Shown here: positions 1-32,379 of the stretch, one piece after another | Layout: each line of letters opens with the position of its first letter | How positions within the stretch are numbered: the stretch's first letter is position 1 | Source: an uncultured Bacteroidales bacterium | GTDB lineage: Bacteria; Bacteroidota; Bacteroidia; Bacteroidales; Paludibacteraceae | Length of the DNA stretch: 32,379 bases | Reading direction: 5' to 3' | NCBI GenBank assembly: GCA_946405045.1 | Contig: CAMJFV010000001.1 | Coordinates: forward strand, 1 to 32,379 | Translations under genes and position numbers: made by a program | Notes under the pieces: generated by a model | The model's input: only the letters and a program-made list of their open reading frames with translations | What the model was told of the DNA's origin: nothing | Database searches by the model: none

Positions 1-44
1 TATATCGACCTATTTCAGCCAAATGATGTATATGTCAAACAAAA

Positions 45-572
45 TTAATCCTCCAAATCAGAAGAATCTTTGACATAATCCGTCACAAGATCATGATATA
101 ACGGATCCGCCAACGCACATGGATGTGGTTCTGGTTTTGCAATATCCCGATGGAACTTATCTGCAGCAAATTGACGAAGTGTACGAACACGATGACATTC
201 TGAAATCTTGATCAAATGTTTCATTTCATTCAATCTTGAGATCCGATCGTCAATGTGTTTCGCATCAATATCAAATCTTTCAATCCGCATTTTCAGTTCA
301 CCTTCATGAACGCGGATGTTATGTACAACCGGATCCTTGTCAACACATCTTGGATCATTGGCTATCTGGCACATCTTTTCAATCTGAGCGTTATGATAAT
401 CAGACCATGTTTTCAACTCATCTTTCAGCTTATCAAGCTCATATTGTGCCTCGATGATGTCATCCTCAAGTTGATATATTTTCTGACATTTTCGAAGATC
501 ATAGATGCGACGAATTTCATCAAGTGTTAATTCTTCCAGAACAAGCCGACCTTTTTCATCGGTGGTTATCAT
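45..572 (-). CDS. hypothetical protein, coiled-coil rich (175 aa)
   Basis: Track ORF 45..581 opens on GTG. The in-frame ATG at 572 lies 5 nt after GGGGTGA. Charged heptad-like stretch QLEDDIIEAQYELDKLKDELK. No family recognised. Confidence 0.65.
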   Translation of the reverse strand: MITTDEKGRLVLEELTLDEIRRIYDLRKCQKIYQLEDDIIEAQYELDKLKDELKTWSDYHNAQIEKMCQIANDPRCVDKDPVVHNIRVHEGELKMRIERFDIDAKHIDDRISRLNEMKHLIKISECHRVRTLRQFAADKFHRDIAKPEPHPCALADPLYHDLVTDYVKDSSDLED

Positions 573-592
573 AATGATCACCCCATTCTCAA

Positions 593-985
593 TTATTCAA
601 CAACCATCAGCCGATCGATATAAATGTCAAAGTCTCCATGATGACAATCGCCGTTTGCATAATCTCTTGCATTAATTCGAAGCTGATCCGGCGATGTTGC
701 TCTGAGATTATGTCCGCCAGCAGCTTCGATCCCATATGTTTCGAACACCGCAATCGTCAGGTTTTCTTCAAATCCGAGGAAGATTGCAGCAACACCTTTA
801 TCCATGGCGTCGAGCAATTTTGTTTTTGTCATAGATCCTAGTCTGTGAGATGATAAATCATCCCACAAATCACAATCGATGGAATGGCGTACAGCACTTT
901 CAGTTTTCAACTGGAGTCGGTATGCTTCACCCGGGATGAAAGCATCTTTCACAAATCCAGTCACCTGCGTAATGTATGGTCTCAT
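593..985 (-). CDS. hypothetical protein (130 aa)
   Basis: Track ORF 593..994 opens on GTG 1 nt after the upstream stop. The ATG at 985 follows GAGGTGA by 5 nt. No family recognised. Confidence 0.65.
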   Translation of the reverse strand: MRPYITQVTGFVKDAFIPGEAYRLQLKTESAVRHSIDCDLWDDLSSHRLGSMTKTKLLDAMDKGVAAIFLGFEENLTIAVFETYGIEAAGGHNLRATSPDQLRINARDYANGDCHHGDFDIYIDRLMVVE

Positions 986-995
986 ATATTTCACC

Positions 996-1796
996 TCACT
1001 TCACACGAATGATTTCGATCTTTTCGGATGTAACATCATTCACAGAGAATATCACATTTGTTGCTTTCCGTTCTTTGTCACGATGATCGATTACGACTAC
1101 TTTCAGTTTGGTATTGTACTCACTCTGCTCGAGTACAAATGCATTGTAGTAATAGCCTTTCTTAAACATCATCGGCGGTTGTTTGAGAGCACTGTCATCT
1201 TTGATATAGATTTGGATGAGTGCACCGGGTTCGAGGAATTGCGGATCAAAGATCGGACGGGAGATAATACCATTGTATTTTGAATGTTTCATCTCTTCGT
1301 CGATCTTCTGGGACGCAGCCCATTTATTTCGCATTGCCTCTTGGATCGGAATGTAAAGCCGAGACATGAAATCCCAAAGATATTTGTATCCTTGGGATGA
1401 TGCTGCTTTCAGTTCATCCTCATCCCAGTAATTCAATTTTGGACAATCATTCTCTCGGATACAAATACCTTTGTAACTATCCAAAAGAGAACCGGCTCCG
1501 TTCAACATATTAATGTTTAACATGTTTGCATCTGCACCAGCCGCCCACACATATTCGAGCTGGCACACATAGAGCCCATTATTTTGTATATCAATTCTGA
1601 ATCCTTTCGTCGGATACTCGACAGTGAATGTTATATCTGCATTATCAGTATCATCGTCGTCAAGATTTTCAAATGGTGCATTGAAGAACTTTACCCAGAA
1701 CATCCGAAGTTGATAGAGCTCAGTAATCAATACATTGAGCAACTCATTCGTGCTCAACACTTCCAGACCATCACCGTATTCTTTTTTATCAGACAC
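996..1796 (-). CDS. hypothetical protein (266 aa)
   Basis: GTG at 1796 is the only start before residue 32. It lies about 10 nt after GAAAGGAG and 2 nt after the upstream TAA. Confidence 0.7.
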   Translation of the reverse strand: MSDKKEYGDGLEVLSTNELLNVLITELYQLRMFWVKFFNAPFENLDDDDTDNADITFTVEYPTKGFRIDIQNNGLYVCQLEYVWAAGADANMLNINMLNGAGSLLDSYKGICIRENDCPKLNYWDEDELKAASSQGYKYLWDFMSRLYIPIQEAMRNKWAASQKIDEEMKHSKYNGIISRPIFDPQFLEPGALIQIYIKDDSALKQPPMMFKKGYYYNAFVLEQSEYNTKLKVVVIDHRDKERKATNVIFSVNDVTSEKIEIIRVK

Positions 1797-1798
1797 TA

Positions 1799-2155
1799 TT
1801 ATTTTTCTCCTTTCAATAATAACACTCCCAGAATGGCGAGTTCACCTGATGAGACCTGTTCTGGCTTAATCTGGAAAATTCCCATACGTCGATCGTTTCT
1901 TCCCCAGGCCCCAAATAAATACAAGCAATCCGGATCAACCTGCACAATAGTACCAACGATATTTTCGCCAGCAGCAAGTGCTCGAGTAAATCCGTCGGCG
2001 ATGTATCCAGCGATTCCCATTGTAACAAACGGGATCTGTACACCGGTCGTATTTTGTGTATGAGATGTTACCGCGATAACGTCTCCGGGTTTCAAAACCC
2101 AATCATTGAATTGTGGTTTTGTACACAAGCAATCCAACTTCGTTTCATCAGTCAT
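1799..2155 (-). CDS. hypothetical protein (118 aa)
   Basis: ATG at 2155 is preceded by GAGGAGA. There are 2-nt gaps to both neighbours. Confidence 0.7.
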   Translation of the reverse strand: MTDETKLDCLCTKPQFNDWVLKPGDVIAVTSHTQNTTGVQIPFVTMGIAGYIADGFTRALAAGENIVGTIVQVDPDCLYLFGAWGRNDRRMGIFQIKPEQVSSGELAILGVLLLKGEK

Positions 2156-2157
2156 TG

Positions 2158-3465
2158 TTATATCTCCTCATTATCTTGAATCAGAGTCTCATTGTATAAC
2201 TGACGTTTTACTTCAATGAGCCCTTTCTCAATGTCTTCTGCATGGATCTGAATGTAAACCAGATCATCCATGTCAGCTCTTTTGAATGTAAAGTCGATGA
2301 CCGTGTCACATGCATCTGAACATATTGCATATGTCCATGTTGGAAGCGTTGCATTAACAGCGGTGCTACCTGTGTAGATCATGTGAACCTCGCCTTGGAA
2401 TTCAGGGTGAATGTGCAGACAATAGATATCACCGATCTTAAAGTAATCTTTGTCGAGCACAAATGTCTCCTTTGTCGTGAGACCTGCCGGCGCTGTAATC
2501 GCGGTATCTTGAAACTGGGGCAAGCTCTGATACAATTCGTTATTCAATGTATTGCGAAGAATATTCACAAACGGTTTGAACACTTTGTCTACATTCAAAC
2601 CATCAGCAGCATATTCAAAGCAATAGTCGTCAGGATTCTTGTATAGAATATTGAATCCCTGTTCATATTTAAATCCGGTATCAAATGAATTATATCGGAT
2701 TATGAATTCATGCGGTCCATGTGTATCTGGTACACATGTGAAACTGCAAATTACGAATGTATCGTCATATATAATTCGTGCCACTACATGTTTTGGAGAT
2801 ACATTAATCTCATAACCTAACAAGTTCTCACACTGCGTTGTTGGTAAATAATCCGGAGTAACATATTTTGATCTAAGTTTCTTCAATTCATTGACTGTAT
2901 CTCGGTCAACCAACATGATTTGCATCGCTTTGATCATGCAATCTTGGATATCATGAACTGATAATGTTTTTGACACGTCGTCCATATTCACACTCACTTC
3001 CTCTTCATCAACTGACGATGCTTCCATAAACTTGTGTACAGTATCAGCAATCGCATTTGTCAACACATCAAAGTCTTGGCCTGTTAACACATGATGTGTT
3101 ATATTATCCAGACCAAATCCCGTTTGCTCACTGATAACAACTTCTGTTTTTCCGTCATGGATTTCACAGAAAGGGTCATATTCTGTATATACGCCATTTT
3201 TCAGTTTTCGGAGCGTTATGCGGATATAATCCGTAGCATTCTCATATTCAAGGGAGATGAATATAGACACATAGTCTTTACAGGCTATCGTCTCACTATA
3301 TCTCCACTCGACATAATCTTTGTATGTGACGAGAGAATTGTTTATTCCCGATCTTGTGAAGTACCCCTGTTTGCAATTAGTCTTCTCAACCCACCAGTGA
3401 TCAATGGGTCTGATCACATTGGTGAGTAAAGTTCTCATCTGATCAGTTGTCAGTTTCTTTTCCAT
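2158..3465 (-). CDS. hypothetical protein (435 aa)
   Basis: Long uninterrupted ORF. ATG is preceded by TGGAGGT. It overlaps the end of the upstream gene by 23 nt. No family recognised. Confidence 0.8.
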   Translation of the reverse strand: MEKKLTTDQMRTLLTNVIRPIDHWWVEKTNCKQGYFTRSGINNSLVTYKDYVEWRYSETIACKDYVSIFISLEYENATDYIRITLRKLKNGVYTEYDPFCEIHDGKTEVVISEQTGFGLDNITHHVLTGQDFDVLTNAIADTVHKFMEASSVDEEEVSVNMDDVSKTLSVHDIQDCMIKAMQIMLVDRDTVNELKKLRSKYVTPDYLPTTQCENLLGYEINVSPKHVVARIIYDDTFVICSFTCVPDTHGPHEFIIRYNSFDTGFKYEQGFNILYKNPDDYCFEYAADGLNVDKVFKPFVNILRNTLNNELYQSLPQFQDTAITAPAGLTTKETFVLDKDYFKIGDIYCLHIHPEFQGEVHMIYTGSTAVNATLPTWTYAICSDACDTVIDFTFKRADMDDLVYIQIHAEDIEKGLIEVKRQLYNETLIQDNEEI

Positions 3466-3946
3466 TGTTAACCTCCATTTTGTCCTTCTCTTTTCGAAGA
3501 TATTCTTGGTATTCGGCTTCTCTTAGTAAGTGACAATTCCCGTTTACCAAGTCGCAATAAATTTTGAATAACATATCGCGAAAATCTTTATCATACTGAA
3601 CACCGGGGTGATTCTCGAAATCATATCGAAATTGGATGTCGGTTGTCGTTATCTTAATGACATAATGCTTAAGGATCAACTCATGCATTTTCTCCCAATC
3701 GACTTCACCGCATGGAAGTAACGCTTTGTCGATGCATGCAAATGCATACCCTTCCGAATCGTTATCAGGGTTGATAGTCGCCATGTAGAATTTAGGAAGC
3801 CAATCTTTGATTGACAATATAAATGGTCTTTCACTCTCACACGGCCATGCCAGATTTTGATAGCATCCCACTATGCCATCGACAAAGTCATTATAATGTG
3901 CATCAAATATCTGTTTGATGTGTTCGAGTTTAAGTAATACTTTCAT
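3443..3946 (-). CDS. hypothetical protein, paralog family A member 1 (167 aa)
   Basis: Track ORF opens on TTG at 3955. ATG at 3946 is 9 nt after GAAGGAG and 1 nt after the upstream TAA. C-terminal block IKITTTDIQFRYDF...LFKIYCDLV is shared with 3948..4313 and 4907..5362. Confidence 0.75.
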   Translation of the reverse strand: MKVLLKLEHIKQIFDAHYNDFVDGIVGCYQNLAWPCESERPFILSIKDWLPKFYMATINPDNDSEGYAFACIDKALLPCGEVDWEKMHELILKHYVIKITTTDIQFRYDFENHPGVQYDKDFRDMLFKIYCDLVNGNCHLLREAEYQEYLRKEKDKMEVNNGKETDN

Positions 3947-3947
3947 T

Positions 3948-4313
3948 TTAATCAAGCTCCTTCATTTTACCCTCTGAAATCAATTTTTGTTTGGCTTCAC
4001 CGATTAATCTGTTCATCTTTATGAGATCTTCATAAAGTTTACGAACAGTTTTCTCTGGGACATAACCAAACCACTTTGGGTTGTATCTGAAATCAATTGA
4101 CTCAATGTTGACTTGAATGATCCATGTCAAAATAACTTCATATGGTTCCTGGCATGAATAATCGATCTCAGGCTTTTCACATCCGATATAGTATACACCA
4201 GCTTCCTCAACAACATGAATGTATGGGTTTCCTGTGAGACGAACTAGATCTACGATGTCCTGTCTTCTCAGATGTATCTTCATGTAGTTCCTTGTTCTTA
4301 GCTGTATTGCCAC
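3948..4313 (-). CDS. hypothetical protein, paralog family A member 2 (121 aa)
   Basis: GTG at 4313 lies 6 nt after AAGGAGG. Shares the block VNIESIDFRYNPKWF...KLYEDLI with the other family A members. Confidence 0.7.
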   Translation of the reverse strand: MAIQLRTRNYMKIHLRRQDIVDLVRLTGNPYIHVVEEAGVYYIGCEKPEIDYSCQEPYEVILTWIIQVNIESIDFRYNPKWFGYVPEKTVRKLYEDLIKMNRLIGEAKQKLISEGKMKELD

Positions 4314-4324
4314 GTTATCCCTCC

Positions 4325-4594
4325 TTATGCGAGATATCCATCTAAGATGGAAGCATTTCGCTCAAGTGCTTCAGTACCGATCAGGTTGTCATCAAGAAGT
4401 TTATGAATGTACTCTCGCTGCCAGTCTGTACCAGACGTTTGCCATGTATTCAGTTCATTATGTGTCAGCAACACATCGTACACATGACAATCGTAAAATA
4501 TGCGAATGACATGCGGTGATACAGGGACGACGATGCATTGTTTTCCCCGGAAGATGAACGGTCGAATGAGTTTCTTATGATACACCAGTTCCAT
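4325..4594 (-). CDS. hypothetical protein (89 aa)
   Basis: Track ORF 4325..4633 opens on GTG inside the upstream gene. ATG at 4594 is 8 nt after AAGGGGG. Confidence 0.6.
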   Translation of the reverse strand: MELVYHKKLIRPFIFRGKQCIVVPVSPHVIRIFYDCHVYDVLLTHNELNTWQTSGTDWQREYIHKLLDDNLIGTEALERNASILDGYLA

Positions 4595-4910
4595 ATGGAA
4601 AACCCCCTTCATTATATAAGACAAATTCACCACAGTTGAATCTTACAATCACTTGTTCATCATTGAGTGTCATATATCCGTATGATGCATCATATCCTAA
4701 TTGAATACGACCGATATCCTTTGTTGGGTAATCAATACCATCAATCCTGATATAATCATGTGCAAATATATCAGTTATAAGCTCATCTTCTATTGATGTT
4801 GAACTATTTGTACACGTCCATACCACAAGTGCAGACACACCTGCGATTATCAGTATAGCCAACATCAAGGGAGCTATCTTTTTCAAAAACTTTTTCAAGT
4901 TTCTGGTCAA
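4575..4910 (-). CDS. small membrane-anchored protein (111 aa)
   Basis: TTG start overlaps the upstream TGA (cTTGAcc), with GGTGGTGA upstream. The K-rich N-terminus is followed by one hydrophobic helix, IAPLMLAILIIAGVSALVVW. Confidence 0.6.
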   Translation of the reverse strand: MTRNLKKFLKKIAPLMLAILIIAGVSALVVWTCTNSSTSIEDELITDIFAHDYIRIDGIDYPTKDIGRIQLGYDASYGYMTLNDEQVIVRFNCGEFVLYNEGGFPYGTGVS

Positions 4911-5362
4911 GTCTCTTCACCACCATTCATTTCTTGACTTTTCCTGATTAGTTCATCTTTCCACAGTTCTGTATTTACTTGAACGATTCGCGCATATATT
5001 TTGAACAGGGTATTGACCCATTCTTCATCTAATGCAAAATGTGTGAAGTAATCGGTGTTGTACCTGAAGTCAATTGAATCTGAAGATATTTTAATGATGT
5101 AATTGTCTATACACCACTTCCGAAGATCTTCGATTTCGGCTTCTTTACCACCGATTGCATGAATCCTGGAAGTAATTACGAAACCGGCATCATCATCATA
5201 CATTTCGGCAAGAACCAAATATGGATACTCATGAATTGTCCATAAGGAATGTGCTTTTTCTATATGAAGCTTTGTTACTTCACATAGCATATTTCGTAGA
5301 TAATCACTGTGAAATTGGTCAATGATTTCACATACAATATCTTTCGTAATATACACTTTCAT
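4907..5362 (-). CDS. hypothetical protein, paralog family A member 3 (151 aa)
   Basis: ATGA start/stop overlap at 5359-5362. Carries the block IIKISSDSIDFRYNTDYF...LFKIYARIV. Its N-terminus MKVYITKDIVCEIIDQFHSDY resembles MKVLLKLEHIKQIFDAHYNDF of member 1. Confidence 0.75.
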   Translation of the reverse strand: MKVYITKDIVCEIIDQFHSDYLRNMLCEVTKLHIEKAHSLWTIHEYPYLVLAEMYDDDAGFVITSRIHAIGGKEAEIEDLRKWCIDNYIIKISSDSIDFRYNTDYFTHFALDEEWVNTLFKIYARIVQVNTELWKDELIRKSQEMNGGEET

Positions 5363-5667
5363 GATTCAACACCTTCATCATCGAAGTGAATATTGTGTTC
5401 ATCGATATACTTTTCGATTGTTTCTCTCATAGAATCATCGAAACGTTTATCGAGTTTATGCTGGGTGTCATCATGAAATGAGACCAATTCATCAATCGAA
5501 ACTCTGAACCAGTAATCCCGATAGTATACCCATTTCACGTTGTTATCCGATGGACAAATGGTTGCAATATGACCTCGAACTTCAACCGTCCATGGTTCAC
5601 ATTTCCAATGATTTGTCACATGCATTCGGTGTTTTACTTCCGAAACAATTTGTGCACCATGCATCAT
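5359..5667 (-). CDS. hypothetical protein (about 102 aa)
   Basis: Track ORF 5359..5853 runs through the thyX terminator hairpin and into thyX. The first plausible start after the hairpin is ATGATG at 5667/5664, 9 nt after GAAAGGG. Confidence 0.6.
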   Translation of the reverse strand: MMHGAQIVSEVKHRMHVTNHWKCEPWTVEVRGHIATICPSDNNVKWVYYRDYWFRVSIDELVSFHDDTQHKLDKRFDDSMRETIEKYIDEHNIHFDDEGVES

Positions 5668-5693
5668 ATTACTCATCCCTTTCAAAAAATTGT

Positions 5694-5719
5694 ATATGGG
5701 GCGGTTTCCCGCCCCATAT
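5694..5719 (-). terminator. intrinsic terminator after thyX
   Basis: 11-bp GC-rich stem atatggggcgg/ccgccccatat with a 4-nt loop, 10 nt after the thyX stop. In gene sense it is followed by ACAATTTTTT. Confidence 0.8.
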
Positions 5720-5729
5720 TTTTTATCTT

Positions 5730-6743
5730 TTATTTCAGTCTTCCTTCGGACGCTGCCACAAGCTGCGGATATGCAATTTCCATCAGTTCTTTGAACTGCG
5801 GATGCGGAGCGCCAGTCGTTCCATGCATTCTCAGATTCAGTTTGTGCTGCCACTGAGATTCGAACGAAGCATTCCAGATGTCAGCTTTGATATCATGCGG
5901 AAGTCTTCCACGAGCAGCCTGCGCAGAAATGCCATGCTTAACGAACCACATGTAGGATTCTTCGTCAGCCTTGGTATCCTTCAGCCATCTCTCGTATGCT
6001 TCCGGATTATTGCGGATCTCCGCCATCGGTTCGATGATCGTGAGCTCTCCACCGAACTTCTCGACATCGTATTTGCAGTATCTTGTCGACTCCATTGCGA
6101 ATGTTTCATCATTACGATGTCTTACCAGTTCATGTGTAACACCGCGATTTGTTGTGAACATTACGATGTGCGGGATAATGTCAACCAGATATCTGTCAAA
6201 GTATCCAGATGCTCTGTAATCGGCGATCAGTTCTTCTTTTGTGAAGAACATGAATGGATTTTTTACGTCATCGGCATTCATGTGGTCTGTATCGATCACA
6301 TCCGGTTCAAACTTCGCATGAAGCTTGTCATAAAGATCTTTATAGACCTCGGGATACTTCTGAGCCAAACACCAGATGAGATCCATGAATCCATCATAGT
6401 AATCCATGTCGATCATCCATTCACCGTCGAGCCATTCCTTGTACCAGTCGTAGAATGCCCGGAAGTTACCAACGGCATAATTGCCGACCATATGGATGAA
6501 ATGCGGTCTTGTAGCCTGGAAGAATTCGAGAAAATCGATATCAGTAATCTTCATGTAAAGATAACCGAATTCGATCATCGCGTCGTGACCAGATTTTACC
6601 AGAGATGCAACAAACTTTGCTGCAGAATCTTCTGTGATTTTGTTTTCAGACTTGTAACAAGTCCGTCCCGCTTTCTCGATTACCTGGTACTGAGTCATGC
6701 CTGTGGTGTCCAACAGGTATGCTGCTTGCTTAATGATTTTCAT
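5730..6743 (-). CDS. thyX: flavin-dependent thymidylate synthase ThyX-like, with a large internal insertion (337 aa)
   Basis: The ThyX signature is present as VRHRNDETFAMESTRY, together with the N-terminal AGRTCYKSE and C-terminal AARGRLPHD blocks. ATG at 6743 is 9 nt after AGGAGG. The track start at 6761 places that AGGAGG at codons 2-3 (ATG AGG AGG), so 6743 is preferred. Confidence 0.85.
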   Translation of the reverse strand: MKIIKQAAYLLDTTGMTQYQVIEKAGRTCYKSENKITEDSAAKFVASLVKSGHDAMIEFGYLYMKITDIDFLEFFQATRPHFIHMVGNYAVGNFRAFYDWYKEWLDGEWMIDMDYYDGFMDLIWCLAQKYPEVYKDLYDKLHAKFEPDVIDTDHMNADDVKNPFMFFTKEELIADYRASGYFDRYLVDIIPHIVMFTTNRGVTHELVRHRNDETFAMESTRYCKYDVEKFGGELTIIEPMAEIRNNPEAYERWLKDTKADEESYMWFVKHGISAQAARGRLPHDIKADIWNASFESQWQHKLNLRMHGTTGAPHPQFKELMEIAYPQLVAASEGRLK

Positions 6744-6744
6744 A

Positions 6745-6981
6745 TCAATCGTCCTCCTCATATTCTGATTCCAGATGACTCAGGAATTCAGATTCTTCCT
6801 GGTCAAGCCATTTTGCGATACCTTCGACACACTTCTTCGAAGAAATGGATCTGTTGGGGACTGTGCAGCTTGCCCCATCCTCACCATAGTAAGCACAGTT
6901 CCTGCAATCAACATGATTGATGAACATTGCCAATTGCTCAGTAGGCATCGCATGAAGTGCCGCGCGATTTGTGCGTTTCAT
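6745..6981 (-). CDS. small Cys-rich protein (78 aa)
   Basis: ATGA overlap with the upstream stop at 6978-6981. Cys pattern HVDCRNCAYYGEDGASCTVPNRSISSKKC. Confidence 0.6.
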   Translation of the reverse strand: MKRTNRAALHAMPTEQLAMFINHVDCRNCAYYGEDGASCTVPNRSISSKKCVEGIAKWLDQEESEFLSHLESEYEEDD

Positions 6982-7235
6982 TTTTCGGTTTCCTCTTTTC
7001 GTTCCGTTTTCGCAGGTGTGAGAGGTCCAACGCACTCGACGGCAACATCATAGGCGTTTTTGAAGTTGGCTTCTGTGCCGATGGACTCATCTTTATACTC
7101 AGAGCTCATATCAGCAAACCGAACGGTCCATCCATTCGGTCCTGCATCAATACGTACGGACAGACCACATTCATCCACAAAACGTTCGGTACGTTCAATT
7201 TCAGATACCGGCATCATGCCGAAAAATCTTTTCAT
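6978..7235 (-). CDS. hypothetical protein (85 aa)
   Basis: ATG at 7235 is 9 nt after AAGGAGG. Confidence 0.65.
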   Translation of the reverse strand: MKRFFGMMPVSEIERTERFVDECGLSVRIDAGPNGWTVRFADMSSEYKDESIGTEANFKNAYDVAVECVGPLTPAKTERKEETEK

Positions 7236-7270
7236 TTGATTTGTCCTCCTTATATTTGAATTTAGATATA

Positions 7271-7789
7271 TTAATCTGTGTGAATATCATTGTTCAAGAA
7301 GTCTGTCACACAATTGTTGAGATACCATGTGAGATATTGTGCCGTTTCATAAAGCTGTTCATACTTCGTGTCCTGCGTTTTGATTTTGGAGAACCATCCC
7401 CACATCGAATCGAAGTCATACCGACCGGTCTTGACATCGTTGTCATATGGCAGAAATGTTCTGAGTGTAATGTCTCTAAATGCAAACCATTTTCGATTAA
7501 TACTATCATCAAAGACATTTCTAACATAGAACCGAACAACGGTAATGTCACCATTGTTATCAATCCTTGTTTCCATCTCGCGCAGTTCCATCTTGAAGTT
7601 GGTCAAATCAATTTCGGGAAGATCCATGTACTTGAACGGAGCTTTGTCACGGTTCTTGAGTGCTTTCCACATCCGTTCCATCAGACCGATGAATGAATGA
7701 TGCAATGTTGCGACATCACGATATGAAATGTCGATTGAGCGACCACTCGCATCACCGGTATTCTTTCCCAAAACAATTTTCTTATCCAT
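7271..7789 (-). CDS. hypothetical protein (172 aa)
   Basis: Track ORF extends to 7909 inside the upstream gene. ATG at 7789 follows AGGAGGAAAGAAA and overlaps the upstream stop by 8 nt. Confidence 0.7.
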   Translation of the reverse strand: MDKKIVLGKNTGDASGRSIDISYRDVATLHHSFIGLMERMWKALKNRDKAPFKYMDLPEIDLTNFKMELREMETRIDNNGDITVVRFYVRNVFDDSINRKWFAFRDITLRTFLPYDNDVKTGRYDFDSMWGWFSKIKTQDTKYEQLYETAQYLTWYLNNCVTDFLNNDIHTD

Positions 7790-8078
7790 TTTCTTTCCTC
7801 CTGTATTTGGTGCATTTCCAAACGCATTTCGCAGAAATGCGTTCATCATCAATTTCAGATTTCTTGATCCGAACTTGGATAAGCAAATCCTTGTTACCAA
7901 GGATTGCAAAATCCATCAATTCCTGATCAACATGATAAGCTTCGAAGACCGCCGTGTATACTCCACCGAGTGTCAACTCATCTTCAGCAATGTTATCAGC
8001 TTTCTTGATTGTCTGTAATGTTTCATTATCAAGAAACCGAATGCGGAAAACATCACCGCGATAATGATATTCATTCAT
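7782..8078 (-). CDS. hypothetical protein (98 aa)
   Basis: The ATG at 8087 abuts GGAGG with no spacer. The next ATG, at 8078, is 9 nt after it. Confidence 0.65.
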   Translation of the reverse strand: MNEYHYRGDVFRIRFLDNETLQTIKKADNIAEDELTLGGVYTAVFEAYHVDQELMDFAILGNKDLLIQVRIKKSEIDDERISAKCVWKCTKYRRKENG

Positions 8079-8083
8079 ATTAT

Positions 8084-8731
8084 TCATCCTCCAAAGTTTG
8101 TATAAGGTTTTGTCAAACCCCTGCGTGTAAAGAGCCTGTGGAAATCATTGATACTGATCCTCATTTCGCCAACGCGGATATACTCAATTTTTAGTTCCCT
8201 GAGATATTTGTTTGTATACGGAAACCAACAACCGGGATATGCATCATTCAGTGCAATAGCATCGATCCAATAGAAACCATCTTCTGTTAGCTGATGATCT
8301 CCATCAGCTTCCCAGTCCTTGTAATTGTTTCGCATCTCCATCCAACCAATCTCGAGAGCACCTTCCGACAGAGTTGGAACATACCTCACTCGATCAATCA
8401 ATTGCATCCAATGCGGAAACAATATGACCCTCTTGCATTTCGGACATGTTACTGATGGATATCGATTGTACGGGAAATGATTGATCAACCTGGCATTCAG
8501 TGTTTGAAACATATCGATACTGTTCAATTTGTCGCGAAGACTAGCATCACTGATCGGTGAAGTCTGATGACAGTAGATACACTTCATTGTGAACCGATGC
8601 CTTTCGAATGGCGTCATATAGCTGACATAGGGTGGATACCTGACCGGATCACGACCAGGTATCACTTTCGTGCGGAGTCTTTCAATATCCAGATACACCA
8701 AGATTTTATCCATTTGATTTTGATTATCCAT
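8084..8731 (-). CDS. hypothetical protein with CxxC...CxxC zinc-ribbon-like motif (215 aa)
   Basis: ATG at 8731 is 5 nt after GAGGTGA. Cys pairs CIYCHQ ... CPKCKRV. Confidence 0.7.
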   Translation of the reverse strand: MDNQNQMDKILVYLDIERLRTKVIPGRDPVRYPPYVSYMTPFERHRFTMKCIYCHQTSPISDASLRDKLNSIDMFQTLNARLINHFPYNRYPSVTCPKCKRVILFPHWMQLIDRVRYVPTLSEGALEIGWMEMRNNYKDWEADGDHQLTEDGFYWIDAIALNDAYPGCWFPYTNKYLRELKIEYIRVGEMRISINDFHRLFTRRGLTKPYTNFGG

Positions 8732-8741
8732 CACGATCACC

Positions 8742-8909
8742 TCACACAGCAAACTGAGTTCCATGTTCCATCTGATGAAACTCGACTATAGCTTCGTCTT
8801 CCGTAATATCAATTTTATCAATCACGAAATCCGAATCAAGTCCATTAATGAACTCAGCAGTTGCTTGATTGATATCATTGTGATCATCCTTTTTGATCAC
8901 GTGTGTCAT
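8742..8909 (-). CDS. small acidic hypothetical protein (55 aa)
   Basis: ATG at 8909 is preceded by GAAAGGAGG. It overlaps the end of the upstream gene by 26 nt. Confidence 0.5.
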   Translation of the reverse strand: MTHVIKKDDHNDINQATAEFINGLDSDFVIDKIDITEDEAIVEFHQMEHGTQFAV

Positions 8910-9177
8910 TATGGACCTCCTTTCGACATTCGTCATCACCGATATCATTTTTCATCGGTGGTATTGGATGTGGTATTTCTATCAGCGGTTTGCATATGTT
9001 ATCTTTAATAAGCTTTTCGACAAATTCATGAATTCTTTGTAAAAGAACCAATCTAGAATTTAAGTCCGAATCATTTGTGACTGGAATTTCATCCATTTGT
9101 GATTTTATGTCACATAGAGCCTTTAATGTATTAATGTAATCATCGTGTTCATCATGTTTTGCAGATGTCAAATCCAT
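8884..9177 (-). CDS. hypothetical protein (97 aa)
   Basis: ATG at 9177 is preceded by AAAGGAGA. Confidence 0.6.
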   Translation of the reverse strand: MDLTSAKHDEHDDYINTLKALCDIKSQMDEIPVTNDSDLNSRLVLLQRIHEFVEKLIKDNICKPLIEIPHPIPPMKNDIGDDECRKEVHNDTRDQKG

Positions 9178-9535
9178 AAAATGTCACATCTCCTTTTGGC
9201 GATATGCCGATTCTGGCTTCGGTTGCCACATCTGGATGTTGTGCAACATCAACATGTGCCTGTACAGGATATCCCCAATTCTCACCACCAGGCAGTCTGT
9301 CGGAAGGATGATCGATTTCACCGCGCCATTTTCCGTCGTTGATTAATTTATCACGATGCTTTTCAAAGTCAGCAACGGCAGCTGATATAAATTCCGGAGA
9401 ATAGTATCGACCATTCCGGTTCTTATATCTGATTTTTATAACTTTCTTGCGAATAAAGCTTTTATATTCGTAGCCATGGATGAGACCATGTCTTTTCGCA
9501 AGTCTGCTAAGCTTTTTACGTTTCTTCCAGTTCAT
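9152..9535 (-). CDS. hypothetical protein, paralog family B (basic N-terminal module) member (127 aa)
   Basis: ATGA overlap at 9532-9535, with GGAGGTGA 6 nt upstream. N-terminus MNWKKRKKLSRLAKRHGLIHGYEYKSF matches the family B module. Confidence 0.75.
   Translation of the reverse strand: MNWKKRKKLSRLAKRHGLIHGYEYKSFIRKKVIKIRYKNRNGRYYSPEFISAAVADFEKHRDKLINDGKWRGEIDHPSDRLPGGENWGYPVQAHVDVAQHPDVATEARIGISPKGDVTFYGFDICKT
9509..9535 (-). repeat. 27-nt perfect direct repeat, copy 1 (family B leader MNWKKRKKL)
   Basis: aagctttttacgtttcttccagttcat is identical to 9850-9876. The flanking bases differ on both sides. Confidence 0.9.
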
Positions 9536-9876
9536 TCGTCGTCACCTCCGATATCTACTTTACCAGCTAGCTGCGGTCTATAGAATTCGTCGACTGTACA
9601 CCGGATCTGAGCCCTTTTCAGTTTCGCCCGACGCAAGCGTTTGTACCTCTTTACGTTGTATGCCCATGGTGGCATCTTCAAATCATCGTCGCGCACAGGA
9701 CGAACACAATACTGACATGAATTGATCAGAGCGGACGCTGATCCGCCGTAATAACAGATCCAGTCAAAGCATTTACACTGGACATAGATTTTGTACAGAT
9801 GCGGCCGTTTCGCAATTGTCCCTCGGAGTGGCTTCTTAGCTAACTTCCGAAGCTTTTTACGTTTCTTCCAGTTCAT
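9532..9876 (-). CDS. hypothetical protein, paralog family B member, Cys-rich variant (114 aa)
   Basis: Start chosen at 9876 (MNWKKRKKLRKLAK) by paralogy, with AGAGGA 8 nt upstream. Contains CKCFDWIC...CQYC. Confidence 0.7.
   Translation of the reverse strand: MNWKKRKKLRKLAKKPLRGTIAKRPHLYKIYVQCKCFDWICYYGGSASALINSCQYCVRPVRDDDLKMPPWAYNVKRYKRLRRAKLKRAQIRCTVDEFYRPQLAGKVDIGGDDE
9850..9876 (-). repeat. 27-nt perfect direct repeat, copy 2 (family B leader MNWKKRKKL)
   Basis: Identical to 9509-9535. A diverged third version lies at about 13514-13541. Confidence 0.9.
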
Positions 9877-10426
9877 CTTCATCATCCTCTGTATCGTCAT
9901 CATCGTCATCCGGCAGACTTGAAATGAGATCATCGAGCTTTTCCATCATACTCATAATCATCTGATGAAAATCTTTTTTGAAATAGATGTCTGAATCCGG
10001 CGGCAGAATGTTCCGAAGGCACTTTGATACGGCATCACCAAAGTATGTAACCCCTTCGAGCATTTCACCAGCTAGCGGATCTTTTCCGCTTGAGTCTACC
10101 GAAACCATATTATCTTTGATTCTGATGAACATCGAGACATCTGGTATCAGTTTCGGAAATGCGATGTGTATCGTGTGAGTTGAACGAAAGATGATGATAA
10201 TCGGTTTATCATGATCTTCAATATGATTTTTCGTACAGATCATAGCACCTTGTACGAACGACTCACCAGTGTCCGATTTAATGGCAATCTCCCCTTCATT
10301 AAAAGTAGAGACATCAACGACGCATTCGTCAAGATACTCTTTGGGAACACAATACATGCGCAAACATTGCAGCACATTGTAAAAGATCATCTGAGACAGA
10401 CATTCATCCGAGATTCTATATTTCAT
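9857..10426 (-). CDS. hypothetical protein with poly-acidic C-terminal tail (189 aa)
   Basis: ATG is preceded by CAGGAGGTAAAAGA. C-terminus is LPDDDDDDTEDDEDELEET. Confidence 0.75.
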   Translation of the reverse strand: MKYRISDECLSQMIFYNVLQCLRMYCVPKEYLDECVVDVSTFNEGEIAIKSDTGESFVQGAMICTKNHIEDHDKPIIIIFRSTHTIHIAFPKLIPDVSMFIRIKDNMVSVDSSGKDPLAGEMLEGVTYFGDAVSKCLRNILPPDSDIYFKKDFHQMIMSMMEKLDDLISSLPDDDDDDTEDDEDELEET

Positions 10427-10441
10427 TCTTTTACCTCCTGT

Positions 10442-11428
10442 TTAATCCTTTCTGTTGTGGTGGTTATTGATGTTCACCATCATCAGATACTCATTGATCT
10501 TCAACTTCAGTACATCATACCATCTGTCTGTCGGAAGATACTCACTGCCCTCTGCGGCGTTGTATATCATCGGATATGGTAAACGTACAAAAGTTCTCGG
10601 ATCAAGTTGAAGAATATCTGTCTGATGAAGTGTGTGGGGCATATCAATACGAATCAGACCATTGTCGAAACATGTCAACCACATACTTGCTGGGTTATAT
10701 GTTCCACTACAAGTCCACATCCTTCCCCAGTATACTTCGAACTCATCTTTGGCAAATGTACTGAAAAATGATTTGATTCCATCAGTTTGACCAATAACAG
10801 TCGGAAGATAACGTTTGTCAAGTTCCGCAGCCATAACATTGAGAATCTGAATCAGACCAATTGAAAACAAATATCGTCCATTCAGCATGGCTTCCTTCTT
10901 CATTCGTTCACCAGAATCATCCATCATTTCACCGATGAGATACGGTGGCCAGATATCCATGTTTTTCTCAATGTCTTTGATATAGTCGGTGATTAGCTTA
11001 TCTCTTTGCTCTTCTTTCGAGCAGTTGTAATTACCCCGTCCAAGCTCGAATTCGATATTAGATCTAATATCGAAATATTTGTGGAACGGTTTATCTTTTT
11101 CAATCTCTTTGAGCATTTCTGATTTCTTGAATCCACTCAGTTCGACCCAATCCGGATCAGCATAGCTCATATAATACAACCGTTCATGGAGCATAAGCAT
11201 TTCCATTGCTTTCGGATCAATGATGCATAGACCCTGGTTGTATGATAGATACACGAACAGAATCTGAATGTCAGGATTGTCCGGATCTGCAGGTTTCGGA
11301 TCGAGTCTCCGGAATCTAATCAGCGCGTACGGATCCCAATAGTGTTCGGGTTCCACATGAACATATGATGCATTATATCTCTTTTCGCAGAGATACTTGT
11401 ATAACGCACAAAAATACAGACGATTCAT
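10442..11428 (-). CDS. hypothetical protein (328 aa)
   Basis: Long ORF. ATGA overlap at 11425-11428, with GAGGAGGA 6 nt upstream. Confidence 0.8.
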   Translation of the reverse strand: MNRLYFCALYKYLCEKRYNASYVHVEPEHYWDPYALIRFRRLDPKPADPDNPDIQILFVYLSYNQGLCIIDPKAMEMLMLHERLYYMSYADPDWVELSGFKKSEMLKEIEKDKPFHKYFDIRSNIEFELGRGNYNCSKEEQRDKLITDYIKDIEKNMDIWPPYLIGEMMDDSGERMKKEAMLNGRYLFSIGLIQILNVMAAELDKRYLPTVIGQTDGIKSFFSTFAKDEFEVYWGRMWTCSGTYNPASMWLTCFDNGLIRIDMPHTLHQTDILQLDPRTFVRLPYPMIYNAAEGSEYLPTDRWYDVLKLKINEYLMMVNINNHHNRKD

Positions 11429-11760
11429 TCATCATCCTCCTCTGTTTTATTGTCCCATGGACGACACACGGTCAGATTTACCGCCCCATAGTAATTCATA
11501 TGATCAGCGGTGTCGATGTCAATATCCTTGACCCATTCAAGGAATCTCGGATAAGTGTCGTCCACATTGTTGTTACTCACGTTCAGAAAATGCGCAGACC
11601 AAGTTTCCGAGAAAGCAAACCACAGTTTCTCGAGTGTCATCAAATCACAGTTGATCTTGATATGATCCGCTTCGAGAAAGTCGACAAGCTTTTTCATGTC
11701 AGCCGGAAATTCGAAATCACACTCGTCAAACGGTGTTGGCGGGAATTCAAGACATTTCAT
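11425..11760 (-). CDS. hypothetical protein (111 aa)
   Basis: ATG at 11760 is 8 nt after AAAGGAGA. Confidence 0.7.
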   Translation of the reverse strand: MKCLEFPPTPFDECDFEFPADMKKLVDFLEADHIKINCDLMTLEKLWFAFSETWSAHFLNVSNNNVDDTYPRFLEWVKDIDIDTADHMNYYGAVNLTVCRPWDNKTEEDDE

Positions 11761-11775
11761 GTTGCATATCTCCTT

Positions 11776-12411
11776 TCATATGTTGGATTTTTCATCAGAT
11801 GGATCCAGAATCTGTGCACCGATGTTAACATTAAATGAGACACCATTTCTGTTTCCGTTCTGACTATATTGAACTCTGTATTGATGACCGGGTTTCCAAT
11901 GTAACCATTCGATATTAAGTGTGTCATGGTTATTGGGATCATATAACCCCACTTCTTGACAGAGTTCTTTGATATACTTTTCATCTACAGCTCTTTCAAG
12001 ATTCGTCTGGAAACGTTCATCTTCAGAACGTCTCGGATGCTCATCGTATTTTAACACAGTCCGCTCCAAGATGTCAGCAATTTTACCAGCTTTATAATCT
12101 AATAGTGCCATTTCTTCATCCGGTGTTCTGAAGGTGTATGCAGTGAGACCGTTCTCACACAGATTACAAGGAATCCATAAATCATTCATATAATTATCGT
12201 CTCTTTTAAAAGAAACATAGAATCCATCTTTTGTATGAATATCATCTGCCTTTTTGACATTAGTGACTAGCGCCCAGTATTGTTTGTTTGGAGAGAGTTT
12301 CATTCTTTTGAAGTCAATGTGATACTTTGTACATTGATCAGCATCTCGAAATATCAACACAACAAAGTGTACATATTTGAGATCTTCCAATGTATGCACT
12401 TCCTTAAACAT
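11776..12411 (-). CDS. hypothetical protein (211 aa)
   Basis: ATG at 12411 is preceded by ACAAGGAGGACAATC. Confidence 0.8.
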   Translation of the reverse strand: MFKEVHTLEDLKYVHFVVLIFRDADQCTKYHIDFKRMKLSPNKQYWALVTNVKKADDIHTKDGFYVSFKRDDNYMNDLWIPCNLCENGLTAYTFRTPDEEMALLDYKAGKIADILERTVLKYDEHPRRSEDERFQTNLERAVDEKYIKELCQEVGLYDPNNHDTLNIEWLHWKPGHQYRVQYSQNGNRNGVSFNVNIGAQILDPSDEKSNI

Positions 12412-12550
12412 GATTGTCCTCCTTGTTGATTCTTCTCACCTTGACAATTTCCGGTGTTCTATAGATCGTTCCTGATTTACAATGATCAGTCATTCGGATA
12501 GTGACCACTGTATCCCCAATTGTGTAATCAAACGTGGTAGGCTTTTCCAT
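12404..12550 (-). CDS. small ORF not in the supplied track (48 aa, MEKPTTFDYTIGDTVVTIRMTDHCKSGTIYRTPEIVKVRRINKEDNHV)
   Basis: Hand translation of the only sizeable gap in the left half of the window. ATG at 12550 overlaps the upstream TAA by 1 nt (TAATG) and lies 8 nt after GGAGGA. Its stop overlaps the next gene's start (ATGTTTAA). Confidence 0.45.
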   Translation of the reverse strand: MEKPTTFDYTIGDTVVTIRMTDHCKSGTIYRTPEIVKVRRINKEDNHV

Positions 12551-12918
12551 TATTCAAATCCTCCATTGTGTTTGACGATAATATTTGTTGGTTTGTCGAT
12601 TTTGATTGATTGAGATGTGGATTCGTCATTTGTAAATTGAACGATCATCCCATCCTGGTGTTCAAGTTCGTCAACGTTCTTCATCACTTTTGCATACCAC
12701 TCTTCCTGAGTCATACAATACTCGGGAAATCCTGCTTTACAAAACATTTGATTCATTCTGGGAAGAACTTCTGACCAATGAATCAAACAGTTCTTGAGTG
12801 CATGATCGAATGCGGCGTAATGAACACAAAACCTCACCGAACGTTTGTATTCATAATAATGCGTGAATCCATAATGGTGTGCGATTCTGCGCTGTTTCTT
12901 ACGTTTCCGCCAATGCAT
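12550..12918 (-). CDS. hypothetical protein, paralog family B member (122 aa)
   Basis: The upstream TGA is followed directly by the ATG. N-terminus is MHWRKRKKQRRIAHHYGFTHYYEYKR. Confidence 0.75.
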   Translation of the reverse strand: MHWRKRKKQRRIAHHYGFTHYYEYKRSVRFCVHYAAFDHALKNCLIHWSEVLPRMNQMFCKAGFPEYCMTQEEWYAKVMKNVDELEHQDGMIVQFTNDESTSQSIKIDKPTNIIVKHNGGFE

Positions 12919-13362
12919 TCAATCTACCTCTATTCCCATTGCTTCACATGCAGACGATGCCGCCTTCTTACGGTTATTCATATAGGCATGCCATTCGTTG
13001 AGATACTGCTCAACCTTAGATGCAAACTCTGGAGTCGATTCCGATAATTCCGTAAAAGGAATCTTGATCTCAGGATTGTCTGTTGGTGGCGGAACCACTT
13101 GCGTGCCAGGATATACACCTCGCAAAAGTGTTACATTCACCGGCCACGATTTAAAGCGGTTCGTAGTGAAAGGTGATGTCACGATGTAAATCATATTTCG
13201 CTGAAAACCTTTCATGTTGGCTGTCTCCAGCCTCCAAGCTTTCACGTATTCAACACCGTGTTTCGCTGCTGCGAGTTCCCATACACGTTGCCACCAGCGA
13301 TAATCTTTATAATGGAAATGTCCATCACGTTTCCAAAGTTTTTTCTTCTGTCGTGCGTTCAT
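12919..13362 (-). CDS. hypothetical protein, paralog family B member (147 aa)
   Basis: ATGA overlap at 13359-13362, with AAAGGAGTGA upstream. N-terminus is MNARQKKKLWKRDGHFHYKDYRWWQR. Confidence 0.75.
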   Translation of the reverse strand: MNARQKKKLWKRDGHFHYKDYRWWQRVWELAAAKHGVEYVKAWRLETANMKGFQRNMIYIVTSPFTTNRFKSWPVNVTLLRGVYPGTQVVPPPTDNPEIKIPFTELSESTPEFASKVEQYLNEWHAYMNNRKKAASSACEAMGIEVD

Positions 13363-13541
13363 GATTTGTCACTCCTTTTACCGATCAATACTCTCCAAGC
13401 TTCGCTATGTTTCGCTATGCAATATGCCATATATAGATCGAGATGACATATCCCATAAATTACACGTCTCCATTCATAATAATGGGATTTTCCATGTGAA
13501 TGGGCAATCTTACGAAGCTTCTTTCGTTTTCTCCAGTTCAT
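13359..13541 (-). CDS. hypothetical protein, short paralog family B member (60 aa)
   Basis: Start set at 13541 (MNWRKRKKLRKIAHSHGKSHYYEWRR) by paralogy. It lies 4 nt after the upstream TGA. The track ORF start at 13592 would overlap the upstream gene by 47 nt. Confidence 0.6.
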   Translation of the reverse strand: MNWRKRKKLRKIAHSHGKSHYYEWRRVIYGICHLDLYMAYCIAKHSEAWRVLIGKRSDKS

Positions 13542-13545
13542 CTGA

Positions 13546-13899
13546 TCAACCGTCCTCTCCTCCATTATTTTTTCTGAGATCGAACACGGCACTGTTCATA
13601 TGTTCGATTGATTCACTTTCAGTCACGATATCATCATATCTACCGAAACAAGAACCGACGCAATTTTCCAATTCCGGCATCGGATAGCGTCTGTATGTCC
13701 TGTTGAAAATCTTTGTCGGAGGTTTCGTGAATAAAATAGTTTTTGCACTATTAAACATATACTGTTTAAAGGCATAGGGACCGTCGTGATTAACGACAGA
13801 TCCAAAGATACTGTACAGAATCTTCACCCGCAATTTATAATCGCGATAATGAAAGAATCCTGCACGATTCTCAAGCTTCTTCTTTTGACGCTTGTTCAT
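13546..13899 (-). CDS. hypothetical protein, paralog family B member (117 aa)
   Basis: ATG is preceded by TGGAGGTAAAG. N-terminus is MNKRQKKKLENRAGFFHYRDYKLRVK. Confidence 0.75.
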   Translation of the reverse strand: MNKRQKKKLENRAGFFHYRDYKLRVKILYSIFGSVVNHDGPYAFKQYMFNSAKTILFTKPPTKIFNRTYRRYPMPELENCVGSCFGRYDDIVTESESIEHMNSAVFDLRKNNGGEDG

Positions 13900-14452
13900 C
13901 TACTTTACCTCCATTCAGGATATTCTTGATCTCATCTTTCAAATGTTCTGCAGCCCAGCTGTCATAACCAACATATGAATCGATCAACTCATTAATCTTT
14001 TTAATCATCACATCGGTTTTCGGAATATTGATACCGACTTTCTTGGCGGTCGCCTCAGTAAGCACCTTTTCCAGGTTTGGATCGTATTGCTTGCAGATCC
14101 GCAACCATGCACCGGATAGTTCACGCTCCATAAATATTGAGTTGAATTTGTTTGCTCCCGGATAATTTTCATGTATATAACGCGACATGATTTCGTTAAC
14201 CATGTCTTCTCTCGGTATTCCAAATACACAAGCGGTATCTTGTCCTTTATAACCGTCAATCCAACATAGGCGCTCATTTAAAGACTCAAAATCAATGTTT
14301 TCCCATTCCTCTGTGCTATAGTCTTTGAAGTTGATATGCTGCGTGTGGTTTTTGTCAACAAACAATTCAAATGTGTTATGCCACATCACAACTCGAAGTT
14401 TTACTCGAGTAGGAGAAACCCTTTCAAGGAACGTTACAAATGATATTGCCAT
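13871..14452 (-). CDS. hypothetical protein (193 aa)
   Basis: ATG is preceded by GAAAGGAGGAACGT. Confidence 0.75.
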   Translation of the reverse strand: MAISFVTFLERVSPTRVKLRVVMWHNTFELFVDKNHTQHINFKDYSTEEWENIDFESLNERLCWIDGYKGQDTACVFGIPREDMVNEIMSRYIHENYPGANKFNSIFMERELSGAWLRICKQYDPNLEKVLTEATAKKVGINIPKTDVMIKKINELIDSYVGYDSWAAEHLKDEIKNILNGGKVDEQASKEEA

Positions 14453-14464
14453 ACGTTCCTCCTT

Positions 14465-14749
14465 TCAGAATTGATGGAATGTGACGGTTTCATCTACTGG
14501 ATTCACATCGATGTTGTTCGTACAAATTGTTGTTTTACACGGATACATGCCGTTGTTGGTCAGATAACTGCTGAACTTGAATTCGTACTCTCTATCGGAG
14601 AAGTCGAATACACGAAACGGGAGCACAACGGCTCCCGTTCCAGTCACGTTTGTTTCACGTTTTGCTTCGCAACAGAACCGGATTTGATAATTGCCGGCAC
14701 CTGTTGTTTCAAGTGATTCAAGCATTGTTTTCAACTGACTCACTGTCAT
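14465..14749 (-). CDS. hypothetical protein (94 aa)
   Basis: Track ORF opens on TTG at 14758. ATG at 14749 is 9 nt after AAAGGAGG. Confidence 0.65.
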   Translation of the reverse strand: MTVSQLKTMLESLETTGAGNYQIRFCCEAKRETNVTGTGAVVLPFRVFDFSDREYEFKFSSYLTNNGMYPCKTTICTNNIDVNPVDETVTFHQF

Positions 14750-15065
14750 GTTCTTCAACCTCCTTTATCGCAGTTGCTTTCCAGTGAAAATATTCATCCC
14801 ATCCTGGACCAAATGCTGTATACATCAGCCGTGCAAACATTTCTGGATTATGTTCTGCGATTTCTCTGAGTGTGCTTTTCTCAGTAATAGCAAACTCCTC
14901 GTTGTCAGATTTCTTCTTCTCAACAGGTTCGATGATTATGCGAAACTTCTTTCCCTTTGGAGATTTCTCCAGATGCCGATACAATCGACCTTGTAATGTG
15001 TTGATAAACGACGGTCTGAAAATCGTCGTTTTGTCAATCGTTGCAATTTCAATACGTTTATCCAT
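14718..15065 (-). CDS. hypothetical protein (115 aa)
   Basis: The upstream TAA is followed directly by the ATG (TTAAATG), with TGGAGGT upstream. Confidence 0.7.
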   Translation of the reverse strand: MDKRIEIATIDKTTIFRPSFINTLQGRLYRHLEKSPKGKKFRIIIEPVEKKKSDNEEFAITEKSTLREIAEHNPEMFARLMYTAFGPGWDEYFHWKATAIKEVEEHDSESVENNA

Positions 15066-15320
15066 TTAAACCTCCATTGGGACTTTTACAAAGATTTGTC
15101 CAGTGTTGAGATCTGAATATGGAATCAGTGTTTCAATAAGCTGATTGGCTTCATCAAAGAATACAACACTGAGTGTCTTTTCGTCACAGTTCTTGATGAG
15201 ACAATGATACCATGTTCGCGGTTTGATATTCCATGTTTTCGGAATATCTTTCACGAATGCAAGTGTGACATAATTGCGATAACAGAACTCCACAAACCCA
15301 AGTGGCGCTTTACCCATCAT
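15066..15320 (-). CDS. hypothetical protein (84 aa)
   Basis: ATG at 15320 is preceded by AGAGGAGGAAGAAGACA. The track start at 15353 lies inside the upstream gene. Confidence 0.65.
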   Translation of the reverse strand: MMGKAPLGFVEFCYRNYVTLAFVKDIPKTWNIKPRTWYHCLIKNCDEKTLSVVFFDEANQLIETLIPYSDLNTGQIFVKVPMEV

Positions 15321-15876
15321 TGTCTTCTTCCTCCTCTGAATCAAATGATTCAACTGTTAACGGACGATCGGTTGTTGCTCTGAGGAATCTACTGCATGTA
15401 TCATGTACGATGTCAGTGAACAGTTTACGATCCCCATTCACTTCCTTTTGCTTAAGAGGCTTTCCATCAGCATCATGTACGTCCATTGTAAGATTCCACC
15501 GATCATCTACAACACGCAGCCTTACAAAAACATGAGTAGCAACCGGATTAAATGATAATATAATATTGAATGCATTATAATCGATTGTACTCTGCTGCAA
15601 AGACATCGACACAATAGATCCATCACTTGATGAATTAATCCATGTATCGCCGGATTCGTCTGTAACGTTGTCCTTGACTTCAGCGACCATGCGGCATCCA
15701 TCAATCAAGTTCCAGTTAGTACCATCAGCTCCAACTGTGTCGCCAGTATGTACGACGAACAGTTCACGTTTACCAGCATCCGCCTCTTTGATACTGTTAG
15801 CCATATCAAACATGATCATGTGATAGAGCATATTTGACAACGAAAAACTTGTTGCAAAAGAATGATTTACTTCCAT
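15310..15876 (-). CDS. hypothetical protein (188 aa)
   Basis: ATG is preceded by GAAAGGAGAATATCATA. Confidence 0.75.
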   Translation of the reverse strand: MEVNHSFATSFSLSNMLYHMIMFDMANSIKEADAGKRELFVVHTGDTVGADGTNWNLIDGCRMVAEVKDNVTDESGDTWINSSSDGSIVSMSLQQSTIDYNAFNIILSFNPVATHVFVRLRVVDDRWNLTMDVHDADGKPLKQKEVNGDRKLFTDIVHDTCSRFLRATTDRPLTVESFDSEEEEDNDG

Positions 15877-15891
15877 TATGATATTCTCCTT

Positions 15892-16254
15892 TCAATCATT
15901 AACACATAACACGAATTCTGTGATTCTAACGATCTTTTGATTTTTGCCGTCAATCAACATATGGGGTTTGATACCAAAGATGCTTTTGTTCTCATCAGTA
16001 ATACCAAGATGCTGTTGAATGGGAACAACCGAAGCATTGTTCGAACGTACAGATGTCACGAATCCTACACAGTTATGCATGTCAGGAATCATGTTGTCAC
16101 TTGGTGTACGCATGACAGGAATACCTTTTCCATGTGTCATGATTTCCTGAAACACTGCATCATTTTCAATGTACTCAGTAAACATCCCGCTGTAAGTTTG
16201 TGATACTCGCAACGGGATAGAATATGTTAACTGAGTAATGTTTCCTTCACTCAT
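15892..16254 (-). CDS. hypothetical protein (120 aa)
   Basis: ATGA overlap at 16251-16254. Confidence 0.7.
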   Translation of the reverse strand: MSEGNITQLTYSIPLRVSQTYSGMFTEYIENDAVFQEIMTHGKGIPVMRTPSDNMIPDMHNCVGFVTSVRSNNASVVPIQQHLGITDENKSIFGIKPHMLIDGKNQKIVRITEFVLCVND

Positions 16255-16943
16255 TTATCTTTCCTTTCCGGAACAATACATTTCCGAATCCAAAGTTTGT
16301 CACTCATCAGATGTTCGATCGTAATCTTATATCCAGTAGAACCAAAGGCATCACCGATAACCCAGATGCCGTCCGAAACGACTGAATCGATCATTGCAAA
16401 TGACTCAGTACCCTTGATGTCAGGTAATGTACCTTCGATCCATTCAATGAAAAGCGGGGTTCCCTGTTTGAAATAATTCTCATCGACAACCAGTTTTGTC
16501 TGGAAAAGAATGCCTTTGTATTGATCGACATCTTTCGTGACACCTTTTACAATATCTTTGAACCATTTCTCATTATCGAGATTTATGATCCGCAGACCAG
16601 ATAGATTTTGGCATTTCTCCTCGAAGGCTCGTTCCATCGGTAACGTTACAGTTCCATCGATGTCAACAGATTTTTTGGTTAGATCGAGAAGTTCATTAGC
16701 TTCTTTTTTCATATCCATCATATATCGAGAGAATGTCTCTTTATCGATTTTGGTGTTTGATGGAACATCCATGATGTCATACTGGAATACGAGTCTGGTC
16801 GCACAACTCCAGCAAAGTGGTATTCCCATGAAGAGATGGATCTCATCGTCTGGCCACCAAGGTGAATGTGATTTCCGAGTGCATCCACATACGAAACAAT
16901 CATGTCGTTTGATGGTCTTTGGATATGATAATTCTTTTGGCAT
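16251..16943 (-). CDS. hypothetical protein with N-terminal Cys cluster (230 aa)
   Basis: Track ORF opens on TTG. ATG at 16943 is 6 nt after GAGGAGGA. Cys cluster CFVCGC ... CWSC. Confidence 0.75.
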   Translation of the reverse strand: MPKELSYPKTIKRHDCFVCGCTRKSHSPWWPDDEIHLFMGIPLCWSCATRLVFQYDIMDVPSNTKIDKETFSRYMMDMKKEANELLDLTKKSVDIDGTVTLPMERAFEEKCQNLSGLRIINLDNEKWFKDIVKGVTKDVDQYKGILFQTKLVVDENYFKQGTPLFIEWIEGTLPDIKGTESFAMIDSVVSDGIWVIGDAFGSTGYKITIEHLMSDKLWIRKCIVPERKDK

Positions 16944-16945
16944 TG

Positions 16946-17371
16946 TCAATCCTCCTCAATTGTTTGTATTGAATCATTCTTTGACGGTGTCCACCAGATA
17001 TTGTAAGAACGCAGAATCTCAATGCCAACTGAGAGTTTACGGTAGTCCCAATCAACTTGTGGCGATCTTACATTGCGGCCGACAAGTTCATGGATTCTGT
17101 CATATATTCCGTCGCAGATTTCCTTAATCTGTTCCGGGCTTTTTCCACGATAGAAATCGTGGAGTTTCTCATCTTCCTTAGCAAATTTCTTCATCCGCCA
17201 ATAGAAGTCCGTATCAATCAGCTCTGTTGTTGTTGTGTCATAGAGTTTAATATGCTCGAGAAGTGTATTGCGGTCGACGTCGTCATTCGTAACAAATGAC
17301 ACTTCCGTTCTAACAGGCTTATCGAGCATTCCTGTCGATGATTGATTGAAGCACCAGTTTTCAAGTTTCAT
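16946..17371 (-). CDS. hypothetical protein (141 aa)
   Basis: ATG is preceded by GGGAGGAAATCTACA. Confidence 0.7.
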   Translation of the reverse strand: MKLENWCFNQSSTGMLDKPVRTEVSFVTNDDVDRNTLLEHIKLYDTTTTELIDTDFYWRMKKFAKEDEKLHDFYRGKSPEQIKEICDGIYDRIHELVGRNVRSPQVDWDYRKLSVGIEILRSYNIWWTPSKNDSIQTIEED

Positions 17372-18002
17372 TGTAGATTTCCTCCCATAATGATTTTAAA
17401 CTTTGATAAAGTTCCTCAGAAGGTTTGACAGGTTCCCGAGGAACACTCAGCCGATATCCATGCAACGGATGATATGTTATTGTATCTCCGTCACGTTCAC
17501 ATTTGGCATGTGAACTGTCAATGTATTCCAGTCGTTCATTGACGCGTTCAATTACACGTTTGAATTCGTTGAGATATTGCTGATGAGTCATCGCGAGATA
17601 TACATCGTCAACGCTATTGCAGCCGTAAAGCGTTTTGAAGATATCCAGGATCCATGTATCGACCTCACGTGCTGCAGCATTTGACGTTTCGATCAATTGA
17701 TTCTCAAGTTCATGAGCAATCCCATAAACAATGTTACTTGCATCGAAAGCTTTCTTTGCTTCTTCAAAATCTTCTTTTGTGAACTTTGGAAGTTTTGAAC
17801 GTTCAAATGTATAGTCACCAATCTTGATGTCCGATAGCACGGTATCATCTTTCGGTTCTTCTGTTACCAGATCTTTTTCCAGTTCTTCCATTTTAAGCAA
17901 GACGGCCTTGAATCCAATGGAAGAATATGGTCTTGAATAACCCTCCATATCCGAAACAAAAAGTTTCAGATGTTTCCATGCGGATTCATAATCAATTTTC
18001 AT
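17361..18002 (-). CDS. hypothetical protein (213 aa)
   Basis: ATG is preceded by TGGAGGAACATTAA. Confidence 0.75.
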   Translation of the reverse strand: MKIDYESAWKHLKLFVSDMEGYSRPYSSIGFKAVLLKMEELEKDLVTEEPKDDTVLSDIKIGDYTFERSKLPKFTKEDFEEAKKAFDASNIVYGIAHELENQLIETSNAAAREVDTWILDIFKTLYGCNSVDDVYLAMTHQQYLNEFKRVIERVNERLEYIDSSHAKCERDGDTITYHPLHGYRLSVPREPVKPSEELYQSLKSLWEEIYNET

Positions 18003-18297
18003 TTAATGTTCCTCCAGTTCCTCTTGGTTTTGGTAATGCCATGATGAAATCCTGTGATACACCACACCACCATTCCAGATTACATCCATATGACATTTCC
18101 ATGTATTTTGAGCGTTCTTCGACACTCATCTTGGCCGCATGTAAAACATCCACCAAGCGTCCACATAATGTGATTTCACGTGGAAAACCATATGGGGCAA
18201 ATTTCATTTTGGCATGTGTCATTTTTATTTTCACACCAGGAATCAGCTCCTCTTCTGTCACATTTGCATACGCTTCGTCAATTGCTTTCTGATCCAT
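17992..18297 (-). CDS. hypothetical protein (101 aa)
   Basis: ATG at 18297 is preceded by AAAAGGAGGGACTGAAA. It is the first gene after the 18367-18393 terminator and the 18342-18352 motif. Confidence 0.7.
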   Translation of the reverse strand: MDQKAIDEAYANVTEEELIPGVKIKMTHAKMKFAPYGFPREITLCGRLVDVLHAAKMSVEERSKYMEMSYGCNLEWWCGVSQDFIMALPKPRGTGGTLNEN

Positions 18298-18341
18298 TTT
18301 CAGTCCCTCCTTTTAACACAACACTGTGTGTTTTATCATGA

Positions 18342-18352
18342 TAATGATATAT
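18342..18352 (-). promoter_or_regulatory. conserved intergenic motif ATATATCATTA (gene sense), copy 1; candidate promoter element
   Basis: Exact 11-mer, 14 nt downstream of the terminator U-tract and about 45 nt upstream of the ATG at 18297. It contains a TATCAT -10-like hexamer. Confidence 0.4.
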
Positions 18353-18366
18353 TCATGAAGAAAAAA

Positions 18367-18393
18367 GAATCGCGGGGTAATCCCCCGCGATTC
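18367..18393 (-). terminator. intrinsic terminator
   Basis: 11-bp stem gaatcgcgggg/ccccgcgattc with a 5-nt loop, 5 nt after the stop at 18399. In gene sense it is followed by TTTTTT (18361-18366). Confidence 0.85.
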
Positions 18394-18398
18394 CCATA

Positions 18399-18827
18399 TT
18401 ATAAATGCCAACTGTCACCTGGCATGCCGAGATACTCTTTCTCGATGGCATGTGCGATCTCGAGAGCTTGGTCATCGGTGACATTATCAAACACTTTTCG
18501 AATATGATTCCAGCGGTCTTCAAAATATTTCTGACAGATCTCATCGGTGGACTCCGGCATGAATGATGCATTAACCGTAACCCTGATACAGTATTCAATG
18601 CGTGACAGCTGTAAATCAATCAGAAATTTCATTTCAGCATCAGTCACGAGATTATCCTGTTCATGAAGATCTCTACGAGCATCCTCACTGGTAGCACCCC
18701 ATATTTCAGGAGGATTCTTGGGTCCTAAAACGAATACCTCATGTGCCTTCTTGGGGATATCCAGTTGACGATCAATCATGATACTCCATTCGCGGGAGAA
18801 GGGTCGTCTGTATTCTTTAACGAACAT
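18399..18827 (-). CDS. hypothetical protein (142 aa)
   Basis: ATG at 18827 is 7 nt after AAAGGAGA, giving a 52-nt overlap with the upstream gene. An alternative ATGA-coupled start exists at 18779. Confidence 0.65.
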   Translation of the reverse strand: MFVKEYRRPFSREWSIMIDRQLDIPKKAHEVFVLGPKNPPEIWGATSEDARRDLHEQDNLVTDAEMKFLIDLQLSRIEYCIRVTVNASFMPESTDEICQKYFEDRWNHIRKVFDNVTDDQALEIAHAIEKEYLGMPGDSWHL

Positions 18828-19060
18828 TCAGGAATCTCCTTTCCATCACGACTAACGATGACACCATCACCAGTGATCTTGAATGCAGTATCATTGTCAA
18901 GACCCATATATTTCATATATTTGCACAATCCGTTCCAGCGTTCGGAATCATGGTGTAAAACAAACAATGCGTTACCACCCAATCCTATTGCAAGCTGCAC
19001 AAGAATCTTGAGTTTCGCAACTTCAGCTTCAAGTTGTTCAATCCGTTCCTTCTGTGTCAT
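18776..19060 (-). CDS. hypothetical protein, N-terminal coiled coil (94 aa)
   Basis: ATG is preceded by GAGGAGGATCACAATC. N-terminus is KERIEQLEAEVAKLK. Confidence 0.65.
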   Translation of the reverse strand: MTQKERIEQLEAEVAKLKILVQLAIGLGGNALFVLHHDSERWNGLCKYMKYMGLDNDTAFKITGDGVIVSRDGKEIPECSLKNTDDPSPANGVS

Positions 19061-19565
19061 GATTGTGATCCTCCTCGTCTTTTATAATTTTTAAACCGCC
19101 ATCAGGCGATAGCTCGAATGGTATGAATTCAATACCATGACCTTTGGCCCACTCCCAGAGTCCATGAAACATCTTTTCTGCAGATTCTCTAGTAAGATCA
19201 CGGTGTCCGTAATATTGTGACAATAATGGAATCGGTAGACCCACTAGAGAGAACATAATGCTGACAACTTCCTTCAGTTGCTCAAGCTCTTCACGAAGGG
19301 CAACGTTCTCTTGCTCGAGAGCAATCAGCCGTTCAGCAAATTCTGTCAATGGAAGTCCCGGTCGAGTAATCGGGACTTTGATACCAGACTCTTTTTGTGT
19401 TGTGATGTTTTCTTTCCAGTAATTGGGATCGTTTGGATCATCACAAATTTTCTGTATTGAAACTGAAACTGGTGTTGATGATGAGTTTGGAAACGGGGTA
19501 TCCCGTTTGGTGGTATTGTTGAAATCGCAACCACCACTCAGACGGAATCCATCAATCTCAATCAT
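19038..19565 (-). CDS. hypothetical protein (175 aa)
   Basis: ATG is preceded by TAGGAGGGATACTGT. Central coiled-coil stretch LIALEQENVALREELEQLKE. Confidence 0.7.
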   Translation of the reverse strand: MIEIDGFRLSGGCDFNNTTKRDTPFPNSSSTPVSVSIQKICDDPNDPNYWKENITTQKESGIKVPITRPGLPLTEFAERLIALEQENVALREELEQLKEVVSIMFSLVGLPIPLLSQYYGHRDLTRESAEKMFHGLWEWAKGHGIEFIPFELSPDGGLKIIKDEEDHNHDTEGTD

Positions 19566-19594
19566 ACAGTATCCCTCCTAAAAATGTTTGTATG

Positions 19595-19620
19595 GAATGG
19601 TGGGCCAAAGCCCACCATTC
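19595..19620 (-). terminator. GC-rich hairpin after the NADAR gene (terminator or RNA-stabilising stem)
   Basis: 11-bp stem gaatggtgggc/gcccaccattc with a 4-nt loop, 8 nt after the stop. The U-tract in gene sense is poor (CATACAAACATTTTT). Confidence 0.55.
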
Positions 19621-19628
19621 ATATTTTA

Positions 19629-20357
19629 TTATTTTGATTTCCGATTCACCAAAGACTCAAAGTCAATTGTGAGGGAGTGGGTGTCCATCATCATCTTGAT
19701 TGCCTTCATTTTGATATACAGATAATCCTGGAACGGACGACGATCAACAATATATGTGATGGATGGAGAGACCGACATGTTTGATTTTTTGTAATATCGG
19801 GTTCCTCCATCATCCTCGTCTTCATATGTAGGAGGATCCCATATCGGTAAAGCTCTGTCAACGAGAATTTTTCTGACTTGCATTAAAATCTGTCCAAGAC
19901 GGTTATCACCTGTAAGCATGACTGTCTCGCTGTCGTTGACCGGGACTTTCGTTGGAATAGCGCCCCAGTACTTGTCACCCCATGTATTTCCTTCGACCAG
20001 TCGCATTCCAGATGTCTCGATCAGCTGTCGTGTCAGAAGACTGTTCTGAGAGAACTTCTGATACACAACATACCACATGACGTCGAATTTGATTTCTTCC
20101 CAGTCTGAACGAAGCTTGACCTTACGACCCGCAGCCTTTGCTTCTTTCGGTCCCATCTTAGCAAACTTTGCACGGATCTTTGGATCTGTGGTCTTGTAGG
20201 ACTGGAACATCGCTTCAGCGGATGTGAACTCGTTTCCTTCATAATCCCGAATTTTACACTGGTGAAAATTCGAAAGGAAAGCGTATTCATCTCTGAAGCG
20301 ATTTACGCATCCCCGTGAGTTGCTTAACAGCTCCTCAATCTTCTTGGTGTCATCCAT
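19629..20357 (-). CDS. NADAR (YbiA/DUF1768-like) domain protein with an extra C-terminal region of about 80 aa (242 aa)
   Basis: ATG at 20357 is 7 nt after AAGGAGGAA. The blocks FLSNF, TSAEAMFQSYK, PKEAKAAGRKVKLRSDWEEIK, QKFSQN..L...L..T, LVEGNTWGDKYWG follow the YbiA/NADAR pattern as I recall it. Double stop TAATAA. Confidence 0.85.
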   Translation of the reverse strand: MDDTKKIEELLSNSRGCVNRFRDEYAFLSNFHQCKIRDYEGNEFTSAEAMFQSYKTTDPKIRAKFAKMGPKEAKAAGRKVKLRSDWEEIKFDVMWYVVYQKFSQNSLLTRQLIETSGMRLVEGNTWGDKYWGAIPTKVPVNDSETVMLTGDNRLGQILMQVRKILVDRALPIWDPPTYEDEDDGGTRYYKKSNMSVSPSITYIVDRRPFQDYLYIKMKAIKMMMDTHSLTIDFESLVNRKSK

Positions 20358-20370
20358 GACAAATTCCTCC

Positions 20371-20598
20371 TTAAGATTTATTAGCAATCAAACGTATGAG
20401 TTCGATTATTGCCCATGATACAATGATAACAATCAACGCGATTGTTCCGATGATTAGAATCCATTTCAGGATCTTATCACGCTTCACGTTCTTTATACGT
20501 TCTTCTTCAACTTCATGTTCAAGCTTTTCACGTATTTCACGTTTCTTGTCGTCTTCAGGTTCTTTTTCCCAGGGTGGGATGTAACGATTTTCATTCAT
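20371..20598 (-). CDS. small tail-anchored membrane protein (75 aa)
   Basis: ATG at 20598 is preceded by AAGAGGATAAGAAAA and overlaps the upstream stop. The N-terminal half is charged. C-terminal helix ILKWILIIGTIALIVIIVSWAII. Confidence 0.55.
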   Translation of the reverse strand: MNENRYIPPWEKEPEDDKKREIREKLEHEVEEERIKNVKRDKILKWILIIGTIALIVIIVSWAIIELIRLIANKS

Positions 20599-21655
20599 TT
20601 TTCTTATCCTCTTTATTGATTTGCGATTCATATTCAGCCAGCTGATCATGTGTGTCCATACCATATTTGTCTTTGATATATGAATCTAATAGAGAAACCG
20701 GAGCGACTGCTTCAACCTGTGTATCCATGACATCGTCAACGGTTAACTGTAAATCATCTTCATCAACAGTTTCGGTTAATTTGAATGTCATATTCGGATC
20801 AGATCGATTGGTATTGATAATACCACGATATGTCTCCATATCTTTTGAAGCAGCTTCGATGATGAACCGACGAGGATGGTCACATTCCTGTGATGTGATA
20901 ACCCGTAATTCTTCCGGATCATGAACCTCAACAGTTTCGTATTCAAGTGCAATTGGATTCGGCTTTGTGAAGACTTTGAAGTTATCGTCACAGAAAAAGA
21001 ACACCCGTGGCTCGTCCTCGCCGTATTTCCAACGCAACCATGGTCCAGTGTAGTATACACCATTTCCGAAATCTGTATATCCATGATAATGACCGAACAC
21101 ACATAATTTCGAAATACTACCGAGCTGCTCCACAGAATGTATGATCTCATAATTAGCTGCTTTACACGGATTCTTGGTTTGTGATGCCATCGGTCCATGT
21201 CCAACAATCAGATCATATTTCTTGTTGAGTAACTCGTCATAGTTATTTGTGTATTCCTGTGGGAGGAACAATGCTTTGATACCGCTTCCGATGATTGTTC
21301 CTTCACAAGCTTTGTTGATCAACCACACTTTTGCATTCGGAAGTTTGTCTAATGCCTGTGTGAAGATCTCATACTGAGACTGATCATGCGAATCTGTACC
21401 ATGAATGAAATACACCGGGACATGTTCAAAACCATTCTTTCCACAGAAATTGCACACAAGATTCACCATAAAGAACATTGCGAATTTAGCATCTTCCACA
21501 GAAAGTCTACCATCAAACAAATCTCCACATACAAAAATTGCATGACACGGTTCTTTGCACTCTTTGATGGTTTCAAGAAACATGTGTAAAGAATCCATGA
21601 ATTGTGATTTGGGTAATTTTACACCTATATGAATATCCGCCATGAATGCATACAT
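20591..21655 (-). CDS. Mre11/SbcD-like calcineurin-fold nuclease (354 aa)
   Basis: Ordered metallophosphoesterase motifs: ADIHIG (DxH), VCGDLFDG (GDxxD), IHGTDSHD (GNHD-like), VGHGP, FGHYHG. Confidence 0.75.
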   Translation of the reverse strand: MYAFMADIHIGVKLPKSQFMDSLHMFLETIKECKEPCHAIFVCGDLFDGRLSVEDAKFAMFFMVNLVCNFCGKNGFEHVPVYFIHGTDSHDQSQYEIFTQALDKLPNAKVWLINKACEGTIIGSGIKALFLPQEYTNNYDELLNKKYDLIVGHGPMASQTKNPCKAANYEIIHSVEQLGSISKLCVFGHYHGYTDFGNGVYYTGPWLRWKYGEDEPRVFFFCDDNFKVFTKPNPIALEYETVEVHDPEELRVITSQECDHPRRFIIEAASKDMETYRGIINTNRSDPNMTFKLTETVDEDDLQLTVDDVMDTQVEAVAPVSLLDSYIKDKYGMDTHDQLAEYESQINKEDKKNE

Positions 21656-21661
21656 GAATCA

Positions 21662-22066
21662 TTACCCCCAATAATATTCAGCACTTGCGGATAGATCTCC
21701 TTTGTATGAATCCGCAAGTTTTTGTCTCGGAGGTTCATGCTGTTCATTCATACCATCTTCATACATTCTGCGAATTTTATACTGAACACAAACTTCATGT
21801 TCAACTCTGCATCCTGCCGATTTATCCCAACCTCTGGCAAAAACAACCAGATTCGCATCATACATCTTTGTGATAGAATCACCCAACATCGCAATGCGCC
21901 CGCGGCCAACAATATCTTCTGATTTCGTGAATGAATCGATAAATTCCAATGTATCATCACGAAACCAATGTTTTGTCATTTCGATGAGCTGTTCCCGACG
22001 CTTCAGAATCTCTTTATCTGTCAGACCAGCCATCGGTTGAGAAATAAATACTTTTAGTTTCATCAT
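21662..22066 (-). CDS. DUF4406 / nucleoside 2-deoxyribosyltransferase-like protein (134 aa)
   Basis: N-terminal KVFISQPMAGLTDKE and C-terminal ANLVVFARGWDKSAGCRVEHEV match the DUF4406 pattern (YI.GPM.G ... GW..S.G...E) as I recall it. Confidence 0.65.
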   Translation of the reverse strand: MMKLKVFISQPMAGLTDKEILKRREQLIEMTKHWFRDDTLEFIDSFTKSEDIVGRGRIAMLGDSITKMYDANLVVFARGWDKSAGCRVEHEVCVQYKIRRMYEDGMNEQHEPPRQKLADSYKGDLSASAEYYWG

Positions 22067-22419
22067 ATCATCCCTTCATATACGCCATTGTAGTGTAAAA
22101 ACCACAATGCGTTCTTTTGTGTTCTATTGGCTTTTCCGGTGTAACCTTCCGACCACACAGATATACATCCAGTCTTATCACATAACCATTCCACTGGATC
22201 CATTCCGCACTTATCATGGGAATATTCTTCGAAGATTTCATCCATTGATTTTCCGTAAATCGAAGCAAGCTTCATCATATGTGATGGGACTGCATACTCA
22301 ACAGTTCCGTCAGATCTGATAATCACTTCGAGATAGTTAACAAATGAATTCTTGTGTACACGAACATCAAATCGTGAATTCAAAATCTTCTGCTGTTCTT
22401 CCATTGTCGGTAATTCCAT
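22063..22419 (-). CDS. hypothetical protein (118 aa)
   Basis: ATG is preceded by GAGGTGATATT. It is the first gene after the 22440-22463 hairpin. Confidence 0.7.
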   Translation of the reverse strand: MELPTMEEQQKILNSRFDVRVHKNSFVNYLEVIIRSDGTVEYAVPSHMMKLASIYGKSMDEIFEEYSHDKCGMDPVEWLCDKTGCISVWSEGYTGKANRTQKNALWFLHYNGVYEGMI

Positions 22420-22439
22420 AATATCACCTCAAAACATTG

Positions 22440-22463
22440 TATAGCGGGGTTTCCCCCGCTATA
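22440..22463 (-). terminator. hairpin terminator after the spoIIID-like gene
   Basis: 10-bp stem tatagcgggg/ccccgctata with a 4-nt loop, 4 nt after the stop. In gene sense it is followed by CAATGTTTTG. Confidence 0.65.
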
Positions 22464-22467
22464 CTAT

Positions 22468-22746
22468 TTATTTCGACTCTTCATACTTTTTCTTGGTAGC
22501 AAGACCACCACGAATATGTTTCACTGACCAGTTATAGTCAAGCTGTTTCAACAGCTTCTTGTACTTACGTTTTCCACCACCTTTTACAAATGGAAAATAT
22601 TCGTGGATGAAAACATGTAAGGTTGATTTTGACAGTCCATATACATGTGCTGCATGACGAATCGTGCATTTTGTCTGAATGATAAATTCACATGCATTGA
22701 TGAAACTATCCATGTATTTGTTGATAACGCTGTACCGAGAGCTCAT
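22468..22746 (-). CDS. spoIIID: SpoIIID-like helix-turn-helix transcriptional regulator (92 aa)
   Basis: ATG is preceded by TAAGGAGTGATACAGA. FIIQTKCTIRHAAHVYGLSKSTLHVFIHEYFP and LDYNWSVKHIRGGLATKKKYEE parallel B. subtilis SpoIIID (YIVETKKTVRVIAKEFGVSKSTVHKDL... and LDYHKSIRHLRGGEATKLKYKK, from memory). The length is also the same, about 92 aa. Confidence 0.85.
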   Translation of the reverse strand: MSSRYSVINKYMDSFINACEFIIQTKCTIRHAAHVYGLSKSTLHVFIHEYFPFVKGGGKRKYKKLLKQLDYNWSVKHIRGGLATKKKYEESK

Positions 22747-22759
22747 TCTGTATCACTCC

Positions 22760-23446
22760 TTAGTCTGGATATGGATCTACATAACACTCTTGTTCGAATT
22801 TATCCGGACACACCTTGACGGTTTTTGAATATGCTGGCTGTGCTTTGATTACCATATTGAGATCGATTGGGGTCTTGCGTCCACCCACAGCAGCGACGTC
22901 GATCTGGTTCGTATAAGGGCACCAGTATGTTTTATATCCATGAATGTGTCCGTGAATATTCAAACGGTTATTGTTTTCTTGTGGCATGTGTGAGAATAAA
23001 ATATTATCGTATACGAATTTCGGAGTGATATACTTGAATCCGATTGAAGTATAGTATTCATCCGGATACAAGTCATTGTTGCCACGTACCAGAATCTTTG
23101 TTCCTTTCAATTGACCGATCACATCTGCGAGTTCTTTCTTACGTTCAACCTCTCCATCTGTCAAATCACCAAGATTGATAACCAGATCATCATCAGTTAC
23201 AATATCATTATATCTGTTGATGATTTGCTGGTAATCGGAACGCTGTTTCTTCTGTTTTGTTTTCTTGTCATACATCCAAAGATGCCAGTCTGTACACAAG
23301 TAAACCTTGTGACCTTTGTTCAGTGTTGAACGAATTAGTGCGGCAATCGGTGAAGATTCTTTTGTCTTTGACTCTTTAATCTCCTTACCAATTTCCTCTT
23401 CATGACGCCTGGAATACTCCATCATCACCTTGTCAAATTTGCTCAT
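22760..23446 (-). CDS. calcineurin-like metallophosphoesterase (228 aa)
   Basis: Motifs LCTDWH (DxH), NLGDLTDG (GDxxD), VRGNND (GNHD-like), HGHIHG. ATG is 7 nt after AAAGGAGAA. Confidence 0.8.
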   Translation of the reverse strand: MSKFDKVMMEYSRRHEEEIGKEIKESKTKESSPIAALIRSTLNKGHKVYLCTDWHLWMYDKKTKQKKQRSDYQQIINRYNDIVTDDDLVINLGDLTDGEVERKKELADVIGQLKGTKILVRGNNDLYPDEYYTSIGFKYITPKFVYDNILFSHMPQENNNRLNIHGHIHGYKTYWCPYTNQIDVAAVGGRKTPIDLNMVIKAQPAYSKTVKVCPDKFEQECYVDPYPD

Positions 23447-23460
23447 GCATATGTTCTCCT

Positions 23461-23503
23461 TTCCGAGATTAGTTATGAAATCGTTTTTCCACTAATCTCG
23501 GAA
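23461..23503 (-). promoter_or_regulatory. 13-bp perfect inverted repeat (5' UTR stem-loop or operator) abutting the RBS of the phosphoesterase gene
   Basis: ttccgagattagt (23461-23473) and actaatctcggaa (23491-23503) are separated by 17 nt. In gene sense the 3' arm ends in ...CTCGGAA and runs straight into AGGAGAA (RBS) and the ATG at 23446. Confidence 0.55.
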
Positions 23504-23514
23504 TAATGATATAT
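23504..23514 (-). promoter_or_regulatory. conserved intergenic motif ATATATCATTA, copy 2; candidate promoter element
   Basis: Exact 11-mer, 15 nt downstream of the terminator U-tract. It directly abuts the 13-bp inverted repeat and lies about 57 nt upstream of the ATG at 23446. Confidence 0.4.
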
Positions 23515-23529
23515 CGGTGTAAGAAAAAA

Positions 23530-23551
23530 CATGGGGGCATATGCCCCCATG
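23530..23551 (-). terminator. intrinsic terminator
   Basis: Perfect palindrome catgggggcatatgcccccatg (9-bp stem, 4-nt loop), 3 nt after the stop at 23555. In gene sense it is followed by TTTTTTCTT. Confidence 0.85.
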
Positions 23552-23554
23552 TAA

Positions 23555-24250
23555 TTATTTCCGTTCTTTCAATTCACTGATCCAGTCACGCCGATGCTGA
23601 AGTGTCCGGCGTACTTTTCTCCGCTCCGAAGGATCTTTGATTTGTTGCATGTGGCGATCTGCTGCAGCATCAAATAACCTGATATCAACTCCGCGAAGAG
23701 AAACCGTATTCATGATCGCAATCCGTTTATTAAACGGAACTCCGATCGCAACCAGCCAACGTTCAAAATTGTTCGGAAGGTCAGGTATAAACACATTACC
23801 CGCTGCGAGCCATGCAATCAGGAACATGTGATTCGGTATATCATCAATCTTTGTATTGGAATCATCCTCATTATTAGCAACAGGATGAGACGCAGCAACC
23901 TCAATCCACCCACCATTTTGTGCAATATAACCTTTTTCTTCGAGAGATGTCTCGGTCAGAAAATATCCGAGTATTTGTGTATGACCTCTGTCGCAGAGGA
24001 ATGTTGTTTGTGGATTAAAATCCGGATCAGTGTTTGCAATATATACACGACCACCGGCTGCATCACAAGCTTTCCACATTTCGTACACATACGATCTATC
24101 TTTTTCAACTTTTTCGAGAAAATCTGCATACAGCTGATCTCTCTCGGAAGGATTGAAAAGATAACCGTCAATTGTTGTAAAATCTCCTGTAAACGCGTTA
24201 TTGATTTTGACAGGAATTTTGATAACAATCCGGGTTCCTTTAGTTAGCAT
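23555..24250 (-). CDS. hypothetical protein (231 aa)
   Basis: ATG at 24250 is preceded by GAAAGGAGTAATTCTA. The gene is bracketed by hairpins at 24272-24291 and 23530-23551. Confidence 0.7.
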   Translation of the reverse strand: MLTKGTRIVIKIPVKINNAFTGDFTTIDGYLFNPSERDQLYADFLEKVEKDRSYVYEMWKACDAAGGRVYIANTDPDFNPQTTFLCDRGHTQILGYFLTETSLEEKGYIAQNGGWIEVAASHPVANNEDDSNTKIDDIPNHMFLIAWLAAGNVFIPDLPNNFERWLVAIGVPFNKRIAIMNTVSLRGVDIRLFDAAADRHMQQIKDPSERRKVRRTLQHRRDWISELKERK

Positions 24251-24271
24251 TAGAATTACTCCTTTCAAATA

Positions 24272-24291
24272 GACGGGGCCGAAGCCCCGTC
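24272..24291 (-). terminator. hairpin after ligA (UUCG tetraloop in gene sense)
   Basis: 8-bp stem gacggggc/gccccgtc with loop cgaa (UUCG on the transcript), 9 nt after the ligA stop. The U-tract is weak (TATTTG). Confidence 0.6.
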
Positions 24292-24300
24292 CCTCATAAC

Positions 24301-26199
24301 TTAAAATGGTTTGAACAGATTATCCGGAACTTCATCCGGTGTGTAGATAGGAATGTTCAGCTTCTTTGCTCTGGATACTTTATCGGACTGGAAGTTCTTG
24401 TCCTTTACGATCAATGCTTTCAAATCGTTTGTGAAACCACCGACCTCATAGCCGTTGTCAACAAGCTGTTTTTCAAGGTCCTTATCACGGAATCCTGTGA
24501 AGCATACGCGACCAGCATAAGCTCCCCAAGGAGTTGTTGGTTTCAGCTTCTCCGGAATCCAAGACATCAATGATTGAATCTCTTCTTTATTCCGAAGATA
24601 TCCGTCAAAGATCTTTTGAATTTTGATCTTGCCAACCGATGGAATGTAACCCGCATTCAGAATCATCTCGGGAAAACTTCCATCGATCATTGCATGAATA
24701 ATCGGTTCATCACCCAGAACACGAATAACTGCAGACCAGGTTTTTTCATCCGTATCATTGAACGGTAATGCTCCAAGGAATCTTGCAAGGGTTGCTTCAG
24801 ACAGAGCTTTGTCGACGGACTTCACCATGTTGTCATATGAGGTATATCCGAAACCTTCTGTTTGAGCAATGCAATCGTCCCATTTTCTTAGATCATATAG
24901 ATCTTCGATTTTAGTAACGAATTCATTGTCATACAACTTCGTCAGAACTCCTTCACCAAGTCCAACCATTCTCATCTTTTCAGCATGACGAATAATCGCA
25001 CCAAGTTTCAGTCCTTTACATTCAGGATTCTTACATCTGACAATGACGCCTGAATTGTAATCCAGAGCTGCACCACATATCGGACAATTTGTCGGCAGCG
25101 GTATTGGATAATCACCATCGTGATACGATTCCAGAAAATACGGTACGATGTTATACATGATTCGTATCGTATCACCATGTCGAAGTTCCATGGATCTGAC
25201 GCGATCGAGTGTTGACAACGTTGCATGATCAACTGATATTTTGTCGTCACAGAATTTTACTGCATCAAATATCGCGACCGGTGTGATACGTCCCTGTTTA
25301 CCAAACTGATATTCAATCGATCGAAGTGTCGTCTCTTTCACGTCATTCAGAATCTTGATTGCAACTTCAAGTTCCGGATCAACAAATATCGTAGATGGAT
25401 CGGTTGATGATTCGGAATTTATCGACGCAACAACACCATCAATCGAAAATGTCTGATCAAAGATTTTTGTCGTAGCGGATTCAGCCAATCGATCTTTGAT
25501 GAATGCTCCGATCGAATTGAAGTCGTCTGCAAACACATGTTCACAGATTTCATTCAACAGTTTCGGAATATACTGTTTGCCGTCAACGTATCCTCTCAAC
25601 GGCACCAATGTGATGAATTGTGCCATTTCAATATTTCTGGATGTGATTGTTGCAGACACAACATCACGTGGACGTTTATATGTGAGATTTAACGCATAAT
25701 GCAGAAACTGTTCATGAGACAAAATTGCCTCGAACTTCATTGCAGTTGTACCAGGTCGTGCAAATGATTTGACGACTTCCAAATGGTGTTGAAATACTTC
25801 TGTCACGTCAACAGATTCACCATTATCATAGTCACCTCTTGTGAAGAATCGACCGGTTGCGAAATCTAGTGCAACTGAGCATCCATCGAATTTCGGTTGC
25901 AATATGATTTTGCATTGATCAAGTGCAGGATGTGACTTCATGTTTGTGTCAAGCCATTTCTTATATGTCTTTTGACCAGGTCTCCAGGGTTCTGTCACAC
26001 CATAAGCCTTTGGTAAAGTTCCAACAATGTCATTTACATCAGCAGATTGTTTCTGTCGATTGAATGGTCGTGCGGACTCCCCACCATTCTCTTTCAAATA
26101 TTCCTCGAGTAATGTATCATACTCTTCATCAGAAATCAATGGATGACCCTGATCATACGCTTTGATATATTCATCGAGCTGTTCTTTTGTGATTGCCAT
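24301..26199 (-). CDS. ligA: NAD-dependent DNA ligase LigA (632 aa)
   Basis: Full LigA layout:
- Ia-like N-terminus YDQGHPLISDEEYDTLLEE
- adenylation lysine motif QPKFDGCSV (KxDG)
- Cys4 zinc finger CPICGA...CKNPEC
- C-terminal BRCT-like GRVCFTGFRDKDLEKQLVDNGYEV. Confidence 0.93.
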   Translation of the reverse strand: MAITKEQLDEYIKAYDQGHPLISDEEYDTLLEEYLKENGGESARPFNRQKQSADVNDIVGTLPKAYGVTEPWRPGQKTYKKWLDTNMKSHPALDQCKIILQPKFDGCSVALDFATGRFFTRGDYDNGESVDVTEVFQHHLEVVKSFARPGTTAMKFEAILSHEQFLHYALNLTYKRPRDVVSATITSRNIEMAQFITLVPLRGYVDGKQYIPKLLNEICEHVFADDFNSIGAFIKDRLAESATTKIFDQTFSIDGVVASINSESSTDPSTIFVDPELEVAIKILNDVKETTLRSIEYQFGKQGRITPVAIFDAVKFCDDKISVDHATLSTLDRVRSMELRHGDTIRIMYNIVPYFLESYHDGDYPIPLPTNCPICGAALDYNSGVIVRCKNPECKGLKLGAIIRHAEKMRMVGLGEGVLTKLYDNEFVTKIEDLYDLRKWDDCIAQTEGFGYTSYDNMVKSVDKALSEATLARFLGALPFNDTDEKTWSAVIRVLGDEPIIHAMIDGSFPEMILNAGYIPSVGKIKIQKIFDGYLRNKEEIQSLMSWIPEKLKPTTPWGAYAGRVCFTGFRDKDLEKQLVDNGYEVGGFTNDLKALIVKDKNFQSDKVSRAKKLNIPIYTPDEVPDNLFKPF

Positions 26200-26226
26200 A
26201 TGTTCCTCCTATAAAAATAATAGAAG

Positions 26227-26250
26227 TGGGTGGGGCCAACGCCCCACCCA
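26227..26250 (-). terminator. intrinsic terminator upstream of ligA
   Basis: 10-bp stem tgggtggggc/gccccaccca with a 4-nt loop, 6 nt after the stop at 26257. In gene sense it is followed by the T-rich CTTCTATTATTTTTAT. Confidence 0.75.
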
Positions 26251-26256
26251 TCCTCT

Positions 26257-26535
26257 TCAGATTCCTACACCGAACAATTCGGCAGGAGATACCGGAGTTG
26301 GATTGTATGGCATGTTGGTTTGTTGTGCAATCCATGGTGCCAGATTTCCCATCTTCGGTGTGTCGTTTTCCTTATCGAACTCAACCGGAAACGGTTTACC
26401 AGTTCCAACCGGTAATTTACCAGCTTCCATATCACCAAGTATGACTGCGAAATCGTTGGTTCCCACATATACATGTGCGGGAGTCAACTCTGTCGTATGG
26501 AATGCTGCTTGTTCTTTTGAGACGATTATCTCCAT
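26257..26535 (-). CDS. hypothetical protein (92 aa)
   Basis: ATG is 7 nt after AAAGGAGGAA. Preceded by the 26558-26568 motif and followed by the 26227-26250 terminator. Confidence 0.65.
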   Translation of the reverse strand: MEIIVSKEQAAFHTTELTPAHVYVGTNDFAVILGDMEAGKLPVGTGKPFPVEFDKENDTPKMGNLAPWIAQQTNMPYNPTPVSPAELFGVGI

Positions 26536-26557
26536 AGATGCATTCCTCCTTTCACCT

Positions 26558-26568
26558 TAATGATATAT
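26558..26568 (-). promoter_or_regulatory. conserved intergenic motif ATATATCATTA, copy 3; candidate promoter element
   Basis: Exact 11-mer in the 48-nt gap between 26584..28311 and 26257..26535, about 22 nt upstream of the ATG at 26535. Confidence 0.35.
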
Positions 26569-26583
26569 GTATTTGAATTCGGA

Positions 26584-28311
26584 TTATTTCATACTGTTTG
26601 TCTTTTTGGTATTGATTTGATCTGCAGCTACTCGTGTGGACCCGTAATATTTCTCCCAAGATGCGTTATGTTTACCAGCACTCTTGTGATTATGTTCGAT
26701 ATCACCGTTGTCTTGCTGCATCATATTGCTATAAACAGTATTGCATACTGCAGCGATTTCCTTGATATCACTCATGAGACACTTGCTGAACTTCTGACAT
26801 GTTTCAACACACGCCTTGATACCACGATAAGCAATATCGTTTTTCGATGCATTTTTGTTATACGTGCTTCCAGCCGTATTGCGCTGATCGGAAATAACAT
26901 TGATATTGTTATTGATCGCGACCATCATGTGTTTCCATATATCAGCATGCATCGATAGCTGATTGATAAAATTGTCAGATCTTCCAGATTCAGCCTTATC
27001 GTCTCCCATATATCCAGTCAGATAATCAAACATTGTTTGACGTTGGGTCTCATCAGGAGGAACTGGCATTTTTGTCTTAATCAAATCAAGTTTACTGAGA
27101 ATCTGTATGCCATTTGGAACATTTCGTGAACAAGTGACGACATTTGCATCAGACATGAATGGAGCCATTGCAGGTTGTTTGGATGCAAACGTTGCAACAT
27201 CATATGTTTTTATAGGGAGCCCATGTACATCTTTAAGAAGCGTAGCAACTGATGCATTATGCAGATTTCCAGTGCACAGATACCACTTCCAAATCAGCGG
27301 ATTGATACGTGCCTTATTTCCAGACATAACCGGTTCGAAGTACAGATGTATACCCTGTTGGAAAATCGCACCATATCCATGTTCCTTAATGAATGCACGT
27401 GCATTGTTCATGCGGTTCTTTGTTTGGTTAAACATCTTACGGAACTTCTCAACCAGATTGAGAATCAGGTTGATAGCTTTACCGATCAACGTACCAAGCA
27501 GCTTAAACGGATTGATTGATGTATTTGGATCCCACTTACTGTCAGCCTGACCGAATGATTCTTGATAGAATGCACATTCCATGATTGGAGTCACATATGG
27601 ACTGGTACGATCATTATGTTCATAGGCTTCCAGAATAATATTGGAAGTCACCTCGATCAATTCGAATGTCTCCTGCAGCTCTGAGACATCTTTGTCAAGT
27701 TCTTTAACACTGTCTTCAAAGCTTTGGTCAGAGTCCTTGTCAACTGAAACACGGATATGGCATTTGTCAACCGCGGTTTGCATCGCAGTCTCTTCATCCA
27801 TACCCATCGCAAGAAGTTCTTCGTATTCCTTCTTGACATCGGGATCCTTTGGCTCATATTTCTCACCGGTCAGTTCCGACTTCGCAAACAGCAGCTGCTC
27901 CATATGGAAACGTTCTTCATCACCGATATCCGCATACAGACGTCTGAGAACATCAGTGTTTGTTTCCTTTGCAGCTTCAAGGTATTCACCCAGAGCATCT
28001 GCTTCAGAAGCCATCAGCTTCATCAATGTGTCGACATCTTTCTGATCATAATCATTCTGAACATCTGAAGTGTCGGTACCGAAGGACCCCAACTCAACAT
28101 CGTTGGGGTCCATGTTTTCGGTTTCATTGAATTTGTCCTTGTCCTCATCAGACATACGTCCTTCCAGATATCCAGGAAGTTCTTCCGGAGATTGATCCTT
28201 ATCGTCATTCTCCAGATCAAGATCACCGATGGTGATGTCTTTATCATCACTCAGCTGATCTTCTTCTTCCTGATAAAATCCAGGACGATGAAAACGAGTA
28301 AAATCGCTCAT
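26584..28311 (-). CDS. large hypothetical protein with acidic N-terminal region and a ferritin-like ExxH helix pair (575 aa)
   Basis: ATG at 28311 is preceded by AAAGGAGGAATACGT. The first ~110 aa are rich in D/E. SEADALGEYLEAAKE...DIGDEERFHMEQLLFAK resembles a half ferritin/rubrerythrin motif (weak call). Confidence 0.8.
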   Translation of the reverse strand: MSDFTRFHRPGFYQEEEDQLSDDKDITIGDLDLENDDKDQSPEELPGYLEGRMSDEDKDKFNETENMDPNDVELGSFGTDTSDVQNDYDQKDVDTLMKLMASEADALGEYLEAAKETNTDVLRRLYADIGDEERFHMEQLLFAKSELTGEKYEPKDPDVKKEYEELLAMGMDEETAMQTAVDKCHIRVSVDKDSDQSFEDSVKELDKDVSELQETFELIEVTSNIILEAYEHNDRTSPYVTPIMECAFYQESFGQADSKWDPNTSINPFKLLGTLIGKAINLILNLVEKFRKMFNQTKNRMNNARAFIKEHGYGAIFQQGIHLYFEPVMSGNKARINPLIWKWYLCTGNLHNASVATLLKDVHGLPIKTYDVATFASKQPAMAPFMSDANVVTCSRNVPNGIQILSKLDLIKTKMPVPPDETQRQTMFDYLTGYMGDDKAESGRSDNFINQLSMHADIWKHMMVAINNNINVISDQRNTAGSTYNKNASKNDIAYRGIKACVETCQKFSKCLMSDIKEIAAVCNTVYSNMMQQDNGDIEHNHKSAGKHNASWEKYYGSTRVAADQINTKKTNSMK

Positions 28312-28324
28312 ACGTATTCCTCCT

Positions 28325-31042
28325 TTATTTACGTTGAGACTTCTCGAATTGTTCAATTCGTTGAAGTTTCCGTTTTGCTTTAGCTAGCTGGTCTTGGGTT
28401 AACTTACCAGAAGCAATCTGTTGTTTCAGCTGTTCCTTAGCAAGTTGACGTTGTTTCGCTGCATTTGCATCAAGTTGTTTTTGACGTTTTTCGTATTGCT
28501 GTTGTGCATACTCACCACGTTTTTGATGTGCAAACAACATTTCATCTTCATCTCGAGCCTTTTCGATCAAATCAGGTTTTCCTCTAGCAACGCGATCTTT
28601 ATTTAAACGATCAACATTCCGTGAGTTCTCTTGTGCGCCTTTTCTTAATGAACGAAGCATTGTGTCGCCTTTGGCATATCTGTTATGCAATTCACTATAA
28701 GCATCCGCATCATATTCAACAGGATCCAAATCATGATCCCTGTTCTTAATTTTTTTCCAATCTTCATATGGCATAGCATCGATATGTGCTTTTGCTTCGT
28801 CACGTCGTCGCAAACCTTCCGAACCAGATTTCCATAACGGTTTATCACGTTCAAAATCATATACCTTATCCGTCATTTGAGAAGCGTGTCCTTCTTCATG
28901 TTTATATGTTGCATTTGAATAAGCCGGTTTCTTTTGGATATCTTTTGGTGTCATATTAATGCTGTCTGTATCCATTTGACCATATCGTTTCACTTTACCA
29001 TCAACGGTTGTTTGATATGCTGAATCATAATGTTGTGTTACGTCATGTGGATTTATTGTGAATGGTACACGTTTCTTTTGTCCAGGATTGTTTTTATCAT
29101 CAATATCCGTCAAAATAGTTTCTGTTTTCGGATCATAACCGTTTTCACGAAGGAATTTGTTCATACGGTTACGTTCCTTATTAGATCCAATTTTTCCAGC
29201 GGATATACGTTTACCAGGACGATTCGGATCTTCGATTGTGTTGGTTTTAGGATCATACTTATGTTTCTTCAAATATTCGTCATATGGGCCGTAAGCTGCT
29301 TCCTGAACAACTTCATCGTCATATGAATCCAACAGAATTCCGAATTCATTGATCGCTTCGTCATGTGCGTCCGGGTCATCGAATAATGCATTATGATATT
29401 CGGATACGTAGAACAAAGAATCTCCGAGTTGAACAAACCAGTCACACTCTTCACATTCACAATATTCTTCAATTATATCGGAATCATCGAGAGCATATTC
29501 AACGACCATGTCTTCGAACAAGTCATCATCGTCGGAATCATCGAGTGCGTATTCAACAACCATGTCTTCGAACGAATCTTCATACCAGTTGAACATCTCA
29601 TATATTGCATCATTCATCAAAATATCATCAGCAAGGTTCTCCATTGTATATTCCTCACTGAATACGATTCCAAACAATTCTGGGATCATTGCAACGAATT
29701 CAGCAACAGCAGCCTTCGTCCACGGAGCAGCTTTTTCGATTGCACGACAGAACTCACAACGCGCTTCATACTCACTCTTTGTCTTAGCAAGAATCTTGTT
29801 AAGTCTAGCCAATTGCTTATCGATATTAACAGAGTTTTTTCTTGCATCAAGACATCTCTGATATACAGTATCGACATACTGTATACGTTTCGATGGATCC
29901 ATTTGAAGAAGCTTTTCTTTTCGATTAGCGCTCAGAGTTGTATATGGATTCTGGAAACTGTTGACAACCTGCTCAACCGAATTTAAATTTGACATGATTT
30001 CTTTCATTGTACCAAATTTAATCGGAATACCATTTGCAGCAGCATACGACTTTATTTGCCGGATTTGTTTCACGATCTGCTGAGCCGCTGACGAAATTTT
30101 GTCAACCGCTGACCCAGACATGTTCATATATTTCGTAAGAGTTGCATCATCGATATCTCCATCATGAAGGTGCAGATATGTCTTCAGATCATTCAGAGCT
30201 TTGATATTTTTATCGAGGTTCTGTGCAGCTACAGTTTTTGCAGTATTTATGGTGCTCTCACGTAACATAGATGCCTGCATTCCGTATAGATGCATCAATG
30301 CTCTAGTATATACTGCAGCTCCATTCTTTCTTACGGCAGCAGCATCAGCTTCTAACTCAAACAAATATTTGTCATGAGCAGTATTCAGTTTCTTTCCAGC
30401 AGGAGAATTTACATAATCCTTGATCCAGTCTGTTGTGGCATTCAGACCGATATTAAGTTTATTATTCACAAGACCCATCTTACGTTGTATAGCCGATCCT
30501 ATAGATCGTGTTATTTTTCCACCAGGTAACTGGTATCCGGCCATATCAACAGCTTCGCCACTGCCACGCTTTGCCATTCTCTCTTGATGAGAATGTTGAA
30601 CTTCATGGTCGATCATTGCTTTGAACTCATCTCTACTGAGTCTTGTGAGAATGTTTTTTGGTACATTAATATTTCCACCATTTTCAGCAAGACCAAGCTT
30701 AGATTGTATATCACCGGTGGCTTTCATTGCAGGCAATGTCTTTGAAAGAATCTGTGAGTAAATCTTCTTGGCTCGAATCTTCAGATTGCTGTCGTTTTTG
30801 TCAATATGAGTTCCGACAGCGGTCCCCATCATACTCAAAATATTAACGACATCGTCTTCATTCATCAAGTTTATTTTGATCGGATATTTTTCTTTTGTCT
30901 CAGGATCTTCAACGATGATCGATTGTGACCATTTGTCATATCCGATCGCTTTCAGATTTCGTTTAGAGGTTCTATTCATTCGACCTCGTGCTGTCTCTTG
31001 ATAAAAAATACCGCCACCAAATCTTGCAGGTATGTCAGACAT
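28325..31042 (-). CDS. very large multidomain protein with two zincin-like HExxH...E-x-[ED]-A-D modules, acidic tandem repeat and basic coiled-coil tail (905 aa)
   Basis: ATG is preceded by TAAGGAGGGATATT.
- HEVQH (aa 146-150) with FELEADAAA (aa 228-236)
- HEEGH (aa 715-719, nt 28886-28900) with VEYDADAYS (aa 775-783)
- 18-aa tandem repeat at aa 491-526
- K/Q/R-rich C-terminus aa 840-905. Confidence 0.85.
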   Translation of the reverse strand: MSDIPARFGGGIFYQETARGRMNRTSKRNLKAIGYDKWSQSIIVEDPETKEKYPIKINLMNEDDVVNILSMMGTAVGTHIDKNDSNLKIRAKKIYSQILSKTLPAMKATGDIQSKLGLAENGGNINVPKNILTRLSRDEFKAMIDHEVQHSHQERMAKRGSGEAVDMAGYQLPGGKITRSIGSAIQRKMGLVNNKLNIGLNATTDWIKDYVNSPAGKKLNTAHDKYLFELEADAAAVRKNGAAVYTRALMHLYGMQASMLRESTINTAKTVAAQNLDKNIKALNDLKTYLHLHDGDIDDATLTKYMNMSGSAVDKISSAAQQIVKQIRQIKSYAAANGIPIKFGTMKEIMSNLNSVEQVVNSFQNPYTTLSANRKEKLLQMDPSKRIQYVDTVYQRCLDARKNSVNIDKQLARLNKILAKTKSEYEARCEFCRAIEKAAPWTKAAVAEFVAMIPELFGIVFSEEYTMENLADDILMNDAIYEMFNWYEDSFEDMVVEYALDDSDDDDLFEDMVVEYALDDSDIIEEYCECEECDWFVQLGDSLFYVSEYHNALFDDPDAHDEAINEFGILLDSYDDEVVQEAAYGPYDEYLKKHKYDPKTNTIEDPNRPGKRISAGKIGSNKERNRMNKFLRENGYDPKTETILTDIDDKNNPGQKKRVPFTINPHDVTQHYDSAYQTTVDGKVKRYGQMDTDSINMTPKDIQKKPAYSNATYKHEEGHASQMTDKVYDFERDKPLWKSGSEGLRRRDEAKAHIDAMPYEDWKKIKNRDHDLDPVEYDADAYSELHNRYAKGDTMLRSLRKGAQENSRNVDRLNKDRVARGKPDLIEKARDEDEMLFAHQKRGEYAQQQYEKRQKQLDANAAKQRQLAKEQLKQQIASGKLTQDQLAKAKRKLQRIEQFEKSQRK
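29465..29572 (-). repeat. in-frame 54-nt tandem duplication inside the 905-aa ORF
   Basis: Units 29519-29572 and 29465-29518 encode FEDMVVEYALDDSDDDDL and FEDMVVEYALDDSDIIEE. The first ~42 nt of the units differ at about 4 positions. Confidence 0.9.
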
Positions 31043-32345
31043 AATATCCCTCCTTATAATGATATTCAGAAAATCTTGTAGGAATTGTAAAACTCTCTTT
31101 CACAGACTTTGGTTTACTGGCCTCGCCGTCATGAATCATTTTACATTTCGTCATGATCCATTCCTGGAAGTTTTTGATTGGCGTGCCATAATCAATATCG
31201 GCATCGGTATAATCCCATACACCATAATTGACATCTTGGTTATGGTATTCCGCTGACACTTCAGCAACATACTCAAATATGTCAGTCAGTTTATCAAATA
31301 CCTTCTTGCGTTCGTAACCCCATTCATCCACAACACGTTTGAATGCTTGTTCGATATAAACAAACTTTCCATCAAGCGGTACAACACAAATTGTATGGGT
31401 ATTGAGTGTCTTTGTGTTTTTTGTATCGGTGAAATTCATGTAGTATTTTTTGTATGTTACTCCGAAGGCTTCGAGGTATCCAGCTTCATACTCGACCATG
31501 TCATAGCAGTTACCACCACCGGCCTGATCAACTGTTTCACCAGAATGGAATACCCAATACTTATCGTAATCTGCATCAGATACATTTCCAGTCATGAGTC
31601 TTCCATCTTTAATCAAACCATACTTGAATTTCTTGATGTCAACACAAAGATCATCGATTACACGTTCCGGTGAGTAATCAAACTTGGTTGCTTTCTTCAA
31701 GACTTTTGGTTTGACAACCCAGTGCCATTTGTATGTGAAGTAATTACGGGTATCCTTTTGACCCTTGGATGTAGGAACAACGGATTTCCGTTTTGCATCC
31801 GCAATCTGATCAACACGGATAACACCATACAGTTTCATCCGAACAGGTTCCATGATCCAAACTTCTCTAGTGACATTCGCGTCATACACGAGTTTGCCAT
31901 TCACGAGTTGTTTGTTGGTCTTGTGTTTGTATTCCTTCCAAGGTTTCTCCGGAACGTATACATACATTTTGTCGAATGTGTCTGGTGATTGTCTTTGAAG
32001 ATTCACTGTGATACCATTCAATGCACCTTCGATCGATGTGGAGAAACATATACGCGGAGTTGTATTGTCTTCGAATCCAGTGTCTTCCGGATTGTACGGA
32101 TCCAGATAGTCGGGAACGCGGGGCTTCCATACTTGCCCATCGATATGTTTATCCGGGGACACATGGAATACCAGATCATCAGAATACGGATTTACACCGT
32201 TCTTGAGATCTTGAAAGGCTCCTTCTTGGACATTATATTGGACACAACCATATGTTTTACCACATGATTCACATGTGTAGATTGGCTCACCTTTCATTGC
32301 GATAGAAATCTTTCCACCGCAATCACACTTCTTCATGACAGCCAT
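31035..32345 (-). CDS. large protein with N-terminal zinc ribbon and C-terminal papain/transglutaminase-like Cys-His motif (436 aa or longer)
   Basis: CDCGG...CESCG near the N-terminus. GGGNCYDMVEYEAGYLEAFG ... NTHTICVVPLDGKFVYIEQ has the Cys...His...Asp/Glu spacing of papain-fold enzymes. The reading frame stays open upstream to the window edge (32379), so the true start may lie outside the window. Confidence 0.8.
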   Translation of the reverse strand: MAVMKKCDCGGKISIAMKGEPIYTCESCGKTYGCVQYNVQEGAFQDLKNGVNPYSDDLVFHVSPDKHIDGQVWKPRVPDYLDPYNPEDTGFEDNTTPRICFSTSIEGALNGITVNLQRQSPDTFDKMYVYVPEKPWKEYKHKTNKQLVNGKLVYDANVTREVWIMEPVRMKLYGVIRVDQIADAKRKSVVPTSKGQKDTRNYFTYKWHWVVKPKVLKKATKFDYSPERVIDDLCVDIKKFKYGLIKDGRLMTGNVSDADYDKYWVFHSGETVDQAGGGNCYDMVEYEAGYLEAFGVTYKKYYMNFTDTKNTKTLNTHTICVVPLDGKFVYIEQAFKRVVDEWGYERKKVFDKLTDIFEYVAEVSAEYHNQDVNYGVWDYTDADIDYGTPIKNFQEWIMTKCKMIHDGEASKPKSVKESFTIPTRFSEYHYKEGYYV

Positions 32346-32379
32346 ACCCTCGTCATTGAATCCAAGGACATCGTCTTTA

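Follow-up and report, generated by a model that had tools for sequence, protein, structure and literature searches.

Six minus-strand genes in the window, by which we mean the entire 32,379-nucleotide stretch of DNA analyzed here, begin with one and the same basic module of ~27 amino acids, which starts at Met1 and whose peptide sequence is under purifying selection. What follows the module in each protein, referred to as its cargo, changes as the tandem copies duplicate, lose internal segments, and recombine with one another. The six genes belong to a lineage-restricted multigene family of small (50–313 aa), basic proteins, of which the members traced to long assemblies are encoded on contigs of uncultivated jumbo phages.

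Results

The N-terminal module

The original prediction had described four tandem paralogs, g13899, g13541, g13362, and g12918, with two additional members 2.7 kb away. All four open reading frames were found in place on the minus strand with the N-termini that had been quoted for them, and the outlying pair corresponds to g9535 and g9876 (Table 1). Likewise, the proposed chaining of the genes was confirmed: g13899 and g13541 are separated by a 4-nt gap, g13541 and g13362 overlap in ATGA, and g13362 and g12918 are joined by TGAATG. For g13541 and g9876 the longest reading frame starts upstream (GTG at 13592 and ATG at 9933, respectively), and the MN... start was picked by analogy with all orthologues. 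A six-frame regular-expression search and a module HMM located the motif in the 32-kb window exclusively at the starts of these six reading frames. The module DNA also constitutes the sole repeat family of the window (D1), with type B copies being 80–83% identical over 40 nt.

Table 1. Coordinates of the six family genes and of features within them. Module codons (27 per gene) are taken from a DNA alignment.
Feature	Position	Strand	Module codons	Description
g13899	13546..13899	-	13819-13899	117 aa; subtype A module MNKRQKKKLENRAGFFHYRDYKLRVK; module HMM 50.4 bits
g13899 cargo	within 13546..13899	-		motifs PPTKIFNRTYRRY and NSAVFDLR
g13541	13359..13541	-	13461-13541	60 aa; subtype B module MNWRKRKKLRKIAHSHGKSHYYEWRR and conserved helical stretch of ~28 aa
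g13362	12919..13362	-	13282-13362	147 aa; subtype A module followed by a core conserved to residue ~88, a variable insert, and a conserved C-terminal tail
g13362 C-terminal tail	12922..12960	-		ASSACEAMGIEVD; also on some g13899-type relatives
g12918	12550..12918	-	12838-12918	122 aa; subtype B module MHWRKRKKQRRIAHHYGFTHYYEYKR and own cargo class
g9876	9532..9876	-	9796-9876	114 aa; only first ~14 module residues kept, MNWKKRKKLRKLAK; module HMM 37.9 bits
g9535	9152..9535	-	9455-9535	127 aa; subtype B module fused to truncated prohead-protease-like domain
Protease-derived segment of g9535	9155..9445	-		residues ~31–127: strand, KNRNGRYY, helix, GEIDHP, beta-hairpin; from hhalign against P0120 and PF03420 proteins
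GEIDHP motif of g9535	9305..9322	-		residues 72–77; aligns with GELNHP of P0120, P0121, and P0131

The predicted similarity of the N-termini is statistically supported: in Smith–Waterman comparisons against 300 shuffles, residues 1–30 yield z = 4–15 for most pairs, and from residue 31 to the end no pair is significant except g12918/g9535 (z = 3.5). The module opens with a near-invariant M-N and consists of a first helix with a charge of +5 to +7 (M-N-x-R/K-K/Q-R/K-K-K-L...), a Gly-containing turn, and an aromatic second helix (H-Y-x-E/D-Y/W-K/R). Its net charge amounts to +7 to +12 at a pI of 10.7–12, whereby the basic helix is Lys/Arg-mixed and not Arg-rich. Five of the six members carry 5–8 aromatic or His residues at positions 13–27, and g9876 carries one. 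Two subtypes can be distinguished: subtype A in g13899 and g13362, and subtype B in g13541, g12918, g9535, and g9876. In AlphaFold2 models the module is folded as a helical hairpin, formed by residues 3–15 and 21–33 in g9535 (pLDDT ~85 in this region) and by residues 3–12 and 18–35 in g13362. The models of g13362 and g9535 as a whole are of low confidence (pLDDT 63 and 67, pTM 0.42 and 0.27, respectively); the former comprises three helices, a beta-hairpin, and a long helix. A Foldseek comparison of both models with the PDB and BFVD returned nothing with E < 0.1.

Selection on the module was assessed from the window paralogs, between which pS reaches 0.70–0.90 and above and pN is only 0.09–0.30. 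Because synonymous sites are thus saturated while pN is low, it is the peptide that is under purifying selection. Moreover, sequence identity is higher in the module (0.64–0.90) than in the cargo (0.35–0.62) in every orthologue family.

As anticipated, the module belongs to no named family. Searches with the module or the whole proteins were empty for Pfam, NCBIfam, and PADLOC and yielded only phrog_207 among the PHROGs, which matches the cargo of g9535; a module profile found no match among PDB sequences. The suggestions that the family is a counter-defence arsenal and that it lies in an early region received no support from the tests run, PADLOC being empty for the former. A Spo0E-like phosphatase (PF09388) was considered and rejected, as 3 of 37 members scored below threshold (best E 0.056; cut-off 23 bits) and none contains SQELD; judged by sequence, we treat this resemblance as a chance helix-Gly-helix likeness.

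Relations among the cargos

The C-termini had been regarded as unrelated, which applies to g13362 and g9876, both of which stand alone, but not to the remaining members: g9535 is protease-derived, g13899 is a distant relation of g9535, and g13541 and g12918 have part of their sequence in common. The cargos of the g13899 and g9535 types are bridged by relatives (P0043 and P0050 versus a 167-aa protein of L001), the g12918-type protein P0034 connects g12918 with g13541 up to residue ~45 (residues 29–44 of g13541), and a 13-aa C-terminal tail is common to g13362-type and some g13899-type relatives. From these kinships and the shared tail it follows that part of the family consists of diverged or recombined duplicates. 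After removal of the module, hhalign related the g12918 and g13541 classes neither to the other classes nor to the protease, and linked the g13362 class to other classes by the tail only. The g13899 type showed a weak link to the protease in one hhalign run (44%, E 2e-4); a profile of the long g13899-type proteins alone found no match to it, and the protease HMM gave E values of 0.12–5. By eye and in weak BLAST HSPs of the g13899 comparison, PSMSMRMVG is similar to PSFSVRVFG of the protease, and SSACEAMG of the tail to its VVCEAF.

The 60-aa protein g13541 had been described as little more than the module, which it does contain; however, ~28 further residues are conserved, and in its orthologues (P0020–P0032) conservation extends through residue ~55. 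For g13362, 19 homologues were aligned, and between the window and L002 its tail DNA is 97% identical and the core of the gene 55%. Relatives of g12918 are P0034, P0040, P0052, L006:10624-11043, and L007:10624-10992. The cargo of g9876, which has orthologues in L006 and L014, is basic and displays the Cys pattern CxC..C...CxxC, which by eye may represent a zinc-ribbon.

Comparison of the locus among relatives revealed that copy number (1–6) and cargo both vary and that gene order is permuted, in keeping with the expanded family that had been proposed. Chimeras between cargo classes are common among relatives; chimeric or deletion forms include P0116, P0111, P0114, P0038, and P0063. On one 2-kb contig of 30% GC, three members lie in tandem, each with a different cargo.

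The cargo of g9535 derives from a prohead protease

A cargo-only profile of the g9535 family matched the S80/S77 protease profile over 133 columns (hhalign, 98.3%, E 2e-14), and g9535 matched the "head maturation protease" family phrog_207 with an E value of 9.8e-7. Further matches of the cargo were ~1000 PF03420 proteins (29–32 bits) and P0120, an S80 protein (E 5.8e-7). In direct comparisons, g9535 and P0120 gave a BLASTP E value of 4e-9, and the protease HMM matched g9535 over HMM positions 25–76 at E 1.6e-9. The Pfam S80 and S77 models remained below gathering score in every family member scanned, and T4 gp21 was not recovered when PDB sequences were searched with the profile of the g9535 family.

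The motif GELNHP, which bears the catalytic His of S77/S80 proteases (which we take to be His85 in T4 gp21), is retained in g9535 as GEIDHP, in which G72, E73, H76, and P77 are invariant across the family alignment. Absent from g9535 are the motif with the catalytic Ser (GVSSRG / PSFSVRVFG) and the Asp of the triad that lies downstream of it, as the C-terminus (...FYGFDICKT) stops one column short of the Ser motif; the longer relatives P0061 and P0099 read GFGLTRK at this point and have no aligned Ser. Judged by its sequence, g9535 carries a derived fragment corresponding to the N-terminal half of the protease and cannot be an active protease, because it has neither the Ser nucleophile nor the downstream Asp region.

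The full-length protease P0120 is located among large structural genes (L010 and L011). The gene g9535 lies outside the head-morphogenesis block and has NADAR, ThyX, and phosphoesterase genes as neighbours. Since the protease itself does not have the module, the module must have been fused to foreign sequence at least once. By this protease, the nearest cultured relatives are Staphylococcus jumbo phages and Yersinia phiR1-37, which to our knowledge are not nucleus-forming chimalliviruses; given these relatives, a phage-nucleus import signal was set aside.

Distribution and genomic setting

When 1.84 billion proteins were searched exhaustively with a profile, 41 clusters were recovered, in all of which the module is strictly N-terminal, starting at residue 1 in 40 of them and at residue 5 in P0060. 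The proposed architecture, a conserved leader on diverse cargo, is thus borne out. All traced sources are metagenome contigs, some from samples labelled as human-gut metagenomes, and those tied to long assemblies are jumbo-phage contigs of 257–276 kb. Lineages of 30–43% GC have retained intact reading frames in which the module is strongly conserved. The host of these phages is probably a spore-forming Firmicute. In 50,697 phage records, no match was found to the locus (megablast), to a 905-aa neighbour, or to a family member (both tblastn).

The family genes form part of one long, tightly overlapping operon with non-structural neighbours (NADAR, phosphoesterases, ThyX, and NAD-ligase), and no minus-strand terminator was detected between 18365 and 7000. 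Searched with the module HMM, the structural loci L010 and L011 contained no module.

Discussion

Possible roles of the module

We tentatively favour the reading, which we hold to be possible rather than probable, that the module is a nucleic-acid- or polyanion-binding anchor which acts intracellularly during infection. It would then be the functional constant of the family, a small polycationic anchor whose polyanionic partner would most plausibly be DNA or RNA. Its basic helix would contact the backbone, and the face formed by His, Tyr, and Trp would either stack on bases or be packed against the cargo. In this way, the module would bring a changing set of short C-terminal pieces to one place. 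An intracellular role is favoured over a structural one because the operon is situated among nucleotide-metabolism genes. Counting against an anchor, searches of Pfam, NCBIfam, and PDB sequences linked the module to no family known to bind DNA or RNA. With regard to a boxB-like target, the coding strand of the 32-kb window (~12% of the genome) contains 121 perfect 6-bp hairpins, and none of their stems or loops recurs more often than in shuffled sequence. Furthermore, a fixed position at residue 1 and a near-invariant Asn2 would be expected of an address tag more than of a binding helix, the protease-derived cargo hints at the capsid interior and not at the cytoplasm, the AlphaFold2 models are of low overall confidence, and the Lys/Arg mix is unlike classical RNA-binding arginine-rich motifs (ARMs).

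Some of these observations would fit a capsid-targeting or packaging leader, an alternative that had been the main idea of the original prediction and that we consider unlikely: the module would direct the proteins into the prohead core, where the protease-derived cargo would still dock, and they would be packaged with the DNA and possibly injected. The strictly N-terminal position with its M-N start, the derivation of the g9535 cargo from a core component, and the architecture, in which genes of a variable tandem locus have one conserved leader in common as they do at the T4 IP locus, speak for such a role. Giant phages are also known for expanded head-protein paralog families, whose numbers differ from phage to phage, and for long targeting propeptides (PMC5694885). 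The conserved tail ASSACEAMGMEVD even contains two S/A/G-x-E tripeptides, the motif cut by the S80 proteases of phiKZ and SPN3US, but these are confounded by a Shine–Dalgarno sequence encoded in the same stretch. However, no class has a conserved L/I-x-E or S/A/G-x-E at or near the end of the module, where the column after H-Y-x is occupied by E, D, K, H, Q, or N and P3/P2 by H/Y (H-Y/G across the classes); the known T4 capsid-targeting sequence (CTS) is short and not basic; and the long operon to which the genes belong is non-structural, the block of protease and structural genes seen in relatives being far away. A portable N-terminal address tag in a wider sense, read by a receptor that the phage encodes (for instance the portal, the prohead core, or a different compartment built by the phage), might load a fast-evolving arsenal of small proteins, including decoy protease fragments, into the giant capsid for co-injection with the DNA; we consider this version improbable.

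The same locus can be described without any tag-plus-payload logic, as birth-and-death duplicates of one ancestor that combined a basic N-terminus with a truncated protease paralog. The N-terminus would simply be the slowest-evolving part, and the cargos would be decaying or recombining remnants of an ancestor comparable to the "cryptic protease" of SPN3US; truncated protease paralogs have precedent in giant phages (PMC5694885). The residual homology between g13899 and g9535, between g13541 and g12918, and, via the tail, between g13362 and the g13899 type agrees with this account. So do the many truncated or internally deleted members (P0035, P0063, P0064, P0059, and P0060) and the chimera breakpoints, which fall inside the cargos and not at the module boundary (P0116, P0111, and P0038). 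We nevertheless find it doubtful that duplication is the whole explanation: the g12918 and g13541 classes stay unlinked once the module is removed and g13362 is joined by its tail only, the module-free protease implies the fusion noted above, and intact reading frames with a conserved module across the whole GC range are unexpected for decaying pseudogenes. Conservation might, finally, reside in the RNA or DNA, the module being a duplicated cassette for translation initiation or coupling (A-rich codons after the ATG, overlapping an upstream stop) or a recombination hot spot. Compatible with this, a 189-aa gene (9857-10426) ends with DELEET and its stop codon in the +1 frame of MNWKKRK, a 193-aa gene ends inside KKKLE of g13899, the type B copies are similar at the nucleotide level, and chimeras between paralogs exist. 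Yet conservation spans 20–27 codons and includes positions for Gly, His, Tyr, and Trp that lie well beyond any initiation region, and the upstream untranslated sequence is unconserved beyond the Shine–Dalgarno. The saturated pS set against the low pN between paralogs largely refutes this account, which we regard as very improbable.

Comparison with known systems

A close architectural parallel is the T4 CTS, the targeting leader of the internal proteins (PMC5694885). In IPI, IPII, IPIII, and Alt, too, a short conserved N-terminal leader precedes dissimilar small and often basic proteins, and the content of the polymorphic IP locus varies between related T-even phages. One N-terminal leader on several dissimilar proteins is also what we find here, though some of the cargos are distantly related. 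The T4 CTS differs in comprising 10–20 residues, in not being polybasic, and in ending in L/I-x-E, which is cut by gp21; the module, in contrast, is a predicted helical hairpin with a charge of +7 to +12 that has no conserved Glu site and is encoded among non-structural genes.

Basic N-terminal arms and arginine-rich motifs are also known from phage regulators, namely the ARM of lambda N and P22 N and the arm of lambda cI. The module resembles these, by composition only, in its very short, strongly basic N-terminal helix followed by divergent sequence, which makes a plausible nucleic-acid contact. It differs in its Lys/Arg mixture and its second, aromatic helix, in that no boxB-like repeat occurs in the window, and in that there is no sequence or profile similarity.

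For the cargo of g9535, the "cryptic protease" paralogs of the S80 protease in giant phages provide a counterpart (SPN3US gp117, 201phi2-1 gp206, and PhiPA3 gp143; PMC5694885). They are truncated and presumably inactive protease paralogs encoded away from the head-assembly genes, a description that g9535 and its relatives fit. The retained parts differ: SPN3US gp117 aligns with the triad Ser and Asp but not with the His, whereas g9535 keeps the His and has lost the Ser and Asp region. Moreover, gp117 (MKLQTEVKEIPAQ...) lacks a basic N-terminal module and does not belong to a tandem family with a common leader. Multigene families whose member number varies widely between related phages are likewise found among the head paralogs of phiKZ-like jumbo phages (families A and B of SPN3US and the inner-body proteins of phiKZ). 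Those proteins, however, are larger, belong to the virion, carry long propeptides that are cleaved off, and are homologous over their full length, whereas homology in the module family (50–313 aa) is largely limited to the first ~27 residues.

Implications

Whatever its function, the locus represents a clear example of gene birth in a phage, in which the N-terminal half of an essential capsid protease was duplicated, inactivated, equipped with a new N-terminus, and then shuffled with its neighbours. Even if its members are only decaying duplicates, the family still marks a clade of uncultivated jumbo phages of ~260 kb. For nucleus-forming phages, bioinformatic searches found no conserved signal sequences on imported proteins (PMC11087766), and for the head proteins of giant phages only long, poorly defined propeptides are known (PMC5694885). 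Should the module truly serve as an address or anchor tag, jumbo phages would for the first time have a simple linear signal of this kind described; as an address tag, it would be their functional counterpart of the T4 CTS, though basic and uncleaved, and could be used for packaging foreign proteins.

Module Conservation and Overlapping Gene Boundaries

The original prediction of four tandem ORFs opening with a common basic module, put there at about 25 residues, proved accurate: all four lie at 12550-13899 with the N-termini then quoted, the two extra members placed at 9152-9876 are indeed ORFs, and the genes are chained by a 4-nt gap, an ATGA overlap and TGAATG junctions, as described. A six-frame regular-expression search and a module profile HMM found the module in the 32 kb only at the starts of these six genes, which we name by their 5' coordinate; every gene in the window is encoded on the minus strand. 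The N-terminal similarity, too, holds statistically: in Smith-Waterman alignments against 300 shuffles, residues 1-30 reach z = 4-15 for most pairs, and the sequence past residue 30 is not significant except in the pair g12918/g9535 (z = 3.5).

Genes and sequence features of the window and of related loci
Feature	Coordinates	Strand	Description
g13899	13546-13899	minus	117 aa; module ORF, N-terminus quoted in the original prediction
g13541	13359-13541	minus	60 aa; module ORF, N-terminus quoted likewise
g13362	12919-13362	minus	147 aa; module ORF, N-terminus quoted likewise
g12918	12550-12918	minus	122 aa; module ORF, N-terminus quoted likewise
g9876	9532-9876	minus	114 aa; additional module ORF
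g9535	9152-9535	minus	127 aa; additional module ORF
g13362 tail	12922-12960	minus	13 aa, ASSACEAMG[MI]EVD; counterpart L002:9472-9510
NAD-dependent-ligase-like protein	24301-26199	minus	
Two metallophosphoesterases	20591-21655 and 22760-23446	minus	
SpoIIID-like protein	22468-22746	minus	92 aa; PHROG 11726 "sporulation stage III protein D", E 1.6e-13
NADAR-domain protein	19629-20387	minus	
ThyX	5730-6761		downstream of the 19629-26199 block
Three back-to-back module genes	L013:631-1778		105, 190 and 82 aa, three different cargos; 2-kb metagenome contig, 30% GC

The module, charged +7 to +12, occurs as subtype A (MNxRQKKKLxxRxGxFHYxDY; g13899, g13362) and subtype B (MNWRKRKKLRKIAHxHGxxHYYEY; g13541, g12918, g9535), and is reduced to its first ~14 residues in g9876. 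Comparison of the window paralogs shows saturation at its synonymous sites (pS 0.70-0.90 and above) against a pN of 0.09-0.30, so it is the peptide that is conserved; 5' of the module genes, only the Shine-Dalgarno sequence is conserved. In each orthologue family the mean identity of the module (0.64-0.90) exceeds that of the cargo, the remainder of the protein (0.35-0.62). AlphaFold2 models of g13362 (18-sequence alignment; pLDDT 63, pTM 0.42) and g9535 (69-sequence alignment; pLDDT 67, pTM 0.27) both render the module as a helical hairpin: The former has helices 3-12, 18-35 and 37-49, a beta-hairpin and a long helix, the latter helices 3-15 and 21-33, a helix 47-66, a disordered stretch and a terminal beta-hairpin, its first 20 residues reaching a pLDDT of ~85. 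Foldseek returned nothing significant for either model from PDB and BFVD. The family thus combines a conserved N-terminal polycationic peptide, predicted to form a helical hairpin, with short C-terminal pieces that turn over.

Upstream genes have their stop codons within the module-coding segment of the gene that follows, in the window (9857-9876 and 13871-13899) as well as at P0031, P0034, P0051, P0099 and relatives' metagenome loci (L001:9534-9875, L002:8394-9245). The ending EET* (GAA GAA ACG TAA) is the +1 frame of AAG AAA CGT AAR (KKRK), so in these phages a type-B module gene can probably be expected after any protein whose sequence closes with ...EET. In the same way, ...EDNHV* at the end of a protein (window 12404-12550, P0024, P0052, P0055) reflects an overlap with the start MFK... 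of a 211-aa gene (11776-12411). A 189-aa protein (9857-10426, minus strand) closes with the poly-acidic run …PDDDDDDTEDDEDELEET; its gene lies directly upstream of, and overlaps, the polybasic g9876, placing opposite charges side by side.

One Cargo Descends from a Prohead Protease

The C-termini had been called unrelated, which stands for some cargos and fails for others. Residues 27-79 of g9535 match PHROG 207 "head maturation protease" (E 9.8e-7), a match shared by five of 13 related proteins. When the g9535 family alignment served as the query, its own family came back first, then P0120, then ~1000 PF03420 (T4 gp21-type) proteases at 29-32 bits. P0120 (280 aa, on a 261-kb contig) passes the Pfam Peptidase_S80 cut-off (24.5 versus 23.4 bits), and its gene is surrounded by large structural genes. 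Freed of the module, the g9535 family aligns with the protease profile over 133 columns (hhalign 98.3%, E 2e-14); g9535 itself matches P0120 by BLASTP (E 4e-9), and its relative P0105 shares 63% identity with P0120 across 43 residues. The aligned stretch opens with a strand before KNRNGRxY, passes through a helix and the GE[IL][DN]HP motif, which holds the protease's catalytic His (His76 in g9535), and closes with a beta-hairpin. The alignment ends exactly before the Ser-nucleophile motif and g9535 has neither the Ser nor the Asp part of the triad, which identifies it, on sequence grounds, as a truncated, catalytically dead paralog derived from an S80/S77 protease and given a new N-terminus; the protease itself carries no basic module. 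Unlike P0120, g9535 sits among non-structural genes. A truncated "cryptic protease" paralog has been described in SPN3US (gp117), with counterparts in 201phi2-1 and PhiPA3 (PMC5694885). g9535 resembles gp117 in being such a paralog, but what it keeps of the active site is the other half, and the SPN3US record shows no basic module in gp117.

In the g9535 relatives P0109, P0116 and P0118, the stretch from the His motif to a GGEAI…IDLR motif holds another, degenerate NRxxRxY unit of the protease (…FNKPNRMKRQYDP…), which indicates an internal partial duplication inside the protease-derived cargo.

Relatives bridge several further classes. Two g13899-type proteins, P0043 and P0050, can be aligned with the L001 protein of g9535 type (E 8e-4 over 81 residues; E 6e-5), and they have NRxxRxYDY and GG.AI.[YF]..S.VIDLR motifs in common with it. 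Between the g13899 type and the protease itself, one hhalign comparison gave 44% (E 2e-4), a profile restricted to the long g13899-type proteins matched nothing, and the protease HMM reached E 0.12-5. Other classes have short stretches in common: residues 29-44 are common to g13541 and g12918 via P0034, and a tail, ASSACEAMGMEVD, is common to g13362-type and some g13899-type relatives. Beyond these, the cargos of g12918, g13541 and g13362 show no profile relation to the protease or each other, and g9876 is a singleton in cargo BLAST clustering. Chimeras are frequent: P0116 joins a g13541 N-part, and P0111 and P0114 a g12918-like part, to a g9535 C-part; P0038 joins a g13899 N-part to a g13362 C-part; P0063 (53 aa) is module plus tail. 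The g13362 tail is kept across proteins otherwise 41% identical and turns up on another class of cargo (P0019, P0038, P0063). Its DNA is 97% identical between window and L002 versus 55% for the gene core, which suggests recombination.

Two tripeptides of this tail, ACE and GME, follow the [S/A/G]-x-E pattern at which phiKZ-type proteases cut; P0120 has YACEQ and VVCEAF in its C-terminal region, where SPN3US gp245 autocleaves. The g9876 cargo shows zinc-ribbon-like Cys patterns (CxC…CxxC or CPxC…CPxC), as do non-module genes after the g13362-type gene (L002:9512-9826, L001:10416-11213).

Distribution and Genomic Context

A 32-residue module profile scored against 1.84 billion representative proteins (E <= 1e-3) matched 41 clusters, N-terminally in all of them: 40 have it from residue 1 and P0060 from residue 5; proteins with the module span 50-313 aa. 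As anticipated, it is no named family: Pfam, NCBIfam, PADLOC and PDB sequences gave no match, and PHROG no significant one. Related loci vary in copy number and cargo (1-6 members, differing gene order, new cargos). There are six module genes in the window and in L006 (one seen by HMM only), five in L007 (without the g9876 type), four in L016 (order g13362, g12918, g13541), three in L001 (one with a new cargo), two in L002, in L014 and in L017/L018 (new cargos; 36% GC), and one in L015, in another context adjoining NrdD. Given its GC content and three tandem cargos, L013 shows that the leader-plus-variable-tail layout recurs in a compositionally distinct lineage. The family occurs only in a single group of uncultivated phages. 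Members were found on 257-276 kb contigs, and the close syntenic relatives are metagenome contigs (longest, L006, 262,555 bp), some with sample labels suggesting human-gut studies. Cultured phages gave no match to the window DNA, nor at protein level for the queries tried. By the protease, the nearest are the ~260-kb Staphylococcus jumbo phages PALS_2, DC4 and SA1 and Yersinia phiR1-37 (27-28% identity); the same Staphylococcus group gives the best ligase matches (24%). A gene upstream in L007 faintly matches multisubunit RNA polymerase.

The module genes are part of a long operon whose genes overlap and are non-structural. A strong minus-strand terminator-like hairpin (18395-18365; 13-bp stem, 8 GC pairs, T-run) adjoins a sigma-70-like promoter match (10/12, 18425-18398), and no further minus-strand terminator was found from 18365 down to 7000, so ~11 kb with all six module genes may form one transcript. 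Elsewhere, the block 19629-26199 (minus strand) and ThyX could be an ADP-ribose/NAD-related gene set of a jumbo phage. Pfam SpoIIID is also recognised in the L006 orthologue of the SpoIIID-like protein. Such a gene hints that the host is a spore-forming Firmicute and that the phage may interfere with its sporulation. Within a 905-aa ORF (28325-31042) that matches nothing in Pfam, PHROG or the phage database, a 52-nt unit occurs as two neighbouring copies (29478-29583; 88% identical, 54-nt spacing).

Possible Roles of the Module

The module would most likely serve as an anchor, holding its proteins either to a polyanion, DNA or RNA, or to a receptor they share; we put this reading forward tentatively. 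The module resembles ARM and other N-terminal-arm nucleic-acid binders in composition only, and no repeated hairpin target was found within the 32-kb window. That it is instead a capsid-targeting leader seems rather unlikely to us. A leader of this kind would fit a module that is always N-terminal, with a nearly invariant Asn2, a cargo derived from a protease, and the plasticity known for head paralog families in giant phages (PMC5694885), and the T4 internal-protein locus is alike in architecture, with a shared leader on differing proteins; however, the T4 cleavage motif at the leader end, the sole sequence feature testable, has no counterpart, as no conserved Glu cleavage site follows the module, and the setting in a non-structural operon also counts against it.

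Descent of all members from one decaying, recombining module-protease fusion would account for the bridges between cargo classes and for the truncations, but it leaves three cargo classes without trace of homology unexplained, and we doubt it. Conservation of an RNA-level cassette instead of a peptide is highly improbable, being essentially excluded by the pS/pN pattern of the module. Returning to the anchor, the module would be the functional constant of what is a real and previously undescribed paralog family of jumbo phages whose members share a leader.

Follow-up and report, generated by a model that had tools for sequence, protein, structure and literature searches.

The window, as we call the whole 32,379-nucleotide stretch of DNA analysed here, carries on its minus strand a 905-aa open reading frame, orfB (28325..31042), with orfA upstream and orfC downstream. 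The original prediction had the coordinates of orfB right, the actual strand being minus; plus-strand translation of 28325-31042 yields no ORF. A 98%-identical copy, P0001, lies on a 51-kb Logan contig. Both predicted HExxH/Glu motif pairs are present, each at the residue assigned to it, and all features given below are on the minus strand. The first pair consists of HEVQH (aa 146-150; 30593..30607), a putative zinc-binding and catalytic motif that reads HEIQH in the relative P0002, and of the putative Glu-helix segment HDKYLFELEADA (aa 223-234; 30341..30376; E229-x3-D233), with FELEADAAA at aa 228. The second consists of HEEGH (aa 715-719; 28886..28900) and HDLDPVEYDADAY (aa 770-782; 28697..28735), with VEYDADAYS at aa 775.

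The junctions of orfB are as first described, an 8-nt overlap (ATGTCTGA) with orfA and a 13-nt gap to orfC, and both carry an AAGGAGG box. Read in the frame of orfA, the Shine-Dalgarno box of orfB, AAGGAGGG (31048..31055), encodes K-E-G of the orfA C-terminus, and that of orfC, AAAGGAGG (28319..28326), overlaps the orfB stop codon. The window holds the C-terminal part of orfA (31035..32379), which runs off its end. This neighbour, described as a 436-aa zinc-ribbon and papain-like protein, is truncated where the window stops; L001, a contig of 98% identity, carries full orfA, 951 aa long, with DUF6582-like, papain-fold Gln_amidase, GNAT, zinc-ribbon and phrog_10766 domains (a literature search on DUF6582 found nothing). 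The product of orfC (26584..28311; 575 aa) is acidic at its N-terminus, contains a ferritin-like EADA..EY / EERFH.EQL motif, and is fused to zincin modules in relatives. A terminator-like hairpin with a 10-bp stem and eight G-C pairs (26227..26250) marks the end of the array's transcription unit, with the NAD ligase gene beyond it. The conserved order of the locus is p457, a gene of ~90 aa, the array, another gene of ~90 aa and NAD ligase; PHROG scans of the surrounding genes of L001 and L003 yielded hardly any information.

The C-terminal HEEGH module

The C-terminal zincin-like core of orfB (module 2, aa 616-800; 28643..29197) defines a family of 78 metagenomic cluster representatives, all matching orfB at aa ~500-830. 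The family was taken from an exhaustive HMMER search; a word-index search with full-length orfB as query returned only two proteins and missed the 82%-identical P0003. Across 67 copies of the domain, which are 25-54% identical to that of orfB, T642, R658, H715, E716, G718, H719, E776, D780 and Y782 are invariant, and the spacer between the two motifs ranges from 40 to 110 aa. Module 2 belongs to a family that curated libraries do not model, with no match among Pfam, PHROG, NCBIfam or PDB sequences. Scans of 34 members against Pfam, PHROGs and NCBIfam gave no recurrent family, the weak zincin matches among them being Zn_peptidase_2 twice (best E=0.002), Tox-MPTase4 and SprT. PDB sequence searches with orfB and with the profiles of both modules found no match, nor did tblastn of orfB against 50,697 GenBank phage records or megablast of 22 kb against GenBank phages. 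What the analysis adds is a probable metallopeptidase family that sequence searches of Pfam, PHROGs, NCBIfam and the PDB do not see and that the 67-copy alignment, with its nine invariant residues, makes definable.

The layout of the module comprises a helix, a β-hairpin (the second YDPKT unit), a third strand, the HEEGH helix, a variable insert and the Glu helix. In the AF2 model (pLDDT 81.2, pTM 0.75; model numbering) these elements are a helix at 52-64, strands at 73-79, 87-94 and 126-128, the HExxH helix at 137-154, the insert and the Glu helix at 205-217; HEEGH falls inside helix 137-154, and E776 and D780 lie on helix 205-217. The order agrees with the core defined for the MPTase domains of polyvalent proteins, namely an N-terminal helix, a three-stranded sheet, the HExxH helix and the Glu helix (PMC5512222), with Foldseek giving no significant zincin match: searches of the model against PDB and BFVD found nothing significant, the best hit being the zincin MtfA (3khi; E=2.7, TM 0.21-0.24). 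This element order and the seven motif residues that are invariant in 67 divergent copies support the zincin reading originally given to the HEEGH site.

On this reading, H715, H719 and E776 would bind Zn2+ and E716 would serve as the general base, with D780 (i+4 from E776) expected to orient a histidine ligand and Y782 perhaps helping to stabilise the transition state. In the thermolysin/neprilysin gluzincins of MEROPS clan MA(E), HExxH is combined with E-x-x-x-D, which provides the third ligand and the His-orienting Asp. Module 2 resembles these enzymes in its invariant E776-x3-D780 on a helix downstream of HExxH, but it is much smaller, and no fold-level match was found.

Several segments precede the core. 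A first helix and β-hairpin 'YDPKT' unit (aa 584-615; 29198..29293; AF2 helix 17-24, strands 33-35 and 43-45) forms an optional N-terminal extension of module 2 that is absent from shorter family members, and the acidic leader of the C-terminal family (EECDWFVQLGD…LLDSYDDE, aa 531-577; 29312..29452) is conserved in P0003-P0014 and P0063. The Cys cluster EYCECEECDW at aa 526 was ruled out as a zinc or metal site because its residues vary, with CEYEEC in the 98% relative and only EECD[WM]F retained across the family. The internal repeats named earlier are found where they had been placed, YDPKT at aa 595 and 635 and the acidic 18-aa tandem duplication (FEDMVVEYALDDSD…) at aa 491 and 509 (29465..29583). 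The latter is a single copy in P0002 and corresponds in the DNA to a 54-nt tandem duplication of 88% identity (two 52-nt copies, spacing 54 nt).

The N-terminal HEVQH module and the helical regions

Module 1 (aa 20-260; 30263..30985) is a rare, M48-like domain, an insertion into orfB of the window's lineage. It was seen in only three proteins: a search for more relatives in IMG/VR and JGI metagenomes yielded none, a word-index homologue search with the N-terminal-half alignment returned no proteins, and the syntenic relatives L004, L005 and L008 lack it. In M48 peptidases (HtpX, Ste24, Oma1) and the soluble 'minigluzincins', HExxH is followed by E-x-x-A-D on a helix ~80 aa later. Module 1 has the same arrangement at the same distance, and Peptidase_M48 is the best Pfam match of orfB (E=0.0016, 18.7 bits, aa 117-253, both motif regions covered). 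In P0002, which keeps E229 and D233, all four Pfam matches of the module-1 copy are zincins (M48 at 17.3 bits, SprT-like, PhageMetallopep, and M56 at 15.2 bits), every one of them sub-threshold. These matches are in line with the zincin reading of the HEVQH site. The narrower label 'M48/M56-type' holds weakly for module 1, whose 18.7 bits compare with a curated gathering threshold of 20.3 for M48 (PF01435), and fails for module 2, which belongs to no curated family and shows no M48 or M56 signal in Pfam.

Structural modelling is less informative here. HEVQH lies in a predicted helix (137-160) of a low-confidence model: AF2 of the N-terminal half, from a two-sequence alignment, reached a pLDDT of 45.6. 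Of the domain-wise Foldseek comparisons that had been proposed, the one for module 2 gave nothing significant, and the one for module 1 is meaningless because the model is unreliable, its matches being generic helical bundles that were disregarded. Profile comparisons link the two modules weakly (E about 0.03-0.07). The module-2 HMM ranks the two real N-terminal halves above all 10,000 shuffles, and hhalign puts IN.PK…HExxH…HDxxxxExxADA in register, with HDKYLFELEADA of module 1 aligned to HDLDPVEYDADA of module 2. Judged from these alignments, module 1 may, weakly, be taken as a rare, M48-like and very divergent version of the module-2 layout (H146, H150, E229, D233).

The same scores could point to a genuine M48/M56 membrane protease of the HtpX, Ste24 or BlaR1 type, M48/M56 being the type named in the original prediction, and orfB does have a single strongly hydrophobic segment (aa 444-462; nt 29657-29713; Kyte-Doolittle 19-residue mean 1.74; 100% conserved in P0002). 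We regard this as very improbable, since every score stays under the curated cut-offs (20.3 and 31), module 2 gives no such signal, and orfB has no multi-pass membrane topology, its single hydrophobic stretch lying about 200 aa past the Glu helix; the setting, moreover, is a phage effector array.

The remainder of orfB includes a helical region (aa 261-470; 29633..30262), which takes in this hydrophobic segment and is all-helical in AF2 at low confidence, and a conserved basic C-terminal tail (KQRQLxKEQLKQQIxSGKLxxxQxxKAxxKxxRIxxFE, aa 860-905; 28328..28465) that occurs in 21 of the 81 family proteins and, where relatives are fused, stands ahead of the module that follows. The long stretches of helix and the basic coiled-coil tail could be those of an ordinary structural protein, for instance a tape measure, in which HExxH is fortuitous or inactive, yet this reading too is very improbable. 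Whole orfB matches no tape-measure or other structural family in PHROGs or Pfam, the HExGH, E, D and Y residues are invariant in the 67 divergent copies, and the motif pair is not reproduced by chance: composition-matched shuffles of orfB contain 0.028 HExxH on average, at least two appear in 0.02% of 20,000 shuffles, and two HExxH, each with E..AD 30-125 aa later, in none of the 20,000.

Fused relatives and the polyvalent array

Relatives of 1,450-2,370 aa join the HEEGH module to orfA-like (papain-fold deamidase plus GNAT) and orfC-like (ferritin-like) modules. The longest has 2,368 aa; Gln_amidase, GNAT, a zinc ribbon and a ferritin-like module are the partners, and they come in several orders (P0007, P0009, P0010, P0011, P0016, P0050, P0060, P0065 and P0079). 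Because copies of both genes flanking orfB are joined to the HEEGH module in relatives, the window can be understood as holding a split polyvalent array, and the fusions, in varying orders, with the GNAT, papain-fold-deamidase and ferritin-like modules of the neighbours favour the polyvalent reading first proposed. The slot between orfA and orfC is itself variable, containing the HEEGH module only (L004, L005, L008), the M48-like module only (L002) or both (the window and L001). With moderate confidence we take orfB to be the peptidase cistron of a split polyvalent effector array, with two gluzincin-type metallopeptidase domains, from an uncultured jumbo-phage clade. As one cistron of a shuffled multi-enzyme array, it would be a new example of a known phage strategy and not a new system. 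Its domains would be active peptidases that may act on partner modules or on host proteins, alongside the neighbouring effector enzymes.

The closest comparison is with the MPTase domains of phage and plasmid polyvalent proteins, for example phage P1 DdrB, the N4 virion RNA polymerase and ArdC (Iyer, Burroughs, Anand, de Souza & Aravind 2017, PMC5512222). Shared with these are an HExxH helix separated by a variable insert from the Glu helix that follows, a three-stranded sheet with a helix ahead of it, the presence of one to several copies per protein, and placement within large phage proteins of shuffled architecture whose other enzymatic domains (GNAT, peptidases) are unrelated. Multiple domains, unrelated activities and shuffled architectures are found in orfB, with its two zincin-like domains, and in its relatives; that the genes are phage-encoded is seen from contigs of 210-266 kb, a 249-kb IMG/VR viral genome and the flanking phage replication genes. 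Two zincin modules in one chain, originally called unusual, are not so in this class, where about 8% of the polyvalent proteins with such a metallopeptidase domain have more than one copy (PMC5512222), and four relatives of orfB also have two. The differences are equally clear. Module 2, which might fall in one of the 12 clades of PMC5512222, has no sequence-detectable link to any modelled zincin family, and it bears its own signature, KHEEGH … HDxxPxEYxADxY plus YDPKT helix-hairpin units. Unlike the known proteins, the array is often split into cistrons, with ribosome-binding sites kept even inside fused ORFs, and all members of the module-2 family known so far come from metagenomic contigs, of which the longest reach jumbo-phage size. 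The logic of polyvalent proteins is thereby extended to an uncultured jumbo-phage clade, in which one set of modules appears now as individual cistrons, now within giant ORFs retaining internal ribosome-binding sites.

Giant fusions raise the question of cleavage. Iyer et al. proposed that the metallopeptidase domains of polyvalent proteins cut their own polyproteins (PMC5512222), and here the domains could mainly perform such self-cleavage at conserved junctions (KEG[YF] … x-R-F), freeing the effector modules. A junction peptide recurs at 8 of 12 KEG[YF] sites, and the orfA-orfC slot always holds at least one zincin. We nevertheless find this rather unlikely. The junction peptide is an in-frame reading of AAGGAGGG, so KEG[YF] is a footprint of a ribosome-binding site or an internal start and not necessarily a cleavage site; in fused P0007 an ATG or TTG stands 7-8 nt after AAGGAGGG, with minor codons used there; and no cleavage is needed in the window, where separate cistrons already encode the modules. 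KEG[YF] was dropped as cleavage-site evidence, the underlying DNA being a Shine-Dalgarno box. A more general caution follows, that conserved 'linker' peptides in giant proteins can be translated Shine-Dalgarno boxes and not necessarily protease sites.

Genomic setting and possible delivery

The products of the array are testable candidates for packaged or early anti-host enzymes. Packaging in the head and delivery with the DNA, for which we see slightly less than even chances, is suggested solely by two distant relatives beside head genes. L010, where a phage RNA polymerase subunit is also encoded, has in succession the head maturation protease, a 1,569-aa HEEGH protein (105 bits), a 205-aa gene and the major head protein; in L012, a solo HEEGH protein adjoins homologues of the L010 protease (6e-24) and of a virion structural protein (1e-26). 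Large phages eject internal head or 'inner body' proteins, such as the T4 internal proteins and those of the phiKZ inner body, which are large, acidic or basic, and variable. The orfB family is likewise large, acidic or basic and variable, with two relatives adjoining prohead protease and major head protein, but it has no homology to these proteins, and the locus of the window's lineage lies among replication genes.

This setting fits an alternative to which we give an appreciable but minor chance, that the array encodes host-takeover or anti-defence enzymes which never enter the virion and are expressed from the incoming genome alongside the replication genes, the peptidase cleaving host or defence proteins inside the infected cell. 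Replication and nucleotide-metabolism genes surround the locus in every close relative (p457 … array … NAD ligase, phosphoesterase, SbcD-like, ThyX-like, primase), and in the window's lineage no recognisable head genes occur within ±10 kb of the array. In L012, the solo family member has a Tad2-like (anti-Thoeris) gene at a distance of 8 kb. The sole cultured-phage homologue of the conserved neighbour p457, the weakly similar BpSp gp009 (21% identity), is not among the 23 proteins detected in BpSp virions. Against these observations stand the two distant members directly beside prohead protease, major head protein and virion structural protein. Since jumbo-phage genes are scattered, the neighbourhood is weak evidence either way.

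The same two relatives bear on a further explanation, in which orfB would be no effector and would instead assist head assembly, as an internal core or scaffold-like protein or as an accessory maturation peptidase working with the prohead serine protease. The L010 member fills the classical scaffold or core slot between prohead protease and major head protein, the L012 member adjoins the same protease, and the uncharacterised zincin conserved in phiKZ-like jumbo phages offers a parallel, a conserved zincin-like metallopeptidase of group 1 jumbo phages having been predicted to function in maturation (PMC7824862). Such a role appears improbable for a module that is fused to, or travels with, toxin-type enzymes (papain-fold glutamine deamidase, GNAT) and whose copy number, order and fusion partners vary widely, unlike those of core morphogenetic genes; in the window's lineage, the array also lies outside any head module.

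Returning to the effector array, a bolder version can be formulated, which we put forward as a tentative extension with an appreciable but minor chance. HEEGH/YDPKT would be a new zincin family marking a hypervariable, fusion- and fission-prone effector operon specific to the uncultured jumbo-phage clade. Such cistrons would yield giant fusion proteins and, by way of the internal ribosome-binding sites they have kept, separate proteins too; the products would be taken up into the head beside the prohead protease and injected into the host as a multi-enzyme cocktail of deamidase, acetyltransferase, two peptidases and a ferritin-like protein. The host of these phages is probably a Firmicute, as indicated by a SpoIIID homologue and by the strong AAGGAGG ribosome-binding sites.

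Two zincin-like modules in one reading frame

The gene studied here, orfB, is a 905-codon reading frame on the minus strand (28325-31042), opposite a stop-rich plus strand, and forms part of a polyvalent array, split into separate cistrons, that belongs to a clade of jumbo phages. This kind of system is already known; the novelty lies in the domain family and the phage clade, together with a fission and fusion behaviour in which ribosome-binding sites are retained. The observation on orfB is real, and each motif of the original prediction was recovered at the residue given: HEVQH (aa 146) and FELEADAAA (aa 228) in the N-terminal module 1, HEEGH (aa 715) and VEYDADAYS (aa 775) in the C-terminal module 2, an 18-aa acidic repeat (aa 491 and 509), a Cys cluster (aa 526) and two YDPKT repeats (aa 595 and 635). 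A tandem duplication of 54 nt, 88% identical at the DNA level, underlies the acidic repeat; the Cys cluster proved not to be conserved among relatives. The expectation for a composition-matched shuffle of orfB is 0.028 HExxH; at least two occurred in 0.02% of 20,000 shuffles, and two that are each followed by E..AD in 0 of 20,000. The pairing of two modules in one chain had been considered unusual, which does not apply to the polyvalent class (PMC5512222); four relatives also carry two HExxH modules.

All 78 cluster representatives from an exhaustive HMMER search align to orfB aa ~500-830 and none matches aa 1-500. In 67 extracted copies of module 2 (25-54% identity to orfB), T642, R658, H715, E716, G718, H719, E776, D780 and Y782 are invariant or nearly so, giving the consensus KHEEGH … HDxxPxEYxADxY with a variable spacer of 40-110 aa. 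Scans of 34 members against Pfam, PHROGs and NCBIfam returned only scattered sub-threshold matches, the zincin ones being Zn_peptidase_2 (two members, best E=0.002), Tox-MPTase4 and SprT, and the family profile matched no PDB sequence. Judged by these profiles, module 2 is a large family modelled by no curated library.

E-x-x-x-D is the classical gluzincin signature, comprising the third ligand and a His-orienting Asp, and is found in thermolysin and neprilysin as in module 2. An AlphaFold2 model computed with the family alignment (pLDDT 81.2, pTM 0.75) contains a helix (52-64), three strands (73-79, 87-94, 126-128), the HExxH helix (137-154), an insert, and a helix (205-217) bearing E207, D211 and Y213 in model numbering. 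Iyer et al. gave the same element order for the zincin-like metallopeptidase core (PMC5512222). Foldseek against PDB and BFVD found nothing significant, the best PDB match being the zincin MtfA (3khi; E=2.7, TM 0.21-0.24). Support for the zincin reading comes from motif invariance and the order of secondary-structure elements, and the zincin fold of module 2 is putative.

Besides orfB, module 1 is carried only by P0001, a 98%-identical copy, and P0002 (61%); scans of IMG/VR and JGI metagenomes revealed no further relatives. Scanned alone, orfB aa 1-300 reach 18.7 bits against Pfam Peptidase_M48 (E=0.0016, aa 117-253), slightly below the cut-off of 20.3 bits, and the P0002 copy matches SprT-like (0.0018), PhageMetallopep (0.0042), M48 (0.0043) and M56 (0.012), all four of them zincin families. 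The proposed M48-type assignment holds only for module 1, and weakly. Among 10,002 sequences scored with the module-2 HMM, the two real N-terminal halves rank first and second (17.0 and 12.1 bits versus 11.5 for the top of 10,000 shuffles), and hhalign places IN.PK … HExxH … HDxxxxExxADA of both modules weakly in register (E=0.025). A YDPKT-like unit also occurs at the orfB N-terminus (NLKAIGYDKWSQSIIVED…KYPIKINL). From such comparisons we read module 1 as a putative, very divergent relative of module 2; its AlphaFold2 model (pLDDT 45.6) is too low in confidence to confirm the kinship.

Two further segments of orfB stand out. The sole strongly hydrophobic one, aa 444-462 (AAVAEFVAMIPELFGIVFS; 29657-29713, minus strand), is 100% conserved in P0002 and could be a membrane-inserting or a buried helix. 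Of 81 family proteins, 21 share the basic 45-aa tail (28328-28465, minus strand; KQRQLxKEQLKQQIxSGKLxxxQxxKAxxKxxRIxxFE), which is conserved even among very divergent members and might serve for docking or targeting.

Neighbours, fusions and junctions

The upstream neighbour orfA (31035-32379, minus strand) had been taken for a 436-aa protein, a length that does not stand because the window end cuts the frame; the full-length gene in L001 (7153-10008), a 98%-identical 51-kb contig, encodes 951 aa. Its domains are a weak DUF6582-like N-terminus, a papain-fold Gln_amidase (glutamine-deamidase toxin domain; 24.4 bits, cut-off 24.1), GNAT (55 bits), a zinc ribbon and phrog_10766. The 575-aa product of the downstream orfC (26584-28311, minus strand) is very acidic at its N-terminus, with a net charge of -23 over 100 aa, and contains a two-helix motif, EADAxxEY … EERFHxEQL, that is ferritin-like (Pfam Coat_F E=0.02); in many relatives it is fused to zincin modules. 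The polyvalent reading is supported by giant relatives that unite the HEEGH module with copies of both neighbours: P0007 (2,368 aa), P0010 and P0011 in the order orfA-like, HEEGH, orfC-like, and P0016, P0065, P0050, P0060 and P0079 in other orders. Family members lie on contigs of 210-266 kb and in a 249-kb IMG/VR viral genome.

Across lineages the locus runs p457, a ~90-aa gene, the array, a second ~90-aa gene and NAD ligase. The 457-aa p457 protein (L001 5370-6743; phrog_21946, of unknown function) keeps 62-94% identity and precedes the variable array in all six other lineages that yielded it (L004, L006, L008, L009, L013 and L014). The position from orfA to orfC is occupied by HEEGH only (L004, L005, L008), by an M48-like module fused to orfC (L002, P0002) or by both modules (window, L001); module 1 is therefore an insertion in the window lineage. 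A strong terminator-like hairpin (26227-26250, minus strand; 10-bp stem, 8 G-C pairs) follows the 92-aa ORF downstream of orfC, between the array and the NAD-dependent DNA ligase gene (24301-26199).

The orfA/orfB junction is an 8-nt overlap (ATGTCTGA) and the orfB/orfC junction a 13-nt gap, both preceded by AAGGAGG. Module ends repeatedly carry KEG[YF]: 8 of its 12 occurrences fall at junctions, against a chance expectation of 3.6 occurrences anywhere. As evidence for a cleavage site the motif was ruled out, because the DNA is a Shine-Dalgarno box, AAGGAGGG, read in frame; such boxes lie at 31048-31055 (that of orfB) and 28319-28326, and self-processing is not required. The P0007 gene (L003 10001-17107) keeps AAGGAGGG at 3/3 junctions (aa 914, 1428, 1777), each with an in-frame ATG or TTG 7-8 nt on, although AAG and GAG are minor codons there. 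Such retention points to a recent read-through fusion, to translation that starts internally, or to both, and the giants would accordingly be read-through fusions with internal ribosome-binding sites.

Packaging and genomic surroundings

Evidence on packaging is mixed. In its favour, two family members adjoin head genes: a 1,569-aa protein on L010 (family domain 105 bits) lies between a head maturation protease (phrog_3014, 4e-10) and a major head protein (phrog_20655, 1e-8), and a solo member on L012 adjoins homologues of the L010 protease (6e-24; faint Peptidase_S80 signal) and of a virion structural protein (1e-26). Against it, genes for replication and nucleotide metabolism surround the array of the window lineage, no head genes being detectable within 10 kb, and the sole cultured-phage homologue of p457, gp009 of the Bacillus jumbo phage BpSp (21% identity), is absent from the BpSp virion proteome. 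That the orfB product is injected, as originally proposed, seems to us slightly less than an even prospect.

A SpoIIID-family regulator homologue (22468-22746, minus strand; via L001 18368-18646) and strong AAGGAGG ribosome-binding sites hint at a Firmicute host. Other genes close by encode NADAR, a ThyX-like protein and two metallophosphoesterases, one of them SbcD-like. A 456-aa ORF (5550-6920, plus strand) runs antisense to the ThyX-like gene (5730-6761, minus strand) and is probably spurious, as tblastn against phages gave no match; the identified window genes are on the minus strand. The 73.7-kb IMG/VR contig L010 bears, as well as its head-module family member, a fragment of a phage multisubunit RNA polymerase beta subunit (855-1592; phrog_3233, 1.6e-43), which ties part of the HEEGH family to RNA-polymerase-encoding jumbo phages. 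On the 212-kb L012, a Tad2-like (anti-Thoeris) gene (19266-19520) lies 8 kb from the solo HEEGH-family gene.
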